Assembly: GCA_041671485.1 (NCBI GenBank) | Contig: JBAZBL010000006.1 | Coordinates: forward strand, 6,539 to 70,538 | Direction: 5' to 3' | Source of the DNA: Minisyncoccota bacterium | Lineage (GTDB): Bacteria > Patescibacteriota > Minisyncoccia > Phycocordibacterales > PALSA-1337 | Length of the DNA stretch: 64,000 nucleotides | Part shown: piece after piece, positions 1 through 64,000 of the stretch | How the letters are laid out: the number at the start of each line of letters is the position of its first letter | Position numbering within the stretch: position 1 is the stretch's first letter | Notes under the pieces: generated by a model | Databases searched by the model: none | What the model saw: the letters and a program-made list of their open reading frames with translations, nothing else | What the model was told of the DNA's origin: nothing | Program-made: the position numbers and the translations under genes

Positions 1-2
1 CC

Positions 3-182
3 CTAGACGGTCTATCACTTATCGGAATAAATGATATTGCACTCAAAGTACATGAAGAAGCAATAGAATACGATAAAATATTTAGAGAACTATCCATGAA
101 ATGTACTGCCGAATTGGCACTCCTGTCTATGGATGATATCAAAGAGAGGCATTCTCGATTTCTTGTACGAGAATTTGTTTGA
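3..182 (+). CDS. 3' fragment of an unidentified gene (59 C-terminal codons ending in TGA)
   Basis: Open frame from the window edge reading ...LDGLSLIGINDIALKVHEEAIEYDK...RFLVREFV*. No recognisable motif. Confidence 0.25.
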   Translation, partial: LDGLSLIGINDIALKVHEEAIEYDKIFRELSMKCTAELALLSMDDIKERHSRFLVREFV

Positions 183-187
183 GTATC

Positions 188-1363
188 TTATTCTTTGACT
201 ATGTCTTTCTTGTCTGAATTCTCCGATTCTTCTGCCTCTGCTTCATCACCAAGGGCAGACTTGATATCTATTTTCCAACCAGTGAGTTTTGCAGCCAAGC
301 GTACATTTTGACCACCTTTGCCGATAGCTAGAGACTGTTCGTCTTCGGTAACTGTAACTATTGCCCTACGTTCTTCGTCTATGAGCTCCAAGGAGACTAC
401 CTCTGCAGGCGACAATGCTTCTTCGATAAATAAAGCTGGATCATCATTCCATTCGATAATATCTATCTTTTCGCCAGAAAGTTCGCTTGTGACAGTAGAT
501 ACTCTTACACCTCTTTGGCCTACTAGAGAGCCTATCGGATCGATATGTGGATCGTGAGAAACAACAGCTATTTTGGATCTAGAACCTGCTTCGCGAGCAA
601 TTGCTTTTATCTCAACCACGCCCTGTGCTATCTCTGGAGCTTCGGTTTCAAACAGTTTTGCCAAGAATTTGGGATGTGCTCGAGATAATTTCAAGACAAT
701 ACCTCTGGGGGATTCTTCTACAGCGTATAGGAATGCGCGGATACGGTCACCAGTCTTCCAGCGTTCTGTAGGTATTTGTTCATCATAAGATATGATGCCG
801 AGAGCGCGTCCCATATTTACGAAGACTGTACCACGTTCGACGCGCTCGACTATACCAGCAACAATCTCACCTTCCTTTTGTCCATATTCACTCATTACAG
901 ATACTTTTTCGGCTTCACGAATCTTTTGGATTATGACTTGTTTTGCAGTTTGTGCGGCAATACGGCCAAAATCTGCTTTGACTTCGAGAGGAAATACCAA
1001 TTCATCATTGATCTTTGCATCCTTCTTTATTTTTCTTGCATCTTCCAAGAGCATATGTTGTTCAGGATTGAAACGGATCTTTATATCTTCTACTTTAGTA
1101 TCTTTCAATTCATGATGTCCCATCTCTTCATCTCCTTCCATTATTACTTGATCTCTTTCAACTACGATCTTTACTTGCCAGAATTCTACAGTACCAGAAT
1201 TTGGATCAAATGAAGCGCGTATGATCTGTCCCTTTTTGCCATATTCTTTCTTGTATGCAGTTGCAAGAGACATGGCTATTGCTTCCAATGTTTTTTCACG
1301 CGGAATACCACGCTCTTCTTCGAGTTGCTCTACCACCGAATTGATCACTTTTAGGTCAAACAT
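188..1363 (-). CDS. nusA: Transcription termination/antitermination factor NusA
   Basis: 391 aa. NusA N-terminal domain, S1 domain, then two KH domains. The motifs GQRGVRV...GEKIDII and AIGKGGQNVRLA are typical of NusA. Confidence 0.9.
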   Translation of the reverse strand: MFDLKVINSVVEQLEEERGIPREKTLEAIAMSLATAYKKEYGKKGQIIRASFDPNSGTVEFWQVKIVVERDQVIMEGDEEMGHHELKDTKVEDIKIRFNPEQHMLLEDARKIKKDAKINDELVFPLEVKADFGRIAAQTAKQVIIQKIREAEKVSVMSEYGQKEGEIVAGIVERVERGTVFVNMGRALGIISYDEQIPTERWKTGDRIRAFLYAVEESPRGIVLKLSRAHPKFLAKLFETEAPEIAQGVVEIKAIAREAGSRSKIAVVSHDPHIDPIGSLVGQRGVRVSTVTSELSGEKIDIIEWNDDPALFIEEALSPAEVVSLELIDEERRAIVTVTEDEQSLAIGKGGQNVRLAAKLTGWKIDIKSALGDEAEAEESENSDKKDIVKE

Positions 1364-1410
1364 GATATTTGATTGTTATTTTATTGTTATTAAGTTTTTC
1401 GAACTTGTTT

Positions 1411-1427
1411 ACGAGGTCCGACCCCGT
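1411..1427. promoter_or_regulatory. 17-bp near-palindrome ACGAGGTCCGACCCCGT, copy 1 of 4; sits in the loop of a larger hairpin between divergent nusA and pilB
   Basis: The same 17-mer recurs at 10837, 31111 and 34141. Here it is flanked by the inverted repeats cgaacttgttt / aacaaacaagttcg. Confidence 0.4.
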
Positions 1428-1570
1428 AAGTTTTTAACAAACAAGTTCGCCGACTGGCGAACCCATATACAAATACAAGTATAGGGTATTTGAGAGATTC
1501 TGTCAAATCTCTATAAATATTTCAACAGGGCTTGTTATAGTAATACGTAATACACAAGCGTTTCCGCCTA

Positions 1571-3343
1571 TTGTCTGCTAAAATAGTATCAATGTTTGTC
1601 GAAGATACTCAACTTTATAAATTTATTCTCGATTCTGGTCTTGTCTCAAAGGAAGATCTCGATTTGGCCAAGAAAGAATCCGAGGAAAAGAACAAACACC
1701 TAGGTGATATTTTGGTTGCCCAAGGCAAGATTGGTGCTGACAACTTGCGACGTATGCAAGCATATACTCTAGGCATTCCTTTTGTTGATCTCAAAGATAA
1801 GAAAATTCCTTTTGATACACTTTCCCTCATACCAGAGCCAATAGCAAGAACGCACAATATAGTTGCTTTCAAAAAAACAGATACATCCCTAGAAGTGGCA
1901 ATGCTCGATGTCAATGATCTTTCTGCAATTGACTTTATAAAGAAAAAGGTTCGCCTCAAGATATTGGCTCGACTTACGGACTCTGATTCGATCAAAGAAG
2001 CTCTTGTTCAATATCAAAAGAGTTTGAAAGCGGAATTTGGAGATATTATACAAAAGGAAACAGAATCACTTCAGATGATATCAGAAAATAAAGGGAAAGA
2101 TGCTTCTTCACCTGAAGATCTGAAGAAAATAGCAGAGGATTTGCCGGTAGTTCGTATAGTAGATACTCTCATCAAGCATGCAATAATACAAAATGCTTCT
2201 GATATCCACATAGAGTCAATGGAAGAACAAGTACTTGTTCGATATAGGATAGACGGACTTTTGCATGATGCCATGATGCTTCCCAAGCAGGCAGGTCCAT
2301 CTATAACTGCACGTATCAAGGTGCTTTCAAACTTGAAACTCGATGAAAAGCGTTTACCACAAGATGGACGTTTCAAAGTTGATATGAATAAAGAGAAAGT
2401 ATCATTTCGTGTTTCTATATTGCCTACATATTATGGAGAAAAGACTGTTATGCGCTTATTGCGTGATAATATATCTGGTTTTACATTGGAATCTCTAAAT
2501 TTCCACGGAGAAGGATTGGATAGGATTCATAAAGCACTAAAGAATACAACAGGTATGATATTGACTACTGGACCAACCGGCTCTGGCAAGACCACAACTT
2601 TGTATACAATGTTGGACATATTGAATACAATAGATGTCAATATTTCTACGATAGAAGACCCTATAGAATACCAATTGGCAAGGATCAATCAGACACAGGT
2701 TCGTCCAGAAATAGGATTTTCATTTGCTCAAGGTATCCGTACTCTAGTCCGACAAGATCCAGATATAATAATGGTTGGTGAAATAAGAGACAATGAAACT
2801 GCCGCTCTCGCAGTCAATGCTTCACTTACAGGACACCTTGTCCTTTCTACATTACATACAAATTCTGCCGCAGGCGCTATACCTCGTTTGCTCGATATGA
2901 AAGTAGAGCCATTTCTCCTTGTTTCTACACTCGATATTGTTATTGGTCAACGTCTCGTACGCAGACTCACTGATACAAAAGAAAAATACAAATTATCAAA
3001 GGCTGAATTTGCACAATTGGAAAAGATAATTGATAAAGATCATGTTCTTTCTACATTGAAGGAAGACAAAATAATCAAACCAAGCGATTCTTGGGATGAT
3101 ATTCCTTTCTGGAGGGCAGTACCAGCCGGAGATGATGATGGTTTCAAGACCCGCGTTGGTATACATGAAGTTCTCCAGATGACACAAACTATCAAAGATC
3201 TCATAATGAAAAATGCAACAGCAAATGATATAGAAATACAAGCCAAGAAAGAAGGAATGTTGACTATGCTCGAAGACGGTATTTACAAATGCGTTGCAGG
3301 TATGACGACCATAGAAGAAGTATTGAGAGTTGTGACTGAATAA
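1571..3343 (+). CDS. pilB: Type IV pilus assembly ATPase PilB (GspE family)
   Basis: 590 aa. Walker A GPTGSGKTT, GspE N-domain, Asp box and His box are present. pilC follows directly. Confidence 0.9.
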   Translation: MSAKIVSMFVEDTQLYKFILDSGLVSKEDLDLAKKESEEKNKHLGDILVAQGKIGADNLRRMQAYTLGIPFVDLKDKKIPFDTLSLIPEPIARTHNIVAFKKTDTSLEVAMLDVNDLSAIDFIKKKVRLKILARLTDSDSIKEALVQYQKSLKAEFGDIIQKETESLQMISENKGKDASSPEDLKKIAEDLPVVRIVDTLIKHAIIQNASDIHIESMEEQVLVRYRIDGLLHDAMMLPKQAGPSITARIKVLSNLKLDEKRLPQDGRFKVDMNKEKVSFRVSILPTYYGEKTVMRLLRDNISGFTLESLNFHGEGLDRIHKALKNTTGMILTTGPTGSGKTTTLYTMLDILNTIDVNISTIEDPIEYQLARINQTQVRPEIGFSFAQGIRTLVRQDPDIIMVGEIRDNETAALAVNASLTGHLVLSTLHTNSAAGAIPRLLDMKVEPFLLVSTLDIVIGQRLVRRLTDTKEKYKLSKAEFAQLEKIIDKDHVLSTLKEDKIIKPSDSWDDIPFWRAVPAGDDDGFKTRVGIHEVLQMTQTIKDLIMKNATANDIEIQAKKEGMLTMLEDGIYKCVAGMTTIEEVLRVVTE

Positions 3344-3392
3344 TCTCAAATTTAAAGCTAATCCGCCGATAGGCAAATCAAATCTTATAAAT

Positions 3393-4613
3393 ATGGCACA
3401 CTTTGTATTCAAAGCAAAAAAAAGAGATGGTGAAATATATGAAGGTGAGCAAAATGCCACTGATCGATTTGAACTTTATAAACTCATACGAGAAGATGGC
3501 GGAGAGATAATATCTGTAAAAGAAAAAGGAGAAAAAGGCCGTATAATCAAAAACCTTTCAGCAATAAAATTATTTAATAGGGTAAAGACTATTGAAAAGA
3601 TCAATTTTGCACGGAATCTTGGTTCAATGCTCGAAGCGGGCCTTGCTCTATCTAGAGCCATATCTGTTTTGGAAAGACAGACAAACAATAAATTCTTTTC
3701 AAAAATAATCAATAACGTCAATACAGAGATCCGTAAAGGCACAACTTTTTCGGATTCATTGGCAAAACATCCAAAAGTATTTTCTCAATTGTTTATTTCG
3801 ATGGTTCATGCAGGAGAACAGTCTGGAACATTGGCAGAATCATTGAAAGTGGTATCTATACAGATGAACAATTCTTATACTCTCGAAAGGAGAGTGAGAG
3901 GTGCTCTCATCTATCCATCAATAATAGTTTTCATAATGGTTCTCATCGCTATCCTCATGTTTTTATTTGTTGTGCCAACACTTTTGAAAACATTTACAGA
4001 AATGAATGTCACATTACCTCTAACAACAAGGATTGTACTTGGTATAAGTGAAGCTTTTCAGAATTATGGCTTATTGATTCTCATTGCTTTCTTGGCCATA
4101 TCAGGCGGGCTTTATTGGTTTTCAAAACAATATATAGGCAAAAAGATTATACATTTGGGAATATTGAAAATACCAATCATTGGTTCTCTAGTGCAGGAGG
4201 TAAATGCGGCGCGTACAGCAAGAACATTGTCATCACTTCTAAAGGCCGGTGTTCCAGTCGTAGAATCAGTAAGTATCACTTCGGAAGTTGTGCAAAATAT
4301 ATATTTCAAAGCAGTTTTATGCAAAGCAGAAGAAACAATAAAAAAAGGTGAATTGATGTCACAAATATTCAATGAAAATTCAAAACTTTATCCTGTATTT
4401 ATGGCTGAAATGATGAGCGTTGGTGAAGAGACAGGACAGATTGCAGAGACTCTCATGAATGTAGCAACATATTATGAAAATGATGTTGAACAAAAAACAA
4501 AAGATATGTCTACGATTATCGAACCAGTACTCATGGTTATCATTGCAAGTGCGGTAGGATTCTTCGCAATATCTATGATATCTCCAATGTATTCATTGGT
4601 AGATGCAATATAA
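3393..4613 (+). CDS. pilC: Type IV pilus platform protein PilC (GspF family)
   Basis: 406 aa with two T2SS-F domains and three TM segments. Directly downstream of pilB. Confidence 0.9.
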   Translation: MAHFVFKAKKRDGEIYEGEQNATDRFELYKLIREDGGEIISVKEKGEKGRIIKNLSAIKLFNRVKTIEKINFARNLGSMLEAGLALSRAISVLERQTNNKFFSKIINNVNTEIRKGTTFSDSLAKHPKVFSQLFISMVHAGEQSGTLAESLKVVSIQMNNSYTLERRVRGALIYPSIIVFIMVLIAILMFLFVVPTLLKTFTEMNVTLPLTTRIVLGISEAFQNYGLLILIAFLAISGGLYWFSKQYIGKKIIHLGILKIPIIGSLVQEVNAARTARTLSSLLKAGVPVVESVSITSEVVQNIYFKAVLCKAEETIKKGELMSQIFNENSKLYPVFMAEMMSVGEETGQIAETLMNVATYYENDVEQKTKDMSTIIEPVLMVIIASAVGFFAISMISPMYSLVDAI

Positions 4614-6385
4614 TGAAAAAAGGATTTACTCTAGTTGAAGTGCTCGTCGGTTCTGCTGTTTTTGTGGTAGTAGCTATAGCGGCATATGGTGCTTATGCTG
4701 GCGTATTCAAACTAGCAAATCTAAATCAGATGAAAGTTATTGCTGTGCAACTAGCCAATGAACAGTTTGAAATTGCAAGGAATATGACATATGACGATAT
4801 TGGTATAGTGAACGGTATACCAAATGGCACTTTACAGGGTACACAAACACTTACAAGAGCTGGAATGACATTTACTGTTACTAAGATTGTGCGCAATATT
4901 GATTTGCCTACTGACGGACTCATAGGTGGTACACCAAATGATCTTACGCCAGCTGATAATAAATTGATGCAAATAACTGTATCCTGTGCATCCTGCCAGA
5001 ATTTTGGACCCATAGTTTTGTCTGGTCAGATTGCACCAAAAAATGTTGAAGCAGTTTCTACAAATGGTTCCTTGAGAATACAAGTTCTCGATGCAAGTGG
5101 AAATGGAGTTCCTAGTGCAACAGTACGTATAGAATATACAGCTACAACAAGCCCTGTAATAATAAATGATACAACAGATAATAGTGGAATATTGCAGATC
5201 ATAGACATTCCACCCGCTACAGCGGCCTACAATATATATATATCCAAATCAGGATATTCTAGTGATCGTACTTATGCACCTACTCCTCAAAATCCAAATC
5301 CAGACAAACCACCAGCTACGGTTGCTGCACAACAGTTGACTCAAATAAGTTTTGTTATTGATGAATTGAGCAAGCTTTCTTTCAGTAGTGTTACACCATC
5401 ATGTGAAATTGTTCCAAATTTTGATTTTAGTCTAAAGGGTGACAGATTGATAGGTCAAGAATTATCAAGATATTATGTCAATGTTTCAACTAATTCTTCT
5501 GGTATATTAAATATGGATCCTATAGAATGGGATTCCTATACAGTTACACCCAACGATGGTGCTTATGATCTTGCTGGTATCAATCCACTAAATCCTATAA
5601 GTTTAAACCCTGGTAGTACTCAATCAGTGCAATTGATAGCAATTCCTCAAAATACCAATAGTTTACTCTTTACGATCAAGGATAGTTCTACTGACCTACC
5701 ACTATCTGGTGTACTTGTTAAATTATATAGATCTGGGTCTTTGATAGGATCCAAAACTACTGGACAGGGTCATTTGGATCAAGCTGATTGGTCAGGTGGT
5801 GGAGGGCAGGTAGGATTTGTTGATTCAACAAAATATTGGAGTACAGATGGCAATATTGATACTTCATCTGGAGGAAATATTCTCTTGAGAAAAATATTTG
5901 AAAATTATAGTTCAAATGGAATGCTAGAATCATCTACTTTCAATACTGGTACATCTAGTAATTTCTACAATATATCTTGGAGTCCTGGTATACAACCATT
6001 AGTTACTGGACAGGATAGCGCGCGCTTGCAATTTGCTACAAGTCCATCTTCTACACCAGCAATATGGAATTTCTTTGGTCCAGATGGTACAGCGACAACT
6101 TATTATGTAAGTCCAGAATCACCAATCAACAATATACATAGTGGTGATCAATATGCACGTTATCGTGTATATCTTTCAACTATTACAGCGACATCAACAC
6201 CAAATATATCAAATATTTCTTTTACATATACATCCGATTGTATACCTCCTGGACAGGTCATATTTTCGGGTCTATCTAGTGGTACATATACAATAGAAGT
6301 ATCAAAAAGTGGATACTCTACATATTCGAGAGAAATATATCTGGAAAGTTCATGGCAAGAAGAGCAAGTCCTTCTTGGACCATAA
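4613..6385 (+). CDS. Giant prepilin-type protein (590 aa) with carboxypeptidase-regulatory-like beta-sandwich repeats
   Basis: N-terminus MKKGFTLVEVLVGSAVFVVVAIA matches the class III prepilin cleavage/methylation motif G|FTLVE. The C-terminal part has repeats such as RIQVLDASGNGVPSATVRIEY and SGTYTIEVSKSGYSTYS (CarboxypepD_reg-like). Confidence 0.7.
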   Translation: MKKGFTLVEVLVGSAVFVVVAIAAYGAYAGVFKLANLNQMKVIAVQLANEQFEIARNMTYDDIGIVNGIPNGTLQGTQTLTRAGMTFTVTKIVRNIDLPTDGLIGGTPNDLTPADNKLMQITVSCASCQNFGPIVLSGQIAPKNVEAVSTNGSLRIQVLDASGNGVPSATVRIEYTATTSPVIINDTTDNSGILQIIDIPPATAAYNIYISKSGYSSDRTYAPTPQNPNPDKPPATVAAQQLTQISFVIDELSKLSFSSVTPSCEIVPNFDFSLKGDRLIGQELSRYYVNVSTNSSGILNMDPIEWDSYTVTPNDGAYDLAGINPLNPISLNPGSTQSVQLIAIPQNTNSLLFTIKDSSTDLPLSGVLVKLYRSGSLIGSKTTGQGHLDQADWSGGGGQVGFVDSTKYWSTDGNIDTSSGGNILLRKIFENYSSNGMLESSTFNTGTSSNFYNISWSPGIQPLVTGQDSARLQFATSPSSTPAIWNFFGPDGTATTYYVSPESPINNIHSGDQYARYRVYLSTITATSTPNISNISFTYTSDCIPPGQVIFSGLSSGTYTIEVSKSGYSTYSREIYLESSWQEEQVLLGP

Positions 6386-6394
6386 TATAAAAAA

Positions 6395-7024
6395 ATGAAG
6401 TATAAACAATATTATAATAAAAATTATGGCATGACTCTTGTAGAAGTATTGGTTGCTCTTGCTATATTTGTAGTTATTATGGGTGCAGTTATTACATTTC
6501 AGATAAATGTATTTTCATATGAACGTACTGCTTCTGGATCTTTCATAACTGTTCAAGATGCACAAACTATATTGAAAGTTATGGGTAAAGAATTGCGTAT
6601 GGCTTCACAAGGAGGTGATGGTTCATATGCCATACAGGGAGCGAGCACAAGCACTGTTACTTTCTTTGCTGATATCAATAATGATAATAAAAAAGAAAAA
6701 GTTAAGTATTATTTTTCGAAAAGTACTTCATCTATACTAAAGACGACTACTTTACCAACAGGAAGTCCTGCGACATATAGTAATATAAACACTTCTACGA
6801 CTACTATTATGGTGAATGTTCGTAATGCTACATCAACACCAATGTTTGAATATTTCGATTCAGACTATAATGGTAGTGGAATAGCTTTGACACAACCAGT
6901 TGTAAATACTTCAATACGTTTGATCAGGGTCAATATTACATTGGATACAGATCCAAATAAACTACCAGAACCGAGAACATATTCAACACAAATAACACTC
7001 CGTAATCTAAAAGATAATTTATGA
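6395..7024 (+). CDS. Prepilin-type minor pilin
   Basis: 209 aa. GMTLVEVLVALAIFVVIMGAV N-terminal methylation motif. Confidence 0.7.
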   Translation: MKYKQYYNKNYGMTLVEVLVALAIFVVIMGAVITFQINVFSYERTASGSFITVQDAQTILKVMGKELRMASQGGDGSYAIQGASTSTVTFFADINNDNKKEKVKYYFSKSTSSILKTTTLPTGSPATYSNINTSTTTIMVNVRNATSTPMFEYFDSDYNGSGIALTQPVVNTSIRLIRVNITLDTDPNKLPEPRTYSTQITLRNLKDNL

Positions 7025-8457
7025 TTAGAATATATAATAAAGGAGATATTCTCGTTTCGGTTTTAGTCTTTTCTGCTATAGCAATTACTATCACTATAGG
7101 ACTTGTAAATTGGGGTTCTATATTATTGAAAAGTGTTCGTACTTTGGCAGATAAAGGACAAGCATTACAAATTGCCGAGGCCGGAATTGATTATTATCGA
7201 TGGCATCTAGCTCATATGCCAGAAGATTTCATGGATGGTACAGGACAAACTGGACCATATATTCATGAATTCAAAGATAAAGATGGCAATCTAATAGGTA
7301 CATATACTCTTACTATAACTCCTCCATCAATCGGTTCAACTGTTGTAACTATTGTCTCCAAAGGAGCGCTCAATTCAAATCCGAATATTACAAGAAGTAT
7401 CAAAGCTATATTGGCAATACCTTCTTGGGCTCAATATGCTAGTGTAGCAAATGATAATATGCGTTTTGGTTCTGGCACAGTAATTTATGGACCAGTACAT
7501 TCGAATAAAGGTATTCATTTCGATGGTATAACATATGGATTGATGTCGAGTGCTCTCACAACATATGTAGATCCCGATTATGGAGCCAATCGTTGGGCCG
7601 TTTATACGCTTACTAGTCCTTCTGATCCAAACCCTCCAACACCACTACCTTTGAAACCAAATATATTTACTGCAGGCCGTAAAATATCTGTACCAGCCGT
7701 TGATTTTACTGGGCTTACTGCCAATCTGGCTCAATTGAGAACTTTGGCCCAATCAAATGGTATTTATTTGAGTCAATCTCAATACAAAGGGAAATCAGCG
7801 CTAGGTTATCATATTACACTCAAAACCAATGATACTTTCGATGTTCGTGTAGTAACTGCTATAAATAATCCACCAAACAGTAGTTGTTGGAATCTTCTCA
7901 ATCAAAATCAGTGGAGTACATGGAGTATCAAAACCGAGCAATCAGCAGTCAACTATCCAATACCTACAAATGGTATTATCTTTGTGGAAGATAATGTTTG
8001 GGTAGACGGACAGATAAATACTGCAAGATTGACCATAGCAGCTGGGAAATTGCCAGATCCAGGAGCATCAAAATGGTCTAATATCATAATTAATAATGAT
8101 ATTTTGTATACAAATCATGATGGTAATGATGTGATCGGTCTTATTGCTCAAGGAGATGTAAATATCGGTCTTTCTAGTGCAAATAGTCTCGATATTGACG
8201 CAGCTCTTGTTGCACAAAATGGTCGTGTAGGGAGGAATTATTATTCATATTATTGCGGTTCTTCTTATATTCGATCAGATATAAATCTGTATGGCATGAT
8301 CGCTACAAATCAGCGATATGGTTTTGCATATACAGACGATACTGGTTATCGTGATAGGAATATATCTTATGATCCAAATCTCCTATATAGTCCACCACCG
8401 TCATTTCCACTCACATCGAGCTATTATTCTACATTATCTTGGCAAGAAATTAACTAG
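7021..8457 (+). CDS. PilX-like minor pilin / pilus-associated protein with N-terminal TM helix
   Basis: 478 aa. Hydrophobic N-terminus ILVSVLVFSAIAITITIGLV. Last gene of the pilB-pilC-pseudopilin operon. Confidence 0.5.
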   Translation: MIRIYNKGDILVSVLVFSAIAITITIGLVNWGSILLKSVRTLADKGQALQIAEAGIDYYRWHLAHMPEDFMDGTGQTGPYIHEFKDKDGNLIGTYTLTITPPSIGSTVVTIVSKGALNSNPNITRSIKAILAIPSWAQYASVANDNMRFGSGTVIYGPVHSNKGIHFDGITYGLMSSALTTYVDPDYGANRWAVYTLTSPSDPNPPTPLPLKPNIFTAGRKISVPAVDFTGLTANLAQLRTLAQSNGIYLSQSQYKGKSALGYHITLKTNDTFDVRVVTAINNPPNSSCWNLLNQNQWSTWSIKTEQSAVNYPIPTNGIIFVEDNVWVDGQINTARLTIAAGKLPDPGASKWSNIIINNDILYTNHDGNDVIGLIAQGDVNIGLSSANSLDIDAALVAQNGRVGRNYYSYYCGSSYIRSDINLYGMIATNQRYGFAYTDDTGYRDRNISYDPNLLYSPPPSFPLTSSYYSTLSWQEIN

Positions 8458-8503
8458 CTTATTGCTAACTGACGATATATTGTGATTATGCTAAAATGTC
8501 CCT

Positions 8504-9268
8504 ATGAGTAAAAAGCTTATAGTAGGCAATTGGAAGATGAATCCAGGAACATTGGTTGAGGCAAAGAAAATAGCTGGGAAGATAAAAAGAATATCCAAAA
8601 GACTTCAGAATTCAGAAGTAATCATATGTCCACCACTTCCTTTTATTACAAGTTGTGTTTCCAAGAAGAATACAAATAATTTTCATGTTGGTGTTCAGAC
8701 AGTATCTATAGAAAAGGAAGTTGGTCCATTTACTGGGGAAGTGAATGCAAAGATGATGAATAGTATAGGTGCAGAGTATGTAATAGTTGGACATTCTGAA
8801 GAAAGGAAGAGGGGCGATAGCAATGAAATAGTCTCAAAGAAATTGATAAATACTTTGGATGCTGGATTGATATCCATCGTCTGCATAGGAGAAAAAGTCC
8901 GTGACGAAGGAGGTTTATATCTAGAAGAATTAAAAAATCAAATAAAAGAAAGTATTGCAAATATACCAAAGAAATTTGCTAAAGATATAATTATTGCTTA
9001 TGAGCCAATATGGGCAACTGGAGCACAAGAGTCAATGGTGCCTGAACAAATATTTGAAATGTCACTTTTTGCAAAAAAGGCCTTTTCAGATATTTTTGGT
9101 GCCGAAAACGGTCTCAAAGTAAAAGTTTTGTATGGTGGGGCAGTGAACTTCCGGAATGCAGTAGATATCATAAATATAGGCAAGGTAAATGGACTTCTCA
9201 TAGGTCGTGAAAGCGTCAATACTCCAGGATTTATAGAGCTTATTAAGGCGGTGGATAAAATTGCATGA
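8504..9268 (+). CDS. tpiA: Triosephosphate isomerase
   Basis: LIVGNWKMN N-terminal signature, catalytic region AYEPIWAIGTG-like (AYEPIWATGA), GGAVN. Confidence 0.9.
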   Translation: MSKKLIVGNWKMNPGTLVEAKKIAGKIKRISKRLQNSEVIICPPLPFITSCVSKKNTNNFHVGVQTVSIEKEVGPFTGEVNAKMMNSIGAEYVIVGHSEERKRGDSNEIVSKKLINTLDAGLISIVCIGEKVRDEGGLYLEELKNQIKESIANIPKKFAKDIIIAYEPIWATGAQESMVPEQIFEMSLFAKKAFSDIFGAENGLKVKVLYGGAVNFRNAVDIINIGKVNGLLIGRESVNTPGFIELIKAVDKIA

Positions 9269-10398
9269 AATTTATCAAAGAAATTGAACACCTAGAAGGT
9301 GTGAAAGTACTTGTCCGCGTTGACTTCAATGTACCAATAAAAAATGGCATTGTTACAGAAGATCTACGTATCCGATCTGCATTAGGAACGATAGACTTTC
9401 TCACTTCAAAGGGTGCAAAAGTTATCCTCATCAGTCATATTGAAGTTTTGGATGGAGAAGATAATTCTCTAAAACCCATTGCAGAACGTCTCATTGATCT
9501 AGGAGAAAAAGTTGATTTTATACCAAATATTCGTGAAGCATATGACTTTATAGAAAATCATATGAAAAATGGTGAATGTATTCTCTTGGAAAATCTCCGT
9601 AAATTTGATGGTGAAAAGACAAATGAAGAGAAGTTTGCAAAAGAATTGGCGTCTCTAGGTGACATATTTGTAAATGAGGCCTTCCCAGCATGTCACAGAG
9701 AGCATGCTTCTATAGTTAGTGTGCCAAAATATTTACCAAGTTATGCAGGCCTACAGCTCGAAAAGGAAATTGCCAATCTATCACTCGCTTTCAATCCAGC
9801 ACATCCATTCCTTTTCATATTGGGAGGTGCAAAATTTGAGACAAAATTATCACTATTAGAAAGATTCATTACAGTTGCCGACAAAATATTTATAGGGGGT
9901 GCTTTGGCAAATGATTTCTTCAAAGCAAAGGGGTATGAGATAGGGCATTCTGTTGTATCAAAGGGTAATTTTGACTTATCTCCTTTTATAGGCAATACAA
10001 AGATAATGATTCCTACAGACGTAATGACAGAAAAAGGCGAGTATAAAGCATTAGATGGATTGGATAAGGATGATAAGATCGTAGATATTGGCCCAAAAAC
10101 TTTGGCTCTTTTGGAAGCAGAAGTAAATATAGCCAAATTTGTTTTGTGGAATGGTCCACTTGGTATATATGAAAAAGGATTTGATGGACCATCTATAGAA
10201 TTGGCAAAGACAATGGCAAATTTATCTTCTTCTGGTGCTACATCAATAGTAGGTGGAGGTGATACTATTGCTACGATAGAATCTCAAAATATTCAAGATA
10301 AATTTACTTTTCTTTCAACTGGAGGTGGTGCAATGCTTGAATTTTTGGCAAAGGGGAGTTTGCCTGGGATTGATGCTTTGAATAATTCAGATAAATAA
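9265..10398 (+). CDS. pgk: Phosphoglycerate kinase
   Basis: 377 aa. RVDFNVP N-terminus and conserved nucleotide-binding region. Start overlaps the tpiA stop (ATGA), consistent with translational coupling. Confidence 0.9.
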   Translation: MKFIKEIEHLEGVKVLVRVDFNVPIKNGIVTEDLRIRSALGTIDFLTSKGAKVILISHIEVLDGEDNSLKPIAERLIDLGEKVDFIPNIREAYDFIENHMKNGECILLENLRKFDGEKTNEEKFAKELASLGDIFVNEAFPACHREHASIVSVPKYLPSYAGLQLEKEIANLSLAFNPAHPFLFILGGAKFETKLSLLERFITVADKIFIGGALANDFFKAKGYEIGHSVVSKGNFDLSPFIGNTKIMIPTDVMTEKGEYKALDGLDKDDKIVDIGPKTLALLEAEVNIAKFVLWNGPLGIYEKGFDGPSIELAKTMANLSSSGATSIVGGGDTIATIESQNIQDKFTFLSTGGGAMLEFLAKGSLPGIDALNNSDK

Positions 10399-10419
10399 AT
10401 TTTTTGAGAGACAGAGACT

Positions 10420-10806
10420 TTATTTTTCTATATTTTTGGAGATTTTTTCTTTATTGCCAATAAAGTCTTTTGCATCGCCATTTATTTCTTTGTTTGGGAA
10501 TACCCATATATGAGCATGAGGTATTTCATCCCCAACTATTTTGCTAAGTATCCAGTCTGTATCAAATGCTTTCATTTGGGCTTTGGCGATTTTCTGTGCT
10601 ACCCCAAAGTATTCTCCTATATTTGGTGAATTACTATTATCACTCGGTATATCCCAAACCCAACGATAATGTTTTTTTGGTATTACTTGGGTATGACCTG
10701 GCGTATGTGGATTGATATCCAAAAATGCAATATAATTTTCATCTTCATAGACAATATGAGCAGGAATTTCTTTATTGGCAATTTTACAGAAAATGCAGTC
10801 TTCCAT
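10420..10806 (-). CDS. HIT-family (histidine triad) hydrolase
   Basis: 128 aa with the HIT motif HAHIWVFP (HxHxHxx). Confidence 0.8.
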   Translation of the reverse strand: MEDCIFCKIANKEIPAHIVYEDENYIAFLDINPHTPGHTQVIPKKHYRWVWDIPSDNSNSPNIGEYFGVAQKIAKAQMKAFDTDWILSKIVGDEIPHAHIWVFPNKEINGDAKDFIGNKEKISKNIEK

Positions 10807-10836
10807 ACATAAATGATAACATTTTGTCGTTAAATT

Positions 10837-10853
10837 ACGAGGTCCGACCTAGT
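10837..10853. promoter_or_regulatory. 17-bp palindrome ACGAGGTCCGACCTAGT, copy 2 of 4; lies between divergent HIT and recJ, 30 bp upstream of the recJ start
   Basis: Second copy of the 17-mer also found at 1411, 31111 and 34141. Confidence 0.4.
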
Positions 10854-10882
10854 AGTTTACTCTCTATGGTATACTCACTTTT

Positions 10883-12757
10883 ATGAAGTATTTGATTTAT
10901 AGACAATTGAGCAATGATGAGCAAAAAAAATTGAATTCATTTTCACCACTTATTGCACATCTACTATTTCATAGGGGCGTTATAGATAGTGTTTCAGCAG
11001 ATAAATTTCTTAATCCTGATTATGATAGGGATATACATGATCCAACACTATTGAAAGATGCCGATAAATCAGCTGATAGGATCATTCAAGGTATAAAAAA
11101 AGATGAAAAGATAGCTATTTATGCTGACTATGATGCAGATGGTATACCAGGAGCAGCTATTTGGCATGATTTCTTCGACAGGATTGGTTTTAAAAACTTT
11201 ATTATTTATATTCCACATAGACATGATGAGGGTTTTGGCATGAATGTAGAAGCAGTCGAACAGTTGAATGATGCTGAAGTGAAGTTAATAATTACTGTTG
11301 ATTGTGGTATCTCTGATGTATGTCCTGTGGCAAAAGCAAATGAATTGGGTATAGATGTTATCATCACGGATCACCATGAATCTCCTAGTAAAATGCCAAA
11401 AGCTTTTGCAATAGTTGATCATAAACAAGATGATTGCAATTATCCTGATAAAAATCTATGTGGAGCAGGAATTGCATATAAATTGATACAATTGATCCTT
11501 TCAAAAGAGCGCTTTGGTCTCAAAGATGGACTAGAGAAATGGTTATTGGATCTTGTTGGTATGGCAACTCTCTCTGATATGGTTCCTCTCACTGGTGAAA
11601 ATAGGGTATTTGCTCATTATGGTCTTACTGTATTGAAGAAGGGCCACAGGAAAGGTCTTAGAAGATTGTTTGAAAAGCTTCGTATAGAACAGAGACATAT
11701 AAATGAAGATGATATTAACTTCATGATTACACCACGTATCAATGCGGCCTCGCGCATGGGTATGCCAAGGGACGCTTTCAATCTATTGATTGCAAAGAAT
11801 GATGAAGAAGCAGATAAGTATGCGGAGCATTTGGATCATATAAATAGCAAGAGGAAAACGGCGGTGGCAGTACTAGTAAAAGAAGTCAAGAAAATTATTC
11901 ATGAAAGGTTTCTTGATGTCTCATTATTAAAGACGGATGAGAATGGGCAGGACACTACCTCCTTCGGCGACGAATCGCACCTCCGCCAACTGGCGGATAA
12001 GTCGCCTCAGGAGGTGTGTCCTGCCCATTCCCACAAGGGTTTAATTTTATCAAATACAAAATTACCAAACGTAATTGTTCTAGGTAATCCAAATTGGAGA
12101 CCATCACTTTTGGGTTTGGTTGCAAATAGTTGTGTACAAGAATTTGATAGGCCTGTTTTCCTCTGGGGAAGAGATGGAGACAATACTATCAAGGGCTCCT
12201 GCCGATCGCGAGGTAATACAAGTGTTGTCGAGATTATGAAGGCTGTGCCAGAAGGAATAATATCGCAATTTGGTGGACATAAGAATTCTGGAGGATTTGC
12301 TGTATTTGATGATAAGATATATTTCTTGGACAAATATCTTAATGAGGCATTTGAATTACTTATAAAGAAGTCAAAAGAACAAGAAAATGTTGATATATTG
12401 GAGAAATATATTGATGCAGAATTATCGATTGATGAAGTCAATATAGATCTGTACAATGAAATTGCCAAATTGGCGCCATTTGGTTCTGGCAATCATAAAC
12501 CAGCCTTCTTATTTAGGAAGATAAAGCCTGTATCAATAAAGCGCTTTGGTAAAGGCAATGAACATATAAGAATGGATTTTAGTAGATCAAATAGGACAAA
12601 AATTTCTGCTATTTCATTCTTTGGAATAGAGAATGAATGGAATAATATAGTTCGAGAAAATGAATCAATAGATCTTGTGGCTTCACTCGAGAAATCTTGG
12701 TATAGGAATAGTCCGGAGTTGCGATTAAAAGTAATTGATGTTTTCATTAATCCATGA
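10883..12757 (+). CDS. recJ: Single-stranded-DNA-specific exonuclease RecJ
   Basis: 624 aa. DHH motifs IYADYDADGI and ITDHHE, plus a DHHA1 domain. Confidence 0.9.
   Translation: MKYLIYRQLSNDEQKKLNSFSPLIAHLLFHRGVIDSVSADKFLNPDYDRDIHDPTLLKDADKSADRIIQGIKKDEKIAIYADYDADGIPGAAIWHDFFDRIGFKNFIIYIPHRHDEGFGMNVEAVEQLNDAEVKLIITVDCGISDVCPVAKANELGIDVIITDHHESPSKMPKAFAIVDHKQDDCNYPDKNLCGAGIAYKLIQLILSKERFGLKDGLEKWLLDLVGMATLSDMVPLTGENRVFAHYGLTVLKKGHRKGLRRLFEKLRIEQRHINEDDINFMITPRINAASRMGMPRDAFNLLIAKNDEEADKYAEHLDHINSKRKTAVAVLVKEVKKIIHERFLDVSLLKTDENGQDTTSFGDESHLRQLADKSPQEVCPAHSHKGLILSNTKLPNVIVLGNPNWRPSLLGLVANSCVQEFDRPVFLWGRDGDNTIKGSCRSRGNTSVVEIMKAVPEGIISQFGGHKNSGGFAVFDDKIYFLDKYLNEAFELLIKKSKEQENVDILEKYIDAELSIDEVNIDLYNEIAKLAPFGSGNHKPAFLFRKIKPVSIKRFGKGNEHIRMDFSRSNRTKISAISFFGIENEWNNIVRENESIDLVASLEKSWYRNSPELRLKVIDVFINP
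11941..12030. repeat. 90-nt GC-rich palindromic element inserted in frame inside recJ (adds 30 codons)
   Basis: Perfect 15-nt inverted arms gaatgggcaggacac / gtgtcctgcccattc. Nested inner stems cctcc..ggagg, ggcgac..gtcgcc and ccgcc aact ggcgg. Much GC-richer than the surrounding coding sequence. Confidence 0.6.
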
Positions 12758-13245
12758 AGTATATAATTTTTACAGATGGTTCTTCTCGAGGCAATCCAGG
12801 GCGTGGTGGCTGGGCAGTCGTTATTATTGAGGATGATTCTATGGTTATTGAACTTGGTGGCAGGGAAGACAAGGCTACGAACAATAGGATGGAATTAACC
12901 GCAGCAATTGAAGCTCTTTCACAAACATCAAGAGATGCAGATATAACTCTATATACAGATTCATCTTATCTCATAGGTGGTATCACAAAATGGGTTAAAG
13001 GATGGAAGAAAAATGACTGGAAAAGAGATATTTGGCAGAAAGATATAAAAAAAGATGTTTTGAATAGAGATCTTTGGGAGAAACTTGATGAATTGAATAT
13101 GGTACGAAATGTTAAATGGAATTATATAAGAGGACATACTGGTAATCATGGAAATGAAAGATGTGACGAAATAGCAACTGCTTTTGCAGATGGTGAAAAA
13201 ATCAGTCTTTTCGAGGGGAAAATGGAAGTCTGGCAGAAAAAATAG
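12754..13245 (+). CDS. rnhA: Ribonuclease HI
   Basis: 163 aa. TDGSSRGNPGRGGWAVVI plus DEDD catalytic residues and GHTGNHGNERCDEIA. Confidence 0.9.
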   Translation: MKYIIFTDGSSRGNPGRGGWAVVIIEDDSMVIELGGREDKATNNRMELTAAIEALSQTSRDADITLYTDSSYLIGGITKWVKGWKKNDWKRDIWQKDIKKDVLNRDLWEKLDELNMVRNVKWNYIRGHTGNHGNERCDEIATAFADGEKISLFEGKMEVWQKK

Positions 13246-13259
13246 GTATTATCGAGATC

Positions 13260-13286
13260 TATTACCGAGATCCGATCTCGGTAATA
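13260..13286. terminator. 27-nt perfect palindrome immediately after the rnhA stop
   Basis: tattaccgagatc c gatctcggtaata. A partial direct repeat tattatcgagatc precedes it. Confidence 0.35.
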
Positions 13287-13296
13287 ATACCGAGTC

Positions 13297-13443
13297 CCCG
13301 AGGCCCGCCTTCGGCGGGGTAGGCCTCGGGAGTGGATTTTATCATTTCTTCAGCAGAATTTTATCAGGATTTTATCTCATTGTGATATCGTGCAGGTTGT
13401 GGAGGTTTCGTTGCGCAGGTCTACCCTGCGCAACGAAACCTCC
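13297..13443 (+). repeat. Composite repeat element, copy 1: GC hairpin (ggtaggcctcgg type), 42-nt AT-rich motif with three ATTTTATC repeats, TGaTAT box, then a REP hairpin
   Basis: Same layout at 17004-17157 and 42798-42916 (reverse strand). The 42-nt motif lies at 13337-13378 and the REP unit cgcaggtctaccctgcg at 13414-13430. The element ends 10 nt before the comEC start. Confidence 0.7.
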
Positions 13444-13453
13444 GCAAAAACCT

Positions 13454-14827
13454 ATGAAGAAAGGCGTGTTTATATTCTGGTTTATTATCATCGGAATCAC
13501 AGTTTTCCGTCTGGTATTTTCTTATGCATCAAATATTTCTATTACAAATGATTGTATGAAAGAGAAGGTGACTGGAATGGGTATGATTACCGAAGAACCG
13601 GAGCGCAAAGAAACTGGGCAAATCCTAATAATCAAAGTAGATGAATTATTAACAAATGAAGCAGATAAATGTTCTAGTGATATATTGATTCGTGCAAAGA
13701 CAAAATTATATCCACGATTTTCTTTTGGAGATCACATCAAATTTATTGGTAATTTATCTGAACCATATAATTTCTCTAGTAATGATGGTAGAACATTCGA
13801 TTATCGTAATTATCTAGCCAAAGACGACATTTATTTTGAGATCAAAAGTGCAATAGTAGAGAAGATCAATGAAGAAAAATCATTTTCAATAAAAGGATCA
13901 CTATATAAGATAAAAAGAAGATTTGTTTCAAATATAGAGCAAGTATTGGGAGAACCTCATTCTGCATTTGCTGCTGGTTTGGTGGTTGGTGAGAAGGGTT
14001 CGATAGGGAAGAGTTTACTCGATGATTTTAGGATTACAGGATTGATACATATCGTCGTTCTGTCTGGCTTCAATATCACAATCATTGCCGATGCTATCAG
14101 GAAACTTCTGTCGAGATTGCCTAGAATGTGGGGTATTTTGCTTGGTGGCCTAGGTATTATTCTCTTTGGAATAATGGTTGGTGGTGGAGCTACGGTTATA
14201 CGTTCTTGTGTTATGGCGAGCATTGCTCTATCTGCCGAATTGGTTAGGCGAGATTATAGTGTTGTACGTGCACTTGTATTTGCAGGAATGATAATGCTCA
14301 TACAAAATCCTATGATCTTATTTCACGATCCATCTTTCCAGCTTTCTTTCTTGGCAACACTGGGTTTGGTCATTCTCGCAAGGCCGATAGAAGATAGACT
14401 GACGTTTTTGCCAGAGAAGTTTGGTTTTAGGAGTATAATATCTGCTACATTTGCTACTCAAATATTTGTATCACCATTTATTCTCTATATGATGGGTCAA
14501 TTGTCTATTATTGGTGTTGTAGTCAATGTCTTGGTCTTGCCATTTATACCTATTACTATGCTAGCTGTATTTCTCGTAGGTATTTCTGGCTTTATTTTTG
14601 AACCCATATCACAATTTTTCAGCTATTTCGCATACGCCCTTCTCTCTTATGAACTCAATATGGTCGAATATTTCGCAAAAATACCCTTTGCCTCATTCAA
14701 AATCCCCGCATTTTCATTCTGGTGGGTTGTGGGGTTTTATCTGGGGTTTTCAATAATCTTTTACTATTTTTATCGGAGAAATAGAGTGAGGGCAGAGAAT
14801 AATATGCTCATTACCTCGACCCATTGA
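13454..14827 (+). CDS. comEC: ComEC/Rec2 competence membrane channel (N-terminal DUF4131 + competence domains, no MBL domain)
   Basis: 457 aa and polytopic. The ORF-track start at 13184 only translates the upstream repeats. ATG 13454 begins MKKGVFIFWFIIIGITVF. The Competence-domain core GLIHIVVLSGFNITIIADAI is present. Confidence 0.75.
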   Translation: MKKGVFIFWFIIIGITVFRLVFSYASNISITNDCMKEKVTGMGMITEEPERKETGQILIIKVDELLTNEADKCSSDILIRAKTKLYPRFSFGDHIKFIGNLSEPYNFSSNDGRTFDYRNYLAKDDIYFEIKSAIVEKINEEKSFSIKGSLYKIKRRFVSNIEQVLGEPHSAFAAGLVVGEKGSIGKSLLDDFRITGLIHIVVLSGFNITIIADAIRKLLSRLPRMWGILLGGLGIILFGIMVGGGATVIRSCVMASIALSAELVRRDYSVVRALVFAGMIMLIQNPMILFHDPSFQLSFLATLGLVILARPIEDRLTFLPEKFGFRSIISATFATQIFVSPFILYMMGQLSIIGVVVNVLVLPFIPITMLAVFLVGISGFIFEPISQFFSYFAYALLSYELNMVEYFAKIPFASFKIPAFSFWWVVGFYLGFSIIFYYFYRRNRVRAENNMLITSTH

Positions 14828-14887
14828 CATTTTAGTCAATATGTATAATATAGATTTTAGAACACCTTAACAAAAAGGATACAACAT

Positions 14888-15598
14888 ATGTCTGAAAAGT
14901 CTGAAAGTTTGTACGAATTGGTTCCCCACAAAGGAGATTCTCCTTTGAGAGTGGAACTGAACAAAGGAGTCGCAAGACTTCAATCTGCGCAAAACACTCA
15001 ATTCCGTCCCCACGTCTGTTTAAACGGTGAGGATGGGATTAAAGTCATTCAAAGAATAGTTGCTGATCCGGAAAAAGCAAATACTGCATACTGGCTCAAT
15101 GACTGTTTCATTGTCTCTGGAGATGATGTATGGCTCAATACGAGACTAAGCATCTTCCTGGATTCAATTGGTTCTAGCAATCATGTATTGTTGAGTCCAC
15201 AACAGACTGGCTATATCGTGGGCAATCTTCGGGAAGAATCCAAGAGGATTGTCGTTGAAAAGGTCAAGACATGGTTCATTGGGAAAGTCTTACCAGGTGT
15301 GCAAAAGGGTCTAGATACTATCAAAGAACAGTTTGAGAAAGGGGACCCTCTCATTGCAAGTGACCATAGAAATCGGATATTTGATATCCATGGTGGATGT
15401 TCTATGGAGGATATTCCTTATACCGAAACTGTTGTTGCTGGAGAGGAACTCTTCTGGTCAGTTGTTCATGGAAACAGTCTTTATAGTTACGGTTGTGATG
15501 GGTACAATAATGCCGATGAAGTCATAACTGGACGAAGGAATGAGCAGAGAGCTGCGGTTGGGGAGTTTTTGGGAGCTTTTCGCGCAATTAGGCGCTAA
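14888..15598 (+). CDS. Hypothetical protein; local GC higher than surroundings
   Basis: 236-aa ORF with no recognisable motif. Followed by a weak terminator-like hairpin. Confidence 0.45.
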   Translation: MSEKSESLYELVPHKGDSPLRVELNKGVARLQSAQNTQFRPHVCLNGEDGIKVIQRIVADPEKANTAYWLNDCFIVSGDDVWLNTRLSIFLDSIGSSNHVLLSPQQTGYIVGNLREESKRIVVEKVKTWFIGKVLPGVQKGLDTIKEQFEKGDPLIASDHRNRIFDIHGGCSMEDIPYTETVVAGEELFWSVVHGNSLYSYGCDGYNNADEVITGRRNEQRAAVGEFLGAFRAIRR

Positions 15599-15805
15599 TT
15601 GTCAGTTCTGTATGAAAGCGTTTTACTCTGTGGTAGGGCGCTTTTTCTTTTCCAAACAATACTGATTAGATCAAAAACCAATGTAATATCGCTTCTTCTG
15701 CTTTTCTATTTAAAATTACTTCTAAGGCTATAGTATGAACCTTCAAAGAGGGGTTGCAATTAGCCTGCAAATTCACTCCTCACAATTTGACAAGACTAAT
15801 GATAT

Positions 15806-16321
15806 ATGCTACCATCTTGGGTAGGAGTTTTATTCCAAATAATAACAACCATCAACAAAAGGAAATGGATGAAAGATTTTTTCGACATTAGCGATCAGGA
15901 GGAATTCAAGCAGTGGGCAGATGAAATCTGTGCACTTGCTCAGATTCCAACTCAACATTCTGATGTTACGGCATATTACAGGAAATCCATCGAGGAATGG
16001 TATTGCATAGAGACATGGCAACGCGAGGAACTCATGGAGTCTTACGAGAAATGGTTATCAGAGCTTGCTGCTGATTCGTCAGCATACTGTTCTGTAAAAC
16101 TTTCGGTGGGTGAGTTGAGAAACTTGTCTATCGTGGATCTCGACAACTTTAGCTCCTATGTCATAACTTTCTTGCCATCCAGAGTTGTTCATGAACGTAA
16201 CGAGGCTGAAGGTCTAACCGAAGAACACACAAAAAGAGCATTGGTCAAGTTCCAGAAGTTGCTAAATGATGCTCTAGAACGAGAACGAATACTCGACGAA
16301 ATCTCTAAGATTGGTCAATAA
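15806..16321 (+). CDS. Hypothetical protein (true start probably 15869, MKDFF...)
   Basis: 171-aa ORF. A TTGACA (15787-15792) / TACCAT promoter-like pair overlaps the first ATG. An AAAGGA Shine-Dalgarno precedes the ATG at 15869. Confidence 0.45.
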   Translation: MLPSWVGVLFQIITTINKRKWMKDFFDISDQEEFKQWADEICALAQIPTQHSDVTAYYRKSIEEWYCIETWQREELMESYEKWLSELAADSSAYCSVKLSVGELRNLSIVDLDNFSSYVITFLPSRVVHERNEAEGLTEEHTKRALVKFQKLLNDALERERILDEISKIGQ

Positions 16322-16435
16322 CTGATTTGGGGATTCAATACAATCTAACTGCAATCTGGAATATGGTTGCAGTTGTTTTTTGTCTTTTTCTAAACATCAA
16401 CCCAAAATCTATGTAATGTCACTTATTCTGCTTTT

Positions 16436-16981
16436 CTATTTGAAATTCTTCTCCACCACTTCCCAATTCAAATTTTCGAAAAAGTCATCCACATATTGCT
16501 TCTTGCCACTCGGCTGATAGTCAGCAACATAGGCATGTTCCCACATATCGAGGGCGATGATGGGGGACAGGCCTGTTAAGTGGCCGATGTGCTGTTCATC
16601 CACCCATTGATTGAATAGGCGTTTGGTATGTGGATCATAATACAAGAAAGCCCAGCCGATACCGCGGGTTAGGGCAAGACTCTTGAATTGGGTCAGCCAA
16701 TTTTCAAAAGAATTCCATTCTTGAGCGATGGTTTTTACCAAAGGACTATTTGAGTTGAATGGAGTTGAGCCGCCTTCAAATTGCGTGAAATAATATTCAT
16801 GATTTCTCATACCATCAAATTCAAAAGCGAAACGGCGCTGGAGTTCATTATCACCAGTTTTTTCTAGAATTAAATTGGCATTTTTCACATAACCAGCATA
16901 AAGCTTGAGATGCTCTTCTATATTCTTGGTCGAAATGCCTTTTAATACAGGAATACTGAACTTTTTTTCATTGAATGCCAT
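16436..16981 (-). CDS. sodA: Fe/Mn superoxide dismutase
   Basis: 181 aa with the C-terminal signature DMWEHAYV. The N-terminal His ligand region is atypical. Confidence 0.8.
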   Translation of the reverse strand: MAFNEKKFSIPVLKGISTKNIEEHLKLYAGYVKNANLILEKTGDNELQRRFAFEFDGMRNHEYYFTQFEGGSTPFNSNSPLVKTIAQEWNSFENWLTQFKSLALTRGIGWAFLYYDPHTKRLFNQWVDEQHIGHLTGLSPIIALDMWEHAYVADYQPSGKKQYVDDFFENLNWEVVEKNFK

Positions 16982-17003
16982 AGTGGTATTGTAACATATG
17001 TTT

Positions 17004-17157
17004 TTCCCGATGCCTACTCTCGGAGGTCGTCGATTTTATCATTTCTTCAGCGAAATTTTATCAGGATTTTATCTCGATATGATATGGTGCAAGTTGCGGA
17101 GGCCTTGTTGCGCAGGGTAGACCTACGCACAACGTGCGTAGGTCTACCCTGCGCAAC
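17004..17157 (+). repeat. Composite repeat element, copy 2: degenerate GC hairpin, 42-nt ATTTTATC motif, TGaTAT box, then a REP doublet
   Basis: 42-nt motif at 17034-17075. REP doublet cgcagggtagacctacg (17111-17127) and cgtaggtctaccctgcg (17136-17152). Ends 10 nt before the ATG at 17168. Confidence 0.7.
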
Positions 17158-17167
17158 GAAAACTACC

Positions 17168-18094
17168 ATGCTCAAACGAATAATTATTTTCATAGTAATC
17201 TTTGGTCTTTTATCTGGTGCTGTTTTCTACATATATCATCTAGAAAACCGCGCGCAATTGCTCGAAATATTCGTTTTTAATATTAAAAGTGGTAATTCTA
17301 TATTCATTCGCACCCCAAATGATAAAAGGATACTCGTAAATGGTGGTTCGAATTCGCAAGTCTTGAGAGAAATAACAAAGATTTTGCCTTTTTATTCACG
17401 TCGTATAGATATGGTTATTGCTACAAATACAGAAGGCAAGAATGTTGCGGGGCTGATTGACATTCTAGGTCGTTATAAAGTCGATCGAGTCATATTATCA
17501 GCAATTACTTTGCAATCCATAGGTCTTTCGACAAGTACTGATCTCATATATGAGACTTTTTTGGATTCGATAAATATTCCAAAAAGGGAAGTTAGTGCTG
17601 GAGAATCGATAGTGTTGGACAAATCAAATGGGAATGATGATTTTGGAGAAAATGATATAGTTGCCGATATTTTATTTCCAGTATCAGCCGACACATTTTC
17701 CTATTCAAAGACAAGTGATCCAGAAATTGTTCTAAATATTAATTTTGGCTCAACAAATATATTGCTAGTCGGTAACACCACGCCAAAGATTCAAAAGTTC
17801 ATCACTTCGACCGCTGAATTGGACAGGATTATGAATAATACCAATGTATTGGTAATTTCTAATAATGCTTCGAAGACAAATTTGGCAAAACAAATGGTTG
17901 ATGAATTTAAGCCCAAATATGTAATCTATTCAAAGTTATTATCAAGTGGCAAGACGGCAAATGGTTCAATAGAAAATACCAAAGATGATCCACTTCTCGG
18001 CATTCCCGAAGCAAATAGATATAATATAAAAGAAAAAGGATCCATAAGGATCATTTCTGATGGCTCTATTGTAAGAGTCGAAGAGTCTAGATGA
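17168..18094 (+). CDS. ComEC C-terminal-like metallo-beta-lactamase-fold domain protein (degenerate; HxHxDH absent)
   Basis: 308 aa. VFNIKSGNSIFIRTPNDKRILVNGG resembles the ComEC MBL region LDVGQGDAILI...ILIDGG. The His motif is replaced by ATNTEGKNVAG. The ORF-track start at 17084 translates the REP. Confidence 0.5.
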   Translation: MLKRIIIFIVIFGLLSGAVFYIYHLENRAQLLEIFVFNIKSGNSIFIRTPNDKRILVNGGSNSQVLREITKILPFYSRRIDMVIATNTEGKNVAGLIDILGRYKVDRVILSAITLQSIGLSTSTDLIYETFLDSINIPKREVSAGESIVLDKSNGNDDFGENDIVADILFPVSADTFSYSKTSDPEIVLNINFGSTNILLVGNTTPKIQKFITSTAELDRIMNNTNVLVISNNASKTNLAKQMVDEFKPKYVIYSKLLSSGKTANGSIENTKDDPLLGIPEANRYNIKEKGSIRIISDGSIVRVEESR

Positions 18095-18329
18095 TGCCTG
18101 CAGTTTTGAGCGCACGGAAAGCGCCATTTTTCTCTATTGTTCGTAATCCTCTTGCTGATACGTTCATAATAACAGTTTTCTTCAATTCTGGTATATAAAT
18201 ACGCTTTTTCTGTAGATTTGGGTAACGACGAATAGAACCACAAGGATTGAATTGTGTTGCGCGAGTTCTATTGGAATAACGGCCTCCAGAAATCGAACCC
18301 CTCTTTGTTATTGCGCATATTTTTGCCAT
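18087..18329 (-). CDS. rpmB: 50S ribosomal protein L28
   Basis: MAKICAITKRGSISGGRYSNRTRATQFNPCGSIRRYPNLQKKRIYIPELKKTV...SARGLRTIEKNG matches the L28 family. Lies inside the longer ORF 18087..18410. Confidence 0.8.
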   Translation of the reverse strand: MAKICAITKRGSISGGRYSNRTRATQFNPCGSIRRYPNLQKKRIYIPELKKTVIMNVSARGLRTIEKNGAFRALKTAGII

Positions 18330-18354
18330 GATAGTTGGTGAGAGATATGTTATC

Positions 18355-18984
18355 ATGAATGAAGTAAAAAGGCAAAAAATGTTTACCATAATCTCTATAA
18401 TAATCCTCATAATGTCTGTAGTTGTCCATGAATTGGCTCATGGCTTCACTGCCAATGCTATGGGTGATCCAACTGCTCGTTTGCAAGGCCGACTGACTCT
18501 CAACCCCATCTCTCATATTGATCCAGTTGGTTCAATAATAGTGCCACTCATCACATCTCTTTTTGGTTTTACTTTCGGCTGGGCAAAACCAGTGCCTTAC
18601 AATCCTTATAATATAAAGAATAAAAGGATGGGTGAATTCCTGATAGCCGCAGCAGGTCCTGGTTCCAACCTATTATTGGCACTCATATTTGGTACATTTA
18701 TCAGATTTACTGCTGGAATTCCGGGCTTTAGTTCATTTATAGAAATCTCTTCATATATAGTCATAATAAACATTATTTTGGCCATATTTAACCTCATTCC
18801 TTTGCCACCACTTGATGGATCAAAATTATTATTTGCTATTTTGCCAAATCAATATGGTCGTGCACGTATGACGCTCGAAGCCTATGCGCCTTTTTTCATT
18901 ATCATTGTAGTCTTCTTCCTCTGGCAGGCTATAGTGCCTATAATTCCTTTTATTTTTGGGATTTTTACTGGGGTTAGTTTTTGA
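18355..18984 (+). CDS. Peptidase M50 family membrane zinc metalloprotease (site-2-protease-like)
   Basis: HELAHG zinc motif in the first TM helix, polytopic, LDGSKLL. Start chosen downstream of the divergent rpmB start. Confidence 0.75.
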   Translation: MNEVKRQKMFTIISIIILIMSVVVHELAHGFTANAMGDPTARLQGRLTLNPISHIDPVGSIIVPLITSLFGFTFGWAKPVPYNPYNIKNKRMGEFLIAAAGPGSNLLLALIFGTFIRFTAGIPGFSSFIEISSYIVIINIILAIFNLIPLPPLDGSKLLFAILPNQYGRARMTLEAYAPFFIIIVVFFLWQAIVPIIPFIFGIFTGVSF

Positions 18985-19094
18985 GGATGTATGGCTGTTG
19001 CGGAGGTGCGAGGTCGCACCTCCACAAAAAGAGTAGCAAATTTTGGACGATTGTGATATATTCTGACACAGAGATAGAGAAAGGGATAGTAATT

Positions 19095-19298
19095 ATGAAT
19101 GATAAAATTTCCGATGAATTGGTCGATCTTATAAGATCAACCAGAAAGATCAAACCAAGAGAACTTTGTGACTTGGCGGTCAACAGAGGTCTTGTGGAAG
19201 TAAGTGTCAAGGATTGTATAGCTTCCTTGATCGAAAGAAACAAAATTCAATTCGACAGGGATTGGTCACTGTTCATCAATCCTAGGTGGGAATCGTGA
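19095..19298 (+). CDS. Small hypothetical protein (67 aa)
   Basis: MNDKISDELVDLIR... Preceded by a palindrome ggaggtgcga g gtcgcacctcc, a TGaTATATT extended -10-like box, and a GGGATAG Shine-Dalgarno. Confidence 0.3.
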   Translation: MNDKISDELVDLIRSTRKIKPRELCDLAVNRGLVEVSVKDCIASLIERNKIQFDRDWSLFINPRWES

Positions 19299-19558
19299 GT
19301 TTTGATGAATTATGAATAACGAAACAGGCAAGTTGAACTCGGACGCCGACGACGACTTGCTTTTTTTATTGAAAATTGTTAAGATTCTTCTACTGCTAAT
19401 ATTTGGCATGTTTATTATAGAGGCAAGAATGAGTAATCAATTTCGGCAAAACTCAAGCCGTAATTTGGTGAAGAATTCAGTATTGCCAACGGTTTGTAAA
19501 AAGCATTTGTCCATATTCGTAGATTTGTAAAATTCGTTAATTCGTATATATAGTTTAT

Positions 19559-19978
19559 ATGCCAACAATAAATCAACTCATAAAGAATTCTCGCAAGCGT
19601 TTCAAGCGCAAGTCAAAGTCTATTGCTCTCACTCGAACATTCAATTCGATAAAAAATCGTCCAGTCTTTTTCCCATCTCCTTTCAAGAGAGGAGTATGTA
19701 TCAAAGTAACTACTAGAACACCAAAGAAACCAAACTCTGCTATAAGAAAGATTGCTCGTGTTAGACTGACAAATGGCATGGAAGTAACCGCATATATTCC
19801 GGGAATGGGGCATACACTGCAGGAACACTCTGTAGTTCTATTGCGTGGTGGTCGTGTCAAGGACGTAGGACTAAGATATTCCATAGTGCGTGGTGTTCTC
19901 GATGCTACGGGCGTAGAAGCTAGGAGAAAAGGTCGAAGTCAGTATGGTAATAAGAAGCCAAAGGCTGCAAAAGTATAA
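19559..19978 (+). CDS. rpsL: 30S ribosomal protein S12
   Basis: KRGVC...[11 protein letters not shown]...[32 protein letters not shown]. Carries about 12 extra residues near the N-terminus. Confidence 0.95.
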
Positions 19979-19982
19979 ATAT

Positions 19983-20453
19983 ATGCGCAGGAAAATAAAT
20001 ATAAAAAGAGAATTGAGACCAGATGTTGTATTCGATTCTGTAAAAGTCTCAAAATTCATCAACTATGTTATGCAGGAAGGCAAGAAGAATATTGCTCGAA
20101 CTATTGTTTATGATTGTCTCGACTATATAAAAGAACAAACAAAAACAGAAAATCCAATAGAGATTCTCGATGCAGCTCTCCGAAATACTACACCTATGAT
20201 GGAAGTACGATCGAGACGTGTCGGTGGAGCAAATTATCAAGTTCCTAGAGAAGTTCGTCCAGAGAGGAAACAAGCATTATCTATAAAGTGGATTATCAAT
20301 GCTGCACGATCCAAAAAGGGCAAGCCAATACATATAAAACTTGCCGATGAAATCATTGCTGCATCAAAGAATGAAGGTGAAGCAGTCAAGAAGCGCGAGA
20401 ATGTCCACAAAATGGCAGAATCAAATAAAGCTTTTGCTCACTTTGCTTGGTAA
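19983..20453 (+). CDS. rpsG: 30S ribosomal protein S7
   Basis: Conserved S7 core EVRSRRVGGANYQVP. Start placed after the rpsL stop. Confidence 0.9.
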   Translation: MRRKINIKRELRPDVVFDSVKVSKFINYVMQEGKKNIARTIVYDCLDYIKEQTKTENPIEILDAALRNTTPMMEVRSRRVGGANYQVPREVRPERKQALSIKWIINAARSKKGKPIHIKLADEIIAASKNEGEAVKKRENVHKMAESNKAFAHFAW

Positions 20454-20459
20454 TTTAAT

Positions 20460-22604
20460 ATGAATCGCGATTATCCATTAGATAAAGTAAGAAATTTCGG
20501 CATTATTGCCCATATTGACGCTGGTAAGACGACTACTAGCGAAAGAGTTTTATTCTATACGGGTATGACACATAAGATAGGTGAAGTACATGAAGGTGAG
20601 ACTGTGACTGACTGGATGGAACAAGAGAGAGAAAGAGGTATCACTATAACCGCAGCTGCTATCACTTGCTTTTGGAATCCTACATATATGCCCTCGACCG
20701 ATATTTCCAAGAAAGTCCGTTTCAATATCATAGATACTCCTGGACATATTGACTTTACTGCTGAAGTCAAAAGGTCACTTCGCGTTCTTGACGGAGCAGT
20801 TGTAGTATTTGATGGTGTTGCTGGTGTAGAACCACAATCAGAGACAAATTGGCGTTATGCAGATGAAGGCGAAGTACCGCGACTTTGTTTCATCAATAAG
20901 ATGGACAGAATGGGTGCATCTTTCGAATTTTCATACAATTCTATATTGGAGCGTCTAAACAAAAATGCAATAAGATTTCAGATACCTATAGGCCTAGAGG
21001 GAGATCACAATGGTGTAGTAGATCTACTCCGTATGAAGGCATATTATTTCGAAGGCGAAATGGGAGAAAAAGTCGTAGAAAAAGAGATACCGCCTGAACT
21101 CCTAGAAGATGCAAAGAAATATCGTGCAGAAACTATAGAAAAGATAGTAGATCATGATGATGGTTTGATGCATAAATATCTCGAAGGTCAAGAAATAAGT
21201 CTCGAAGAATTGAAACCAGTCATACGTAAAGCGGTTATAGCAAATAAAATTTTCCCTGTCTTTACTGGTTCTGCATTGAAAAACAAAGGAGTTCAATTGG
21301 TTCTTGATGCAGTTGTTGACTATCTTCCTTCTCCACTCGATATGCCTCCAGTAAAAGGTATCAATCCAGAAACAGGAGAAGAAGTCATACGCCATGCAAG
21401 TGATGAAGAACCTTTTTCTGCACTAGCATTCAAACTTCAAAATGATCCTTTTGTAGGACAGCTCACATTCTTTAGAGTCTATTCAGGTACAATAGAAGCT
21501 GGAACATATATATACAATTCATCAACAAATAAAAGAGAGAGACTCGGTCGCATCGTACGACTTCAGGCCAATGAAAGAGAAGAAGTCAAAAAAGTTTTCT
21601 CTGGAGAGATAGCTGCGGCAGTAGGACTCAAAGATACACTTACATCCAATACTTTTTGCGATGAAAACAATCCAATAGTACTTGAAGTGATCAAATTTGT
21701 AGAGCCTGTTGTATCACTCCGTATAGAGCCAAAAACAAAAGCAGATCAAGAAAAAATGGGTCTTGCTTTGCGCAAACTTTCCAATGAAGATCCAACTTTC
21801 AAGATTTCAACAAATTCTGAAACAGGCGAAACTATCATTTCTGGTATGGGAGAACTACATCTAGAGATCATGGTTGATCGTATGAAAAGAGAATTTACTG
21901 TAGAAGCAAATGTAGGTGAACCTCAAGTTGCATATAGAGAGACGATTCTCGGTACTGCAGAAGCAGAAGGCAAATATATCAAACAAACTGGTGGTAAAGG
22001 TCAATATGGTCATGTCAAACTCAATATCAAACCTATGGAGCCAGTACAAGAAGGCAAGAAAAAGTCAAAAAATATTCATAGACATGATGATTATGAATTC
22101 GTTGATTCGATCAAGGGTGGTGTTATCCCACAAGAATTTATCCCTGCCGTTGAAAAGGGTGTAAAAGAAGCGATGGATAGGGGTATTGTTGCTGGTTTCA
22201 AGATGGTAAATATTTCCTGTGAATTGACATATGGCTCATATCACGACGTTGACTCATCTGAAATCGCATACAAAATAGCAGCTTCAATGGCATTCCAAGA
22301 CGCTGTCAAACGTGCCAAGCCAGTTCTACTAGAGCCAATAATGAAGCTCGAAGTTGTAGCACCAGAAAAGTATATGGGTGATATCAACGGCTCTATTGCT
22401 TCAAAGAGGGGTACTATCGAAGGCAGTCAGCCAAAAGGCCAAGTACTCTCTATCATTGCAAAGGTTCCTCTTGCAGAAATGTTTGGCTATACTACACAAC
22501 TACGTTCTATGACTTCTGGTCAAGGCAGTGCAATGATGGAATTTGACCATTATGAGGTTGTACCAGCGAATGTGGCGTTGGAGATTATAGAGAAGAGGAA
22601 GTAG
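20460..22604 (+). CDS. fusA: Elongation factor G
   Basis: 714 aa. G1 AHIDAGKTT, DTPGHIDF, NKMD, and domains II-V. Confidence 0.95.
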   Translation: MNRDYPLDKVRNFGIIAHIDAGKTTTSERVLFYTGMTHKIGEVHEGETVTDWMEQERERGITITAAAITCFWNPTYMPSTDISKKVRFNIIDTPGHIDFTAEVKRSLRVLDGAVVVFDGVAGVEPQSETNWRYADEGEVPRLCFINKMDRMGASFEFSYNSILERLNKNAIRFQIPIGLEGDHNGVVDLLRMKAYYFEGEMGEKVVEKEIPPELLEDAKKYRAETIEKIVDHDDGLMHKYLEGQEISLEELKPVIRKAVIANKIFPVFTGSALKNKGVQLVLDAVVDYLPSPLDMPPVKGINPETGEEVIRHASDEEPFSALAFKLQNDPFVGQLTFFRVYSGTIEAGTYIYNSSTNKRERLGRIVRLQANEREEVKKVFSGEIAAAVGLKDTLTSNTFCDENNPIVLEVIKFVEPVVSLRIEPKTKADQEKMGLALRKLSNEDPTFKISTNSETGETIISGMGELHLEIMVDRMKREFTVEANVGEPQVAYRETILGTAEAEGKYIKQTGGKGQYGHVKLNIKPMEPVQEGKKKSKNIHRHDDYEFVDSIKGGVIPQEFIPAVEKGVKEAMDRGIVAGFKMVNISCELTYGSYHDVDSSEIAYKIAASMAFQDAVKRAKPVLLEPIMKLEVVAPEKYMGDINGSIASKRGTIEGSQPKGQVLSIIAKVPLAEMFGYTTQLRSMTSGQGSAMMEFDHYEVVPANVALEIIEKRK

Positions 22605-22694
22605 ATAAATCACGCTTGACACCGTTTATATAATGTATATTATGTAACTATAGGTGCAAAAAACACAGTATTTCTGCCCCTAAAGGTTCAAAAA

Positions 22695-23828
22695 ATGCAA
22701 ATCCATCGAAAAATGGCTGAAAATATAGAGAATTGGCTGTTTAAAGGCAAGGTCATTATTCTTTATGGACCTAGACAGGTTGGTAAAACTACTTTAGTCA
22801 AAGAATTAGTTTTGAAACATGGTGATGATCGAAGTTATATAAATTGTGAAATATTGGAAAATCAACAAGCTTTGGCAGTACAAAATCCTGCAAAACTCAA
22901 AACATTTTTGGGACCAGGCAGGTTTTTTGTCTTTGATGAAGCACAAAAAGTTGATAATATAGGACTTGCACTCAAATTACTCATTGACACTTATCCAGAT
23001 CTGCAGGTTATTGCAACAGGTTCTTCGAGTTTCGATCTATCAGCAAAGGTCAATGAACCACTTACTGGTAGGTCAATAGAATTCAAATTATATCCGATCT
23101 CCTATGAAGAGATATCCGATGGTAAACAAGAATGGGAAATCAGTGCAGTCATGGAATCAATGTTGGTGTATGGTTCGTATCCCGAAATTATCAAGAATCA
23201 ATTCAAGGATGCCGAAACAGCTCTAAATAATATTTCTTCCAATTATCTATTTAAGGATATTTTTGAATATGAAGGTATCAAAAAACCAAAATTACTCACA
23301 AATCTTTTGCAATTATTGGCTCTACAGGTTGGCAATGAAGTCTCTCTAAATGAGTTGTCAATCAAGCTAGAGACTAGTCGCAAGACAGTCGCCAAATACA
23401 TTGATCTGCTCGAGAAAACATTTGTAATCTTTACATTATATCCTTTGTCACGAAACCCAAGAAATGAGATTGGTCGGAAAAATAAGATCTACTTTTATGA
23501 TCTGGGGATAAGAAATAATCTTATAGGCAGGGTTATACCTTTATCAAAAAGGGAAGATATTGGTGCTTTGTGGGAGAATTTTTGCGTGGTAGAAAGGAAA
23601 AAATACTTAGAATGTCGTATGCGTTATGGCAATCAGTTCTTCTGGAGAAATACGCGTGGCAAAGAAGTTGACTATATAGAAGAGGGTGGTGGAATATTCT
23701 CTGCTTATGAATTCAAATGGTCAGAACAAAAAACAAAATTTCCAAAAGATTTTATCGAGACCTATAAACCAAAAACAGAGCTTATACACAAGGGAAATAT
23801 AAAAGAATTTTTATTAGACCGTGCTTAG
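22695..23828 (+). CDS. AAA+ ATPase of the DUF4143 family
   Basis: Walker A GPRQVGKTT, Walker B FVFDEAQ. The DUF4143-like C-terminal region is common in small genomes. Confidence 0.7.
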   Translation: MQIHRKMAENIENWLFKGKVIILYGPRQVGKTTLVKELVLKHGDDRSYINCEILENQQALAVQNPAKLKTFLGPGRFFVFDEAQKVDNIGLALKLLIDTYPDLQVIATGSSSFDLSAKVNEPLTGRSIEFKLYPISYEEISDGKQEWEISAVMESMLVYGSYPEIIKNQFKDAETALNNISSNYLFKDIFEYEGIKKPKLLTNLLQLLALQVGNEVSLNELSIKLETSRKTVAKYIDLLEKTFVIFTLYPLSRNPRNEIGRKNKIYFYDLGIRNNLIGRVIPLSKREDIGALWENFCVVERKKYLECRMRYGNQFFWRNTRGKEVDYIEEGGGIFSAYEFKWSEQKTKFPKDFIETYKPKTELIHKGNIKEFLLDRA

Positions 23829-23981
23829 TTGTGTCCGATAGTAGACCTCGAACATAATATGTGGATAAGAGAGTTTTGCAAGTTGTCGGGGGGGTATACT
23901 ATATATGGGTAAGCGGAGCATATCGTAACTCTGCACTTTGCTGTTATTTGTACTCTATTAGTATTAGTTAATCTTATTTAA

Positions 23982-26900
23982 ATGAAAAAAATAATATCTT
24001 TCGTCCTGCCACTCACAATCTTTGTATTTGCTATAGTTATTGTGGTTATGCCGAACAATGTTTCTGCGCAGACTGCCGTTGAGTGTCCTGTTGGGTATAC
24101 ATGTACACCGATTACAGTTACTCCTGTTGCACCATCGCCTATTCCAGTTCCGATTCCTCCTACGACAGTTTATCCATCATGTTATGTATTCTCAACTAAT
24201 CTTCAGATCGGAAGTAAAGGTGCTGATGTTGTAGCTTTACAGACATGGCTGATTGAGCATGGTTTTGATATTCCAGCTATCACGCAAGAGTTTGCATCTA
24301 AGGGATATTTTGGTCCCGCGACTGCTTCAGTGGTCAAAAAATATCAGGCCAGTGTAGGTATAGAGTCAACAGGATACTTTGGTCCGGAGACTAGAGCGAG
24401 AGTGAATGGGGAGTGTGGTGGTGGGATTGTTCCGACTTCAAATATATTTACTTTTATTAGTCAAAACATAGCATCCAATGCGGGTGTAGTAGATGTTGCA
24501 TCGAGTTCATTGACAGGAAAAGTTGTGTTCAAGATGAAAGCCATAGGTGGAGATATGACAAAGCCAGTTGCTAGTGATTTTGATGTTGTTTTTAGTAGTC
24601 CTTCTGTGGTAATACCGATACAACCAATTATTACAGTTACTCCAAATGATACTGCAATAGCAGAGAGTGGCGAATATACGGTTATTATTGCTGGTACATT
24701 GTATTCAAACAATCCATCTGTACCAGCAGGCTCAAATATTTATCAGATGCTGATTAAAAGTGCAAAGTATCATATCATTGGAAAAACAGTATCTAGTCAG
24801 TTAACTCCATATCTCAAAACTACTCAAGCATCACTGTTCAAAAGTGGTTCAAGTTCTACACAATCTTCTGTAATTATTTCTCAAAATTCTATTAACTTTT
24901 CTGCTAATCAGGGTGATACTCAGTATCAGCAAAAGTCATTGACAATTACTAACACAAGTAGTACGAATATTAGTTTCAATATAAGTGTACCCAATCAGCC
25001 AAGCTGGCTTAATGTATCATATAACACAAATACGATGATCGCCTACCCAAACAGTCCTGTTGGGATTGGAGCATCACTTGATCCAAAGAGTCTATCAGTT
25101 GGAACATATAGCACAAACATAATTCTAACTGGTAATTTCCAAGGCTCTCCTATAAACATTCCGGTTAAAGTAACCATCTTGCCACAATCAGCTACTTCTA
25201 CGACAAACCCTGAAGTTTCGGCTTCACCTGCGAGCGTTTCCTCTGGTGGCACTAGTTTTATCAGATTTACTATGCCTGCAAATACGGTGTCAGCCACCCT
25301 AACTCTCTCTTGTCCTTTTGGTGTTTCTGTTAAGGGTTATGACAGTATGAGAAATATAGTTGGTTCGGAGGAACTCTGTAGCAAAAATCAGAATATAAGC
25401 ATTTATGCAAGTGGTGAGGAAATAATGTTGACAAATACTTCTTTGGTGAGTACTAACATTGTTGTCGCTAATTTCTCTGTTTATACACTAGACAATCCAA
25501 ACTATGCTCGAACTGTTTCTGTGAAGATTACTGTAGCTCCTACTCAAGCCACTCAACCCTCCATCACCGTCTTGAGTCCAAATGGAGGAGAGGTGTGGAG
25601 TATTGGGAATAAATACACAATTAAATGGTCAAGCACAAATTTGAAGCAAAATAATGTTCGTATTGGTATTGTAGATTCACGTTCAGGAGTCAATGCTGGC
25701 GGAGACATAGTAGTTACTCCAAATACAGGAAGTTACATGTGGACAGTACCACAAAGTATTGGAAATATTGATTTCACCTCAAATACTTTACCTATTTATA
25801 AAATAGCAGTTTCTTCAGAGAATGTTGTCAATGGTGATTTTGCCGCAGATCTCAGTAATAAACCGTTCACCATCACTTCTCAAACCACTAAACCATATAT
25901 CACTTCTGTCGCAGGCAAAGCCGCTGGAAATGGTGAAATTGATGCTGGTGGAACAGTTGGCATCCAAGGAACAAATCTTCTTGGATATAAAGACAGCACG
26001 AATGTGTATATAGGCGGGCAAGTGTGCACGATTACACAGTTGAGCAACACGTTAATCTATTGTACTGCTCCTTCTACATTGCAGGTTGGTAGTGTCTATG
26101 ATCTCTACATAAATACCACAGGAATGGGTGGTGACAAAGTTACTAGCAATATAGTAAAAGTGAAAGTTCTAAGTAATGTCTCCAAGCCCTCTATCACCGT
26201 CTTGAGTCCGAATGGGGGAGAAAGTTTTGTGGCAGGAGGCAATCTTACTGGATCATTTGCGTCAAATAATCTTTCTGTAGGTAATACTTACGAAGTTGCT
26301 TTAGTTGGTCAGGGATATGATAGAGATATAGGTTATGGTCTCATCACTTCTACATCTGTTGATAAGCAATCTCTATCTGTAAATATTCCAAATGATGTTC
26401 CTGCAAAAGAAAATTATTACCGTGTTCGTTTGGTAGTTGGATGCAATAATTCAGGAGAATTATGTGTACAGGATCAAAGTGATCGTAATTTTACCATCAC
26501 TTCTTCAAATACTAAACCCTCCATTACCATCCAAAGTCCAAGAGGTGAAGAAACATATAAGATTGGCGATAAAGTAAAGGTTAAATGGGAAACAAGAAAC
26601 ATCTCTTCAAATGCCTACTTAGACATAATTCGTTTGAGGAATCTCAATCTTCAACAAGAATACTCACTTGCTTCACCTGTAATAAATGATGGCAATGAAA
26701 CTGTGACGATACCATCTGTGCCAGCGGGAACATATACTCTTGAAATCAAATCATCTGTTAAAGGTTACGTGGATGCTATTACGGGATCAAGCGGAAAATT
26801 CACAATAACTTCTCCAAATTCTCAACCCTCCATCACCGTCTTGAGTCCAAATGGGGGAGAGATATATAGAGTGGGAAACAGGGTAAATGTAAATTGGTCT

Positions 26901-28451
26901 ATTGGTGGTTCAATCCCTACCTCTTGGCCAACAGATAATGTAGGTCGCCCTCAGGTTATAATTGATTTATATACAAGTGGAGGTAATTTTGTTCAGCATC
27001 TTTCGGCTTTGCATGGTGGAGGCCCGACATTTCCATTTGATATACCAAATGTGTTACCGGGTAATTATGTAATTAGAGTGTGGGCTGTAAATAACCTTCC
27101 ATATTTTGGACAAAGCGGAACATTTACCATCACTTCAGCGACTCAAAATATACTAACAGTTTCAGTCGCACCTTCATCTGTACAGGCGGCATCTGCAGGA
27201 ACAAGTAATGTTGATCTCTTAGATGTGGATCTTAATGTGAACACTGGCGTAGCAAATATTGCTGGCATAAGTGTTACTGATATTTCTCCGAATAACAAAA
27301 CAAATCTTACAAATCTATGGCTTTCAGGTAGCAATTTGGCGGGGGCAAGAATTACTGGTGTAACTAGAAGTATCCCTCTCGTTAATAGTACGTACCCGAA
27401 TGCAATGCAATATGATTTTGATTTTCCAACTACTATCAATATCATCGCTGGTCAGCCACTACACCTTCATGTAATGGGTGATGTAACTTCTCGAGCAAGT
27501 GGCTATATACAACTTCAATCTTCTGGCGTGGGATATAACGATTCGACTTTAAAGGTAAATAGTGTAGGTCAGTATGGAAATAGAATTCAAGTATGTCAGT
27601 TAGGACAATTTTGGAACGGTTCGTCATGCGTTATCTCAACTCCTGCCAACCGCCCACCTGTCATAAGTGGTGGCACATTCCCAACAACACTAAATGTTGG
27701 TGAGACTGGAACATGGAGGGTGAATGCAAGTGATCCGGAGAATGGACCTATAAGTTACGAAATAGATTGGGGTGATACTGGGGCAGGGTCAGCTACGCCT
27801 CCTCTATTAGAGTCTCCCCTTGTAGATACTCATCTCTATTCTTCTGCGGGCACATATACAGTGAAGTTTACAGTTACAGATAATGGTGGACTATCAGCAC
27901 AGACGACTGCTACAGTACAAATAAACAGTCAAACAACCTCTACTGTAACCCGCGAAGCGGTCCGTCAGCTCTATCTTACATTACTTCGTCGCGAACCAGA
28001 TCAGCAGGGTTGGGACTATTGGATGAAGTATTCTAGCAATATTGATGTGATCAAACAGGCTATTATGAATACCACTGAATATCGAAATCTACAATTGCCA
28101 ACAGTCACTCTATCTGCCACTTCTGTTGCCAGTTCAGATGCAGTAGCCAAGTCATACACCGTGAAATGGTCTTCAACAAATATGAATTCTTGTACTCTAA
28201 CGACGAATGCTACGAAAGGAGATGAAGATTCAGATAATTGGTCAGGATATATTGGTCCAGTGAATACCTCTGGCAGTATTACTGCTCCTGTTTCTGGTTC
28301 TCTTACAGTAACAGTTACTTGTACTGGCTCTGCCGGTAGTACTTCAAAGAGCGTTACTCTGACTGGGAATCAAGCATATGCACCAAGTAACAGTTTGAAT
28401 GCCGCGATCTGGGATGCTATTAGAGAATATTTCAGGAATGGTGGGAGGTGA
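23982..28451 (+). CDS. Giant secreted/cell-surface protein (1489 aa)
   Basis: Signal/TM N-terminus. PG_binding_1-like module GSKGADVVALQTWLIEHGF...YFGPATASVVKKYQ. Repeated PSITVLSPNGGE... modules, three with near-identical nucleotide sequence at about 25555, 26185 and 26823. PKD domain EIDWGDTG...GTYTVKFTVTDNGG. DUF4214-like REAVRQLYLTLLRREPDQQGWDYW. Confidence 0.8.
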   Translation: MKKIISFVLPLTIFVFAIVIVVMPNNVSAQTAVECPVGYTCTPITVTPVAPSPIPVPIPPTTVYPSCYVFSTNLQIGSKGADVVALQTWLIEHGFDIPAITQEFASKGYFGPATASVVKKYQASVGIESTGYFGPETRARVNGECGGGIVPTSNIFTFISQNIASNAGVVDVASSSLTGKVVFKMKAIGGDMTKPVASDFDVVFSSPSVVIPIQPIITVTPNDTAIAESGEYTVIIAGTLYSNNPSVPAGSNIYQMLIKSAKYHIIGKTVSSQLTPYLKTTQASLFKSGSSSTQSSVIISQNSINFSANQGDTQYQQKSLTITNTSSTNISFNISVPNQPSWLNVSYNTNTMIAYPNSPVGIGASLDPKSLSVGTYSTNIILTGNFQGSPINIPVKVTILPQSATSTTNPEVSASPASVSSGGTSFIRFTMPANTVSATLTLSCPFGVSVKGYDSMRNIVGSEELCSKNQNISIYASGEEIMLTNTSLVSTNIVVANFSVYTLDNPNYARTVSVKITVAPTQATQPSITVLSPNGGEVWSIGNKYTIKWSSTNLKQNNVRIGIVDSRSGVNAGGDIVVTPNTGSYMWTVPQSIGNIDFTSNTLPIYKIAVSSENVVNGDFAADLSNKPFTITSQTTKPYITSVAGKAAGNGEIDAGGTVGIQGTNLLGYKDSTNVYIGGQVCTITQLSNTLIYCTAPSTLQVGSVYDLYINTTGMGGDKVTSNIVKVKVLSNVSKPSITVLSPNGGESFVAGGNLTGSFASNNLSVGNTYEVALVGQGYDRDIGYGLITSTSVDKQSLSVNIPNDVPAKENYYRVRLVVGCNNSGELCVQDQSDRNFTITSSNTKPSITIQSPRGEETYKIGDKVKVKWETRNISSNAYLDIIRLRNLNLQQEYSLASPVINDGNETVTIPSVPAGTYTLEIKSSVKGYVDAITGSSGKFTITSPNSQPSITVLSPNGGEIYRVGNRVNVNWSIGGSIPTSWPTDNVGRPQVIIDLYTSGGNFVQHLSALHGGGPTFPFDIPNVLPGNYVIRVWAVNNLPYFGQSGTFTITSATQNILTVSVAPSSVQAASAGTSNVDLLDVDLNVNTGVANIAGISVTDISPNNKTNLTNLWLSGSNLAGARITGVTRSIPLVNSTYPNAMQYDFDFPTTINIIAGQPLHLHVMGDVTSRASGYIQLQSSGVGYNDSTLKVNSVGQYGNRIQVCQLGQFWNGSSCVISTPANRPPVISGGTFPTTLNVGETGTWRVNASDPENGPISYEIDWGDTGAGSATPPLLESPLVDTHLYSSAGTYTVKFTVTDNGGLSAQTTATVQINSQTTSTVTREAVRQLYLTLLRREPDQQGWDYWMKYSSNIDVIKQAIMNTTEYRNLQLPTVTLSATSVASSDAVAKSYTVKWSSTNMNSCTLTTNATKGDEDSDNWSGYIGPVNTSGSITAPVSGSLTVTVTCTGSAGSTSKSVTLTGNQAYAPSNSLNAAIWDAIREYFRNGGR

Positions 28452-28487
28452 TTATTGACAAACAGTTTTGACCTCCGTAGCTTGTGC

Positions 28488-28514
28488 AAAACCGCATTCT
28501 TTAAGGCGGTTTTG
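28488..28514 (+). terminator. Rho-independent terminator after the giant surface protein gene
   Basis: aaaaccgc attctttaag gcggtttt followed by a T-run. Confidence 0.5.
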
Positions 28515-28608
28515 CTTATAATCAATTTAAGGTCACATTTTGTGACCTTAAAACAGATATAATTAATAAAATTGGGTTTTGGTAGATTTTATCAAAAATT
28601 TAGGAGTA

Positions 28609-28650
28609 TTTTATCATTTCTTCAGCCAAATTTTATTTGGATTTTATCTC
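28609..28650 (+). promoter_or_regulatory. Third copy of the 42-nt AT-rich ATTTTATC-triplet motif, without flanking REPs; lies 23 nt upstream of ORF 28673
   Basis: ttttatcatttcttcagccaaattttatttggattttatctc. Followed by the palindrome ttggtca gtaa tgaccaa. Confidence 0.5.
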
Positions 28651-28672
28651 TCTCTGATACAGTTGGTCAGTA

Positions 28673-29068
28673 ATGACCAATAAATGGCGTAATATAGTTG
28701 GGAATGCAAGAGAAAAATACAAGAAAATGCAACCTGTTGCATGTCCAGCCTTTGGTGGTGAACTAGTGTATTTCAATAAACATGGATTCAATCATCTCAT
28801 AAGAAAAGGTCGAAGATTTCGCAAAATAGATGTCCAAATTGATCGCATTCAATTAATTGGAACAGCTATCGATACCCTGCAAAGATCTTCTACGGTTTAT
28901 CGTTATCGTAAGGTAAATACTGTAAAATCAGTAATGCAGTTCTGGGCATTCGAAGACGATCTCATAATAGATAATAAAAAAGTATCCATAATAGTCGTTG
29001 TCAGAAAAATGAACAATGGTAAAATTCATTTTTTTAGTATATTCAAGAGAAAACACAAAACCCCCTAA
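28673..29068 (+). CDS. Hypothetical basic protein (131 aa)
   Basis: ORF with the conserved AT-rich motif upstream and a terminator overlapping its stop. No recognisable domain. Confidence 0.45.
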   Translation: MTNKWRNIVGNAREKYKKMQPVACPAFGGELVYFNKHGFNHLIRKGRRFRKIDVQIDRIQLIGTAIDTLQRSSTVYRYRKVNTVKSVMQFWAFEDDLIIDNKKVSIIVVVRKMNNGKIHFFSIFKRKHKTP

Positions 29069-29076
29069 GGGGTTTT
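29057..29076 (+). terminator. Perfect hairpin terminator aaaaccccc taa ggggtttt overlapping the stop of ORF 28673
   Basis: 8-bp GC-rich stem flanked by A-run and T-run on either side. Confidence 0.6.
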
Positions 29077-29305
29077 GTAGATCTGCCACCAGCATTTTAC
29101 CGATAACATCAACTTGAGATTAATCTCAATGACATGCAGATCAACAACTTGCCACCAGCTTTAGCCGATAATATCGCCATGGAATCAATCCACCAACCGC
29201 AAGCTATATACTGGTATGCTATCAGAAAATCATAAAAAGTCAAGCCCATGAAATTACTAGATGGATCTATTTTACCACCACTTCATTCATGGTATTATCT
29301 AATAT

Positions 29306-30505
29306 ATGAAAACAGATATAAATAAAGAAAAAATAGAAGAACTTTTTGCTCGTGGCACGGTCGTAGAAATTCTGCCTACAAAAGATGCATTTATTGAAAA
29401 GTTGATGAAGGGCGAAAAATTGAGGATATACATAGGCGTAGATCCAACAGCCGAAGCTTTGCATTTGGGGCATGCCAAAAACATCATGTTTCTAGAAGAA
29501 TTACGACAACTAGGCAATGAAGTTATATTACTTTTTGGTGATTTTACTGCGCGTATAGGGGATCCAACAGGCAAAAGCACTACACGCAAGCAATTGACAG
29601 AAGAAGAAGTCAAGAAAAATGTCTCAAAATGGCTCGATCAAGTGAAGCCACTCATAAATATTGAAGACAAAGAAAATCCAGTAAAGATAATGTACAATTC
29701 CGAATGGTTGGGCAAATTAACATTTGCAGAAATTGTTGACATTGCTTCCAACTTCACAGTTCAACAAATGATAGAGCGTGATATGTTCGAGAAGAGGATA
29801 AAGGATGGCAATCCTATCCATTTGCATGAATTTATGTATCCACTTATGCAAGGTTATGACAGTGTAGCTATGGACGTAGACGCAGAATTGTGTGGTACAG
29901 ATCAGGTTTTCAATGCATTGGCTGGACGTACGCTTCTGAAGAGATATAAAAATAAAGATAAATTTGTTATTGCACTCAACCTAATTGCCAATCCAAAGAC
30001 AAGGGAATTGATGTCCAAGAGCAAAGGCACTGGAGTATTCATAAATACATCTCCAAATGAATTGTATGGAGCTATTATGGCATTGCCAGATCCAATGATA
30101 GAGCCACTATTTATCAATTGTACGAGGATACCCCTGAATGAAAAAGAGTCAATAATGAAATTGGGACCAAGAGATGCAAAAGCATATATAGCACTAGACA
30201 TCGTAAAGAGATTTCATGGCAAAGAGAAAGCCGAAGGTGCGGCAGAAACATTTGAAAAGACTTTTGCGAAAGGTGGTGTGCCAGACGATATTTTGGAAAT
30301 TGTCCTGAAAGATGGTGATGTTCTATCTGATGTTTTAGTCAAGGCTGGAATTGTGCCATCGAAGACAGAATGGAGGAGACTGGTCACAGATGGTGCTGTG
30401 AGGAAAGAAGATGATTCTAAAGTTGATGATATAAATTATCTGCCAAAGGAGACTACTATTCTAAAGATAGGGAAACGCAGGTTTGTGAAAGTGATTGTTC
30501 AGTGA
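29306..30505 (+). CDS. tyrS: Tyrosyl-tRNA synthetase
   Basis: GVDPTAEALHLGH (HIGH motif), KMSKS-like LMSKSKG, C-terminal S4 domain. Confidence 0.9.
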   Translation: MKTDINKEKIEELFARGTVVEILPTKDAFIEKLMKGEKLRIYIGVDPTAEALHLGHAKNIMFLEELRQLGNEVILLFGDFTARIGDPTGKSTTRKQLTEEEVKKNVSKWLDQVKPLINIEDKENPVKIMYNSEWLGKLTFAEIVDIASNFTVQQMIERDMFEKRIKDGNPIHLHEFMYPLMQGYDSVAMDVDAELCGTDQVFNALAGRTLLKRYKNKDKFVIALNLIANPKTRELMSKSKGTGVFINTSPNELYGAIMALPDPMIEPLFINCTRIPLNEKESIMKLGPRDAKAYIALDIVKRFHGKEKAEGAAETFEKTFAKGGVPDDILEIVLKDGDVLSDVLVKAGIVPSKTEWRRLVTDGAVRKEDDSKVDDINYLPKETTILKIGKRRFVKVIVQ

Positions 30506-30514
30506 ATATCTGGT

Positions 30515-30713
30515 CCCCGAGAATAATTGTCATTCTGTGAATCGAGGACTGTTTGAGCGACTATAAATTGCTTGATAAAATGCGTATGTTGTGGGAATTG
30601 CTACGATACTAAGGCATTTCTAATGCCGAAGTATCGAGCAATTCAATAGCATTTTATCTAGCAATTTAAGGAGCGAGTTCCGCAGATTCACAGAATGACA
30701 ATTATTCTCGGGG
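30515..30713. repeat. 199-nt element bounded by perfect 29-nt inverted repeats, with nested inner hairpins (MITE-like or structured RNA)
   Basis: ccccgagaataattgtcattctgtgaatc (30515-30543) and its reverse complement (30685-30713). Inner stem gaattgctacgatact / agtatcgagcaattc encloses ggcatt tcta atgcc. Fills the whole tyrS/comF convergent spacer. Confidence 0.6.
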
Positions 30714-30719
30714 ACATTA

Positions 30720-31397
30720 TTAGTGTGCTAGAGAAATACCTAAAATTCTTTCAAATCCACTTTTTTGTAGTGTATCAATAGCTTCTTTCATCGTACTACC
30801 GGTAGTGATTACATCATCAATGACAATAATTGGTATTTTATTTTGATTTGTGTCATTTTTGATTTTATCTGCAAATATATCATCCACAGAAAATATTCCC
30901 TTTGCATCTGTCAGTCGGTCAGTACGATCTTTGAGTGTTTGCCGATCGGCATGATGAATACGTCTCAAAAGTTCTTTTTCAATCACAAATCGTTTTTCTG
31001 TATCAAGCCTTGCAATTTCATCGGCCAATAATTCACATTGATTGTATCCACGTTCGTTTTTCCTCCTTTTTGTTATTGGTATAGGGATTATGATTCGTGT
31101 ATTCTCTTTTACGAGGTCGGACCTCGTGATCTCAATAAGCTTGCTATAAAGTGCATAACCACCTATCTCTGTCGCTCGTTTAGACTTCTTGTATTTGATA
31201 TTCCATATCAATCTTGTGACACGATCATCTTTATAGGCAAAGGTGGATCTCATATTTGTAAAAGGAGTTTCTGGAGCGCGAGGTAATATCTCCAATGCCT
31301 GTTCTGGCGATAGAGAAAACAACTCTTTTTCTGATTTTGTAGAAGGAAAAAGAGCTTCTAGCATTGTCTTATATATGGTAGTCAGAAAAGTTATCAT
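30720..31397 (-). CDS. comF: ComF-family competence protein (phosphoribosyltransferase fold)
   Basis: C-terminal PRTase motif IIVIDDVITTGSTM. Conserved ComF region IIIPIPITKRRKNERGYNQ. Confidence 0.8.
   Translation of the reverse strand: MITFLTTIYKTMLEALFPSTKSEKELFSLSPEQALEILPRAPETPFTNMRSTFAYKDDRVTRLIWNIKYKKSKRATEIGGYALYSKLIEITRSDLVKENTRIIIPIPITKRRKNERGYNQCELLADEIARLDTEKRFVIEKELLRRIHHADRQTLKDRTDRLTDAKGIFSVDDIFADKIKNDTNQNKIPIIVIDDVITTGSTMKEAIDTLQKSGFERILGISLAH
31111..31127. promoter_or_regulatory. 17-bp palindrome ACGAGGTCGGACCTCGT, copy 3 of 4, the most symmetric copy; lies inside the comF coding region (encodes ITRSDLV)
   Basis: Identical core to the copies at 1411, 10837 and 34141. Confidence 0.35.
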
Positions 31398-31450
31398 AAG
31401 TTAATCACTTCTACTTTTACACTTTTGGAGTTAAAATATCAAGTATAATT

Positions 31451-34141
31451 ATGAAAAAATATTTTGTTATTGTTTTCTCTGCAGTTTTTATCTTTTTGGA
31501 ATTGTATTTTTTGCCGACAGATGCACTTGCACAATGTTCAGGAAGTCCTGATCTTGCAACTCATGCGAGTGAACAGATTGACAGTAGAATAAGCCAAGCA
31601 TCTTCAGGGACTGGTCTCAATTTATTTTCTGATTTTATGTCAACTCTCAATATGACCGGCGCACAACTTGTTTCTCTCACCGATAAACCAAACTCAATGC
31701 AAGAGAACATTGATTCATGGGCAAAGAAGGGAATACCTCTTGATTTTACTGGAGTAGCTACATGGAACGATTGGAATGGATCATCAAATCCTGTTTATCA
31801 GGGCGCGGCTACTCTTATTACACCTAGACATTTTGTAACTGCTACCCACATTAAACTACCCGTTGGAACAAAAGTCACATTTATCAAACCAGATGCGAGT
31901 ACTACTACAAGAATAGTTACTGGTTTTGAGAATATACCAAATAGTGATGTGACTGTAGAGGTGCTTGATAGCGATGTTGATCCCTCCATAAAGTATTACA
32001 AAGTAATAGATATTACAACTTTTTGGAGTCTTCTATCTAAGAATGTTCTTGAAGGGTCTTCAGAAGTTCCAATTGCTGTTTTTAACCAAGGACGACAGCC
32101 TTTTATACATTCCTTGGGTGTAAATTTGGCAAATCCATATAATAAAAATCCATACAATAGTATTCCGCATTATCCAAGTTCTATAAGAGCGAGTTTTAGT
32201 TCTTATGTAGGACCTGGTGATTCTGGTCAACCGGGATTTTTGATTGTTGAAGACACGCCAATACTTCTTTTTGTAAATACAACTAATACTGAAGGGTCAA
32301 ATGTTGGTTCTCGCATTACAGAGATCAATCAAGCTATCAATTCTCTGGGAAGTGGTGGTTATAGCGCAACTCTATATAATTCATCTTGTTTTACAAAATA
32401 CCCGATTACTCCTACTGTCACTTCTATTTTAACAGACGTTGGTTCTATTAGTTGTCTCCAAAATACGCCAACCTGTAGAATGACAATATTTGGTATTGGA
32501 TTCACATCTCAAAATAATACAGTTAAAGTTGGTATATTAGATATTGGTAATATCTCCTCATATAATAATGGTACTGCGATTGATGTTAATATTCCAACTG
32601 ATTTATCTGCTGGTACTTACAATGTTGTGATCTCTAATAGCGAGGGTACATCAAATCCAAAAATATTCATGATGCTAAATAATTCCTCATTTCCATCTAT
32701 CACATCTGTCTCTCCTTCATCTGGTCCAATGGGTTCAACAATCACTCTAATAGGTGCGAATTTCTCAATAAGTGGTACAAATAATATAAAATTTGCACCT
32801 ACTACAGGTTTTAAACCTGAAATTTCTCTTCAATCTACAAATGTAACTCAAAACGGAACTCGTCTTACAGCAACTCTTCCAAACGAAGATTATCCTGTAG
32901 GTACAGTATTTACTATTTGGATTGATAATGCCGAATTTGGCTATAGCGATGAAAATTCATCATATGAGAGAAATCCTAAAACATTTACTGTAGCTTTACC
33001 ACCACCAGTAGTAGAACAAGACACTACTCCTCCTGTTCGAAGTAATGGATTACCATCAAGCACTCTATCAGCCACAACAAATTCTACGAATGTCTCTCTT
33101 AGTACAAATGAATCAGCTGTCTGTCATTGGAGTAGTGGACCAAATAATACTTTTGATCAGATGTCAGGCAGATTTAACAGTTCCAATAATGGAACATCTC
33201 ATTCTGTGAGCGTTACTCTAACTCCTGGTAATTCATATAGTTATTACATAAAGTGTCGTGATCAAGCAGAGAATACAAATACTCAAGATTTTCCTATATT
33301 ATTTGCTGTTGCTAGTTTGCCAGCCGAAGAAAACCCTCCTTCCGATACTACTCCTCCAAATATCTCTATCAATTCTCCATTAAATAATGAATCGTTCGTT
33401 GAGGGTACAAAGACTATCAGTGTTTCTACTTCTGATAATGTGGGTGTAGTCGGTGTTCAATATTATCTAGATGGGACAAGGCTAGATTCCGAAAAGACGA
33501 CAGCACCTTGGACTATTACAAAAACTTTTACTCCTGGTACATACAGTATATATGCAATTGCTCGTGATGTGGCTGGTAATCGCAAGACATCAAATACTAT
33601 TATATTTAATGTAACTAAAAAACCAGTTGTTATTGTCCAACAACAACCAATCATTAATCCTCCAATTATAAATCCTATAAACACTCAACCACCAGTCATG
33701 CCTATTCAAGAAAATGATGAAGTTCCATTCAAGGCCGTTGCTACAGAGATCAATCGCAACCTTGCCCTAAATGATGAAGGTGAAGATGTTCTCCTATTAC
33801 AGAAAGTTCTTAATAAGCTTGGCTATGAAGTTGCTACCAATGGTCCTGGCTCTATTGGTAAAGAAACGACATATTTTGACAATAATACAAAAGAAGCACT
33901 TGCGAAGTATCAATCTGATCATTCTGAAGAAGGGATAGTATCTACTGGCATACTAGATAATGTAACTATGGCTATAATAAATGTCGAAGCAGAAAAGTTG
34001 ATCAAATACACAGAAGATGAAGCAACTTCTACAGATCAGATTCTGGATAAAAGAGTAGAAATAACATCAGTAGCGACTTTCTTTCTGTATATATTTGATA
34101 CATTAAGATTATGGGGATCTAGTATCATCAACTTGTTTTGA
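31451..34141 (+). CDS. Large secreted surface protein (896 aa) with Ig-like repeats and a C-terminal peptidoglycan-binding domain
   Basis: Signal peptide, Ser/Thr/Asn-rich repeats, Big-like modules (DTTPPNISINSP...YAIARDVAGN). PG_binding_1-like LNDEGEDVLLLQKVLNKLGY...EALAKYQ. Confidence 0.7.
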   Translation: MKKYFVIVFSAVFIFLELYFLPTDALAQCSGSPDLATHASEQIDSRISQASSGTGLNLFSDFMSTLNMTGAQLVSLTDKPNSMQENIDSWAKKGIPLDFTGVATWNDWNGSSNPVYQGAATLITPRHFVTATHIKLPVGTKVTFIKPDASTTTRIVTGFENIPNSDVTVEVLDSDVDPSIKYYKVIDITTFWSLLSKNVLEGSSEVPIAVFNQGRQPFIHSLGVNLANPYNKNPYNSIPHYPSSIRASFSSYVGPGDSGQPGFLIVEDTPILLFVNTTNTEGSNVGSRITEINQAINSLGSGGYSATLYNSSCFTKYPITPTVTSILTDVGSISCLQNTPTCRMTIFGIGFTSQNNTVKVGILDIGNISSYNNGTAIDVNIPTDLSAGTYNVVISNSEGTSNPKIFMMLNNSSFPSITSVSPSSGPMGSTITLIGANFSISGTNNIKFAPTTGFKPEISLQSTNVTQNGTRLTATLPNEDYPVGTVFTIWIDNAEFGYSDENSSYERNPKTFTVALPPPVVEQDTTPPVRSNGLPSSTLSATTNSTNVSLSTNESAVCHWSSGPNNTFDQMSGRFNSSNNGTSHSVSVTLTPGNSYSYYIKCRDQAENTNTQDFPILFAVASLPAEENPPSDTTPPNISINSPLNNESFVEGTKTISVSTSDNVGVVGVQYYLDGTRLDSEKTTAPWTITKTFTPGTYSIYAIARDVAGNRKTSNTIIFNVTKKPVVIVQQQPIINPPIINPINTQPPVMPIQENDEVPFKAVATEINRNLALNDEGEDVLLLQKVLNKLGYEVATNGPGSIGKETTYFDNNTKEALAKYQSDHSEEGIVSTGILDNVTMAIINVEAEKLIKYTEDEATSTDQILDKRVEITSVATFFLYIFDTLRLWGSSIINLF

Positions 34142-34157
34142 CGAGGTCTGACCTAGT
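34141..34157. promoter_or_regulatory. 17-bp palindrome ACGAGGTCTGACCTAGT, copy 4 of 4; lies 45 bp upstream of pilM, flanked by gtttt / aaaac
   Basis: Shares the core with the other three copies. Confidence 0.4.
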
Positions 34158-34201
34158 AAAACATCGTTGCTTCTTTCTTTTTTTGCTTATACAATATAGT
34201 T

Positions 34202-35299
34202 ATGTCGTTTTTCTCTTCATTTTTCAAGAAAGAAGTCAGCGTTCTAGGACTAGATATAGGTTCTTCGGCTATCAAAATAGTACAGATCAAGAAAAAACGG
34301 GGAAGAGCCGTTCTAGAGACTTATGGCGAATTGGCACTTGGTCCTTATGCAGGAGTAGAGATAGGCAGAGCAACTAGTCTACTAACAGAGAAGATAATAG
34401 AAGCAGTAAAAGATATATTACGTGAAGCAAAGACAACTACAGTATCGTGCGGTTCAGCATTACCACTATCTTCTAGTCTCATAACCTTTATCACAATTCC
34501 TGCTGTTTCAGAAAAACAGATTGCAGATGTTATAGCACTAGAAGCACGTAAATATATACCAGTACCACTTAGTGAAGTCATGATTGACTATTCTATAGTT
34601 CCACGCGAAGAAGCATATGCTACAGAAGACGAGACGACCAAAACAGAAAAAGCAGGTAGAGACGTACTTGTAATTGCAGTTCACAATGAATATATCAATT
34701 CGTATCAATCAATATTATCAGGCTCTGGTCTTGTGCCTAGCTTTTATGAAATAGAGATTTTCAGTTCGATCCGTGCTGTTATGGACCAAGGTCTTAGTAC
34801 AAGTATGATTCTCGATTTTGGCGCACGTTCTACCAAGCTATATATCGTAGAGCGTGGAATATTGCGTTCATCACATATCATCAATAAAGGCAGTCAAGAT
34901 ATCACTCTTGCATTGTCAAAAGCATTGTCTATATCTATAAGCGAGGCCGAAAACCTAAAGCGTGTCCGTGGTTTGAAAGGTGGACCAGAATACAAAGAGC
35001 TGACAGAGATCATAACTGTAAATCTTGATTATATATTTTACGAGGCAAATGCTACACTTTTGAGCTATCAAAAGAAATATTCCAAGAATGTAAGTAGAGT
35101 CATACTTACAGGTGGTGGAGTTTTACTCCAAGGATTCACTGATTTGGCAAAGGTCGGTTTCCAAACAGAAGTTTTGTATGCAAATCCATTTGCAAAACTA
35201 GATACACCAGCATTCCTGGGAGAAGAATTTGCAAAAGCAGGACCAGAATTTGCAGTTGCTATAGGTATTGCATTACGTAGATTGTCGGAAGTTGAATAA
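34202..35299 (+). CDS. pilM: Type IV pilus assembly protein PilM (actin-like ATPase)
   Basis: 365 aa. LGLDIGSSAIKIVQI N-terminus with an FtsA/PilM fold. Followed by membrane proteins in pilN/O/P positions. Confidence 0.8.
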   Translation: MSFFSSFFKKEVSVLGLDIGSSAIKIVQIKKKRGRAVLETYGELALGPYAGVEIGRATSLLTEKIIEAVKDILREAKTTTVSCGSALPLSSSLITFITIPAVSEKQIADVIALEARKYIPVPLSEVMIDYSIVPREEAYATEDETTKTEKAGRDVLVIAVHNEYINSYQSILSGSGLVPSFYEIEIFSSIRAVMDQGLSTSMILDFGARSTKLYIVERGILRSSHIINKGSQDITLALSKALSISISEAENLKRVRGLKGGPEYKELTEIITVNLDYIFYEANATLLSYQKKYSKNVSRVILTGGGVLLQGFTDLAKVGFQTEVLYANPFAKLDTPAFLGEEFAKAGPEFAVAIGIALRRLSEVE

Positions 35300-35349
35300 G
35301 TTTACACAGGGTAGACCTGCGTATATACGCAGGTCTACCCTGTGTAAAC
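35300..35349. repeat. REP doublet (REPIN-like) placed just after the pilM stop
   Basis: gtttacacagggtagacctgcg tatata cgcaggtctaccctgtgtaaac, a 50-nt perfect palindrome. Confidence 0.8.
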
Positions 35350-35396
35350 TTATTCACAGCGTAAAAAGACTTTATATCTGATATAATACACAAAGT

Positions 35397-36071
35397 ATGG
35401 AGACAAAATTCCAGACTTCTTTTATTCCAAGAAAGCCACTACCTTCTATAGGTGGTGTTGGTGCAAATGCAGGTGTCGGACTTGCACCACATAGGCCGAG
35501 ACATTCAAATAGTGTTTTCTTCAATCTCGCTTTATTGCTGTTTATCATATCTCTTGGTGCAGGAGGAGGAATGTTGGCACTCAAAAGTATGACTCTATCT
35601 TCGCAAGAAGGTCTCAAGACACAACTTTCCGAGAGAAGAAAACAGTTCAACCCTGATCTTATCGAAGAATTAAAACGCATAAATGTCAAAATAGACAATT
35701 CGAAACAAGTCGTAGAGAATCACCTCATATTATCCAATATATTTGATGTGATAGGAAGATTGACCATAGAAAAAGTCAGATTTACAAATATGGATCTTTC
35801 AGTTGATAGAGAACATTCAAATGATATAAAAGTATCTCTAAATGGTTATGGCACGAGTCTTGCTGCTGTAGCATTCCAATCTGATGTCTTGAATCAGCTT
35901 CAAGAATATGGTCTGCGCAAAATCGTAAAAAATCCAATGATTTCAAATCCAACATTGGATACTACTGGTAATGTCAATTTTGGATTTTCAGCATCTATAG
36001 ATCCTACAAGCCTCCGTTATACTGATGCATCAATATCTTCTACAACAGGAGATCAATACAACAATGAATAA
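35397..36071 (+). CDS. PilN-like membrane protein (hypothetical)
   Basis: 224 aa with a single TM helix (LALLLFIISLGAGGGMLAL), in the pilN position. Confidence 0.45.
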   Translation: METKFQTSFIPRKPLPSIGGVGANAGVGLAPHRPRHSNSVFFNLALLLFIISLGAGGGMLALKSMTLSSQEGLKTQLSERRKQFNPDLIEELKRINVKIDNSKQVVENHLILSNIFDVIGRLTIEKVRFTNMDLSVDREHSNDIKVSLNGYGTSLAAVAFQSDVLNQLQEYGLRKIVKNPMISNPTLDTTGNVNFGFSASIDPTSLRYTDASISSTTGDQYNNE

Positions 36072-36645
36072 AAACGTTATAGCAACAATTTTATTTGTAC
36101 TTGCAATCGGGATTTATTTCTCATTTACTAGTAATAAATGGACAGAGATAAAGGCAATACGTGTTGTAAACAATCAATATTCCGAAGCCATTGCAAATTC
36201 TGACAAACTGATCAAGGTTCGTGATAAAGTCCTAAAAGAATACAATGCCTTGTCTGCCGAGGACAGAGATCGTTTGGACAAGATGATACCAAATACAGTA
36301 GATAATATTCGTCTCATCATTGATCTAAATAATGTTGCTTCAAGGCGTGGTATATCACTCAAAAATGTCAAAGCTGATACTTCGGAAGCTATTGGTGGAA
36401 CAGTTTCAAACTCTATTCCTAGTTCTATTGGCAATCGTGGAGAATATATTCCAACCCCTGTTCTTGATGAGGTCAATATATCATTTAGTGTTAGTGCATC
36501 ATATGAAAAATTTATAGATTTTATGCGTGATCTAGAGATCAATTTGCGAGTAATGGACTTGACCCATCTCTCTGTATCTGTAAATGAAAGTGGTATATAT
36601 GATTATGGTGTAGAGTTGTCAACTTATTGGTTGCGTCAACAATAA
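36064..36645 (+). CDS. PilO-like membrane protein (hypothetical)
   Basis: N-terminal TM helix then a coiled-coil region. Start overlaps the upstream stop (ATGAATAA). Confidence 0.45.
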   Translation: MNKNVIATILFVLAIGIYFSFTSNKWTEIKAIRVVNNQYSEAIANSDKLIKVRDKVLKEYNALSAEDRDRLDKMIPNTVDNIRLIIDLNNVASRRGISLKNVKADTSEAIGGTVSNSIPSSIGNRGEYIPTPVLDEVNISFSVSASYEKFIDFMRDLEINLRVMDLTHLSVSVNESGIYDYGVELSTYWLRQQ

Positions 36646-36647
36646 AA

Positions 36648-36944
36648 ATGAAAAATCAATCTTCAAAAAAATCATGGTTGATAATCAGTGGTATAATAAT
36701 AATTGCAATCATTGTTTATTTTATGTTCTTCTCTGGAACACCAGACATTGAAGATCAAACAATGTTGCAAATGACAAATGCTGAAGAAACAGGTATGGAT
36801 GTACTATCTCTTTTAAATCAGATTCAATCACTTAGGATAGATTCGGAATTCTTTGATAGTACGGTTTACAAATCTCTTCAGGATTATTCTGTTGCAATAC
36901 CAACACAGGATGTTGGCAGGGACAATCCATTTGCTCCAATCTAA
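36648..36944 (+). CDS. Small membrane protein, possibly PilP-like
   Basis: 98 aa with an N-terminal TM helix. Last small gene before pilB2. Confidence 0.3.
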   Translation: MKNQSSKKSWLIISGIIIIAIIVYFMFFSGTPDIEDQTMLQMTNAEETGMDVLSLLNQIQSLRIDSEFFDSTVYKSLQDYSVAIPTQDVGRDNPFAPI

Positions 36945-37001
36945 TAGATATTGTTCAAAGAATTACATTTATTCATGAATAATGTCTCATGAATCTATAA
37001 T

Positions 37002-38717
37002 ATGAGCATCCTCAATACACTTTTAGACAAAAAATTGATATCCAAAGAGGATATTCGCGCAATACAGAAGCAAATATCTAGCGGAGTTTCCATAGATGAA
37101 GCACTTATATCAATTGGTGTAAAACCAGAAGATATTTTGATTGCTCGTGGAGAATTTTTGAGTATTCCAGTAAGGTCTGTGCCAGAAGGTAGTGTACCAT
37201 TTGAAGCATTGGATTATATTCCAGAAGAATCAGCCACGCATTATAGATTCGTACCAATTGGTCTTAAGGAAGGAATGCTAGAAGTAGGTATAGTTGATCC
37301 TGACAATATGGAGGCGCGTGATGCAATAAACTTCTTGGCAGCAAAAAACAATATACCCTATAAAGTATTTCTAATTACACTGGATGATTTTAATAAGATA
37401 TTGGAATCATACAAAGGCTTGACTGGAGAGGTTTCCAAAGCTCTTACTGAACTCGAAACAGAGCTTTCCGATGAGACAGATACAGTCAAGAAGAAGAAAG
37501 AAGTTAGAGAAGAAAAGAAGCCAGAAGATGAGACTCTTATCATCGAAGATGCACCTGTTGTAAAGATTGTTGCGACAATAGTTCGTTATGCAGTAGAAGG
37601 AGAAGCATCCGATGTACATATAGAGCATGTAAGAGATAAAGTGAGAGTACGTTTTCGAGTAGATGGAATCCTAAATACATCTCTAGTTTTGCCACCACAA
37701 GTGCATTCAGCTGTAGTTGCACGTATAAAAGTGCTTTCAAATATGCGTTTGGATGAGAAAAGGAAGCCACAAGACGGCCGTTTCTCGGCAAGAATTGATG
37801 GTAGGCGTATAGATTTCCGTGTTTCTACATTCCCGGCTTATTATGGCGAGAAGATCGTTATGCGTATATTGGATCAAGCCAAGGGTATTCGTACACTAGA
37901 CGACCTCGGTCTCTCGAAGGAAAATCTCCAATTATTCCGCGATGCTATATCAAAGCCATATGGTCTTGTACTTATCACTGGTCCTACAGGTTCAGGAAAA
38001 TCTACAACTCTATATTCTGTACTTTCAGAGATAGATCGTGAAAGTTACAATGTATTGTCACTAGAAGATCCTGTCGAATATCAGGTAGAGGGAGTGAGTC
38101 AATCACAAGTAAGACCAGAGATAGGTTATGACTTTAGTACAGGATTGCGTACTACACTACGTCAAGACCCGGATATTATAATGGTTGGTGAGATAAGAGA
38201 TAAAGAAACAGCGCAATTGGCTGTTCAAGCTGCTCTTACTGGTCATTTGGTATTCTCTACATTGCATACCAATACTGCGGCTGGTGCAATACCACGTTTG
38301 ATTGACATGGGTGTAGATCCATATCTTATTGCCCCAACTCTGATCTTGGCCGTGGCTCAAAGACTAGTGTCTTTGATAGTTGGTGGTGAAGAAACAAAAG
38401 TCGAGGGAAGTATCAAATTGATGATAGAGCATCAATTTGCTGATTTGCCACAGCAATTCAGGTCGAAGATACCAGTTTCTGATACCGTTCTCAAGATAAA
38501 ACCTAGTTCAGAATGTCCAAAGGGCACACGAGGCCGTATGGCTGTATTTGAGATGTTTCCTATGGACAAAGATATAGAACAAGTAGTCCTCAAAAATGCA
38601 ACAGAAACAGAGATAACAAAGATACTTCGATCAAAGGGTGTATTTTCTATGAAGGACGATGCAATCATAAAGGCATTTGAGAAGAAAATACCATTTGAAG
38701 AGATAAATAAGCTATAA
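37002..38717 (+). CDS. Second PilB/GspE-family pilus ATPase
   Basis: 571 aa. Walker A GPTGSGKSTT. Paralogue of the pilB at 1571. Confidence 0.9.
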   Translation: MSILNTLLDKKLISKEDIRAIQKQISSGVSIDEALISIGVKPEDILIARGEFLSIPVRSVPEGSVPFEALDYIPEESATHYRFVPIGLKEGMLEVGIVDPDNMEARDAINFLAAKNNIPYKVFLITLDDFNKILESYKGLTGEVSKALTELETELSDETDTVKKKKEVREEKKPEDETLIIEDAPVVKIVATIVRYAVEGEASDVHIEHVRDKVRVRFRVDGILNTSLVLPPQVHSAVVARIKVLSNMRLDEKRKPQDGRFSARIDGRRIDFRVSTFPAYYGEKIVMRILDQAKGIRTLDDLGLSKENLQLFRDAISKPYGLVLITGPTGSGKSTTLYSVLSEIDRESYNVLSLEDPVEYQVEGVSQSQVRPEIGYDFSTGLRTTLRQDPDIIMVGEIRDKETAQLAVQAALTGHLVFSTLHTNTAAGAIPRLIDMGVDPYLIAPTLILAVAQRLVSLIVGGEETKVEGSIKLMIEHQFADLPQQFRSKIPVSDTVLKIKPSSECPKGTRGRMAVFEMFPMDKDIEQVVLKNATETEITKILRSKGVFSMKDDAIIKAFEKKIPFEEINKL

Positions 38718-38736
38718 TTTGTGATACAATCTATAT

Positions 38737-39147
38737 ATGGATGAAAATATAAAAAAGAAAATAATATTTGTTGATGATGATAAATTCCTTCTAGATATGT
38801 ATGCAATGAAGTTTGCAAAAGCTGGATATGAAGTAAAAACTGCTGATAATTCTGAATCTGCTCTCAAAATGATTCGTGATGGTTATACACCAGATATTAT
38901 CCTTGCAGATATTGTTATGCCGGGCATGGATGGTCTAGAATTTATAGGGATATTACGTAAAGAGCATTTGGCTAGCGATTCTGTTGTCATTATGCTATCA
39001 AATCAAGGTGCATCTGAAGATATAGAGAATGCCAAGAAGCAAAATGTCAATGGTTATATAATAAAAGCGACTACTATACCATCTGATGTTTTGAAAGAAG
39101 TAGAAAAGATATACAAAGCAGGCCGTCAGGAACAGATACAAAAATAA
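38737..39147 (+). CDS. Stand-alone response-regulator receiver (CheY/PilH-like)
   Basis: 136 aa. IIFVDDD...DIILADIVMPGMDG, conserved Lys. No output domain. Confidence 0.85.
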   Translation: MDENIKKKIIFVDDDKFLLDMYAMKFAKAGYEVKTADNSESALKMIRDGYTPDIILADIVMPGMDGLEFIGILRKEHLASDSVVIMLSNQGASEDIENAKKQNVNGYIIKATTIPSDVLKEVEKIYKAGRQEQIQK

Positions 39148-39166
39148 TATAATATCAATAAAAACT

Positions 39167-40225
39167 ATGGATCAAAAAAAAGAAATTGATGAATTGGTAG
39201 ATCTAATTTTGAAGGAGAATGCATCTGATCTGCACCTCTCTTCTGGTAGGCAACCTATCATACGTGTGGCAGGAGGACTTATACCACTGGTCAAAAAACC
39301 ACAATTGACCGATGAAGATATGAAGCAAATCCTCAATGTATTCCTGACTCCAGAAAATAAAATACTTCTAGAAAAAGACAAAGATGTTGATTTTTCATAC
39401 AGTCTCACAAATGCTCGATTTCGTGGCAATGCATACTATCGTCAAGGGTCTCTATCGATAGCTTTGAGACTAATACCAAAAGCAATCCGCTCTATATCCG
39501 AACTCAATTTGCCACCAATATTGGAGTCTTTTACTAGGAAAGCACAAGGTTTCTTCTTGGTTGTTGGACCAATAGGCCAAGGGAAGACCACCACTCTTGC
39601 TAGTTTGATAGAACTTATCAATCAGACTAGGACAGAACATATCTTGACTATAGAAGATCCAATAGAATATTTATTTGAATCTAAAAAATCAATTGTTGAT
39701 CAAAGGGAAGTGCGTTTGGATACACCAGATTTTCACAATGCTTTGACTGCCATGTTTCGTGAAGATATGGATGTATGTATGGTAGGTGAAATGCGTGATG
39801 TAAATACCATGGCAACGGCTGTTACTGCAGCAGAGACAGGACATCTCGTATTCTCTACATTGCATACGAACAATGCATCACAAACTATAAACCGTATTAT
39901 TGACTCTTTTCCTTCTACGCAACAAGATCAAATACGTGTACAATTGGCAGGCTCTCTTACAGGTATTTTCTCGCAACGTTTGATATCACGTATTTCTGGC
40001 GGTCTCATTCCTGCCTATGAGCTTCTTATCAACAATAATGCTGTGTCAAATCTGATTCGTGAAAAGAGAATACATGAAATACAGACTGTTATAGAGACTA
40101 GTTCTCAAGAAGGTATGGTAGATATGAATCGCTCTCTCTCTGAACTTGTTCGAACAGGGGAAATAACAGTAGAGAGTGCATATATGAATTCGTTAAATCC
40201 AAAAGTATTGGAGCGTATGCTATAG
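39167..40225 (+). CDS. pilT: Twitching-motility/retraction ATPase PilT
   Basis: 352 aa. Walker A GPIGQGKTTT, PilT motifs. Confidence 0.9.
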   Translation: MDQKKEIDELVDLILKENASDLHLSSGRQPIIRVAGGLIPLVKKPQLTDEDMKQILNVFLTPENKILLEKDKDVDFSYSLTNARFRGNAYYRQGSLSIALRLIPKAIRSISELNLPPILESFTRKAQGFFLVVGPIGQGKTTTLASLIELINQTRTEHILTIEDPIEYLFESKKSIVDQREVRLDTPDFHNALTAMFREDMDVCMVGEMRDVNTMATAVTAAETGHLVFSTLHTNNASQTINRIIDSFPSTQQDQIRVQLAGSLTGIFSQRLISRISGGLIPAYELLINNNAVSNLIREKRIHEIQTVIETSSQEGMVDMNRSLSELVRTGEITVESAYMNSLNPKVLERML

Positions 40226-40234
40226 AAAATTATT

Positions 40235-41446
40235 ATGTTATTCAATTATCAAGCATTAGACCAGAGTGGGGCAAAGAAAGAAGGAGCAATTGATGCTATC
40301 AATGTTGATATTGCTATATCATCTCTACAGAGGCGTGGCTTTGTTGTTACTGGTATCAGAGAGGCAGATAGTGGCAGGTCACTCTTATCTAGAAATATTG
40401 CATTTTTTGATCGTGTATCTACGAAAGAGGTTGTTATATTGTCTAGACAACTTGCAACATTATTCGAAGCACAGGTTTCTGCCTTGCGCATATTCCGCCT
40501 ACTTGCTGCAGAAACAGAAAATGCAACATTGGCAAAAAAGTTAACAGAAGTTTCCGATGATTTGCAAAGTGGTAATTCTATATCTGGAGCATTGTCAAAA
40601 CACCCCAAGATATTTTCCCAATTTTATATAAGTATGGTAAAAGCTGGAGAAGAATCTGGCAAACTAGACGATACTTTCCAATATCTAGCCGACTATCTAG
40701 ATCGTACATACGAATTGTCTTCAAAAGTCAAAGGAGCACTCATATATCCTGCTTTCGTCGTATTTACATTCATTACTGTTATGATACTCATGTTTACGGC
40801 TGTAATACCAAAGATAAGTGCTATCATAGTAGAATCAGGCACAGAAATACCTGTATATACAAAGATAGTTCTAGGTATTAGCAACTTTCTTACTAGTTAT
40901 GGATTTGTCATTCTTGGAGTACTTATCATTCTAGGGTTCTTCCTCATACGCTTTATACGTACACCTCCTGGACGATATGCATACGACCATTTCAAGCTGG
41001 AAATACCTTATATTAGTAGTTTATTTAGGAAACTTTATTTAGCAAGAATGGCAGACAATATGTCTACTATGCTATCTTCTGGTATTCCTATGATAAGGGC
41101 TCTAGAACTAACTTCCGATGTTATAAACAATACTGTATACAAAAATATCTTGTCCGATGCAGTAGAGTCGGTAAAAGGAGGACAGACTCTTTCGGATTCT
41201 CTTTCGAATAATCCACGTGAAATACCGGGTATCATGACTCAAATGATGAAAGTCGGTGAAGAATCGGGTGAGCTTGCAACGATATTGAAGACTGTTGCAA
41301 AGTTCTATGGTAGGGAAGTGACTACTGCGATAGACTCTCTAGTTTCTCTCATCGAACCAGCTATGATCGTCCTTTTGGGAGGTGGTGTAGCGGTACTTCT
41401 AGCATCGGTTCTTCTGCCTATTTACAATATTGCAAGTACGCAGTAA
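40235..41446 (+). CDS. Second PilC/GspF platform protein
   Basis: 403 aa with two T2SS-F domains. Confidence 0.9.
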   Translation: MLFNYQALDQSGAKKEGAIDAINVDIAISSLQRRGFVVTGIREADSGRSLLSRNIAFFDRVSTKEVVILSRQLATLFEAQVSALRIFRLLAAETENATLAKKLTEVSDDLQSGNSISGALSKHPKIFSQFYISMVKAGEESGKLDDTFQYLADYLDRTYELSSKVKGALIYPAFVVFTFITVMILMFTAVIPKISAIIVESGTEIPVYTKIVLGISNFLTSYGFVILGVLIILGFFLIRFIRTPPGRYAYDHFKLEIPYISSLFRKLYLARMADNMSTMLSSGIPMIRALELTSDVINNTVYKNILSDAVESVKGGQTLSDSLSNNPREIPGIMTQMMKVGEESGELATILKTVAKFYGREVTTAIDSLVSLIEPAMIVLLGGGVAVLLASVLLPIYNIASTQ

Positions 41447-41510
41447 TTTGTTTACCATTTTTGATTTTTTATCTTTGATTTTTGATTTATATTGTTATCC
41501 CCAATTGCTC

Positions 41511-41541
41511 TTGAATATATTAAAGTCATAGATGTTATAAT
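41511..41541 (+). promoter_or_regulatory. Candidate sigma70-type promoter for pilA: TTGAAT, 19-nt spacer, extended -10 TGtTATAAT
   Basis: TATAAT at 41536-41541 with TG two bases upstream. About 70 nt upstream of the pilA ATG. Confidence 0.4.
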
Positions 41542-41609
41542 ATGTCTTGAACAACCTTGTTTAAGGTCTGTTATTAAAGGTTTTATTATTAATAATTATT
41601 AAATAAAAT

Positions 41610-42101
41610 ATGAAAAAATCATATTCAAGAGGTTTCACTCTTATAGAATTGCTAGTTGTTATTGCCATCATCGGTATTTTGGCGTCAGTTGTGTTGGTGA
41701 GTTTGAATAGTGCGAGAAATAAGGGAAAAGATGCTAGAATCATTTCAAGTGTTCAACAGATTAGAACATTGGCAGAGGGGGGTTACAATAATGGTCTTTA
41801 TCTTGATTTTATTGGCGACAGTGACACAACATACAATGAGACAGTTGCTGGTGCTTTAAATACTGCCGGCCCAAACAATACAGCGGTTGCACAGCTTGTA
41901 GCTGATATGACAGCAAATGCTGGATCTGTAGTTTATATGGTTACTGAGGGTAGTACTAACATTGGTGTATCTGCTTATGCAGTATATGGAGCTCTTCCAA
42001 GCTCTCCATCTGGTTCAACCAAGTATTTCTGTCTTGATTCTACTGGAAAGACTAATCAATATGCTAGTGCTGCTTCAACCGTAACTTGCCCAGCTAACTA
42101 G
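41610..42101 (+). CDS. pilA: Major type IV pilin PilA
   Basis: MKKSYSRGFTLIELLVVIAIIGILASVVLV is a class III prepilin leader and conserved N-terminal helix. Confidence 0.85.
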   Translation: MKKSYSRGFTLIELLVVIAIIGILASVVLVSLNSARNKGKDARIISSVQQIRTLAEGGYNNGLYLDFIGDSDTTYNETVAGALNTAGPNNTAVAQLVADMTANAGSVVYMVTEGSTNIGVSAYAVYGALPSSPSGSTKYFCLDSTGKTNQYASAASTVTCPAN

Positions 42102-42179
42102 TACCTAGAGACTTTCTTTATGCCCCATACGTGGTAAATCATCAAAACCTAGTTTCGGCTAGGTTTTGTGTTTGGGGGA

Positions 42180-42234
42180 GTTTACGCAGGGTAGACCTGC
42201 GGGGGAATCCCCCGCAGGTCTACCCTGCGTAAAC
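42180..42234. repeat. REP doublet (REPIN-like) next to the RAYT gene
   Basis: gtttacgcagggtagacctgcg ggggaatcccc cgcaggtctaccctgcgtaaac, a 55-nt perfect palindrome. Preceded by the pilA terminator aaaacctagtttcggctaggtttt. Confidence 0.8.
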
Positions 42235-42792
42235 TCTAATAATACTACCTTGAGGTCTATTTTCTCCCAAATAGTCTTTATAACTAGAGAATTCGTATTT
42301 CTTTGAGTATTCTATTGCTTGAGCCAAATATTCAGGTTTGGCAGTTTTCATGAGATCTGGTTCATCTATACTATACGGATTCAAGTGTATGTATTGGATC
42401 AAATATCTCAAATATTCATCATTATCAATATGTTTTTCTTTGTATTGTCCTTGAAATATTGTTCCAGAGTGGTCATATTTTCTGTTGTAATACATTGCGT
42501 ATGATGTGCACAGTTTACGAATAAATCTAGTAATACCACCATCAGTTTTTTCTTCTACTCCTATATGAAAATGGTTTGGCATAAGACAATAGGCAAATAT
42601 GTCGACAATTATATCTCGATTATATTGAAACATGTCTAATGGCTTTATACTACGCAGGTCTACCCTGCGTGTATCATTTGCTGTGTAGAGTAGAGTTATA
42701 AATCTTTCATAATCACCCCTATCTAAAAATATTGGTGCTTTATGGGCTCCACGATTGTATATATGATATTTTTCTCCTAATATATGTGACAT
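42220..42792 (-). CDS. IS200/IS605-family Y1 (HUH) transposase of the REP-associated type (RAYT, TnpA_REP-like)
   Basis: 190 aa from ATG 42792 (MSHILGEKYHIYNRG...). HUH motif NHFHIG, catalytic Tyr region YLRYLIQYIHLNP. Flanked by REP hairpins. The ORF-track start at 42828 translates a REP. Confidence 0.8.
   Translation of the reverse strand: MSHILGEKYHIYNRGAHKAPIFLDRGDYERFITLLYTANDTRRVDLRSIKPLDMFQYNRDIIVDIFAYCLMPNHFHIGVEEKTDGGITRFIRKLCTSYAMYYNRKYDHSGTIFQGQYKEKHIDNDEYLRYLIQYIHLNPYSIDEPDLMKTAKPEYLAQAIEYSKKYEFSSYKDYLGENRPQGSIIRVYAG
42653..42669. repeat. Single REP unit inside the RAYT coding region, in frame
   Basis: cgcaggtctaccctgcg encodes part of ANDTRRVDLRSIKP between the first conserved block and the HUH motif. 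Confidence 0.6.
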
Positions 42793-42797
42793 TAAAT

Positions 42798-42916
42798 TTA
42801 CGCAGGGTAGACCTGCGTAAACAACCATATCACACCGAGATAAAATCCTGATAAAATTTTGCTGAAGAAATGATAAAGTTTTTATCCGAGGGTAGGCCTC
42901 GGAGGCCTACCCTCGG
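42798..42916 (-). repeat. Composite repeat element, copy 3 (reverse strand): GC hairpin ccgagggtaggcctc g gaggcctaccctcgg, 42-nt ATTTTATC motif, TGaTATGGT box, REP; directly upstream of the RAYT start
   Basis: 42-nt motif at 42837-42878 (reverse strand). REP cgcagggtagacctgcg at 42801-42817. 31-nt perfect GC palindrome at 42886-42916. Confidence 0.7.
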
Positions 42917-42961
42917 CAAACCGCGGTGGTTGCAACATAAATAACATGTTATAATCCTTGT

Positions 42962-43429
42962 ATGAAAAAGTCTGGCTTTACTCTAATAGAACTTCTAGTT
43001 GTGATTGCTATTATCGCCATATTGACATCCATCGTAATGACCAATTTCTCATCATCGCGCTCCAGGGCGCGAGACGCTAAGAGGGTTTCAGATTTGGGAC
43101 AGATTCAGTTGGCGCTTGAACTTTATTTTGATAGGTGTAAGGAGTATCCAGGTTCATTTTCTACGTCTGCTAATAATGGTTGCCCTTCAGGTATTAGTCT
43201 AATTACATATATTTCACAGATTCCATCATCTCCATCACCAGGATCATATGGCTATCATTTTAATGATAATACTGTTCCTTATAATCCTAATGATTATGTC
43301 TTACATGTAACTCTTGAAAACCAGAATGAAGTCACAATAGATGGAAGACAAAATATTTCAGGTATAGTTTATCCAACTCCATTGCCAACTTGTAATCAAG
43401 TTAAAGAATATTGCATCGGCCCCAAATAA
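42962..43429 (+). CDS. Second type IV pilin
   Basis: MKKSGFTLIELLVVIAIIAILTSIVM prepilin N-terminus. 155 aa. Confidence 0.8.
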   Translation: MKKSGFTLIELLVVIAIIAILTSIVMTNFSSSRSRARDAKRVSDLGQIQLALELYFDRCKEYPGSFSTSANNGCPSGISLITYISQIPSSPSPGSYGYHFNDNTVPYNPNDYVLHVTLENQNEVTIDGRQNISGIVYPTPLPTCNQVKEYCIGPK

Positions 43430-43444
43430 TACCCCTATCTGTAA

Positions 43445-44245
43445 ATGAATACCTCATCACTCATCCTTTCCTTCATCTTCGGTGCTGTGGTCGGTAGTTT
43501 CTTGAATGTTGTAGCAATTAGATTTAATACTGGCAAAAATATAGGTGGTAGGTCGAAATGCATGTCTTGTAGCAAGACACTTGAATGGTTCGAACTTGTA
43601 CCTATATTTAGTTTTATTTTCCAGAGAGGAGCGTGCAAGAAGTGCAAAAGCAAGATTTCTTGGCAATATCCACTCGTAGAATTTATCGCAGGAGCTATAT
43701 TTGTCTTGTTATTCTTCACATTCCCGCCAATATCCTATATTTCTGGCATAACTACATTCATCCAGATATTGTGTGCCTGTTTACTTCTAGTCATTGTAAT
43801 ATATGATATAAAACACAAGATAATACCAGATTCATTTGTATATTCATTTGATATTATTGCTCTTCTTGGCCTATTTATCGGTGGAATTTCTCTTTGGCAT
43901 ATACCTACTTTCTCGCAATTGATAGCTGGTCCACTTCTTGCTATACCTTTTGCATTTCTATGGCTCATATCTGGAGGGAAGTGGATGGGCTTCGGTGATG
44001 CAAAACTTGTACTCGGCATAGGGTGGCTTTTGGGTATAAATGCAGGAATAAATGCAATCATACTTTCTTTCTGGATAGGTGCTATAGTGTCTGTCGCTTG
44101 GCTTTTTGTGAATTACAAAACATTCAAGCGCAATGTTGAAATACCATTTGGTCCATATCTTGTACTTGGAATGTATCTTGTTCTCATATTTGGTATACAA
44201 GTGATCAATCTTGATATTTTATTGACAGCGATTGGTTTTTCGTAG
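43445..44245 (+). CDS. pilD: Prepilin peptidase PilD (A24 family)
   Basis: Tetracysteine CMSC...CKKC, polytopic membrane domain with conserved Asp residues. Confidence 0.85.
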   Translation: MNTSSLILSFIFGAVVGSFLNVVAIRFNTGKNIGGRSKCMSCSKTLEWFELVPIFSFIFQRGACKKCKSKISWQYPLVEFIAGAIFVLLFFTFPPISYISGITTFIQILCACLLLVIVIYDIKHKIIPDSFVYSFDIIALLGLFIGGISLWHIPTFSQLIAGPLLAIPFAFLWLISGGKWMGFGDAKLVLGIGWLLGINAGINAIILSFWIGAIVSVAWLFVNYKTFKRNVEIPFGPYLVLGMYLVLIFGIQVINLDILLTAIGFS

Positions 44246-44247
44246 CA

Positions 44248-44297
44248 GTCCCGCAGGGTAGACCTGCGGGGGATCACGCAGGTCTACCCTGCGGGAC
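44248..44297. repeat. REP doublet (REPIN-like) between pilD and the pseudopilin operon
   Basis: gtcccgcagggtagacctgcg ggggatca cgcaggtctaccctgcgggac. Confidence 0.8.
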
Positions 44298-44320
44298 AGG
44301 AAAAGATGTATAATATAATC

Positions 44321-44959
44321 ATGAAATTACGTTGCGAACTCGGTAGTCGTGCTTTTACACTCATTGAACTTCTTGTATCTATATCAATATTTGTATTTAT
44401 GACAGCACTCCTTCTAGCCAAATATGGCAATTTCAATCAGAGCGTTCTCATGACAAATCTAGCATACGATATGGTTCTCACTCTTCGTACTGCGCAAACA
44501 TATGGTTTGAGCGTTCAAGGAGATACTAGTGGTTCATCACCGACATTTGGGCAGGCATATGGTGTTGCGTTTTGCAAGAATACTTCTTGCAATGGCACAT
44601 CGAACAATCAAAATATGATAATGTTTGCTGATAATAATAAGAATGGAGTATATAATACTGGTACTCCTCCAGATTCTATAGTTGCAAATTATTCTATAAA
44701 GCGTGGAGCAAAAGTACTTGGTTTTTGTGATAAACAAGATGGAAGCGGTTGCATTAGTACTGGTGGTACAAATAGTTCAATAAGCAGTGTTGATATAAGT
44801 TTCCTGCGCCCAGATCCAAATGCAATTATTTGTACTACAAAGAATAGTTCTGTAGATTGTAATAATAATTATATAAAAGTTATCCTACAAAGTAGTGATG
44901 CTTCAAATATTAGAAGTATAGTCGTACGTAGTACAGGACAGATGTCTGTAGAAGAATAA
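44321..44959 (+). CDS. Prepilin-type pseudopilin
   Basis: SRAFTLIELLVSISIFVFMTALLL N-terminus. The first ATG of the ORF is at 44306; the start is ambiguous. Confidence 0.6.
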   Translation: MKLRCELGSRAFTLIELLVSISIFVFMTALLLAKYGNFNQSVLMTNLAYDMVLTLRTAQTYGLSVQGDTSGSSPTFGQAYGVAFCKNTSCNGTSNNQNMIMFADNNKNGVYNTGTPPDSIVANYSIKRGAKVLGFCDKQDGSGCISTGGTNSSISSVDISFLRPDPNAIICTTKNSSVDCNNNYIKVILQSSDASNIRSIVVRSTGQMSVEE

Positions 44960-44960
44960 T

Positions 44961-45566
44961 ATGAAATACCGAGGATTTACACTCATAGAAATGATAGTGT
45001 CTCTAGGGATCTTTTCCGTTGTTGCTGTCATATCGCTCGGAGCATTGATGAGGATAATCTCTGCAAATCACAAAGCACAAGCTATACAATCAGCATTCAC
45101 AAACCTCAATTTTGCCCTAGAATCTATGTCTCGCGAAATAAGAATGGGGGCAAACTATCATTGCGAAGCAGGATTCAATACATATTCTGGAAGTGGCATT
45201 TCAGGTAAAGCATGTGATATCGGCAATAATTCGACAATATTTTTTGAATCATCCAAAACCAAAACATTACAAAGTGGTAATGGTAGTTGCCGTTTGGTAT
45301 ATAGTTATTATTTTAGTGGTTCTGCTCCCAACTATATTCTCAAGAAAGCTCAACAAAGTAATTGTAATGACCCTATAAATAACAATAGTTTTTCAGAAGT
45401 CATTTCACCCAATATAACTATTACAGATTACAAACTAGGAGTAATAAAAGGATCAACTGACAATTATCCCAAAGTCTTTATCCGTATATCTGGCGAAGCA
45501 GGTATAAAAGAAAAAGAAAAGACGTTTTTTGATGTGCAGACTAGTATATCGCAGAGGATTCGATAA
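44961..45566 (+). CDS. Prepilin-type pseudopilin
   Basis: MKYRGFTLIEMIVSLGIFSVVAV. Confidence 0.7.
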   Translation: MKYRGFTLIEMIVSLGIFSVVAVISLGALMRIISANHKAQAIQSAFTNLNFALESMSREIRMGANYHCEAGFNTYSGSGISGKACDIGNNSTIFFESSKTKTLQSGNGSCRLVYSYYFSGSAPNYILKKAQQSNCNDPINNNSFSEVISPNITITDYKLGVIKGSTDNYPKVFIRISGEAGIKEKEKTFFDVQTSISQRIR

Positions 45567-45574
45567 ATAAAAAT

Positions 45575-46093
45575 ATGAAGCAAATATCAAATAGGAAAAA
45601 TAATGTAAGAGGGTTCACCATAGTAGAAACATTGGTGGCAATAACCATTCTTATGATAGCTATTGCAGGCCCACTCGTTGCTGCAAATAGGAGTTTGACT
45701 GCTGCACTATATGCAAAAAATCAGGCAATAGCATCATTTTTGGCAATGGAGGAGATAGAATTGATAAGGTCGTACAAAGATAACACTTCCAATTTCAGTA
45801 CTTTCAAAAATCTTTGTACTTCTGGTAGTTATTGTTATGCCTCATGGGATAATAGCGGTTCAATAGGCTATGGACAGTGTAATCCGATAGCAAATTCTTG
45901 TAAGATATATTTCAATAATAGTTATGGTTATACAAATCTAGCTGTTAGCACAAATACTATATTCAATAGATATTATATCTTTAATGAGATTTCTAGTAAT
46001 GAAGTCAAGGTCACAGCATTCGTATATTGGAATGAAGGCAAAATACCGAGTGAGGTTAGGATTACAAGCTATATGACTGATGCATCACTCTGA
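45575..46093 (+). CDS. Prepilin-type pseudopilin
   Basis: VRGFTIVETLVAITILMIAIAGPL. Confidence 0.7.
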   Translation: MKQISNRKNNVRGFTIVETLVAITILMIAIAGPLVAANRSLTAALYAKNQAIASFLAMEEIELIRSYKDNTSNFSTFKNLCTSGSYCYASWDNSGSIGYGQCNPIANSCKIYFNNSYGYTNLAVSTNTIFNRYYIFNEISSNEVKVTAFVYWNEGKIPSEVRITSYMTDASL

Positions 46094-46098
46094 TCATT

Positions 46099-46635
46099 AT
46101 GACAAATAGGAAAATACAATCTGGATACACATTACTATTTGCTGTTCTCACCGCATCTCTTGTCTTGGGCGTTGCAGCTTTTGTTGCTGGAATTGCTAGG
46201 AAGCAATATATAATATCTGCTACAGCTAGAGATTCTATCTATTCATTTTATAATGCAGATAGTGCTATAGAATGTATCATATCTAGTATGTCTAGTTGGC
46301 CTAGCGCCACTTCGAGTCTTGCCAGTGTTACTTGTAATAATGTTACTACAACATTAGGAGTTTTTAGTGATCTAGGATTAGGAATTCCCTCATTCAATGG
46401 CTCATATAAGGTATATGAAAATATTAATAATATTTCTTTTGGTTTAAATGGTTCAGATGGTTGCTCTGTTTATAGTATAAAGGTTGGATACAATACTGAT
46501 ACTCCACCAATGGAGAAGGTGGTAATAGAAGCAAGTGGTTACAATGTCTGTATCGAGGATCCTACTAGTCCAGGAAACTTTAAACCAGCCAATAGTCGTC
46601 GAACTGTAGAAAGGACTATTCGTCTGACTCAATAA
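46099..46635 (+). CDS. PilX-like or minor-pilin membrane protein (hypothetical)
   Basis: 178 aa. N-terminal hydrophobic helix GYTLLFAVLTASLVLGVAAFVAG. Last gene of the pseudopilin run. Confidence 0.4.
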   Translation: MTNRKIQSGYTLLFAVLTASLVLGVAAFVAGIARKQYIISATARDSIYSFYNADSAIECIISSMSSWPSATSSLASVTCNNVTTTLGVFSDLGLGIPSFNGSYKVYENINNISFGLNGSDGCSVYSIKVGYNTDTPPMEKVVIEASGYNVCIEDPTSPGNFKPANSRRTVERTIRLTQ

Positions 46636-46663
46636 AAATGCCAATTCATGGTATTCTAAAGCC

Positions 46664-48727
46664 ATGAAAACAGTAGAGAAAAAAGCTACAAAAGAGGCAA
46701 AAGAGCGCCTAAATAAGCTCAAAGAGACGATAGAATACCATCGTTACAATTATCATGTACTCGATAAGCAAGAGATTTCAGCATCGGCACTTGATAGTCT
46801 AAAACATGAATTGGCAATCCTCGAGACAAAATATCCAGAATTGATTACCACTGATTCACCATCACAGAGAGTAGGAGGGGAACCACTTCCAGAATTCAAG
46901 AAGGTAAAACACGTCATACCACAATGGTCTTTAAATGATGCCTTTGCTCCAGAAGAAATACAAGAATTTGATGCAAGAGTAAAAAGGTTCTTGATACAAG
47001 GTGGTATAAATAATCCCAAGCCAACATATACTTGTGAGCATAAGATAGATGGACTAAAAATTGTACTTAATTATGAAAATGGTGTACTAAAGCAAGTTGC
47101 AACTAGAGGAGATGGCATTGTCGGTGAAGATGTTACAAATAATGTGAGAACCATAGATTCTGTACCATTGAAGCTCAAAAAACCATTGTCAATCATCGTT
47201 GAAGGAGAAGCGTGGATGGCAAAGAGTACACTTAAAAGCTTGAATAAAGAACGTATCAAAGATAGAGAAGAGCCATTTGCGAATCCTAGGAATCTAGCGG
47301 CTGGTTCTATTCGCCAACTGGATCCGAAAGTAGTGAGAGAAAGGGGGTTAGATTCATTTATTTATGATATTGCGAGGATTATACCACCGCCTGCGACGGT
47401 CGAGGCGGCTACGATCTTGCCGTCAACACAATTGGCTGAGTTAAATCTTTTAAAGTCGCTTGGTTTCAAGGTAAATAAGCACTATAAACATTGCAACAAT
47501 ATTGAAGAAGTCATTGCATATTGGCGAGAATGGCAAAATAAAATGCCAAAAGAGGATTATTGGGCTGATGGTATTGTAGTAAAAGTAGATGAATTGGAAT
47601 ACCAAAAAATTCTAGGATTTACAGGCAAAGCACCACGTTGGTGTATAGCATTCAAATTCCCAAGTGAAGAAGTTACGACTATTCTAGAAGATATTGTCTT
47701 TCAAGTTGGGCGTATGGGCACTATTACACCAGTTGCTATATTGAAGCCAGTGTCTATAGGAGGTTCAACAGTTTCTAGAGCAACATTACACAATGAAGAT
47801 GAAATAAAACGTCTTGATGTTCACATTGGTGATACTGTCATACTCAAGAAAGCAGGAGATGTAATACCAGATATAGTTGGTATTGTGAAAGAGATGAGGA
47901 AGAGCAATTCTAGACCATTCAAATGGCCTACACATATAGCAGGATGTGGTGGGGATGGAAAGATAGAGAGAGTACCCGGTGAATCGGCATGGAGATGTGT
48001 AAATAAAAATTCTTTTGAACAAGAAAAGCGTAAACTTTACTATTTCACTTCTAAACACTGCTTTGATATTGACGGACTAGGTCCAAAGATCATAGATCTT
48101 TTGCTAGAACACAATCTTATTGCAAGCTCAGATGATATATTTACACTAGAAAAGGGCGATCTCGATAGTTTGCCACGTTTTGCGGATAAATCTGCAGACA
48201 ATCTGATAAAAGCTATTGAAAAAGCAAAGAAGGTGACATTGCCAAGATTTTTGGCCTCACTTTCTATCCCTCAACTAGGAGAAGAGACATCATATGATAT
48301 AGCCAAGAATTTTGGAACAATTGAAAATATTCAAGATGCAACAAAAGAAAAGTTTGAATCAATCTATGGTGTTGGGCCAGTAGTTGCCAAGTCTATTGCA
48401 GATTGGTTCAAAAAAAGTGAAAACCGTAAATTAGTTAGCAATCTACTGAAATACGTGAAGATAATTCCCGATGAATCAAATGCAAATGAAGCCAGTCAAA
48501 TTTTCAACGGTAAATCTTTTGTATTTACTGGTACTTTGCCAACATTGGAGCGTGAAGAAGCACAGCAATTAGTAAGAAAAAATGGAGGGAATGTATCTAG
48601 TTCCGTATCAAGCAAGACTTCATTTGTAGTTGCTGGCGATGATGCTGGGTCAAAGTTAGATAAAGCGAGGAGTTTGGGGGTGAATATAATAGATGAGAGT
48701 GAGTTCCTAAGGCTTTGCGCAGGGTAG
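46664..48727 (+). CDS. ligA: NAD-dependent DNA ligase
   Basis: Adenylation motif KIDG (CEHKIDGLK), OB fold, Zn-finger region, HhH and BRCT domains. Stop codon TAG lies inside a REP unit. Confidence 0.95.
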   Translation: MKTVEKKATKEAKERLNKLKETIEYHRYNYHVLDKQEISASALDSLKHELAILETKYPELITTDSPSQRVGGEPLPEFKKVKHVIPQWSLNDAFAPEEIQEFDARVKRFLIQGGINNPKPTYTCEHKIDGLKIVLNYENGVLKQVATRGDGIVGEDVTNNVRTIDSVPLKLKKPLSIIVEGEAWMAKSTLKSLNKERIKDREEPFANPRNLAAGSIRQLDPKVVRERGLDSFIYDIARIIPPPATVEAATILPSTQLAELNLLKSLGFKVNKHYKHCNNIEEVIAYWREWQNKMPKEDYWADGIVVKVDELEYQKILGFTGKAPRWCIAFKFPSEEVTTILEDIVFQVGRMGTITPVAILKPVSIGGSTVSRATLHNEDEIKRLDVHIGDTVILKKAGDVIPDIVGIVKEMRKSNSRPFKWPTHIAGCGGDGKIERVPGESAWRCVNKNSFEQEKRKLYYFTSKHCFDIDGLGPKIIDLLLEHNLIASSDDIFTLEKGDLDSLPRFADKSADNLIKAIEKAKKVTLPRFLASLSIPQLGEETSYDIAKNFGTIENIQDATKEKFESIYGVGPVVAKSIADWFKKSENRKLVSNLLKYVKIIPDESNANEASQIFNGKSFVFTGTLPTLEREEAQQLVRKNGGNVSSSVSSKTSFVVAGDDAGSKLDKARSLGVNIIDESEFLRLCAG

Positions 48728-48757
48728 ACCTGCGTGAACACGCAGGTCTACCCTGCG
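48718..48757. repeat. REP doublet overlapping the ligA stop codon
   Basis: cgcagggtagacctgcg tgaaca cgcaggtctaccctgcg. The ligA stop is TAG 48725-48727. Confidence 0.8.
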
Positions 48758-48784
48758 CAACCTCAAATGTGATAAACTCACAAT

Positions 48785-49078
48785 ATGATAACAGTAAAAG
48801 AAATCGAATATCTAGCAGGATTGGCGCGAATAAAGCTATCAAAAGATGATGAAAAATCATTGGTCAAAGAATTTGACTCTATTTTGGGCTATATAGATCA
48901 ATTGAAGAAAGTCGAAGTCTCTACAGATGTATCTTCTAGAGTTGGTATGGTCAAAAATGTCATGCGTGAGGATAAGGCTTTACCTATTTCTCTGGAAAAT
49001 AGAGAGCAATTGCTGGATGAAGCACCAGATAGAGAAGGGGACTTTATCGCGGTTAAGAAGATAATTGAGCAGGATTGA
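48785..49078 (+). CDS. gatC: Asp/Glu-tRNA amidotransferase subunit C
   Basis: 97 aa. Typical GatC sequence (LARIKLSKDDEKSL...LGYIDQL). Confidence 0.85.
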   Translation: MITVKEIEYLAGLARIKLSKDDEKSLVKEFDSILGYIDQLKKVEVSTDVSSRVGMVKNVMREDKALPISLENREQLLDEAPDREGDFIAVKKIIEQD

Positions 49079-49083
49079 GAAAG

Positions 49084-49158
49084 TGTGTCATCCTCGCGAA
49101 AGCGAGGATCCACAATGTTATGAAAGACATGGATCCTCGCTTTCGCGAGGATGACACA
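49084..49158. repeat. 75-nt palindromic double-hairpin element filling the gatC-gatA spacer
   Basis: gtgtcatcctcgcgaaagcgaggatcca ... tggatcctcgctttcgcgaggatgacac. Each arm contains its own cctcgc gaaa gcgagg hairpin. Confidence 0.6.
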
Positions 49159-49170
49159 AAATAAATTATT

Positions 49171-50613
49171 ATGAAAATAGATTTAAAAGATCTGACAATA
49201 GAAAAGACTCACGAACATTTCAAAAATGGTGATTTTACTTCTGTAGAGTTGACTGAAAACTATTTGGATGAAATAGCAAAGAAAAACAAAGATATAAATG
49301 CGTATCTGGAAGTATTCGATGATGCTATAAATGCAGCAAAACAAGCTGATCTAATGTTGAATAGTGATAAGAGTAATGTTTTGACAGGCATTCCTTGCGC
49401 AATAAAAGATAATATTTTGATAAAAGGCAAAATTGCAAGTGCCTCTTCCAAAATTCTCGAAAAATATAAAGCTACATACAATGCAACTGTGATATCGAAA
49501 CTGGGCAGAGAAAATGTTGTTTTCTTGGGCCGAACCAATATGGATGAATTTGCTATGGGTGGTTCTACAGAAAATTCTGCATATGGCGTGACTAAGAATC
49601 CATACGATACAGAAAGAGTGGCTGGTGGTTCATCGGGCGGGTCTGCGGCGGCGGTAGCCATGGACGGAGCATTATTTGCCCTAGGATCGGATATGGGTGG
49701 ATCTGTACGTCAACCGTCAAGCTTTTGTGGCGTTATTGGGCTAAAACCGACCTATGGTGCTATTTCTAGATATGGTTTGATGTCTGTGGGTTCTTCTCTC
49801 GATCAGATAGGACCAGTAACAAAAACAGTTGCTGACTGTGAAATAGTTTTCAATGCAATAAAAGGAATTGATGAGAAAGATGGAACTACTTTAATACCAA
49901 ATAACAAGCACCAATTTCCAAATAAATCACAAAATACAAATTACAAATCTATAATCGGTGTGCCGTATCATTTCTTGGAGGGGGATGGAATAGATAAAGA
50001 AGTTATATCTTTATTTAATAAAGCTATTGATACATTCAAAGCAAAAGGATATGAAGTAAAAGAAATAAAGTTACCAAATATAGCATATTCTCTGATGGCT
50101 TATTATATTATCATGCCAGCAGAAGTTTCTTCGAATATGGCACGTTTTGATGGAGTAAAATATGGACTACATATAGATGGCAAAGATATAATAGATGACT
50201 ATCTAGAAACTCGTCATTCTGGCTTTGGGAAAGAAGTGATAAGAAGAATACTTCTAGGCACATATGTACTTTCTTCTGGTTACTATGATGCATATTACAA
50301 TAGGGCAAATGCAGTGAGACGCATGATAACAGATGATTTCAAAAAAGCTTTTGAATCTGTAGATATTATAGCTACACCGACTACACCAGGTCCTGCATTC
50401 AAGATAGGCGAAAAGACAGATGATCCAATGAAGATGTATCTAGAAGATATATTCACTGTTACAGCCAATCTGACTGGACTACCAGCTATATCTATACCAT
50501 GTGGCTTTATGAAAGAAGGTGGTAATGATCTGCCAGTCGGTTTACAACTAATGACTAGACATTGCGAAGAAGATACTCTATTTGAAGCTGGAAAAGATTA
50601 TTCTTCGAAATAA
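49171..50613 (+). CDS. gatA: Glu-tRNA(Gln)/Asp-tRNA(Asn) amidotransferase subunit A
   Basis: Amidase signature GGSSGGSAAAVA and Ser-cisSer-Lys triad context. 480 aa. Confidence 0.9.
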   Translation: MKIDLKDLTIEKTHEHFKNGDFTSVELTENYLDEIAKKNKDINAYLEVFDDAINAAKQADLMLNSDKSNVLTGIPCAIKDNILIKGKIASASSKILEKYKATYNATVISKLGRENVVFLGRTNMDEFAMGGSTENSAYGVTKNPYDTERVAGGSSGGSAAAVAMDGALFALGSDMGGSVRQPSSFCGVIGLKPTYGAISRYGLMSVGSSLDQIGPVTKTVADCEIVFNAIKGIDEKDGTTLIPNNKHQFPNKSQNTNYKSIIGVPYHFLEGDGIDKEVISLFNKAIDTFKAKGYEVKEIKLPNIAYSLMAYYIIMPAEVSSNMARFDGVKYGLHIDGKDIIDDYLETRHSGFGKEVIRRILLGTYVLSSGYYDAYYNRANAVRRMITDDFKKAFESVDIIATPTTPGPAFKIGEKTDDPMKMYLEDIFTVTANLTGLPAISIPCGFMKEGGNDLPVGLQLMTRHCEEDTLFEAGKDYSSK

Positions 50614-50630
50614 ATTGGTATAATATAACC

Positions 50631-51218
50631 ATGGAATCAGAACTAAAATTACCTGCAATAGACTATGCACCATTCATCCAATCTACTAGTAAAACCATAG
50701 TCAATAGTTATCCATCTGCTGTCGAGACAGCAAAAGATATTGGAGGTATATTGATAGGAATATGTATACCATTATCAGTTTTTTTTCTTATAGTTATAGT
50801 CTATTGTGTCGAACAATTGAAAAGGATTAGGAATAAAGAAGCAGAAATGTTCGATCTCAAAGTTGTGCCGATATACGAAAAGAATACAGGGTCAAATCCT
50901 GGCATGGTAAAGCGTTGGGAAAGTGCAAAGATCCATATTGCTTCAAATAATCCAAATGATTGGCGTCAAGCAATAATTGATGCAGATATTATCTTGGATG
51001 AAATCTTGACTCAAATGGGCTATCAGGGCCAAACAGTCGGAGACAAGTTGAAGAGGGTTGCAAAAGGAGATTTCAATACTCTAAATGATGCTTGGGAAGC
51101 ACATAAAGTGAGAAATATGATTGCCCATGAAGGATCTAGTTTTTCCTTGAATGAAAACGATGCAAAAAGCGCTTTCAGTGCCTATAAAAGGGTATTTGAA
51201 GAGTTTTATTATGTGTAG
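50631..51218 (+). CDS. Membrane-anchored protein with a C-terminal HEPN-like (DUF4145-type) domain
   Basis: N-terminal TM helix ILIGICIPLSVFFLIVIVY. C-terminus AWEAHKVRNMIAHEG fits the Rx4H HEPN motif of the DUF4145 family. Confidence 0.45.
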   Translation: MESELKLPAIDYAPFIQSTSKTIVNSYPSAVETAKDIGGILIGICIPLSVFFLIVIVYCVEQLKRIRNKEAEMFDLKVVPIYEKNTGSNPGMVKRWESAKIHIASNNPNDWRQAIIDADIILDEILTQMGYQGQTVGDKLKRVAKGDFNTLNDAWEAHKVRNMIAHEGSSFSLNENDAKSAFSAYKRVFEEFYYV

Positions 51219-51268
51219 TTAGTAAAAATATCCTTGAAATTCTGATGGATTTATGATAATTTTTTTCA

Positions 51269-51625
51269 ATGGAACCGAAATTAGATCCAGTAGAGTATTG
51301 TAAATTATTAAGTTCAACTATTCGAACCGCTTATAATGCTATAGGTCGGGTATCCTGCCAGATTTTGCAGAAGAATGTGGTTTTTAACGCAAAGGGATTT
51401 CACCTTCCCCTAGCTGTTGCAGTTGTGAGAAATGCAACAGCGATTGATGAAGAACGAGAGGTGATAATTTCTAAAAAAAGAAAAAAAGGCGCAAAGAGAG
51501 TTAAGGCGAAACAGTATGCATTGGTTGCCACGGTTGGTAGAAATAATCCTGTTAGGGTGAGAGTAATTGTTATGGAAGTAGAAAATAGTCAAAATCCTAT
51601 CTTTTGGAGCATAATGAGGGACTAA
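51269..51625 (+). CDS. Hypothetical protein with a Lys/Arg-rich segment
   Basis: 118-aa ORF followed by the hairpin terminator aaaaaccacgatcatttgtggttttttt (about 51627-51655). Confidence 0.4.
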   Translation: MEPKLDPVEYCKLLSSTIRTAYNAIGRVSCQILQKNVVFNAKGFHLPLAVAVVRNATAIDEEREVIISKKRKKGAKRVKAKQYALVATVGRNNPVRVRVIVMEVENSQNPIFWSIMRD

Positions 51626-52095
51626 AAAAACCACGATCATTTGTGGTTTTTTTAGTTGTGCCCGCTTTTCGACTTAAGATATATCTTTTGCCGAACAAGG
51701 CTTACGCCCACGGACACACTCATAGATTACACTATCACACGACATTTGTCAATACCGAAGTGAAAACTACAAGTGTACCCACAAGCTACATAAAGTATAC
51801 CTTAATAGTGAAGAAAAATTAAGGAAATTATTACTGTCAACTGTGGATAGTGATGATATACTGCGTACACGAAAATGTAAAGGGTTTAATATTTTGTTGC
51901 ACAGGTGAGACAGGATTGGAACCAGATTATGGAAAGCATTAGGGGATTGCATGAACTTTCCATTGAATCTCATGTGTAGTTTTTGAATTGTAATCAAATA
52001 GCGTAATGGTGCTTGATTTATAATGTCATATATGTTTGAATGGTTATCCACCCTACGGACTATGTCTATATGTCAGGGAGTGGTAAACTCATCAT

Positions 52096-52440
52096 ATGAA
52101 TATTCAAAGGCCTAAAAATACTAAAGAGCGTGGTACCATCGAATGTCTCGTATACAAAGATGGTGCTACTTATATTGGTGTCTGTCTAACTTTTGATATT
52201 GTAGAGGAAGGTAGTAACCCAACTGAACTGATGAAAAGTATTAAGGAAGCTGCCGAACTGCATCTTGAAACGGTAATACGGGAAAATCTATCTGATGACC
52301 TTTTGAATCGGTATGCTCCTGAAGACTACTGGAAAAAGTATTTTGCAGTTGCAAGAGAAATTGAGAAACCTTCAATAACAAGCACAAACAATCTAACTGT
52401 ATCCCCTTACTATCGTTCTCTAACGGCTCAGATGGCATAA
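52096..52440 (+). CDS. hicB: HicB-family antitoxin
   Basis: YIGVCLTFDIVEEGSNPTELMKSIKEAAELHLE matches the HicB/UPF0150 N-domain. GGGAG Shine-Dalgarno upstream. Confidence 0.65.
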   Translation: MNIQRPKNTKERGTIECLVYKDGATYIGVCLTFDIVEEGSNPTELMKSIKEAAELHLETVIRENLSDDLLNRYAPEDYWKKYFAVAREIEKPSITSTNNLTVSPYYRSLTAQMA

Positions 52441-52441
52441 A

Positions 52442-52681
52442 ATGGCAAAAGGTCTGAATAACTGGTGTTATAAAGACATCTGTGATTTTTTGAAAGAACA
52501 TGGGTTTGAGTTTCTTGAATATCGTAAGGGGTCTCATGAGGCTTGGATTAATCGTACTACCAATGCAGTCGTGGAAATAAACGTCCATGGCTCGAAGAGT
52601 TTTGCTATCCGAACCCTTGAGACAATGATTCGTCAATCTAAAATTGATAAAAAAGAGTGGCGCGACTGGACTACATATTAG
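52442..52681 (+). CDS. hicA: HicA-family mRNA interferase toxin
   Basis: DICDFLKEHGFEFLEYRKGSHEAW...VVEINVHGSK is the HicA/YcfA fold signature. Starts 2 nt after hicB. Confidence 0.65.
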   Translation: MAKGLNNWCYKDICDFLKEHGFEFLEYRKGSHEAWINRTTNAVVEINVHGSKSFAIRTLETMIRQSKIDKKEWRDWTTY

Positions 52682-52766
52682 GAGTTATCTTATGTTGATT
52701 TTGGTATCCTACCTTTACGCTATATGCACTATTACTCAAAATATATGGTAAAATATAGCTATCTAT

Positions 52767-53168
52767 ATGGCTATGACACTAGAAAAAGCAATAACTTTGG
52801 TAGGAAATTATAGGAAAGCGGGTTTTAAGGCTGGCCAAGCTCTTCTAGATACGGGCTATAGTGAAAGCATGGCTCTGAAGAAGTCTGGGGTCACTCTAGA
52901 TCGTGCATATAAGGCTATTGCCAAACATGACCTAGAAACGGCTCTTGAGAGTCCAAATCCGGCACAAGAGTTGTTCCGATTCATTAAGATGAGTGAGTAT
53001 GACATTGTTAGGGAGTACAGAGAGATCATTATGCAGAATGATAACTTTGCCGTAAAACTAAAAGCCTTGACACCTCTGTTGTCGGAGATGGGTATACAGT
53101 GGAATAACGATGCGGGTAAAACCTCAGCTGTTCCGACACTTAATCTTACTGTTTGCAAATTATTATAA
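52767..53168 (+). CDS. Small HTH protein resembling phage terminase small subunits / phage regulators
   Basis: GNYRKAGFKAGQALLDTGYSESMALKKSG resembles the Terminase_2 N-terminal HTH (..AAIRAGYS..TA...G). Weak. Confidence 0.3.
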   Translation: MAMTLEKAITLVGNYRKAGFKAGQALLDTGYSESMALKKSGVTLDRAYKAIAKHDLETALESPNPAQELFRFIKMSEYDIVREYREIIMQNDNFAVKLKALTPLLSEMGIQWNNDAGKTSAVPTLNLTVCKLL

Positions 53169-53278
53169 CTCCAAATAAGAGGGGTGGGGGTAGTCGGTTT
53201 TGATATTTGATATGTGAACGCAAGAAGGGGGTCAGGCGCAAAATCTTCAAAAATAATCAGTTTCCAAGATCACGTCAA

Positions 53279-54073
53279 TCAAATTGAAAACTTTGGGTTA
53301 ATGAGGTACTTCTTGAACGAATTATACAGCCTTAGAACCTCATCCTTTGGTACGCCAGCATCCTCGATAGTCTTTAGTTGAAAGTTACCTTCATCATCGG
53401 CATCGCTAACCCATGCCCGTAATATTCGATCTGGTTTATCTGCAAATAACAGGAAAATATCATAACCCTGACCGATATGTTTGAAGATGGCAAAAGGAGT
53501 AAATCGACTTCTATAGTATGCCTCATCAAAACCATCTAGTCCAAATGTAGTGTCAGAAACAATATGGCATTGTCTCGTCATGTTTTCTGAAAAAATAGAA
53601 ATTTCCTTTCCACTAATATAATCATCAAAGGTTTTTCGTAAAAAAATTACCGGTGGTCTTTTGATTGACTCTTCTTCAAAACCATCTAGATCATCGGCAG
53701 ACAGCTCCACGGCATGATCCGGTATAACAGCTTCTCCGTTAGTTAACTCTTGCAATTTTGTTGGGAAGGATCGAGTGGCTAGGGTTGATGGTGCATCGAA
53801 TTCAAGATTAGGATCAACAGAACTCCCAAACTTACTGATTATTTCCCTCTGCCTATTTTGGAAAGCCAAATAGACGGTAAATTTACATGCTTCATTATTT
53901 AGGCACTCTTCATGTGATAATTTAGAGTAGTCCCTGTCTAGATTAACCTCTTCGCAGGCGGCTTCAGGAATTGATGTTTGATTAGTTATATCTCTTGTGC
54001 CTAAAACAAAATAAGCTCCCACTGCAAAAACAACTATAACAATGGTTATCAAAATACATGGTTTGTTTATCAT
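53279..54073 (-). CDS. Hypothetical membrane-anchored protein (264 aa)
   Basis: N-terminal TM helix ILITIVIVVFAVGAYFVL. No known motif. Last gene of a four-gene minus-strand cassette. Confidence 0.45.
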   Translation of the reverse strand: MINKPCILITIVIVVFAVGAYFVLGTRDITNQTSIPEAACEEVNLDRDYSKLSHEECLNNEACKFTVYLAFQNRQREIISKFGSSVDPNLEFDAPSTLATRSFPTKLQELTNGEAVIPDHAVELSADDLDGFEEESIKRPPVIFLRKTFDDYISGKEISIFSENMTRQCHIVSDTTFGLDGFDEAYYRSRFTPFAIFKHIGQGYDIFLLFADKPDRILRAWVSDADDEGNFQLKTIEDAGVPKDEVLRLYNSFKKYLINPKFSI

Positions 54074-54103
54074 AATGATACTGTTTTACTAATCTTCATA
54101 AGA

Positions 54104-54523
54104 TTATTTCATTACCTTCGGTTTCCAGTCAATAATTGGTTTTTCAGTATTCCATCTATCTAGTCCCTCAAGCTCAGGCATATAGTTTATATCGGTAATC
54201 ATTTTGTATGCTCCTTTTTTACAAATCATTACCCATAATCTTGGCATGAAGATGGAAAAAACCTTTGCATAACTTTTCAATTGTTTTTTACTCCAGAGAA
54301 TCAATATTTCTTGATCGGCAACCCTTTTTCTGAAAGCTTCCGAAAGATTGTGGAAGTCTACTTTATGGGTGATGAATCCAGTTATTTCCATCGGTAATTT
54401 ATTGCATTCTAAAACAACCGACGCGTAGGGGAGAAGATTATTTCCACTTGAAGATAATGGAGTAAAACTAATTACTCTACAAATTTCACCATCAATTTTT
54501 TTCCAATCTTTATTTTTTAACAT
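54104..54523 (-). CDS. Hypothetical protein (139 aa)
   Basis: ORF in tandem, with tight spacing, to neighbouring genes in the cassette. Confidence 0.45.
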   Translation of the reverse strand: MLKNKDWKKIDGEICRVISFTPLSSSGNNLLPYASVVLECNKLPMEITGFITHKVDFHNLSEAFRKRVADQEILILWSKKQLKSYAKVFSIFMPRLWVMICKKGAYKMITDINYMPELEGLDRWNTEKPIIDWKPKVMK

Positions 54524-54545
54524 GTTATTATAGTAGATTTCAATT

Positions 54546-54737
54546 CTAGGAATTTTTCATTGATGAAGATAAGGAGACTACAATAAACTCCGATATTCCT
54601 CCATAAACAAACAGTTTTAACCCAAATTCACGTAGAAAGTCTGAAGACCATATTGGTGCGGAGGTTTCTGCAAAGGCAATACCAGCAACGATGACAATCA
54701 CTAGAATAAAGACTTGCTTTGAAGTAAATGTTTTCAT
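54546..54737 (-). CDS. Small secreted/membrane peptide (63 aa)
   Basis: Signal-peptide-like N-terminus VFILVIVIVAGIAFAETSA. Confidence 0.35.
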   Translation of the reverse strand: MKTFTSKQVFILVIVIVAGIAFAETSAPIWSSDFLREFGLKLFVYGGISEFIVVSLSSSMKNS

Positions 54738-54806
54738 GTTATATTGGCTATAGTTATCGAGGGTATAGCGAGTATCAATATAACTCCAGACAGGAATGAC
54801 AGTATT

Positions 54807-55127
54807 TTACTTGTTTTCATGTTTCACATTAATTAAAAAATTAATCAGCTCATCTTTTGTCTTAAATCTTTTTATGATATCTACTGCAATTTGCTCTATC
54901 GGGCTACCAATAAAGTTTGTTCTTAATACAGGAAAACTTTTTTCAATAAAAGAAGCATTATCACATCTCCAAATAAGTCGCGGAAATATTATTAGGAAGT
55001 GGTCGTATATCTTTATTCCGTTAGATGAATTGCCAATGGTCACTTTCTCTCTACTGTCTAAAAGTACTTCAAATCCACTCGGGTATGTTGATGTACTGTC
55101 TTGAAATTTATGAATTATTCTACCCAT
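54807..55127 (-). CDS. Hypothetical protein (106 aa)
   Basis: First gene of the minus-strand cassette, divergent from ORF 55377. Confidence 0.4.
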   Translation of the reverse strand: MGRIIHKFQDSTSTYPSGFEVLLDSREKVTIGNSSNGIKIYDHFLIIFPRLIWRCDNASFIEKSFPVLRTNFIGSPIEQIAVDIIKRFKTKDELINFLINVKHENK

Positions 55128-55139
55128 TTTAATATTTAA

Positions 55140-55275
55140 GCAAAAAGCCCATCACGGGTAGAGTCCGAAGACTCTCATACAAGTTTCCCTGTATGGCGGA
55201 TTACGCGACCCCATGATGGGTTCTTTATGCGTAATCCGACTTCCTTTCGCCATGCCCCAAAAAGAGGTTTAGGCT
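55140..55275. other. About 135-nt densely structured non-coding region (candidate ncRNA or replication/recombination site)
   Basis: Nested stems gagtc cgaa gactc, ggattacgc...gcgtaatcc, cccatgatggg and atggcg...cgccat. Lies between the divergent cassette and ORF 55377. Confidence 0.3.
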
Positions 55276-55376
55276 ATTTCTAAATATTCAGTTGTAAGTT
55301 AAGCATACAACTCCGTTTAGATATTGTCGAGGTTAATCTAGTGTGTAAAATCTTTGAAAGGTGCTAGCTTATAAGT

Positions 55377-56027
55377 ATGAGAACTGCTGCTTCTGTTTCA
55401 GGTCGTGTCAAGACTCGATCTCGCAAGATAGCTCAAAAATTGATTCTTGATCATCTTATTATTTTGAATAGTAATAGACTTTGGAAATCTTGTTTCTATC
55501 GTAATAGGATAGGTGTGAAAGGTTGGCGAGCTAGAAGAATTGTAAGAATACCGTCACCAAAATCATATAATTGGTTGAAGACCTATTTGGAAAATACTAA
55601 AGGAGAAATAATAACATTATCTGAAGGTGGATATTCTTTTGTACCTATTCCAGAGGGATATCTCATAATTAATGATAGAGGTGAAAACTTTAATATAAAA
55701 AGATTCAAGGCAAGAAAAAATTTCAGTTTGTTTTTATACAGACTTTTTGCTCTTTCTGTTCTTCGGCCAGCTTATGAAGAGTATGAAAAAAAGGAAGCAA
55801 GAAAGAATAGCTACGAAAGGATAGTTGCAAAATCAAAAGAATGCTCGGCTAAGGAGACTCTATCATTTGGAAATACAAGAATTACTGTAGTGCACACAAA
55901 CAAAATGAAAAGAGTTGAGCCTAAAATCATAGGTATCGAAAGTCAATTTGTTAAAAAATTTTGGGATGGAAGCTATGAAGATTATAAAAAATTTAGACTG
56001 AAAGTGAGGAAAGAAGGTCTGATTTGA
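55377..56027 (+). CDS. Hypothetical basic protein (216 aa)
   Basis: Arg/Lys-rich N-terminus. No recognisable domain. Upstream of the replication gene. Confidence 0.45.
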   Translation: MRTAASVSGRVKTRSRKIAQKLILDHLIILNSNRLWKSCFYRNRIGVKGWRARRIVRIPSPKSYNWLKTYLENTKGEIITLSEGGYSFVPIPEGYLIINDRGENFNIKRFKARKNFSLFLYRLFALSVLRPAYEEYEKKEARKNSYERIVAKSKECSAKETLSFGNTRITVVHTNKMKRVEPKIIGIESQFVKKFWDGSYEDYKKFRLKVRKEGLI

Positions 56028-56183
56028 GAGTGTCCAAATGTTTCCCTGTTGCTGATATTATCACGCGTAAAATTATTATAGCGTGTTTTTTTGTTTAGGA
56101 AAAATTGCTGCAAAAGTCCATTGTGCGCTGGGCTGGTGTAGAAGCAGCAATCTCTACCAGTCAAGCGCAGAGTGGATTTTTTT

Positions 56184-56324
56184 ATGCTAACCATCAATGA
56201 ATGTAAAAAATATCTCAGTTCAGAGATTATAGAGAAGACAACTGACGAAAATATTTTACAAATTCGTGATGCGTTATACAAGCTGGCCGAGCTTGCATTA
56301 GAAACATTAAATAACAAAAAATAA
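56184..56324 (+). CDS. Small ORF (46 aa), possible regulator/excisionase-like helper
   Basis: MLTINECKKYLSSEIIEKTTDENILQIRDALYKLAELALETLNNKK. Ends 2 nt before the primase-polymerase gene. Not in the ORF track because it is shorter than 60 aa. Confidence 0.25.
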   Translation: MLTINECKKYLSSEIIEKTTDENILQIRDALYKLAELALETLNNKK

Positions 56325-56325
56325 T

Positions 56326-58158
56326 ATGCAAAAATCAGATGTCAATTTATTAGAGATAGCGTTACAGTATTTAAGTTTTGGTCTATCTATAATACCTGTA
56401 AACGGAAAACAGCCGTGCGTAAAGTGGACAGAATACCAAACAAGGAAACCGACTATAGCAGAAATAACTGAATGGTTTTCACATCCGGATGTGACTGGAA
56501 TAGGGATAATTACAGGTTTGATTTCAGGGATTGGCGTTCTGGATATTGATAATGGATCTGACACATCAAGTCTTCAGTTACCGCCTACAGTTGCCGTTAA
56601 AACTGGAGGTGATGGTCAACATCACTACTATAGGTATCCCTTCAATACGGTCATCAGAAATACAACTGGATTACTACCACATATAGATTTCAGAGGTGAC
56701 GGGGGTTATGTTGTCGCGCCACCATCGATGCACCAATCTGGAAATAAATATGAATGGTTGTTGGACTTTAAGCGCGAGGATTTGGCTGATATTCCTGATT
56801 GGCTTCTAACCCGCTTGGTTGGTGAAAAGAGTCATCCGAACATCACGGATATATTAAGTGGCGTCTCTCAAGGGACTAGAAATGAGTCGGCGACAGTGAT
56901 TGTTGGGAAACTGATTCATCATTTGCCATCCTACGAATGGGAAACTTTAGCATGGCCTTACCTTAGATGGTGGAATGATCGAAATCAACCACCACTAGGT
57001 ATGAAGGAGCTTCGTGTTACATATGAATCTATTATTGGCAGAGAAAATAAGAAAGAGCAAAAGCAAGAACAGACACTAAAGATATTACAGTGGAAAGATT
57101 TTGATCAAGTGAAATTTCCCGAAGCGAAGTGGTTAATAAAAGACCTAATACCGACAGGAACTGTCACTATTATTGCCGCCCCATCGGGGGAAAAGAAAAC
57201 ATGGGTGGGTATGGAGATGTCTCGTTGTATAGCTCTCGGTATACCCTTTATCAACCACTTCGAAACGAAAAAGGGTAATGTATTATATATAGAGCAAGAA
57301 ACATCCCAACGCCTAATTCAAGATCGAGGTAGAAAGTTAGGATTCAATCTTGTGAATGATGGTATTTTCCTTCTTAGCCAAGATTCACTTAATTTGAATG
57401 AAGATCGTTCGATACAGTTGTTACATGAGTTTATCGAGAGAAATCATATAGAGTTTGTGGTTATCGATACGCTTAGAAGTGTTGCGGGTGGGATAAAAGA
57501 AGAAAAAGCAGAGGAAATAAGGATGTTCTTTAATCGTCTAAAGCCGTGGAAGGATAAGGGTATAAGCTATTTAGTCCTTGATCACTGTAGAAAGCCTGCA
57601 AGATTTGAGAGTACACAGGTGCCTAAAAAGGAGCAACTACTTGGAAGCCAAGACAAAACAGCCTCCGTTGAGGTGCTTCACATGATAAGAAGTGAGGAAA
57701 AAAGTAATGAGATAATGTTCTACCCAAAGAAATCTAAAGTTGCAAGGGAAATATCCCCGTTCAAAATTTTGATGTTAGATGAAATCACCGAACACGGTGA
57801 GGTTGTGAGGTTGACATATGGCGGAGAGATTGAAGAAAAAAAGTTGAAAGCAGAGGAGGCGGAAGGCATGATAAAAGCATATCTACTGGAATCCAATGAG
57901 CATAGAACATCTAAAGAGATTCAGGAGGCTCTGGACGGAGAAGCTGGGAAGACTGCCATCGAAGATGCGCTTAAAAAAATGCGAGAAGACAAGGAGAATA
58001 TTGTCCATCATGAAAAAGTTGGTCAAGCGTATAAATATTGGATACCAAAAGATAAACCAGATGAGCTTGATATATTTGATGAGGTTCCTAAGTCTGATTT
58101 AGGAAGTCCGCAGACGCTGCTATTAGAAGCTTCAACTGAGCCACAAATTGCTGCCTAG
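56326..58158 (+). CDS. Bifunctional primase-polymerase (Prim-Pol) N-domain fused to a P-loop RecA/DnaB-like ATPase (mobile-element replication protein)
   Basis: Prim-Pol motifs GIGIITGL..GIGVLDIDNGSD and DFRGDGGYVVAPPS. Walker A AAPSGEKKTW. AAA_25-like region VVIDTL. Confidence 0.8.
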   Translation: MQKSDVNLLEIALQYLSFGLSIIPVNGKQPCVKWTEYQTRKPTIAEITEWFSHPDVTGIGIITGLISGIGVLDIDNGSDTSSLQLPPTVAVKTGGDGQHHYYRYPFNTVIRNTTGLLPHIDFRGDGGYVVAPPSMHQSGNKYEWLLDFKREDLADIPDWLLTRLVGEKSHPNITDILSGVSQGTRNESATVIVGKLIHHLPSYEWETLAWPYLRWWNDRNQPPLGMKELRVTYESIIGRENKKEQKQEQTLKILQWKDFDQVKFPEAKWLIKDLIPTGTVTIIAAPSGEKKTWVGMEMSRCIALGIPFINHFETKKGNVLYIEQETSQRLIQDRGRKLGFNLVNDGIFLLSQDSLNLNEDRSIQLLHEFIERNHIEFVVIDTLRSVAGGIKEEKAEEIRMFFNRLKPWKDKGISYLVLDHCRKPARFESTQVPKKEQLLGSQDKTASVEVLHMIRSEEKSNEIMFYPKKSKVAREISPFKILMLDEITEHGEVVRLTYGGEIEEKKLKAEEAEGMIKAYLLESNEHRTSKEIQEALDGEAGKTAIEDALKKMREDKENIVHHEKVGQAYKYWIPKDKPDELDIFDEVPKSDLGSPQTLLLEASTEPQIAA

Positions 58159-58309
58159 TTTCCTAGTACATATATATGTTATGATTACAATGCTACACAA
58201 GGGATTAGGGACGTTATTTATTTTAATTGAGTCCAAAAGCGGGGTAACAGAACTCTCTTGTGTAGCAACTTGAGACGTCCACTGTTACCCCACTTTTGTA
58301 ATTAAAAAT

Positions 58310-59851
58310 ATGAAAAAAGGAATTATATATGTTCGAGTATCATCGAACGAACAAGTACAAGGTACAAGTCTCGATAATCAAGAGAGGGCTTGTTTGGAAT
58401 ATGCGGAGAAAAATAATATTGAGGTGGTAAAGATTTATATTGAGAAAGGGGAATCGGCAACTGCCGCCAATCGTACCGAATTTCTGAAGGCACTGGAGTA
58501 TTGTCGAATACATAGTAAAGAGGTGGAGTCTTTCATTGTTTGGAAGATCGATCGCTTCGCCCGTAATACCACAGACCATTTTGCAGTCCGCGCTAAACTA
58601 ACTCAGTACGGTGTTACTCTCCAATCAGTTACTGAACCAATCACAAATGATCCTAGCGGTAAACTGATGGAGACACTTCTTGCTGGATATGCAGAATTTG
58701 AAAACGATATACGTAAGCAGAGGTGTATTGGTGGCATGCAAGGCAGATTACGTGAGGGAATCTGGTGCTGGTCGCCTCCAATAGGGTATACAAACTCTAT
58801 GAAGATGAAAGACAGAAAGAAAACCTTACCGGATGTTCCGGATGAAGAAAGATTCTACCTGATTCAAAAGGGATTAAAACTATATAAAGCCGGCAATCAC
58901 ACTATTACAGCTCTTGCCCAAGAGAGTAGTAAATGGGGACTTAAAACTCGAACTGGTAGGCCAATGAGAAAACAGTTATGGGATACTATTCTCACCAATA
59001 AATTCTATGCTGGTATCCTCGTCGATCCGTGGAGCCTTGAAGAACAACAAGGACAACATAAGCCTATGATTACTTTAGAAGATTTCAATCACATCCAGAT
59101 GATAAAAAAGAATTTGTCCAACAACGCCACCGCTTCACGACTCTCTACCAATCCCGATTTTCCACTTCGCCGTTTTGTGTTATGTGAATGTCATCATCTC
59201 TATACCGCCTCGTGGAGTACCGGCCGAAGTAAAAAATATGCCTCTTACCACTGTCACGGCAAGCAATGCGTACATTTTGGTCACACTGTTGCCAAAGATA
59301 CGCTCGAAGATGAATTCTATAAGCTTTTACAAAAGGTAGCTCCACAGACTAAGTTCCTTAAACTGTTTGAACGGATCGTTATAGAGACCTATAAAAACCA
59401 ACATACTCTTGTTAAGCAGGAAAAGGATCACTATGAGCGAAATCTATCCAAGTTGGAAGCACGTAAGAAAGAATTGATGGAAATGAGAATAAGCCGTGAG
59501 ATTTCAAAGGAAGACTATAAAGATCTTAAAGATGCTTTGGATAATCAGATTACCAGTCTCCATATCTCAAGAAATGAAGCTCAGATAGAAGAATTTGATA
59601 TGGAGATCGCTATAGCTCACACTACGAAGCTGATCGGTGATGTTGCCAATCAATGGAAGCTTATGAGTCCGATTCAGAAGCAAAAACTTCAGAAATTGGT
59701 GCTACCACAAGGGATCACCTACCAAAAATCGACCGGTACATTTGGAACCGCCATTCTGTCGCCTGTATTCAAGCTTAATGAGACATTTACGGCTATGCCG
59801 TCCGAACTTGTTGCGGGGGTCGGAATCGAACCGACAATCTTCAGGTTATGA
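58310..59851 (+). CDS. Large serine recombinase (phage-integrase-type resolvase/invertase family)
   Basis: Catalytic N-domain IYVRVSSNEQ...DRFARN. Recombinase domain. Zinc ribbon CECHH...YHCHGKQC. Coiled-coil C-terminus. The last 41 nt overlap tRNA-fMet on the opposite strand. Confidence 0.85.
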   Translation: MKKGIIYVRVSSNEQVQGTSLDNQERACLEYAEKNNIEVVKIYIEKGESATAANRTEFLKALEYCRIHSKEVESFIVWKIDRFARNTTDHFAVRAKLTQYGVTLQSVTEPITNDPSGKLMETLLAGYAEFENDIRKQRCIGGMQGRLREGIWCWSPPIGYTNSMKMKDRKKTLPDVPDEERFYLIQKGLKLYKAGNHTITALAQESSKWGLKTRTGRPMRKQLWDTILTNKFYAGILVDPWSLEEQQGQHKPMITLEDFNHIQMIKKNLSNNATASRLSTNPDFPLRRFVLCECHHLYTASWSTGRSKKYASYHCHGKQCVHFGHTVAKDTLEDEFYKLLQKVAPQTKFLKLFERIVIETYKNQHTLVKQEKDHYERNLSKLEARKKELMEMRISREISKEDYKDLKDALDNQITSLHISRNEAQIEEFDMEIAIAHTTKLIGDVANQWKLMSPIQKQKLQKLVLPQGITYQKSTGTFGTAILSPVFKLNETFTAMPSELVAGVGIEPTIFRL

Positions 59852-59882
59852 GCCTGACGAGCTACCGTTACTCTACCCCGCG
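59811..59882 (-). tRNA. Initiator tRNA-fMet (anticodon CAT)
   Basis: Cloverleaf with a C1·A72 mismatch and an A11:U24 pair, both initiator hallmarks. Anticodon loop CUCAUAA. T-arm GTCGG TTCGATT CCGAC. Close to E. coli tRNA-fMet. Confidence 0.85.
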
Positions 59883-59984
59883 ATGTTCTAACTATTTTGC
59901 CACAATTGATGTAGTTGCGCAAGTGAATAAATTTAGATATTGTATAGCTTGAGTATTAGACATGGTTTTTGCTCGATATTCAAT

Positions 59985-60058
59985 GCCGGCGTAGCTCAGG
60001 TAGTTAGAGCATAGCACTCATAAAGCTAAGGTCGCAGGTGCAAGTCCTGCCGCCGGCA
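59985..60058 (+). tRNA. tRNA with anticodon CAT (elongator Met or lysidine-modified Ile2)
   Basis: Acceptor GCCGGCG/CGCCGGC. Anticodon loop CUCAUAA. One A·A mismatch at 31-39. Confidence 0.7.
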
Positions 60059-60185
60059 CAATAGTTTTCGTCAGTATCTTGACTTTCGTAGAATATTTTT
60101 GCTAGAGTATCTTTAATACTTGCTTGCGACCGATGGAGTTGCGCCCAGATCGGTCTATCGCAGAAGCGATGGTGAGCACTATGAC

Positions 60186-60214
60186 AAGCCCCTTACGGGG
60201 CTTGTGCGCTTTTT
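60186..60214 (+). terminator. Rho-independent terminator after the CAT tRNA
   Basis: aagcccc ttac ggggctt followed by gtgcgctttttg. Confidence 0.5.
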
Positions 60215-60281
60215 GTTGATTTTATCCATTACACTAAAGAAGTGTTTGTGACCATTATTCAATTGTGGTATTTTTCTAGTA

Positions 60282-60965
60282 ATGCCAATATACAAAAAGG
60301 TTAATAAAGATTTTTTCAAAGTATGGACTCCAAAGATGTCATATATACTGGGATTCTTTGCTGCTGACGGTTATATGACTCTAAACAAAAGAGGTGCTTA
60401 TTTTTGGAATATTCAAATTACAGACAAAAAATTATTAGAGGATATCAGACGAACAATTGGATCCAATCATAAAATCAGTGTTCGTATTGGAAAAGTGAAT
60501 GAAAGACCTTTGTATCGTTTACAGATTGGTAGCAAGAAAATGTACTATGATCTATTGGCTTTAGGATTTAATCAGGGAAAAACAAAGAGTTTGGCTGTTC
60601 CAAATGTTCCAGCAATATATTTTAGAGATTTTGTCAGAGGTTATTTTGATGGTGATGGTAATGTTTGGAGCGGACATATTCATCGCAATAGACCTAGTAA
60701 TACATTGATTATTACTGTGGTATTTACTTCCAGTTCATTTCAATTTTTATCGGAAATAAGGCGAAGATTACGATTGTTTATGATATTTAAAGGAGTTTTA
60801 AGTAAGGGGAAAGGTAATTATTATAGGTTAGTTTACAGTATTCGTGACTCTTTGAAATTACACGATTTCATGTATAATCATCCTATACTTGCAAAGGATG
60901 ACATTTTTCTTCAAAGGAAGAGAATTATATTCGAGAAGTACTTAAAGATACGAATGCGGCCGTAG
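60282..60965 (+). CDS. LAGLIDADG homing endonuclease (double-motif)
   Basis: Two LAGLIDADG motifs, LGFFAADGYM and GYFDGDGNV. The TAG stop overlaps the first 10 nt of tRNA-Asp. Confidence 0.85.
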   Translation: MPIYKKVNKDFFKVWTPKMSYILGFFAADGYMTLNKRGAYFWNIQITDKKLLEDIRRTIGSNHKISVRIGKVNERPLYRLQIGSKKMYYDLLALGFNQGKTKSLAVPNVPAIYFRDFVRGYFDGDGNVWSGHIHRNRPSNTLIITVVFTSSSFQFLSEIRRRLRLFMIFKGVLSKGKGNYYRLVYSIRDSLKLHDFMYNHPILAKDDIFLQRKRIIFEKYLKIRMRP

Positions 60966-61029
60966 CGAAACTGGTTATCGCACCGCCCTGTCACGGCGGG
61001 GATTGCGGGTTCGAGTCCCGTCGGCCGCG
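60956..61029 (+). tRNA. tRNA-Asp (GTC)
   Basis: Anticodon loop CUGUCAC. T-arm GCGGGTTCGAGTCCCGT identical to E. coli tRNA-Asp. Discriminator G. Confidence 0.9.
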
Positions 61030-61106
61030 CATAGGAAATCACTCAACATTCTGTTTTATTACGTCCACCAAAAGAGTGCTATAATTCACCATAGAAAGAG
61101 GTTCAT

Positions 61107-61535
61107 ATGAGAACGTTAACAATGCTAGTTGCAGTGATCAGTTTCACTCTATTTGCCAATGCTGGCGAAAAGAGATCTGGGCTGGAGGGTGAGATGCCCA
61201 ATAGCTTGACGAATCACATTCTCGCAGTCGAGATGTCCAAAGGTGGGTCTTTGGAACCAATTGACACAAAAGATTTCCACAATATGATCATTCAGTACTT
61301 GGTAAGAATGAATACGAATGAGACTTTTGGTCCTTTGTGGAAAGGTATGGAATTTGAATCCGAAAGTTTCTACATCGGCTGGAAGCAGGGCCGAGATGAA
61401 TTTCGGTTCAACTTCCTGCCAGTGACAAGACGAGGATTTCGAGCGGGTGGTATGATAGTCAGTGAATATCCGCTTGCACCAAACAATCTTCGAGATTGTT
61501 ACTTTGTCGGTCTATTTGTCTCGCGACATTTTTGA
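61107..61535 (+). CDS. Hypothetical secreted protein (142 aa), markedly higher GC
   Basis: Signal peptide MRTLTMLVAVISFTLFANA. Followed by the terminator gcggtcgtgttcggaacacgaccgc plus a T-run. Confidence 0.45.
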   Translation: MRTLTMLVAVISFTLFANAGEKRSGLEGEMPNSLTNHILAVEMSKGGSLEPIDTKDFHNMIIQYLVRMNTNETFGPLWKGMEFESESFYIGWKQGRDEFRFNFLPVTRRGFRAGGMIVSEYPLAPNNLRDCYFVGLFVSRHF

Positions 61536-61562
61536 GGACTAGCGAGACAGGGTGGGGAAGAT

Positions 61563-61596
61563 GCGGTCGTGTTCGGAACACGACCGCTTTTATTTC
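61563..61596 (+). terminator. Rho-independent terminator
   Basis: gcggtcgtg ttcggaa cacgaccgc then ttttatttc. Confidence 0.6.
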
Positions 61597-61673
61597 GATT
61601 GAAAAGCTGTGATTTCTGTATTATGATGCAATGACTGCCAATGTAACTCTTTTGGTGGTAGATATATAAATAT

Positions 61674-61746
61674 GCCAAGATAGCTCAGTTGGTAGAGCAC
61701 GCCATTGGTAATGGCGAGGTCCCGAGTTCAATCCTCGGTCTTGGCT
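61674..61746 (+). tRNA. tRNA-Thr (GGT)
   Basis: Anticodon loop UUGGUAA. Canonical cloverleaf close to E. coli tRNA-Thr(GGU). Confidence 0.9.
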
Positions 61747-61851
61747 CCCCACTCCGCCTCACCCCTTATGGGTTGAGGCTTCGCGGGGCAAGCCCACAAT
61801 GTAGTTGTGCTTGCACCGCGAAGCTCCGACTGGAAGGAGGAGCGAAGTGGT

Positions 61852-61924
61852 GCCAAAGTAGCTCAGTTGGTAGAGCATCGCTTTCGTAAAGCGAGGGTCC
61901 CCGGTTCGATCCCGGGCTTTGGCT
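61852..61924 (+). tRNA. tRNA-Thr (CGT)
   Basis: Anticodon loop UUCGUAA. Canonical cloverleaf. Separated from the first Thr tRNA by a GC-rich structured 105-nt spacer. Confidence 0.9.
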
Positions 61925-61966
61925 CAAAATAGATCAAAGATAAAAGGTCAAAGATCAAAAATATAG

Positions 61967-62866
61967 ATGGACAAAGAGAAAATACAAAAGAAAATAGCAG
62001 AGCTCGAAAGTGCAATGAATGCACAGGACTTTTGGTCTGATAAAGTAAAAGCACAAAATGTAATTAGCGAAATAAAGAAACTCAAAGAGGATCTCGAAGG
62101 TGTAGGTAAATATGATAAAGGTGATGCTATATTATCTGTCCTCTCTGGCGCTGGTGGCGATGATGCAGAAGATTTTTCTCAAATGCTTGTTAGGATGTAT
62201 AACAAATATTCTGATTCAAACAATTGGGTTTGGTCTGTAATTCATTCAAATGAGAATGATCATGGTGGATATAGGAATATAACAGTAGAAATCTCTGGAG
62301 GTCTGACCTCCGTAGGTTTGGGTCCATATGGCATATTGAAGAATGAATCTGGAGTACATCGCTTGGTACGAATTTCGCCATTCAATGCAAATGATAAAAG
62401 GCATACATCTTTCTCTATGGTAGAAGTATTGCCAAAGTTTGAAAAGACTTCTTCTCATGATATTGTCATTTCAGATAATGATATAGAGATATCTATTGCA
62501 AAGTCAGGAGGTCCAGGAGGCCAGAATGTAAACAAACGCGAGACGGCAGTACGGATATTGCATAGACCAACAGGTATATCTATACACGTTACGTCAGAAC
62601 GCTCACAAGCTCAAAACCGTGAAAAAGCCATGGATATTCTACGAGCAAAACTGTGGAAGCGTATGGAAGATGTGAGGATAGCAAAAGAGAAGGGTATGCA
62701 AATATCTTCTACTACATCTATAGAATGGGGCAATCAGATAAGGTCATATGTATTGCATCCGTACAAAATGGTAAAGGATCATAGGACAGAGTATGAGACA
62801 AATCAGGTTGATAAAGTATTGAATGGTGATATAGAAGCATTTATCGATGCAGAAAAGATGCTATAA
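61967..62866 (+). CDS. prfB: Peptide chain release factor 2 (N-terminally short; no programmed frameshift site)
   Basis: SPF tripeptide (RF2-specific) and GGQ motif. Begins 42 nt after tRNA-Thr, so there is no room for an upstream frame-0 segment. Confidence 0.85.
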
Positions 62867-62874
62867 TTAGTTGA

Positions 62875-63555
62875 ATGATATATTACGATAAAGTCACAAA
62901 GATCTATCCAGACCACTCTGTAGCACTAGAAGATGTAACTTTTGGTGTTGAACCCAAAGAATTTGTCACAATCGTCGGTCATTCTGGTGCTGGCAAAACA
63001 ACATTGATGAAACTTCTTATTGGAGAAGATAGACCAACAAATGGCATTGTCTTCTTCGAATCATCTGATATTCATAGATTGAATAAAAGGGATATGAGCA
63101 AGATAAGAAGAAGGATTGGTACAATATTTCAGGATTATAGGCTAATACCATCAAAGACAGTATATGAGAATATTGCTTTTGCCATGGAAGCAGCAGGTAG
63201 GAAAGATGATGAAATATCAGCCGATGTACCTCATGTACTTGAGCTCGTTGATCTAGCCCGTAAGATATGGAATTTCCCACATGAATTGTCAGGGGGCGAA
63301 AGACAGCGCGTAGCTATTGCTCGAGCAATAGTCAATCAACCAGATATAGTTATTGCCGATGAACCAACGGGCAATTTGGATCCGTCAAATACTTTTGAAA
63401 TTGCAAGAATTTTGAAAAAGATAAATGAATTGGGTACGACTGTCATACTCACTACTCACAATAAAGGCATGGTTGATGCTATAGGAGGTAGGATTATCAC
63501 CATGGAAAGGGGTAAAGTAGTCAAAGACAGTAAAGATGGCAAGTATTTGTTATAG
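62875..63555 (+). CDS. ftsE: Cell-division ABC ATPase FtsE
   Basis: Walker A GHSGAGKTT, ABC signature LSGGERQR, Walker B IVIADEPTGNLD. Confidence 0.9.
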   Translation: MIYYDKVTKIYPDHSVALEDVTFGVEPKEFVTIVGHSGAGKTTLMKLLIGEDRPTNGIVFFESSDIHRLNKRDMSKIRRRIGTIFQDYRLIPSKTVYENIAFAMEAAGRKDDEISADVPHVLELVDLARKIWNFPHELSGGERQRVAIARAIVNQPDIVIADEPTGNLDPSNTFEIARILKKINELGTTVILTTHNKGMVDAIGGRIITMERGKVVKDSKDGKYLL

Positions 63556-63590
63556 ATCAAAGATTAAAAATCAAAAATCAAAAATTATCA

Positions 63591-64000
63591 ATGTTTACTA
63601 TTCTCAAACGTATAACTAAGACAGGCTTTGTAAATTTCTGGCGTAATGGCTTTTTGTCATTTGCAGCGATTGTAGTCATCACATTGTCTCTTTGTGCTTT
63701 TGGAGCGCTTATATTTGGTAGTGCATTTGGTAGGTCATTCCTGAATGATATAAAAGAAAAAGTTGATATAAATGTTTACTTTACTCTATCAACACCAGAA
63801 TCCGATATAGTTGCTCTCAAAAAAGATATAGATGCTCTGCCAGAAGTAGCAAAAACAGAATATATATCAAGAGGTATGGCTCTTGCTACATTCAAGCAAA
63901 AATGGCAAGACAATGCTCTTATAATGCAAGGACTAGATGAAATAGGTGACAATCCTTTCCCAGCATCTATAAATATAAAAGCAATTGATCCAGGGCAATA
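63591..64000 (+). CDS. ftsX: Cell-division permease FtsX (5' part; continues beyond the window)
   Basis: Open frame to the window end. N-terminal TM helix LSFAAIVVITLSLCAFGALIFG then a periplasmic domain. Directly downstream of ftsE. Confidence 0.75.
   Translation, partial: MFTILKRITKTGFVNFWRNGFLSFAAIVVITLSLCAFGALIFGSAFGRSFLNDIKEKVDINVYFTLSTPESDIVALKKDIDALPEVAKTEYISRGMALATFKQKWQDNALIMQGLDEIGDNPFPASINIKAIDPGQ

Follow-up and report, generated by a model that had tools for sequence, protein, structure and literature searches.

A probable REPtron-like system with a RAYT-kind enzyme and a cognate hairpin in a Paceibacterota (CPR) genome

We conclude that this Paceibacterota (CPR) genome probably harbours a REPtron-like system, in which a single enzyme of the RAYT/TnpA_REP kind is paired with a cognate 17-nt hairpin. 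The window (the whole 64,000-nt stretch of DNA that was analysed) contains one such gene, hereafter RAYT, together with hairpins that flank it, occur in frame inside it and are dispersed between other genes. Almost all work on REP/RAYT systems concerns Proteobacteria and a small number of further phyla. A RAYT with a matching 17-base hairpin is a known kind of system that has not previously been described in the CPR group, and our literature search found no paper linking REP/RAYT systems to CPR/Patescibacteria.

Results

Repeat family in the window

The repeated unit is a 17-nt hairpin with a 6-bp stem (CGCAGG/CCTGCG) and a 5-nt loop (GTAGA). With up to two mismatches allowed, CGCAGGGTAGACCTGCG matched 13 times in the 64 kb, against an expected number of 0, and no match was obtained in 100 dinucleotide-preserving shuffles. 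An earlier reading of the DNA (the sequence-only reading) had reported at least 13 copies, and the 13 matches lie at exactly the positions it gave. They comprise five inverted doublets, confirmed as perfect palindromes with spacers of 6–11 nt and measuring 46–64 nt, and three singlets (13414-13430, 42653-42669 and 42801-42817). The two variant copies that it listed were found in addition to these matches, one of the CCGAGGGTAGGCCTCGG type (42886-42916) and one of a related form (13297-13330). Its remarks that the repeats are GC-rich and their layout REPIN-like also hold, the GC content being 71% for the REPs and approximately 37% for the window, and doublets outnumbering singlets (five against three, a small sample) as in REPINs. 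Folded as single-stranded DNA, the doublets reach −29 to −38 kcal/mol (z −9 to −18) and the singlets approximately −10 kcal/mol (z −6 to −7). GTAG sits in the loop of the 17-nt unit, whereas a canonical REP has GT[AG]G at its 5' foot; the doublets can be read as 'double foot' elements, with GTAG at the foot of a central hairpin and CTAC opposite.

The copies extend over 35 kb, from 13.4 to 48.7 kb (Table 1), and the family recurs on related contigs, so that it is not confined to the window. When curated gene starts are used, all sites except the copy inside RAYT lie between genes, in a leader, or over at most the last 5 codons and the stop of a gene. The repeats had been assigned to gene ends after pilM, pilA and pilD and over the ligA stop, and PilM, an N_methyl pilin, a prepilin peptidase and LigA were indeed identified at these positions. 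Naive first-ATG ORFs over-extend through leaders, and with them the intergenic enrichment is weak, 5 of 10 site midpoints being non-coding (P 0.003).

An AT-rich element accompanies the REPs at three places. The copy upstream of RAYT, which holds three ATTTTATC repeats, is possibly a promoter or regulatory module; it was not called as a promoter in a sigma-70 consensus scan.

Table 1. Features of the RAYT locus and of the hairpin family in the window.
Feature	Coordinates	Strand	Remarks
Variant REP-like GC-rich hairpin	13297..13330	+	Upstream of AT-rich element
AT-rich 55-nt element	13336..13391	+	Copy upstream of ComEC
REP singlet (13414-13430)	13397..13447	-	Tip of 23-bp hairpin, ComEC leader
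AT-rich 55-nt element	17033..17088	+	Copy upstream of ORF 17168
REP doublet, CCTACG variant	17107..17157		Between AT-rich element and ATG at 17168
REP doublet, CACAGG variant	35293..35356		64-nt perfect palindrome, overlaps PilM stop
3'-flank REP doublet	42178..42236		59-nt perfect palindrome after the N_methyl pilin gene; right arm is the last 5 codons and stop of RAYT; same-position doublet in syntenic L081
RAYT-like HUH/Y1 gene, 190 aa	42220..42792	-	TAG stop is the REP loop triplet
Internal REP copy, in frame	42653..42669	-	Encodes RRVDLR; in variable insert between helix A and strand 2
5'-flank REP singlet (match 42801-42817)	42797..42821	+	10-bp stem, 5-nt loop; ends 4 nt ahead of RAYT ATG; inverted relative to internal copy
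AT-rich 55-nt element	42824..42877	-	Upstream of RAYT
Variant REP doublet, CCGAGGGTAGGCCTCGG type	42886..42916		31-nt palindrome
REP doublet	44248..44297		Starts 3 nt past prepilin peptidase (PilD) stop
REP doublet	48715..48760		GTAG loop supplies LigA stop codon (48725-48727)

The enzyme

RAYT is the sole ORF with HUH or Y1 motifs on either strand of the window, in agreement with the claim that it is the only transposase-like gene there, and its translation carries NHFH and YLRYLIQYIHLNP. The HUH pair corresponds to H74 and H76 of NHFH, and Y134 of YIHLNP is likely the catalytic tyrosine; H74, H76, Y134, N138 and P139 are invariant among 64 homologues. Further motifs are TIFQG (FQ) and a C-terminal tail, YSS(Y/F)KDY, with the SS motif. 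The only Pfam domain is Y1_Tnp (PF01797; residues 60-136), detected at 34.7 bits with a cutoff of 23. REP_Tyr_transpos (NF047646) is the best NCBIfam match, at 40.6 bits, which misses the equivalog cutoff of 80, so that RAYT is not an equivalog of this family. The RAYT identity given in the sequence-only reading is supported, with the missed equivalog cutoff as a caveat.

A single-protein sequence search against the PDB gave no match and a family-profile search only marginal ones (E 0.04–0.07, with E. coli TnpA_REP at 0.07), and a fold search was therefore needed. The best fold match of the AF2 model (pLDDT 92.9) was 4er8, TnpA_REP bound to REP (E 7.7e-7), followed by the TnpA proteins of IS608 and ISDra2, and the top matches were all Y1 transposases. 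The model places the HUH motif, and the presumed catalytic tyrosine on a following helix, in a ferredoxin-like fold. Together with the class-2 tyrosine motif, these results support the identification of RAYT as an intact HUH enzyme of the Y1 type, akin to RAYT/TnpA_REP proteins.

All homologues begin at 42792, which supports this start. An exact-protein look-up retrieved no match for the 190-aa form and two contigs for a 202-aa call; both are identical to the window and hence uninformative on mobility. In a contig search with the RAYT protein, the best among the matches listed was 57% identical, and the closest relatives were not among these matches.

The hairpin inside the gene

The description of the gene as flanked by REPs applies to the 3' doublet and the 5' singlet, and not to the copy at 42653-42669, which lies within the ORF. 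This internal copy is the fourth most conserved 17-nt segment of the RAYT coding sequence, and its conservation extends to synonymous positions. Its codons recur across homologues (AGG six times, GAC six times, CTG five times), and at the internal site of the homologue in L087 a compensatory synonymous pair, CGT/CTA, is present. The copy is situated in a CPR-specific insert of 20–35 aa that precedes the HUH motif and has equal length in close homologues. A simple insertion polymorphism was rejected as its origin, the inserts being similar in length with or without a recognisable hairpin, and so was a single ancestral internal site, its sub-position and reading frame differing between clades. 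In-gene copies are found ahead of the HuH motif, directly behind the Y motif, or in the tail.

We tentatively suggest, with considerable doubt, that the in-frame hairpin is a functional part of a 'three-hairpin' cassette (upstream, internal and downstream) that defines a patescibacterial RAYT-like branch, and not merely a tolerated insertion. The internal copy would then be a binding or cleavage site that limits or senses the enzyme's own expression or, alternatively, a protected master from which genomic REPs are reseeded. Such a cassette, if real, would account both for the repeated agreement, from one lineage to the next, between the internal copy and the hairpin of the genome in which it lies, and for the lack of change at its synonymous sites.

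Syntenic relative and related contigs

The sequence-only reading had proposed a comparison of REP positions across relatives. One relative, L081, is syntenic with the window at RAYT and carries the gene at the same place in the pilus locus. The two RAYT proteins are 71% identical, inside the 40–80% range of the neighbouring genes, and the 17-mer is identical in both at GC contents of 53.5% (L081) and 37% (window). Copies flanking and inside RAYT are common to both. Three REP sites, at the 3' ends of PilM, PilD and LigA, occur only in the window, and three others only in L081. The neighbour-like identity of RAYT and the identical 17-mer at different intergenic sites suggest vertical inheritance combined with repeat turnover. 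RAYT, encoded at a fixed chromosomal position within the type IV pilus locus, thus appears to have been inherited vertically. The position of the 5'-flank singlet is occupied in L081 and L087 as well, and the place equivalent to 42886-42916 holds a canonical doublet in L081. Between the window and two other assemblies of the same population, no REP polymorphism was found.

A metagenome scan for the 17-mer returned 73 stretches. Single matches on unrelated, mostly high-GC contigs account for 69 of these and are best read as chance; more than one copy was present only in L105, L109, L110 and L124. L109 and L124 each contain the REP, its variant and the AT-rich element, with no RAYT seen in their examined sequence, and L109 also has a 30-nt stretch identical to the variant at 13297-13330.

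Homologues in Patescibacteria

The sequence-only reading had regarded so dense a system as unusual in a CPR-like genome, a judgement based on one window. Genes homologous to RAYT are very common in Patescibacteria, and in many distant homologues a hairpin of their own occurs on both sides of the gene as well as within it. Usually just 2–4 local hairpins are present, which means that the spread seen in the window is not general to the family. We tested the association across genomes at 85 homologue loci, using locus-specific hairpin families. Within 300 nt of the Y1 gene, a zone that makes up 8.2% of the DNA, 94 of the 138 hairpin sites were found (enrichment p ~5e-68). A hairpin family was present at the gene in 31 of the 85 loci, and a copy inside the gene in 19. 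Hairpins beside many of the homologues have the pattern AGG-N5-CCT (stem top and loop length) in common, and at most loci the loop sequence differs from the GTAG-bearing loop of the window. Upstream and downstream hairpins do not follow a fixed orientation rule, approximately half of the loci being inverted and half direct.

Discussion

Alternative explanations

The hairpins could primarily be host elements, i.e. terminators, mRNA stabilisers or DNA-uptake signals, with the Y1 gene merely located among them or invaded by them, but we consider this unlikely. In favour of this reading, all but one of the five doublets are located at the 3' ends of co-directional pilus-locus genes, other copies lie in the leaders of ComEC and RAYT, and many copies are near competence and pilus genes. 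With a genomic GC content of 37%, hairpins as stable as these doublets (−29 to −38 kcal/mol) would cause polymerases to stall. However, no REP precedes a T-run, and the single copy called in a terminator scan was the internal one, on the antisense strand. Uptake sequences are normally frequent inside genes, whereas the sites described here, with curated starts assumed, avoid gene interiors apart from the RAYT-internal copy. Dozens of unrelated genomes, moreover, have a genome-specific hairpin that occurs almost exclusively at the Y1 gene, which is not the pattern of a general terminator or uptake signal. A secondary host role may exist.

It is very unlikely that RAYT belongs to an ordinary autonomous insertion sequence of the IS200/IS605 type, with the flanking hairpins as its ends and the dispersed ones as solo ends or MITE derivatives. 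RAYT shares its fold and HUH/Y chemistry with the TnpA proteins of IS608 and ISDra2 and, by analogy, may likewise recognise hairpins on single-stranded DNA, but its YIHLNP motif is of class 2 and not the Y...Q of IS200. Homologues reside in different contexts in L082, L085 and L087, as a mobile element might; yet the gene occupies the same place in the pilus locus in the window and in L081, and partly so in L088, and its divergence is in step with that of its neighbours. Upstream and downstream hairpins have the same orientation in approximately half of the homologue loci, as IS ends would, but the dispersed units of the window are palindromes of 17–64 nt and not element ends with guide sequences. 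Insertion sequences of this type are present in multiple near-identical copies, often together with tnpB, whereas the gene described here is present in one copy in 64 kb, and beside it there are pilin genes and no tnpB partner.

Although chimeric assembly can generate palindromes, both chance and an artefact of assembly are refuted by the shuffled sequences, by the occurrence of the same family in the independent assemblies L081, L109 and L124, and by two independent assemblies from other sequencing runs that are 100% identical to the window over 40088-47818, palindromes included.

Comparison with known systems

The E. coli REPtron (TnpA_REP/RayT YafM, REP/BIME; 4er8) provides the best structural match. 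Both systems have a monomer-size HUH/Y1 enzyme, encoded by a single chromosomal gene (here, one copy in the window) flanked by cognate hairpins, and GTAG-containing hairpins that are dispersed in intergenic or intercistronic positions, often as inverted pairs. The sequence similarity of the proteins is only marginal, however, and the motifs of RAYT (NHFH/FQ/YIHLNP) differ from those of subclass 2.2 (DHLH/WE/YIHYNP). E. coli REPs have GTAG at the foot of a bulged stem, whereas the stem is here perfect (6–10 bp) and GTAG lies in the 5-nt loop. The in-frame copy is a further difference.

Judged by motifs only, RAYT resembles TnpA_Y1 subclass 2.1 and not the classical REPIN-associated groups. Class 2 is marked by the Y motif Y---NP, as opposed to Y---Q in IS200 transposases (PMC6006769). 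Subclass 2.1 corresponds to Bertels Group 1, and its members are mostly TIRYT proteins (Di Nocera et al. 2013, PMC3733652). Its signature motifs (Quentin et al. 2018, PMC6006769), namely NH[YF]H, FQ, Y[IV]HLNP and a conserved SS in the proximal tail, are all found in RAYT. Unlike that subclass, in which the median length is 238 aa, RAYT (190 aa) lacks a distal HTH-like C-terminal domain and contains the CPR-specific insert. Members of subclass 2.1 are reported to have no REPs nearby and only terminal inverted repeats (Quentin et al. 2018, PMC6006769), in contrast to the GTAG-bearing hairpin family that flanks RAYT, occurs inside it and is dispersed.

'Double foot' REPs and in-frame REPs inside tnpA_REP have been reported for TnpA_Y1 subclass 2.4 of Cyanobacteria and Bacteroidetes, and the in-gene copies were called unique to that subclass (PMC6006769). 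The window resembles this subclass in its in-gene cognate copy and in doublets readable as GTAG...CTAC double-foot palindromes, but the motifs of subclass 2.4 are WQ and YIxNNP, and the in-gene copies described here lie before the HuH motif, just after the Y motif, or in the tail. The window shares with the Pseudomonas REPIN-RAYT systems (Groups 2 and 3; Bertels and Rainey 2011) the excess of inverted doublets over singlets, a RAYT that is flanked by the repeat and, here, present in one copy in 64 kb and apparently inherited vertically, and the persistence of the repeat sequence across related genomes. Its doublets are much shorter, and the protein belongs to a different group.

Proposed mechanism

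In the REPtron-like system that we favour, one hairpin copy shortly precedes the gene, another lies in frame within it and a further one spans its stop codon, and the hairpin would also have spread to intergenic sites as singlets and as inverted doublets that form REPIN-like long palindromes. If RAYT acts as E. coli TnpA_REP and IS608 TnpA do, it would bind the hairpin in its folded form on single-stranded DNA, with replication forks as the most likely place, and cut beside it by means of Tyr134 and the His74/His76 metal site. Rejoining of strands could copy, delete or replace hairpin units and would keep the copies matched to the enzyme. The internal copy might be maintained as a hairpin by the same homogenising activity or by selection, the latter possibly because the hairpin feeds back on expression of the enzyme. 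Those dispersed palindromes that lie at gene ends and in leaders probably have a further role as transcript punctuation in the pilus and competence operons. The data show the repeat family, the fold and motifs of the enzyme, the association of the two, their conservation across genomes and the difference in site occupancy between genomes, whereas mobilisation of the repeats and regulatory effects, like binding and cleavage, are inferred.

Implications

The finding indicates that very small genomes keep, and sometimes amplify, a REP/RAYT-type system, and that a protein class thought to be REP-less, that of subclass 2.1, which RAYT resembles, can have REPs. The hairpin can remain unchanged even as the GC content of the rest of the genome moves from 37% to 53%. 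The enzyme gene repeatedly hosts its target hairpin, a feature earlier reported as unique to a different subclass (2.4). The many independent hairpin/enzyme pairs of the Patescibacteria constitute a natural co-variation set for the reading of hairpins by Y1 enzymes. Finally, palindromes inside pilus and competence operons may affect the expression of machinery on which these cells depend.

The RAYT protein and its motif-based subclass

Within the window, HUH/Y1 motifs were found in the ORF at 42220-42792 (minus strand) alone, in agreement with the sequence-only reading that this is the sole transposase-like gene present. Its 190-aa product passes the Pfam Y1_Tnp model (34.7 bits, cutoff 23), and its best NCBIfam match is REP_Tyr_transpos, at 40.6 bits, below the equivalog cutoff of 80. 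Among PDB structures, the confident AlphaFold model (pLDDT 92.9) comes closest to 4er8 (E 7.7e-7), in which E. coli TnpA_REP is complexed with a REP hairpin; the IS608 and ISDra2 TnpA structures come next, a ranking that favours the RAYT identity. A 75-kb contig encodes an identical protein, entered as 'MAG: transposase [Candidatus Paceibacterota bacterium]'. Homologues number more than 1,250 (~190-230 aa), and nearly all that bear a name are from Patescibacteria; some are already annotated as 'REP element-mobilizing transposase RayT'. Across 64 aligned homologues, H74 and H76 (NHFH) and Y134, N138 and P139 (YIHLNP) are invariant.

Judged by the signature motifs that Quentin et al. 2018 (PMC6006769) gave for each TnpA_Y1 subclass, the protein resembles subclass 2.1, an assignment made by motifs alone: NHFH, TIFQG, YIHLNP and the conserved tail YSS(Y/F)KDY all match, whereas subclasses 2.2 and 2.5, the classical ones with REPs, do not fit, nor does subclass 2.4. 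Subclass 2.1 equals Bertels Group 1 and corresponds for the most part to what Di Nocera et al. 2013 (PMC3733652) named 'TIRYT' proteins. It has a distal HTH-like domain, which the window RAYT lacks, and no REPs were found near its genes (PMC6006769), while those beside the window RAYT are obvious.

REP hairpins and their placement

Allowing up to 2 mismatches, the REP unit CGCAGGGTAGACCTGCG matched 13 times in the 64-kb window and never in 100 dinucleotide-preserving shuffles. Ten of the 13 copies form five inverted doublets, and all doublets, singlets and variants reported earlier were recovered at their stated coordinates. Folded as single-stranded DNA, doublets form one long hairpin (-29 to -38 kcal/mol) and singlets form stems of 7-10 bp with a 5-nt loop, all with energies far below those of shuffled controls.

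Features of the window; ordinals give the order around RAYT in gene sense
Feature	Position	Strand	Description
REP doublet	17107-17157		perfect palindrome
REP doublet	35293-35356		perfect palindrome
REP doublet	42178-42236		perfect palindrome; fifth; proximal arm is the last five RAYT codons, loop TAG the stop codon
REP doublet	44248-44297		perfect palindrome
REP doublet	48715-48760		perfect palindrome
REP singlet	13414-13430		
REP singlet, internal copy	42653-42669		fourth; in frame in RAYT ORF (42669-42653), codes RRVDLR
REP singlet	42801-42817		third; its 10-bp hairpin (42797-42821) ends 4 nt short of ATG
Variant REP doublet	42886-42916		first; 31-nt palindrome, stem CCGAGG/CCTCGG
Hairpin related to variant	13297-13330		
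AT-rich element	42824-42877	-	second; 55 nt, three ATTTTATC repeats
AT-rich element copies	13336-13391, 17033-17088, 28608-28665	+	
AT-rich element copy	L124:204-243		metagenome contig
Long hairpin	30513-30715		~203 nt, near-perfect; outer arms 31 nt, perfect
Second hairpin family ACGAGGTC[CG]GACCTCGT	1411-1427, 10837-10853, 31111-31127, 34141-34157		
Palindrome	49084-49158		perfect; 29-nt arms, 17-nt spacer, based on CCTCGCGAAAGCGAGG
LOOT RNA match (Rfam RF03000)	55160-55275	-	72.7 bits, gathering score 46.4
Diverged tandem repeats	25552-26878		periods ~310 and ~630 nt

Apart from the internal copy, and with curated start codons assumed, REP sites are intergenic, in leaders, or confined to at most the last five codons plus the stop. 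For RAYT, the ATG at 42792 is the start in all homologues; for ComEC and ORF 17168, the stretch 5' of the start is a module recurring upstream of other genes. Naive first-ATG ORFs blur the placement of REPs outside genes. For RAYT (42220-42222) as for LigA (48725-48727), the REP loop GGGTAGACC supplies the TAG stop codon, so that the repeat encodes the final ...AG of either protein; the RAYT orthologues of loci L081 and L088 share the ending of the window RAYT.

The AT-rich element (55 nt, ATTTTATCATTTCTTCAGCnAAATTTTATCAGGATTTTATCTC..TGATA) lies ~60-110 nt upstream of the start codons of ComEC, ORF 17168, ORF 28673 and RAYT. REPs often lie on both sides of it, and its conservation extends to a related contig. 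For two of the three genes other than RAYT, a REP follows it in the leader. It is possibly a shared promoter/operator or part of a composite mobile unit; a sigma-70 scan of the RAYT-upstream copy, the sole copy scanned, called no promoter.

Inheritance and probable repeat turnover

The syntenic relative L081 (GCA_964543075.1) shares the gene order pilM ... pilB, pilT, pilC, pilin, RAYT, pilin, pilD, pilins, ligA, gatC, gatA. The two RAYT proteins are 71% identical, above LigA (54%) and GatA (63%) and within the 40-80% range of neighbouring proteins, a level that speaks for vertical inheritance with purifying selection, a pattern described for domesticated RAYTs (PMC5581495). At 53.5% GC, against 37% in the window, L081 still carries 11 copies of the identical 17-mer in 20.6 kb. 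At RAYT itself the two loci agree, with a singlet upstream, the internal copy and a doublet at the 3' end; REPs at the 3' ends of pilM, pilD and ligA occur only in the window, and those at the pilC/pilin junction, at one pilin junction and upstream of ligA only in L081. As read from these two sequences, such differing occupancy is what gain and loss of repeat units would be expected to produce.

In the metagenome contigs L109 and L124, from one sample, the REP and its variant occur together with the AT-rich element, and no RAYT was seen in the stretches examined; the family is thus not confined to the neighbourhood of the gene.

The internal copy is no simple insertion, as close homologues are equally long there and several retain RRVDLR. 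In a codon alignment of six orthologues, its 17 nt rank fourth in conservation among all windows of that length in the CDS (mean pairwise identity 0.855, median 0.706), on par with the HUH motif region. Arg AGG and Asp GAC are used in 6/6 orthologues and Leu CTG in 5/6, against a pairwise codon identity of ~0.2 at other invariant Arg/Leu columns. The single Leu CTA, in locus L087, is paired with a change of Arg CGC to CGT; the two synonymous changes compensate each other, and the stem is preserved. The frozen codons and the compensatory pair indicate that selection, or else continuing homogenisation with other copies, maintains the internal hairpin at nucleotide level.

Hairpins at homologue loci

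We surveyed 85 loci among the matches listed, with homologues 30-75% identical, for GC-rich hairpin families of at least three copies per locus. Such a family occurs at the Y1 gene in 31 of the 85 loci, and 94 of 138 family sites lie within 300 nt of that gene, a zone holding 8.2% of the DNA (p about 5e-68). The typical set is three copies: one precedes the YHxYNRG motif by ~70-110 nt, one sits at the stop codon, and one lies within the ORF (19 loci). Hairpin sequences vary by genome (TCCAAGGTCGAACCTTGGA, GCGAAGGAGGGTCCTTCGC, TAACGATCCCGTATCGTTA, for example), and most have a 5-nt loop closed by AGG/CCT.

Copies inside ORFs occupy one of three places: an insert of 20-35 aa that separates helix A from strand 2 and is missing from the non-CPR relatives L071, L074 and L080; the stretch directly after YIHLNP; or the C-terminal tail. 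Since sub-position and reading frame vary between clades, a single conserved ancestral site was rejected, and the insert region looks repeatedly rewritten by each genome's own hairpin. Subclass 2.4 is known for in-frame internal REPs, but the patescibacterial loci belong to another clade and use other positions.

At L082-L084, loci carrying homologue P0004 (71% identical), the hairpins at the gene have diverged from one another (internal CGCAGGTGCGACCTGCG; 3' CTCATGGTAGACCTGAG/CTCAGGTGCGACCTGCG; 5' CGCAGGTCTATCCTATG), and no dispersed copies were found; these may represent a decaying system.

Other elements of the window

The second hairpin family (four sites, 0.02 expected) has the AGG-N5-CCT design of hairpins beside other patescibacterial RAYT homologues; the window holds no second RAYT to match it. 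Its copy at 31111 is in frame (ITRSDLV) within a PRTase/ComF-like ORF. The long hairpin (RNA fold -113 kcal/mol, z -14.6) lies between convergent tRNA-synthetase-like and ComF/PRTase-like ORFs. It matches no Rfam family, ~70 nt of it are 83% identical in L109, and it is absent from the equivalent L081 junction; candidate identities are a MITE, a bidirectional terminator and an unknown RNA. The palindrome directly upstream of the amidase (GatA-like) gene is unrelated to the REP in sequence. The tandem repeats lie within a 1489-aa ORF (23982-28451), which suggests a repetitive surface protein.

Proposed mechanism and significance

We conclude that this is a genuine REP/RAYT-type system, as first proposed, given the Y1_Tnp match, the 4er8 fold and the REPs flanking RAYT; the occurrence of the REP in L109 and L124 likewise bears out its dispersal beyond the gene. 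By analogy with TnpA_REP and IS200/IS605 transposases (PMC8266576), the folded hairpin on single-stranded DNA would be the enzyme's target, Tyr134 would make the cut next to it, and strand rejoining would copy, remove or replace hairpin units. Such activity, or else selection for binding, would ensure that the copies beside the gene, within it and elsewhere continue to match the enzyme. In the REP unit GTAG occupies the loop; for doublets a second reading places it at the foot of the central hairpin ('double foot'). Because the loops of most relatives have other sequences, comparison points to the 5-nt loop and the AGG/CCT stem top as the more likely conserved recognition features.

If the hairpins had a purely host role, such as termination, stabilisation of mRNA or signalling for DNA uptake, their genome-specific clustering at one gene in dozens of genomes would be left without explanation, and T-runs are lacking after them; operon punctuation in the pilus/competence locus is plausible as a secondary role. 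An autonomous IS200/IS605 element is unlikely, as RAYT is single-copy in the window, syntenic in location, has a class-2 Y motif and lacks tnpB. Chance or artefact is excluded; the palindromes do not stem from assembly, since two other sequencing runs, in independent assemblies, gave contigs that match 40088-47818 at 100% identity.

Full-text literature searches returned no paper linking RAYT, TnpA_REP or REP to CPR/Patescibacteria. What is new for the REP/RAYT-type system is its host in a CPR lineage, the subclass 2.1-like protein motifs and the recurrent upstream, internal and downstream hairpin layout. The hairpin sequence has stayed unchanged despite a large compositional shift, and the finding would gain interest if the internal hairpin proves functional.

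Follow-up and report, generated by a model that had tools for sequence, protein, structure and literature searches.

A REP palindrome within the coding sequence of a Patescibacterial RAYT-type transposase gene matches the REP variant of its own surroundings

In a 64-kb stretch of Patescibacterial DNA (hereafter the window), a complete REP unit was found inside a RAYT-type transposase gene, where the exact 17-mer CGCAGGTCTACCCTGCG forms codons 42-47, in frame, as the initial annotation of this DNA had reported. A REP with identical codon position and frame is found in at least six related genomes, with RAYT proteins 64-75% identical, and the intragenic copy of each contig agrees with the external REPs of that contig. 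Because the copy matches each genome's own variant, including flanks and amino-acid-changing bases, the sequence comparison indicates concerted evolution of the intragenic copy with the REP population of the genome. The explanation that we prefer, and to which we give about an even chance, is that an old, inherited intragenic REP sits in a tolerant loop and is kept matched through short-patch conversion. The coordinates of the features are collected in Table 1.

Table 1. Positions of the RAYT-type gene, its REP units and related palindromes in the 64-kb window.
Feature	Position	Strand	Remarks
RAYT-type Y1/HUH transposase gene, 190 aa + stop	42220..42792	-	ORF, Pfam, structure model
HUH motif codons H74 F75 H76	42565..42573	-	
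Y134 codon, presumed catalytic tyrosine in YIHLNP	42391..42393	-	
Family-specific variable loop, residues 39-63	42604..42678	-	between helix 25-37 and the strand into HUH
Intragenic REP unit	42653..42669	.	codons 42-47 (RRVDLR) on gene strand; exact match
Upstream REP, 25-nt palindrome (tttaCGCAGG...CCTGCGtaaa)	42797..42821	.	-10.6 kcal/mol
Downstream REPIN, two inverted REP units, 11-nt spacer	42181..42233	.	spans gene end
REPIN-like inverted pairs	17111/17137, 35305/35328, 42185/42213, 44252/44277, 48718/48741		
Single REP copies in the window	13414, 42653, 42801		
Second, related palindrome pair (GAGGGTAGGCCTCGG / inverted copy; family CCGAGGGTAGGCCTCGG)	42888..42914	.	intergenic, upstream of RAYT gene

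The REP motif, with up to two mismatches allowed, was present in 13 copies in the window, against 0.00 expected from 100 shuffles. Ten of the 13 copies form five REPIN-like inverted pairs with spacers of 6-11 nt. The copy at 42653 lies within coding sequence, and the remaining copies are intergenic or at gene ends. A chance match was ruled out, with no copy expected and with palindromes that are specific to the contig of each gene. In frame on the gene strand, the unit reads ACA CGC AGG GTA GAC CTG CGT, giving T41 followed by R R V D L R47. The palindrome reaches 19 nt (42652-42670), and as ssDNA it has a predicted folding energy of -9.9 kcal/mol (z -5.7), comparable to that of the upstream REP. 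In GTAG-type REPs a conserved GTAG tetranucleotide stands at the 5′ foot of the hairpin (PMC3733652). Here GTAG sits in the loop of the 17-nt unit (CGCAGG-GTAGA-CCTGCG) and becomes 5′-terminal only when the unit is read as one arm of a REPIN hairpin. The REP loops of relatives differ from GTAGA, being ATAGA, TGCGA or TTCCA.

Two further palindromic features of the window were recorded. The second palindrome family, CCGAGGGTAGGCCTCGG, has the same AGG-N5-CCT core as the REP but CGAGG stems, and weaker relatives of it lie at 13315-13329 and 17007-17021. The REP at 13402-13442 (core 13414-13430) is a single unit with a stem extended to 18 bp (gaggtttcgttgCGCAGG...CCTGCGcaacgaaacctc), located within the 5′ part of an ORF (13184-14827) that encodes ComEC (Competence, DUF4131). 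A likelier ComEC start (MKKGVF, about 13454) lies downstream of this REP and leaves it outside the ORF, and the copy is therefore probably intergenic, between an RNase H gene and comEC. The initial annotation had also invoked a comparable case in recJ; the copy at 13414, the sole other single copy checked, does not correspond to it, its host ORF being comEC.

The gene that carries the intragenic REP was then characterized at the protein level. Its ORF covers 42220-42828 on the minus strand; homologues place the true start at the ATG at 42792, and an identical NCBI protein (P0001, from a 'Candidatus Paceibacterota' assembly) has the same start. The protein matched Pfam Y1_Tnp (PF01797) with 34.7 bits (cut-off 23) and the NCBIfam equivalog REP_Tyr_transpos with 40.6 bits, below the cut-off of 80. 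Since the first threshold was passed and the second was missed, its sequence places it as a Y1 transposase from a divergent branch and not as an equivalog of enterobacterial RAYT. A total of 1258 RAYT homologues were found, and the branch is mostly Patescibacterial. H74 and H76 are invariant in 33 aligned homologues and align with HMH of E. coli RayT; Y134 is invariant in the same alignment, and its counterpart in E. coli RayT is the Y of YIYINP. The AlphaFold model, built on the homologue alignment, had a pLDDT of 89 and a pTM of 0.86, and a Foldseek search of this model against the PDB returned 4er8_A (E 1e-6), the RAYT of E. coli in complex with a REP hairpin, at the top, followed by ISDra2 and IS608 TnpA. 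A sequence search of the PDB with the single protein gave no match, and the profile of the 33 homologues reached 4er8 only at E = 0.19. From the full-length ORF, the invariant catalytic residues and the confident model, the transposase gene is judged to be intact. The view that it might be a pseudogene in waiting is not supported, given its full length and the invariance of H74, H76 and Y134.

No second RAYT copy was found within the 64-kb window. The pairing of RAYT and REP is called cognate from the flanking arrangement. The neighbours of the RAYT gene are type IV pilin-like genes with the N-terminal motif GFTLIELLVV (41610-42101 and 42962-43429), and an N_methyl pilin gene also adjoins the RAYT gene in three of the related loci (L161, L162 and L165). 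These shared neighbours suggest conserved synteny and vertical inheritance of the RAYT gene. The nearby ORF 43445-44245 apparently encodes a polytopic membrane protein.

The REP-encoded residues sit in a surface loop that is peculiar to the Patescibacterial branch of the family. In the AlphaFold model the loop has a pLDDT of 79-84, and residues 41-47 are modelled as coil after helix 25-37, forming the least confident portion of the catalytic core. The initial annotation had correctly placed the REP between the N-terminal block (YNRG) and the HUH motif (H74-F-H76), and its estimate that this segment is about 14 residues longer than in E. coli was roughly right, the distance from the first strand to HUH being 65 residues versus 52. 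It attributed the extra residues to a recent in-frame hit by the cognate REP, after which the gene may still be active or may be a pseudogene in waiting. A segment about 13 residues longer than in E. coli RayT and a unit that is a perfect copy of the REP core would agree with such a hit. However, the extra length is common to all aligned Patescibacterial homologues: all 33 (49-75% identity) possess the segment without an alignment gap, so that it is native to the subfamily. Moreover, a 17-nt unit is too short to explain 13 residues, the copies are orthologous in genomes whose RAYT proteins have diverged to the extent given above, and the gene retains its length, its catalytic residues and a confident structure model. 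A recent hit as the source of the extra residues is therefore hardly credible.

Loop length was also compared between genes with and without the REP. In 34 non-redundant genes of 55% identity or more, the N39-V63 loop measures 23-24 residues, both with the REP (9 genes) and without it (25 genes). The REP-less relatives carry a peptide of equal length at this place, THKLDFKKLKP in L007 and TSKLSFKRMKP in L002, versus TRRVDLRSIKP in the window. Because loop length is equal with and without the REP in the group of the window, no recent insertion took place here. On the other hand, in the group with 39-55% identity the loops with a REP are longer than those without (median 29 vs 25 residues, p = 3e-5). 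The idea of an in-frame insertion thus fails for the window group, although these longer loops agree with a genuine one at a deeper level of the family. The Taylorbacteria locus L009 (10136-10192) carries two inverted REP copies in one loop, 21 nt apart (YRGSTS and DRGGTSV), and its loop is not longer than those of its relatives despite the two units. Insertion of a whole REPIN in L009 was rejected, given an internal gap of 21 nt versus external spacers of 4 nt and a loop that is not lengthened.

The relatives were taken from 166 collected loci with homologous genes, of which 146-161 non-redundant genes were used depending on the coverage filter. A metagenome scan with the single protein gave mostly relatives of 40-50% identity, and the close clade was obtained from contigs that encode homologues. 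These contigs are fragments of metagenome assemblies, so REP populations are sampled per contig and represent each genome in part. The same six codons are palindromic in the window gene and in L001, L163/L164, L165, L166 and L003. Since all these relatives carry the REP at the same codons, the alignment indicates that the intragenic REP predates the divergence of the genomes that share it. Decayed REP forms are present at these codons in L024 and L161, and the REP is absent from codons 42-47 in the close relatives L002, L004 and L006. In a tree calculated without the loop, a rough neighbour-joining tree of about 100 columns, the genes that share the REP form one clade with the exception of L003. 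The tree places L003 outside this clade, though its loop is clearly of the clade type.

The intragenic copies differ between these genomes and follow the local REPs. In L166 both the gene and the external REPs have CGTAGG...CCTACG, which relative to CGCAGG...CCTGCG is a compensatory synonymous pair. In L165 the loop ATAGA is found inside and outside the gene and gives Ile instead of Val, and in L003 TGCGA is found at both places and gives Cys. L001 has the same core as the window, and through a synonymous change of ACA to ACC its copy matches its own REPs over 22 nt including flanks. Over 21 nt, the mean number of mismatches is 0.8-2.5 to the REPs of the same genome versus about 3-8 to those of most other genomes. 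The window copy is perfect to its own REPs only across the 17-19-nt core, and over 21 nt it is no nearer to them than to those of L001. Outside the unit, the DNA of the window gene and that of L001 is 66% identical and 42% of the codons for the same residue are identical, whereas inside the unit all 6 codons and all 18 nt are identical.

The external REPs were considered as possible fragments of the RAYT gene, and this was rejected, the similarity stopping 1-3 nt past the palindrome. In a related proposal, the genomic REPs descend from a master copy inside the gene and the match needs no conversion. The RAYT gene appears to be inherited vertically and has one copy in the window, and the match between internal and external copies is specific to each genome, both as expected from a master copy. 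However, the external copies share only 1-3 flanking bases with the gene, and no gene-derived flanks have spread. They occur mostly as inverted pairs with their own spacers, and AGG-N5-CCT REPs also exist in genomes in which the RAYT gene has no intragenic copy. We consider descent from a master copy very improbable.

The association of gene and REP was next surveyed family-wide. The REP palindrome of the gene's own contig was found in this loop in 33 of 146 genes and elsewhere in the gene in another 7 of 146. Of the 37 palindromes inside these genes, 35 have further copies in the contig to which they belong, with a density of 0.27 per kb compared with 0.0034 per kb of other contigs, an 81-fold difference. 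Where a GC-rich palindrome has copies outside the gene, it almost always lies at residues 41-58, with few cases at 80-84 or close to the C-terminus; AT-rich palindromes that lack outside copies are spread along the gene. All variants have the AGG-N5-CCT core and differ in the outer stems. The AGG forms a whole codon in 8 of the 9 genes at 55% identity or above; in the 39-55% group it occupies codon positions 3, 1 and 2 in all of the 28 genes. The palindrome is intact in only about a quarter of the family genes, and its position within the loop is not the same between clades. In L026 (4084-4105), L029 (5401-5425) and L036 (1627-1652), the REP of the genome lies in another loop behind the HUH motif, at about residues 80-84, and some relatives (P0098) bear a long insertion at this post-HUH loop.

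These data bear on whether the RAYT gene is simply a hot zone for REPs, in which repeated independent insertions occur, in-frame hits in the loop survive and deletions restore the length. REPs crowd both ends of nearly all family genes, and with crude ORF calls the REP density in RAYT coding sequence (0.86 per kb) is close to that of sequence not inside ORFs (about 1.2 per kb) and exceeds that inside other long ORFs (0.13 per kb) by a factor of 6.7. The longer REP loops of the 39-55% group and the presence of REPs at residues 80-84 and at the C-terminus, two other variable spots, also agree with repeated insertion. However, independent hits should not give a uniform phase, since none of the three frames contains a stop codon. 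Moreover, the window clade shares an identical codon position, and no gain in length is seen at 55% identity or above, even in L009 with its two units. The uniform phase within clades excludes fresh, repeated insertion there and fits a replacement that preserves length and frame, and as a general explanation repeated insertion is improbable. In other ORFs of at least 120 aa, about 90 REP copies were located well inside (63 loci, at least 3 external copies each; crude ORF calls), which suggests that REPs within coding sequence are no rarity in genomes of this small size.

The REPs that border the gene were also analyzed. The 17-nt core of the upstream REP ends 8 nt before the ATG. The downstream REPIN contains the RAYT stop codon (TAG, 42220-42222) together with the last three codons and folds as a perfect 28-bp hairpin (-37.6 kcal/mol). 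Relatives show the same REP layout around the RAYT gene. The C-terminus of the protein (Y-A-G-stop, 42220-42229) accordingly falls within a REP unit, and the C-termini of homologues are variable and look REP-encoded, such as ...RRVDLRT in P0017 and ...ILACAG in P0007. The 5′-UTR REP and the intragenic REP (42653-42817, minus strand) match perfectly as inverted copies, with 131 nt between them. The RNA fold of lowest energy (-67.9 kcal/mol, z -5.7) pairs the two REPs in a predicted 21-bp duplex, which encloses the start codon and the first 41 codons. An inverted upstream REP at 121-134 nt was found in all four window-clade genomes (the window, L001, L166 and L003), whereas orientation is mixed across the family, with about 18 inverted versus 14 direct. 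A universal pairing geometry with the upstream REP is thus not supported.

Two processes, short-patch conversion from neighbouring REPs and selection on the hairpin, would keep the copy matched with length and frame unaltered. The intragenic REP could be a selected cis-acting site whose match is maintained by selection and not by conversion. RAYT might bind or cleave the ssDNA hairpin, or the hairpin, alone or with the 5′-UTR REP, might limit RAYT translation, so that transposase dose would be tied to the enzyme's own recognition sequence. We hold this alternative to be possible though doubtful. The single codon phase in 28 of 28 genes of a clade with differing stems would be explained by it, as would the compensatory changes that preserve the palindrome, the frozen synonymous sites, the predicted RNA duplex around the AUG and the inverted arrangement in the window clade. 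In IS200, an mRNA stem-loop limits tnpA translation. For REPs close to stop codons, a role in regulating translation has been reported (Liang, Rudd and Deutscher 2015). However, a selected site is hard to reconcile with a palindrome that is intact in about a quarter of the genes only, with the relatives L002, L004 and L006 that do without it and with the decay visible in L161. The mixed orientation to the upstream REP and the loop position that varies by clade also speak against it. In the more specific form, the intragenic REP would be a feedback element that acts on the transposase's own gene or mRNA and couples its dose to its recognition sequence. It may do so by pairing with the 5′-UTR REP and hiding the start codon, or as a site of RAYT binding or cleavage. 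We consider such a feedback element rather unlikely.

The preferred explanation, conversion of an old copy, would proceed as follows. A REP would have entered the loop in an ancestor, with at least two entries in the family as judged from the two codon phases, and the loop would tolerate whatever peptide results. The copy would then be overwritten repeatedly from neighbouring REPs by short-patch conversion that preserves length. The most economical route, which is a conjecture, would be template switching with the inverted REP about 130 nt upstream. Where conversion stops, the copy would decay to AT-rich codons of the same length, as the sequences of L161, L002, L006 and L007 suggest. As a side effect that is not required, a hairpin of -10 kcal/mol in mRNA or ssDNA would probably damp RAYT expression. 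Conversion is favoured over selection because the copy has decayed in many lineages and close relatives do without it, and because its position differs between clades and REPs have long been thought to homogenise in this way. Gene conversion is a long-standing proposal for the homogenisation of REPs (Higgins, McLaren and Newbury 1988). Several points weaken conversion. The units of 17-23 nt appear short for RecA-dependent conversion, and template switching is conjectural in its place. The window copy is no closer over 21 nt to its own REPs than to those of L001, as seen above. The upstream inversion that template switching would use, constant in the window clade, is not kept family-wide, so that no single geometry would serve everywhere. 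In addition, the one phase held down to about 40% protein identity could equally fit selection on the hairpin.

The system was compared with known ones. REP/REPIN-RAYT systems ('REPtrons') have been described in Enterobacteria and Pseudomonas (Nunvar 2010; Bertels and Rainey 2011; Ton-Hoang 2012; Corneloup 2021), and their flanking repeats are thought to be mobilised by RAYT. As in the REPtrons of the E. coli rayT/yafM (TnpA-REP) type, a Y1/HUH gene that is single in the window has palindromic repeats on both sides, the repeats occur as inverted pairs dispersed between genes, and 4er8 is the best structural match. In the E. coli K-12 rayT control (L168), REPs were found at 459-513 and 1201-1356 and none inside the CDS (638-1135). 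In contrast, the REP here belongs to the coding sequence and follows the genomic variant. The window protein also differs from E. coli RayT in its 23-residue loop and a C-terminal extension and is a distant relative.

The IS200/IS605 elements (IS608 and ISDra2 TnpA) share the catalytic fold and the arrangement of a tnpA-type gene between hairpins. Their enzyme recognises subterminal hairpins on ssDNA. However, these hairpins lie outside tnpA and the whole unit is mobile in multiple copies, whereas the window gene looks fixed and, with its shared pilin neighbours, vertically inherited, and a third hairpin lies within its reading frame. Palindromic elements of Rickettsia, reportedly described by Ogata and co-workers in 2000, are said to lie in frame inside protein-coding genes. 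Intragenic REPs are described as having lengthened, by insertion, the products of host genes unrelated to the repeat, often genes of replication or repair (Di Nocera et al. 2013, PMC3733652). Like both, the palindrome here is in frame, is translated as a loop peptide and has not inactivated the gene. Unlike both, its host is the repeat's own presumed transposase, the window clade shows no added length over its close relatives, and the copy is orthologous and co-varies with the genomic REPs. RAYTs with flanking REPs and intragenic REPs in unrelated genes are thus already known. In the limited collection of literature searched, no description was found of a RAYT gene with an internal REP, nor of REP-RAYT systems among Patescibacteria.

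Among mobile repeats that persist in one lineage jointly with a domesticated transposase, REP/REPIN-RAYT pairs are the best studied, and how repeat and enzyme stay matched is an open question in the field. A copy in the enzyme's gene that tracks the variant in many Patescibacterial genomes is a built-in marker, from which REP-RAYT co-evolution can be read in one gene. It also offers a natural test case of short-patch conversion versus selection on a coding hairpin, with an encoded residue (V, I or C) that varies with the variant. The sequences also indicate widespread, active REP systems among the candidate phyla radiation with its small genomes, for which the searched literature gave no description of them. 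The intragenic REP is moreover a candidate autoregulatory site. If the feedback element is real, it would explain how one codon phase persists through deep divergence together with the current REP variant. In that case it would also serve as a natural record of how REP and RAYT co-evolve, and would make this the first domesticated REP transposase described with a built-in self-target.

Follow-up and report, generated by a model that had tools for sequence, protein, structure and literature searches.

A 7.9-kb integrative element at a tRNA-fMet gene of a Minisyncoccota bacterium, encoding a large serine recombinase, a Prim-Pol/helicase replicase and HicA

Genes and features of the tRNA-fMet locus

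We analysed a 64,000-nucleotide stretch (hereafter the window, whose coordinates are used throughout) of contig JBAZBL010000006.1 from the reduced genome of a Minisyncoccota bacterium, a member of the CPR/Patescibacteria. At the 3' end of its tRNA-fMet gene lies a 7.9-kb integrative element (about 51894-59814) encoding a large serine recombinase (LSR), a Prim-Pol/helicase replicase and a HicA toxin. The features of the locus are as follows.

50631-51218: membrane HEPN-like protein of 195 aa (p195), host gene
51894..51900, no strand: attL core TTGTTGC; left, host B arm; right, element P' arm ACAGGTGAGACAGGATTGGAACC
51896..51979, plus strand: displaced native integrase tail, VAQVRQDWNQIMESIRGLHELSIESHV followed by a stop codon, found by tblastn with the tail of the homologue P0014; in frame beside attL
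52096..52440, plus strand: 114-aa protein directly upstream of hicA; sole match phrog_12841 (function unknown), E 1.5e-4
52442..52681, plus strand: HicA toxin, 79 aa; PF07927, E 1e-8; GSH motif visible
52767..53168, plus strand: 133-aa protein (p133), no family match
53279..55127, minus strand: leftward cargo operon downstream of the LOOT RNA, consisting of the next four genes
54807-55127, minus strand: p106
54546-54737, minus strand: p63, hydrophobic
54104-54523, minus strand: p139
53279-54073, minus strand: p264, N-terminal membrane anchor
55160..55275, minus strand: LOOT RNA (Rfam RF03000), covariance match of 72.7 bits against a gathering score of 46.4
55377..56027, plus strand: 216-aa basic backbone protein, about 100 nt from LOOT and divergent from it
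56184..56324, plus strand: 46-aa conserved backbone protein, its stop 1 nt before the Prim-Pol start
56326..58158, plus strand: replicase, 610 aa; Prim-Pol (AEP) plus AAA_25 helicase-type ATPase
58310..59851, plus strand: LSR, integrated form, 513 aa; Resolvase domain; last 13 residues VAGVGIEPTIFRL from antisense tRNA
59808..59814, no strand: attR core TTGTTGC; left, element P arm; right, tRNA B' arm
59810..59882, minus strand: host tRNA-fMet (target), tRNA-Met(CAT) with an initiator-like C1xA72 mismatch

An earlier note on this DNA had proposed a 513-aa large serine recombinase beside an initiator tRNA, and both identifications held. The LSR matched the Resolvase family PF00239 at residues 5-150 (E 2.3e-34), so the catalytic domain is present, and the catalytic motif YVRVSS with the nucleophilic serine (11-12) is visible in the sequence. 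The Recombinase domain PF07508 scored 20.9 bits, just below the 21.1 cut-off; close LSR homologues have both PF07508 and PF13408. Four cysteines (CEC...CHGKQC) and a coiled-coil-type match at 359-451 were also found, together with a match to phrog_95 'integrase' across residues 1-462 (3e-74) and PDB matches that included the catalytic domains of TP901-1 integrase and gamma-delta resolvase. The LSR thus has the make-up of a serine integrase: catalytic domain, recombinase domain with zinc ribbon/coiled-coil, and a short att core.

The 610-aa protein, correctly read in the note as a replication protein, matched PF09250 (5.7e-32) and PF13481 (1.2e-27) as well as PHROG DNA primase/polymerase families. 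Motifs evident in its sequence are DID, a conserved His and GDGGY..PPS, and the AEP domain is followed by a P-loop ATPase. The tight coupling of the 46-aa ORF to this gene, the 216-aa basic protein and the four-gene minus-strand cassette were likewise as described. Searches for a replication origin by tandem repeats and iterons gave nothing convincing, only intergenic hairpins. Capsid, portal and tail genes were not found among the element proteins, in agreement with the note, and the window proteins gave no PHROG head or packaging match.

The cargo was less well captured. In the postulated hicB-hicA pair, HicA is firm (PF07927, 35.6 bits against a cut-off of 27; phrog_353 'toxin', 1.2e-9). 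Its neighbour, 1 nt away, has no Pfam, NCBIfam or PDB match and yielded a single-sequence AF2 model with a pLDDT of 43, too poor for searching; by its position it may be a HicB-like antitoxin. We dropped p133 as the suggested small HTH or terminase-small-like protein, since it matched nothing in Pfam, PHROGs, NCBIfam or PADLOC. The operon p106/p63/p139/p264 gave no family match in PADLOC, NCBIfam, Pfam or PHROGs, and the defence-like cargo of the note reduces to HicA, with no further PADLOC or NCBIfam match. Nor is the GC content visibly higher, as had been stated: it is 38.0% in the element and 37.3% in the rest of the window, within the range of equal-size windows (sd 0.9, maximum 38.9%). 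GC3 differs modestly (33.9% in the element, 28.1% outside).

Junctions and the exchanged integrase tail

Mapping of the att cores, which the note had recommended, placed TTGTTGC at both ends. The attL and attR cores are identical, and these 7 bp, the antisense of tRNA positions 70-73 plus three trailer bases, are all that the junctions have in common. The mature tRNA sequence is unaltered by integration, and only the 3' trailer is exchanged. The position of attL at 51894 is marked by a displaced integrase tail that begins there. The element itself was rightly recognised, with limits of 51894-59814 in place of the proposed 50631-59882, whose left edge lay about 1.26 kb too far out; both attL and the displaced tail fall in what had been called a 450-nt non-coding stretch. 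Another candidate junction, ATGGAACCG, common to the left regions of the window and of the related locus L085, was dropped because the tail remnant puts attL at 51894. The reconstructed attP, with the P arm at 59780-59814 continued by 51901-51940, contains CCGTCCGAACTTGTTGCACAGGTGAGACAGGATTGG; the reconstructed attB, 51860-51900 continued by 59815-59850, contains GGGTTTAATATTTTGTTGCGGGGGTCGGAATCG.

The tail remnant was recognised by tblastn at 51896-51973 (E 1.7e-6, 60% identity) with the tail of P0014, an uninterrupted homologue. Because attP falls within the final ~90 nt of the LSR gene, integration severs a conserved 27-aa tail, which is exchanged for 13 residues of antisense tRNA. Rejoining the remnant to the ORF gives a reconstructed LSR of 527 aa, and C-termini rebuilt in this way align to the native tails of uninterrupted homologues without gaps. 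That attP sits within the integrase ORF explains why the LSR ORF reaches into the tRNA 3' half; the overlap noted earlier is real, with a length of 42 nt, not 41. The classic integration geometry read from it did not stand: the core is 7 bp and no tRNA-derived repeat exists. Probes of 43 nt and 15 nt (up to 3 mismatches each) matched only the tRNA itself, and a general repeat scan found no tRNA-derived direct repeat and none longer than the core. The duplicated tRNA 3' segment that marks the distal end of a classical tRNA island is thus absent.

The element-side half-site contains an imitation of the tRNA T-arm, which lies 4-5 bp further from the core than the true T-arm does in the host half-site, and uninterrupted homologues have DNA that looks like the tRNA 3' half, apart from an insertion of 4 nt. 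In serine integrases the distal recognition (ZD) motif is 4-5 bp nearer the centre in attB than in attP (PMC3783163); the T-arm offset matches this rule.

The same arrangement recurs in other elements. A displaced tail was also present in six related ones (L083, L085, L102/103, L104, L112/113 and L114), and in the seven independent elements the remnant has been kept open and is conserved at the protein level. Equivalent cores were located in L083, L085, L102, L103 and L104; the common core is 9 bp in L083 and L085. In L114 only GC is common to both junctions; GC is palindromic and so, as a crossover dinucleotide, would not set polarity. Candidate crossover dinucleotides fall within TTGTTGC. 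Among 120 LSR homologues, about 72-80 end in an antisense-tRNA peptide and about 30 in a native tail, and a second, 24%-identical LSR family displays the same dichotomy; its tail remnant was looked for in L085 and not found. The native-tail homologues inspected (P0014, P0018, P0019 and P0020) all lie in large non-CPR islands, not in small circles, and none represents a free circular form. These four islands lack LOOT, and the two checked for a tRNA (P0014 and P0018) lack one. An exact-pattern scan of metagenome and viral contigs for the attP junction returned 0 matches, and a P'-only pattern returned three attL sites and no attP.

Empty sites, shared backbone and LOOT RNA

The tRNA-fMet locus without insert, which the note had advised looking for in relatives, was found in L006, where gatA and a p195 homologue are followed by an 18-nt spacer and then tRNA-fMet on the minus strand; L004 and L005 are alike. 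These empty sites show that the element is not a fixed ancient island. A p195 homologue adjoins gatA in L003-L006, L084 and L104, with or without an element. The HEPN-like protein, which fell within the limits first proposed, is thus a host gene conserved beside gatA and lies outside the element; a 118-aa ORF (p118) lies outside attL too. In other genomes the same tRNA hosts family members with different loads, and every assembly with an identical GatA has the same occupied neighbourhood. The geometry is independent of orientation: L084 has its tRNA pointing the same way as gatA, and there too the element occupies the tRNA 3' end.

Related elements have a backbone in common, in the order attL, cargo, LOOT RNA, 216-aa protein, 46-aa protein, exchangeable replicase and LSR. 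The cargo between LOOT and attL is variable, and the gene content at the position of the cargo operon is different in every related element. The replicases are modular (Prim-Pol, DnaG-Zn plus AAA_25, D5_N, or none, as in the L112 element, which has no recognisable replicase). The 46-aa protein is 78% identical to the L085 copy, 52% to that of L083 and 43% to that of L084, and is a candidate recombination directionality factor or regulator.

LOOT was present in 7/7 tRNA-fMet elements scanned and occupies the same position, with conserved flanks, in L083, L084, L085, L102, L112/113 and L114. The window LOOT and seven other copies exceeded the gathering score, each along the whole length of the model (positions 1-121). 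Upstream lies a conserved inverted repeat that resembles a promoter/operator, and a short hairpin followed by T5 lies downstream (55128-55159). LOOT has hitherto been known only as a 'metagenomic-based' structured RNA (PMC7779021). LOOT was also seen in an IMG/VR contig, where a large terminase lies 1 kb away.

Origin, proposed life cycle and comparable systems

Taken jointly, insertion by the LSR, the boundaries given above and an attP inside the integrase ORF are in our judgement likely. In a classic tRNA island the element would restore the gene with its own copy of the tRNA 3' half, and would span 50631/51219-59882, with the HEPN-like protein and p118. The overlap of the LSR ORF with the tRNA points that way, and tRNA 3' ends are the usual site for tyrosine-integrase islands (PMC7192596); the missing second tRNA copy, the 7-bp common core, the displaced tail at 51894 and a p195 homologue that stays beside gatA irrespective of the element leave this reading hardly any probability. 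A single integration in the lineage, now a fixed island that has lost excision and replication, would agree with the absence of an attP or circle from metagenome and viral contigs, with the occupied site in all contigs of identical GatA and with the host-like bulk composition. Against it, none of the LSR, the replicase, the two cores and the 27-codon tail remnant is damaged, this remnant stays open and conserved in seven independent elements, the distribution is patchy with empty sites in relatives, and cargo and replicase modules vary among elements. We regard such a relic as unlikely.

A phage satellite of the PICI/PLE type, which would excise and replicate on infection by a helper phage and be packaged in its capsids, is an improbable alternative to which we give slightly more room. 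The family elements measure 6.7-11.3 kb and combine an integrase with a primase/helicase and no virion genes; a 123-aa protein of L083 and a 109-aa protein of L085 weakly match the terminase small subunit phrog_641 (E 0.008 and 0.033); the LOOT copy near a large terminase fits as well, and PLE satellites employ an LSR (PMC9638900). The 133-aa protein of the window, however, has no terminase match, no capsid-redirecting, repressor or helper-sensing gene is recognisable, and IMG/VR contains no close relative of the LSR (best match 26-28% identical). The reading we prefer is that of an integrative element which is probably self-replicating and plasmid-like.

This plasmid-like element was inserted by its own LSR at the extreme 3' end of the initiator tRNA gene, and the LSR ORF now continues through the antisense tRNA as far as a stop codon in the anticodon loop. 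For the rest of its cycle we propose the following. Excision, for which the 46-aa protein may act as directionality factor, would rebuild the 527-aa LSR; the Prim-Pol/AAA_25 protein would replicate the element as a circle, and HicA and its partner would stabilise it. While the element is integrated, the tail exchange and convergent transcription from the tRNA gene could modulate LSR activity. Excision, circle replication, stabilisation by HicA and modulation of the LSR are put forward tentatively, as steps that could about as easily fail as hold, if not more so.

Like the phiC31, Bxb1 and Listeria A118/LI integrases, the window LSR has a resolvase domain, a recombinase domain, and a zinc ribbon plus coiled-coil. 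Short att sites with a minimal common core, and a motif 4-5 bp nearer the centre in attB, are also common to those enzymes and the present one (PMC3783163). In contrast to them, attP here lies within the integrase coding sequence, so that integration alters the protein; the target is a tRNA gene, and the enzyme is carried by a plasmid-like element instead of a phage. Integrases of the SSV type also target a tRNA gene. These and the pTN3-type tyrosine integrases of archaeal viruses and plasmids have att within the int gene, which is interrupted on integration (PMC5861418), as here. They belong to an unrelated recombinase family in archaeal hosts, whereas the window enzyme is a serine recombinase that exchanges no more than its last 27 residues and keeps its catalytic and DNA-binding domains whole. 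The LSR works like the SSV type in its intragenic att only and is not a member of that type; these unrelated tyrosine integrases are the only analogue found for an att within an integrase ORF.

Integrated plasmids and the actinomycete integrative elements pSAM2, SLP1 and pMEA300 resemble the element in being small (~10-17 kb), in residing in specific tRNA genes and in having their own replication functions (PMC2440964). They differ in their tyrosine integrases and conjugation genes, neither of which the window element has. PLE of Vibrio cholerae and PICI-like elements are similarly compact; they have an integrase, encode a replication initiator of their own and lack virion genes (PMC9638900). 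Unlike in these, no helper phage, packaging-hijack gene or induction circuit was identifiable for the window element. PLE is not known to target a tRNA. Compared with Rfam RF03000 as known, LOOT here has a defined genomic home, at a fixed position in a mobile-element backbone.

Mageeney et al. (2020) called the use of t(m)RNA genes by serine integrases previously unreported, counted it in 14/297 cases and considered it in need of proof (PMC7192596); here two divergent LSR families target tRNA genes systematically. An attP within the ORF gives two natural LSR isoforms, an episomal one of 527 aa and an integrated one of 513 aa, which bears on the role of the C-terminus in directionality. Speculatively, CPR/Patescibacteria may harbour a large undescribed class of tRNA-targeting serine-integrase episomes with attP in the integrase ORF, in which integration and excision would toggle two C-terminal isoforms. 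Such toggling, with a contribution from convergent tRNA transcription, would form an intrinsic switch that governs directionality, stability or expression, and LOOT would serve these episomes as a regulatory or replication RNA of their own. Because the acceptor/T-arm of tRNA-fMet, which forms the host half-site, is highly conserved, these LSRs are candidate tools for introducing DNA into CPR bacteria, organisms in which genetic manipulation is difficult. LOOT, an orphan RNA, gains a genomic context and testable roles, and a compact, modular family of mobile elements is defined in genomes otherwise deemed streamlined.

Boundaries and attachment sites of the element

The window lies within a 70-kb contig of the ENA metagenome assembly ERZ27249449. 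Its host is a CPR/Patescibacteria bacterium whose best GatA relatives are uncultured Patescibacteria MAGs (67–78% identity). The features at the right end of the insert were as follows.

58310-59851, ORF of 513 aa; resolvase catalytic domain at 2.3e-34, recombinase domain close to threshold
59810-59882, minus strand, tRNA-Met(CAT), found by ARAGORN and Rfam
from 59985, a second, separate tRNA-Met of elongator type

Residues 1-462 of the ORF match the PHROG 'integrase' (3e-74), and by its sequence the ORF is a large serine recombinase (LSR). Direct reading of the tRNA at 59810-59882 revealed a C1xA72 mismatch of the bacterial-initiator type. The LSR ends 42 nt inside this tRNA, bearing out the overlap described in the earlier note, and in every fetched locus the LSR ORF likewise ends ~42 nt into a minus-strand tRNA-Met. 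The antisense of the CAT anticodon loop (TTATGAG) provides the stop codon, and the C-terminus of all close LSR homologues (..LVAG[AV]G[IF]EP..) translates the antisense tRNA T-arm. Some 30 of 120 LSR homologues have another tail, V[RG]..W[NH]QI..D.., whose amino-acid sequence is conserved. A tail of this native type lies at window 51896-51973, on the LSR strand at the far-left end of the insert (tblastn, E 1.7e-6, 60% identity). Tail remnants were also detected at the left ends of the related loci L083 and L085, and further in L102/103, L104, L112/113 and L114.

The junction sequences are atattTTGTTGCacagg at 51894 and gaacTTGTTGCggggg at 59808. Joining the P arm of attR, the tRNA-side junction, to the P' arm of attL reconstructed a 527-aa LSR with the C-terminus PSELVAQVRQDWNQIMESIRGLHELSIESHV, which aligned without gaps to uninterrupted homologues. 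Joining the B arm of attL to the B' arm of attR restored a tRNA-fMet with a new trailer, resembling the empty sites. From the junctions and the rebuilt LSR and tRNA-fMet, we therefore placed the element at ~51894-59814 (7,921 bp), replacing the boundaries of 50631-59882 proposed in the earlier note. The core comprises tRNA positions 70-73 and three trailer bases, and the mature tRNA is unaltered.

Part of P' (ACAGGTGAGACAGGATTGGAACC) looks like the antisense T-arm found in the host half-site B' (GGGGGTCGGAATCGAACC) and is shifted away from the core by 4-5 nt compared with B'. Uninterrupted homologues, whose attP-like DNA is intact, show the same 4-5 nt offset. These sites agree with the published serine-integrase model, in which attB has the zinc-ribbon motif 5 bp nearer the centre than attP does (PMC3783163). 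Symmetry points to TG or GC as the putative crossover dinucleotide. The L114 junctions have GC alone in common, which would not fix polarity because GC is palindromic. In L085 the two arms beside the attL core make up a perfect 10-nt inverted repeat (CCTGTCCTAC / GTAGGACAGG), and assemblies of the L085-type element break or contain scaffolding runs of poly-G, poly-C and N a short way inside its left end (L085:130-290, L087:1-90).

A second element in L085 carries a 545-aa LSR only 24% identical to that of the window (L085:9353-10990, minus strand), which ends 40 nt inside tRNA-Asp 9318-9392. Most of its best 120 homologues terminate with an antisense-tRNA peptide (..RRDLNPQPPA), and ~20 of the 120 have a native tail (..RALVDAVGT.I..); no tail remnant of the L085 tRNA-Asp element was found. 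The same tail split thus occurs in a second LSR family. From these sequence comparisons, intragenic attP sites directed at the 3' ends of tRNAs seem to be a recurrent design of CPR serine integrases. Many uninterrupted native tails of both families end in -AA (..EEAA, ..KLAA, ..DKAA; P0022, P0023, P0033, P0036, P0040, P0043, P0060, P0067, P0106, P0112-P0114, P0152, P0156, P0181, P0189, P0190 and P0202), recalling ssrA-type C-terminal degrons; the window's reconstructed tail ends ..ESHV. Uninterrupted native-tail relatives of the window's LSR, 62-67% identical to it, reside in large non-CPR islands (L093, L094, L096-L098, L099, L100) carrying type I R-M, Dnd, CBASS-like, TraG/TrwB and relaxase genes. 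The tail-coding DNA of L093 and L096 still resembles the tRNA-fMet 3' half.

Empty sites, host flank and gene content

A GatA-based scan of species-representative genomes provided relatives for empty-site comparison. The insert-free tRNA-fMet locus that the earlier note proposed to seek was found, and occupancy is confined to some lineages. In relatives, a homologue of a 195-aa protein comes after gatA, and tRNA-fMet directly after that. L006 has the tRNA orientation of the window and an 18-nt spacer, L004 a small NYN-like gene between the 195-aa homologue and tRNA-fMet, and L005 an inverted tRNA-fMet. The host flank contains the following.

50631-51218, plus strand, membrane-anchored 195-aa protein with an R-N-x-x-x-H (HEPN-like) motif
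51219-51893, 675-nt host-side segment between the 195-aa gene and attL

Since the 195-aa protein is conserved directly 3' of gatA in all relatives examined, it is a host gene and not cargo. Its sole family match was a weak, sub-threshold one to the Cas13e HEPN region (E 0.016). The 675-nt segment contains a 118-aa ORF without homologues and a hairpin with a T-run at ~51625-51655; this ORF and ~270 nt rightward of it are outside the element. At the equivalent spot L004 has the NYN-like gene and L112 a PLD gene; in L006 and L104 the spot is empty. The segment seems to be a hot spot of variation, or what earlier insertions left behind. Related genomes differ in which way tRNA-fMet points relative to gatA or to the tRNA cluster that follows (L005, L008, L012, L014 and L084 versus the window, L004, L006, L083, L085 and L104). 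In both orientations the element keeps to the tRNA 3' end, likewise in L084, where the tRNA is reversed relative to gatA.

Prim-Pol and AAA_25 domains confirmed the 610-aa replication protein. For the proposed HicBA pair, HicA scored above the Pfam cut-off, and the putative HicB had no match in Pfam, PHROGs, NCBIfam or PADLOC. The same four collections returned zero matches for all minus-strand cargo proteins and for the 133-aa protein previously read as HTH. The reported rise in GC did not hold (38.0% in the element versus 37.3% elsewhere, within the spread among windows of equal size); GC3 shows a modest excess (33.9% versus 28.1%). Outside the element, a free-standing LAGLIDADG endonuclease-like ORF (60282-60965, plus strand; PF14528, 2.4e-14) lies between tRNA-Met and tRNA-Asp; it appears to have been inserted separately into the tRNA cluster, as these tRNAs are only ~45 nt apart in L085. 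Dispersed REP-like palindromic repeats (CGCAGGGTAGACCTGCG and its complement) occur at 42178-42236, 42642-42680, 42797-42828, 44248-44304 and 48714-48768, often as back-to-back pairs in intergenic spacers such as ligA/gatC. The gatC/gatA spacer (49084-49158) has a perfect 29-nt inverted repeat with a 17-nt loop.

A family with exchangeable modules and a LOOT RNA

Seven elements were compared.

Elements at tRNA-fMet: size and replicase
Window, 7.9 kb, Prim-Pol + AAA_25
L083, 11.3 kb, Prim-Pol
L084, left end off contig, D5_N primase-helicase
L085, 8.9 kb, DnaG-type Zn ribbon + AAA_25
L102, compared by tail remnant and LOOT
L112, 6.7 kb, none recognisable
L114 (metagenome shared with the window), 11.3 kb, Prim-Pol + AAA_25

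All seven have a common layout: attL with the tail remnant, variable leftward-transcribed cargo, LOOT, replication module, LSR, and attR at the tRNA. The 216-aa protein belongs to a tiny family, with homologues in L085 and L114; L083 and L084 have ORFs of similar size in its place. L083, L084 and L085 all conserve the 46-aa protein. Long imperfect hairpins, one with 31-nt arms and the others nested with 14- and 37-nt arms, occupy two spacers of the window, 56112-56181 (between the 216-aa and 46-aa genes) and 58191-58318 (between Prim-Pol and LSR). They may serve as an origin or in regulation; iterons were looked for and none turned up.

LOOT (RF03000), before now described only as a metagenome-derived RNA (PMC7779021), scored above the gathering threshold in 7/7 elements scanned (63-89 bits) and was absent from four non-CPR islands scanned.

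Window 55160-55275, minus strand, LOOT
L083:6257-6376, L084:1004-1121, L085:4280-4395, L102:904-1013, LOOT copies
L112:8357-8474, L114:5990-6111, L111:4755-4867, LOOT copies

LOOT is separated by some 80-100 nt from the divergent 216-aa gene, and the first cargo gene follows 30-50 nt downstream. A conserved inverted repeat and promoter-like motif lie 5' of LOOT, and an invariant short hairpin plus T5, terminator-like, lies 3' of it. Orphan LOOT is a fixed backbone component in every tRNA-fMet element examined. The first cargo genes 3' of LOOT encode secreted or membrane proteins in L083:5503-6249 (minus), L085:2954-4033 (minus) and L102:1058-1948 (plus), two of which have an ASWWNP..W motif after the signal peptide. 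Beyond the seven elements, one LOOT copy is on an IMG/VR contig, next to a type I restriction gene, with a large terminase and a further LSR not far away.

Mobility and relation to known systems

All contigs with identical GatA were occupied, and scanning of metagenome and viral contigs found no attP junction or circle. Several observations speak against a dead relic: LSR, replicase and cores are intact, the tail remnant is open and conserved as protein in seven elements, distribution is patchy and modules are exchangeable. A mobile element may excise, with the 46-aa protein perhaps acting as directionality factor, and may replicate autonomously; the tail swap could affect the integrase, and transfer might be plasmid-like or satellite.

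Only 14 of 297 S-Int islands used t(m)RNA, a use previously unreported and in need of proof (Mageeney et al. 2020, PMC7192596). An att site within the integrase gene, as in the window element's serine integrase, has been described as a feature found only in SSV-type tyrosine integrases (PMC5861418). Our incomplete literature search found neither tRNA targeting nor intragenic att described for serine integrases, nor any description of these CPR elements, which is absence of evidence. The earlier note was largely right in observation and right in kind in interpretation, and wrong on boundaries, geometry and cargo. These results indicate that the window element is a serine-integrase integrative element, and that its two unusual features are family-wide: an intragenic attP that yields a tail-swapped integrase at tRNA-fMet, and LOOT in all seven elements scanned.
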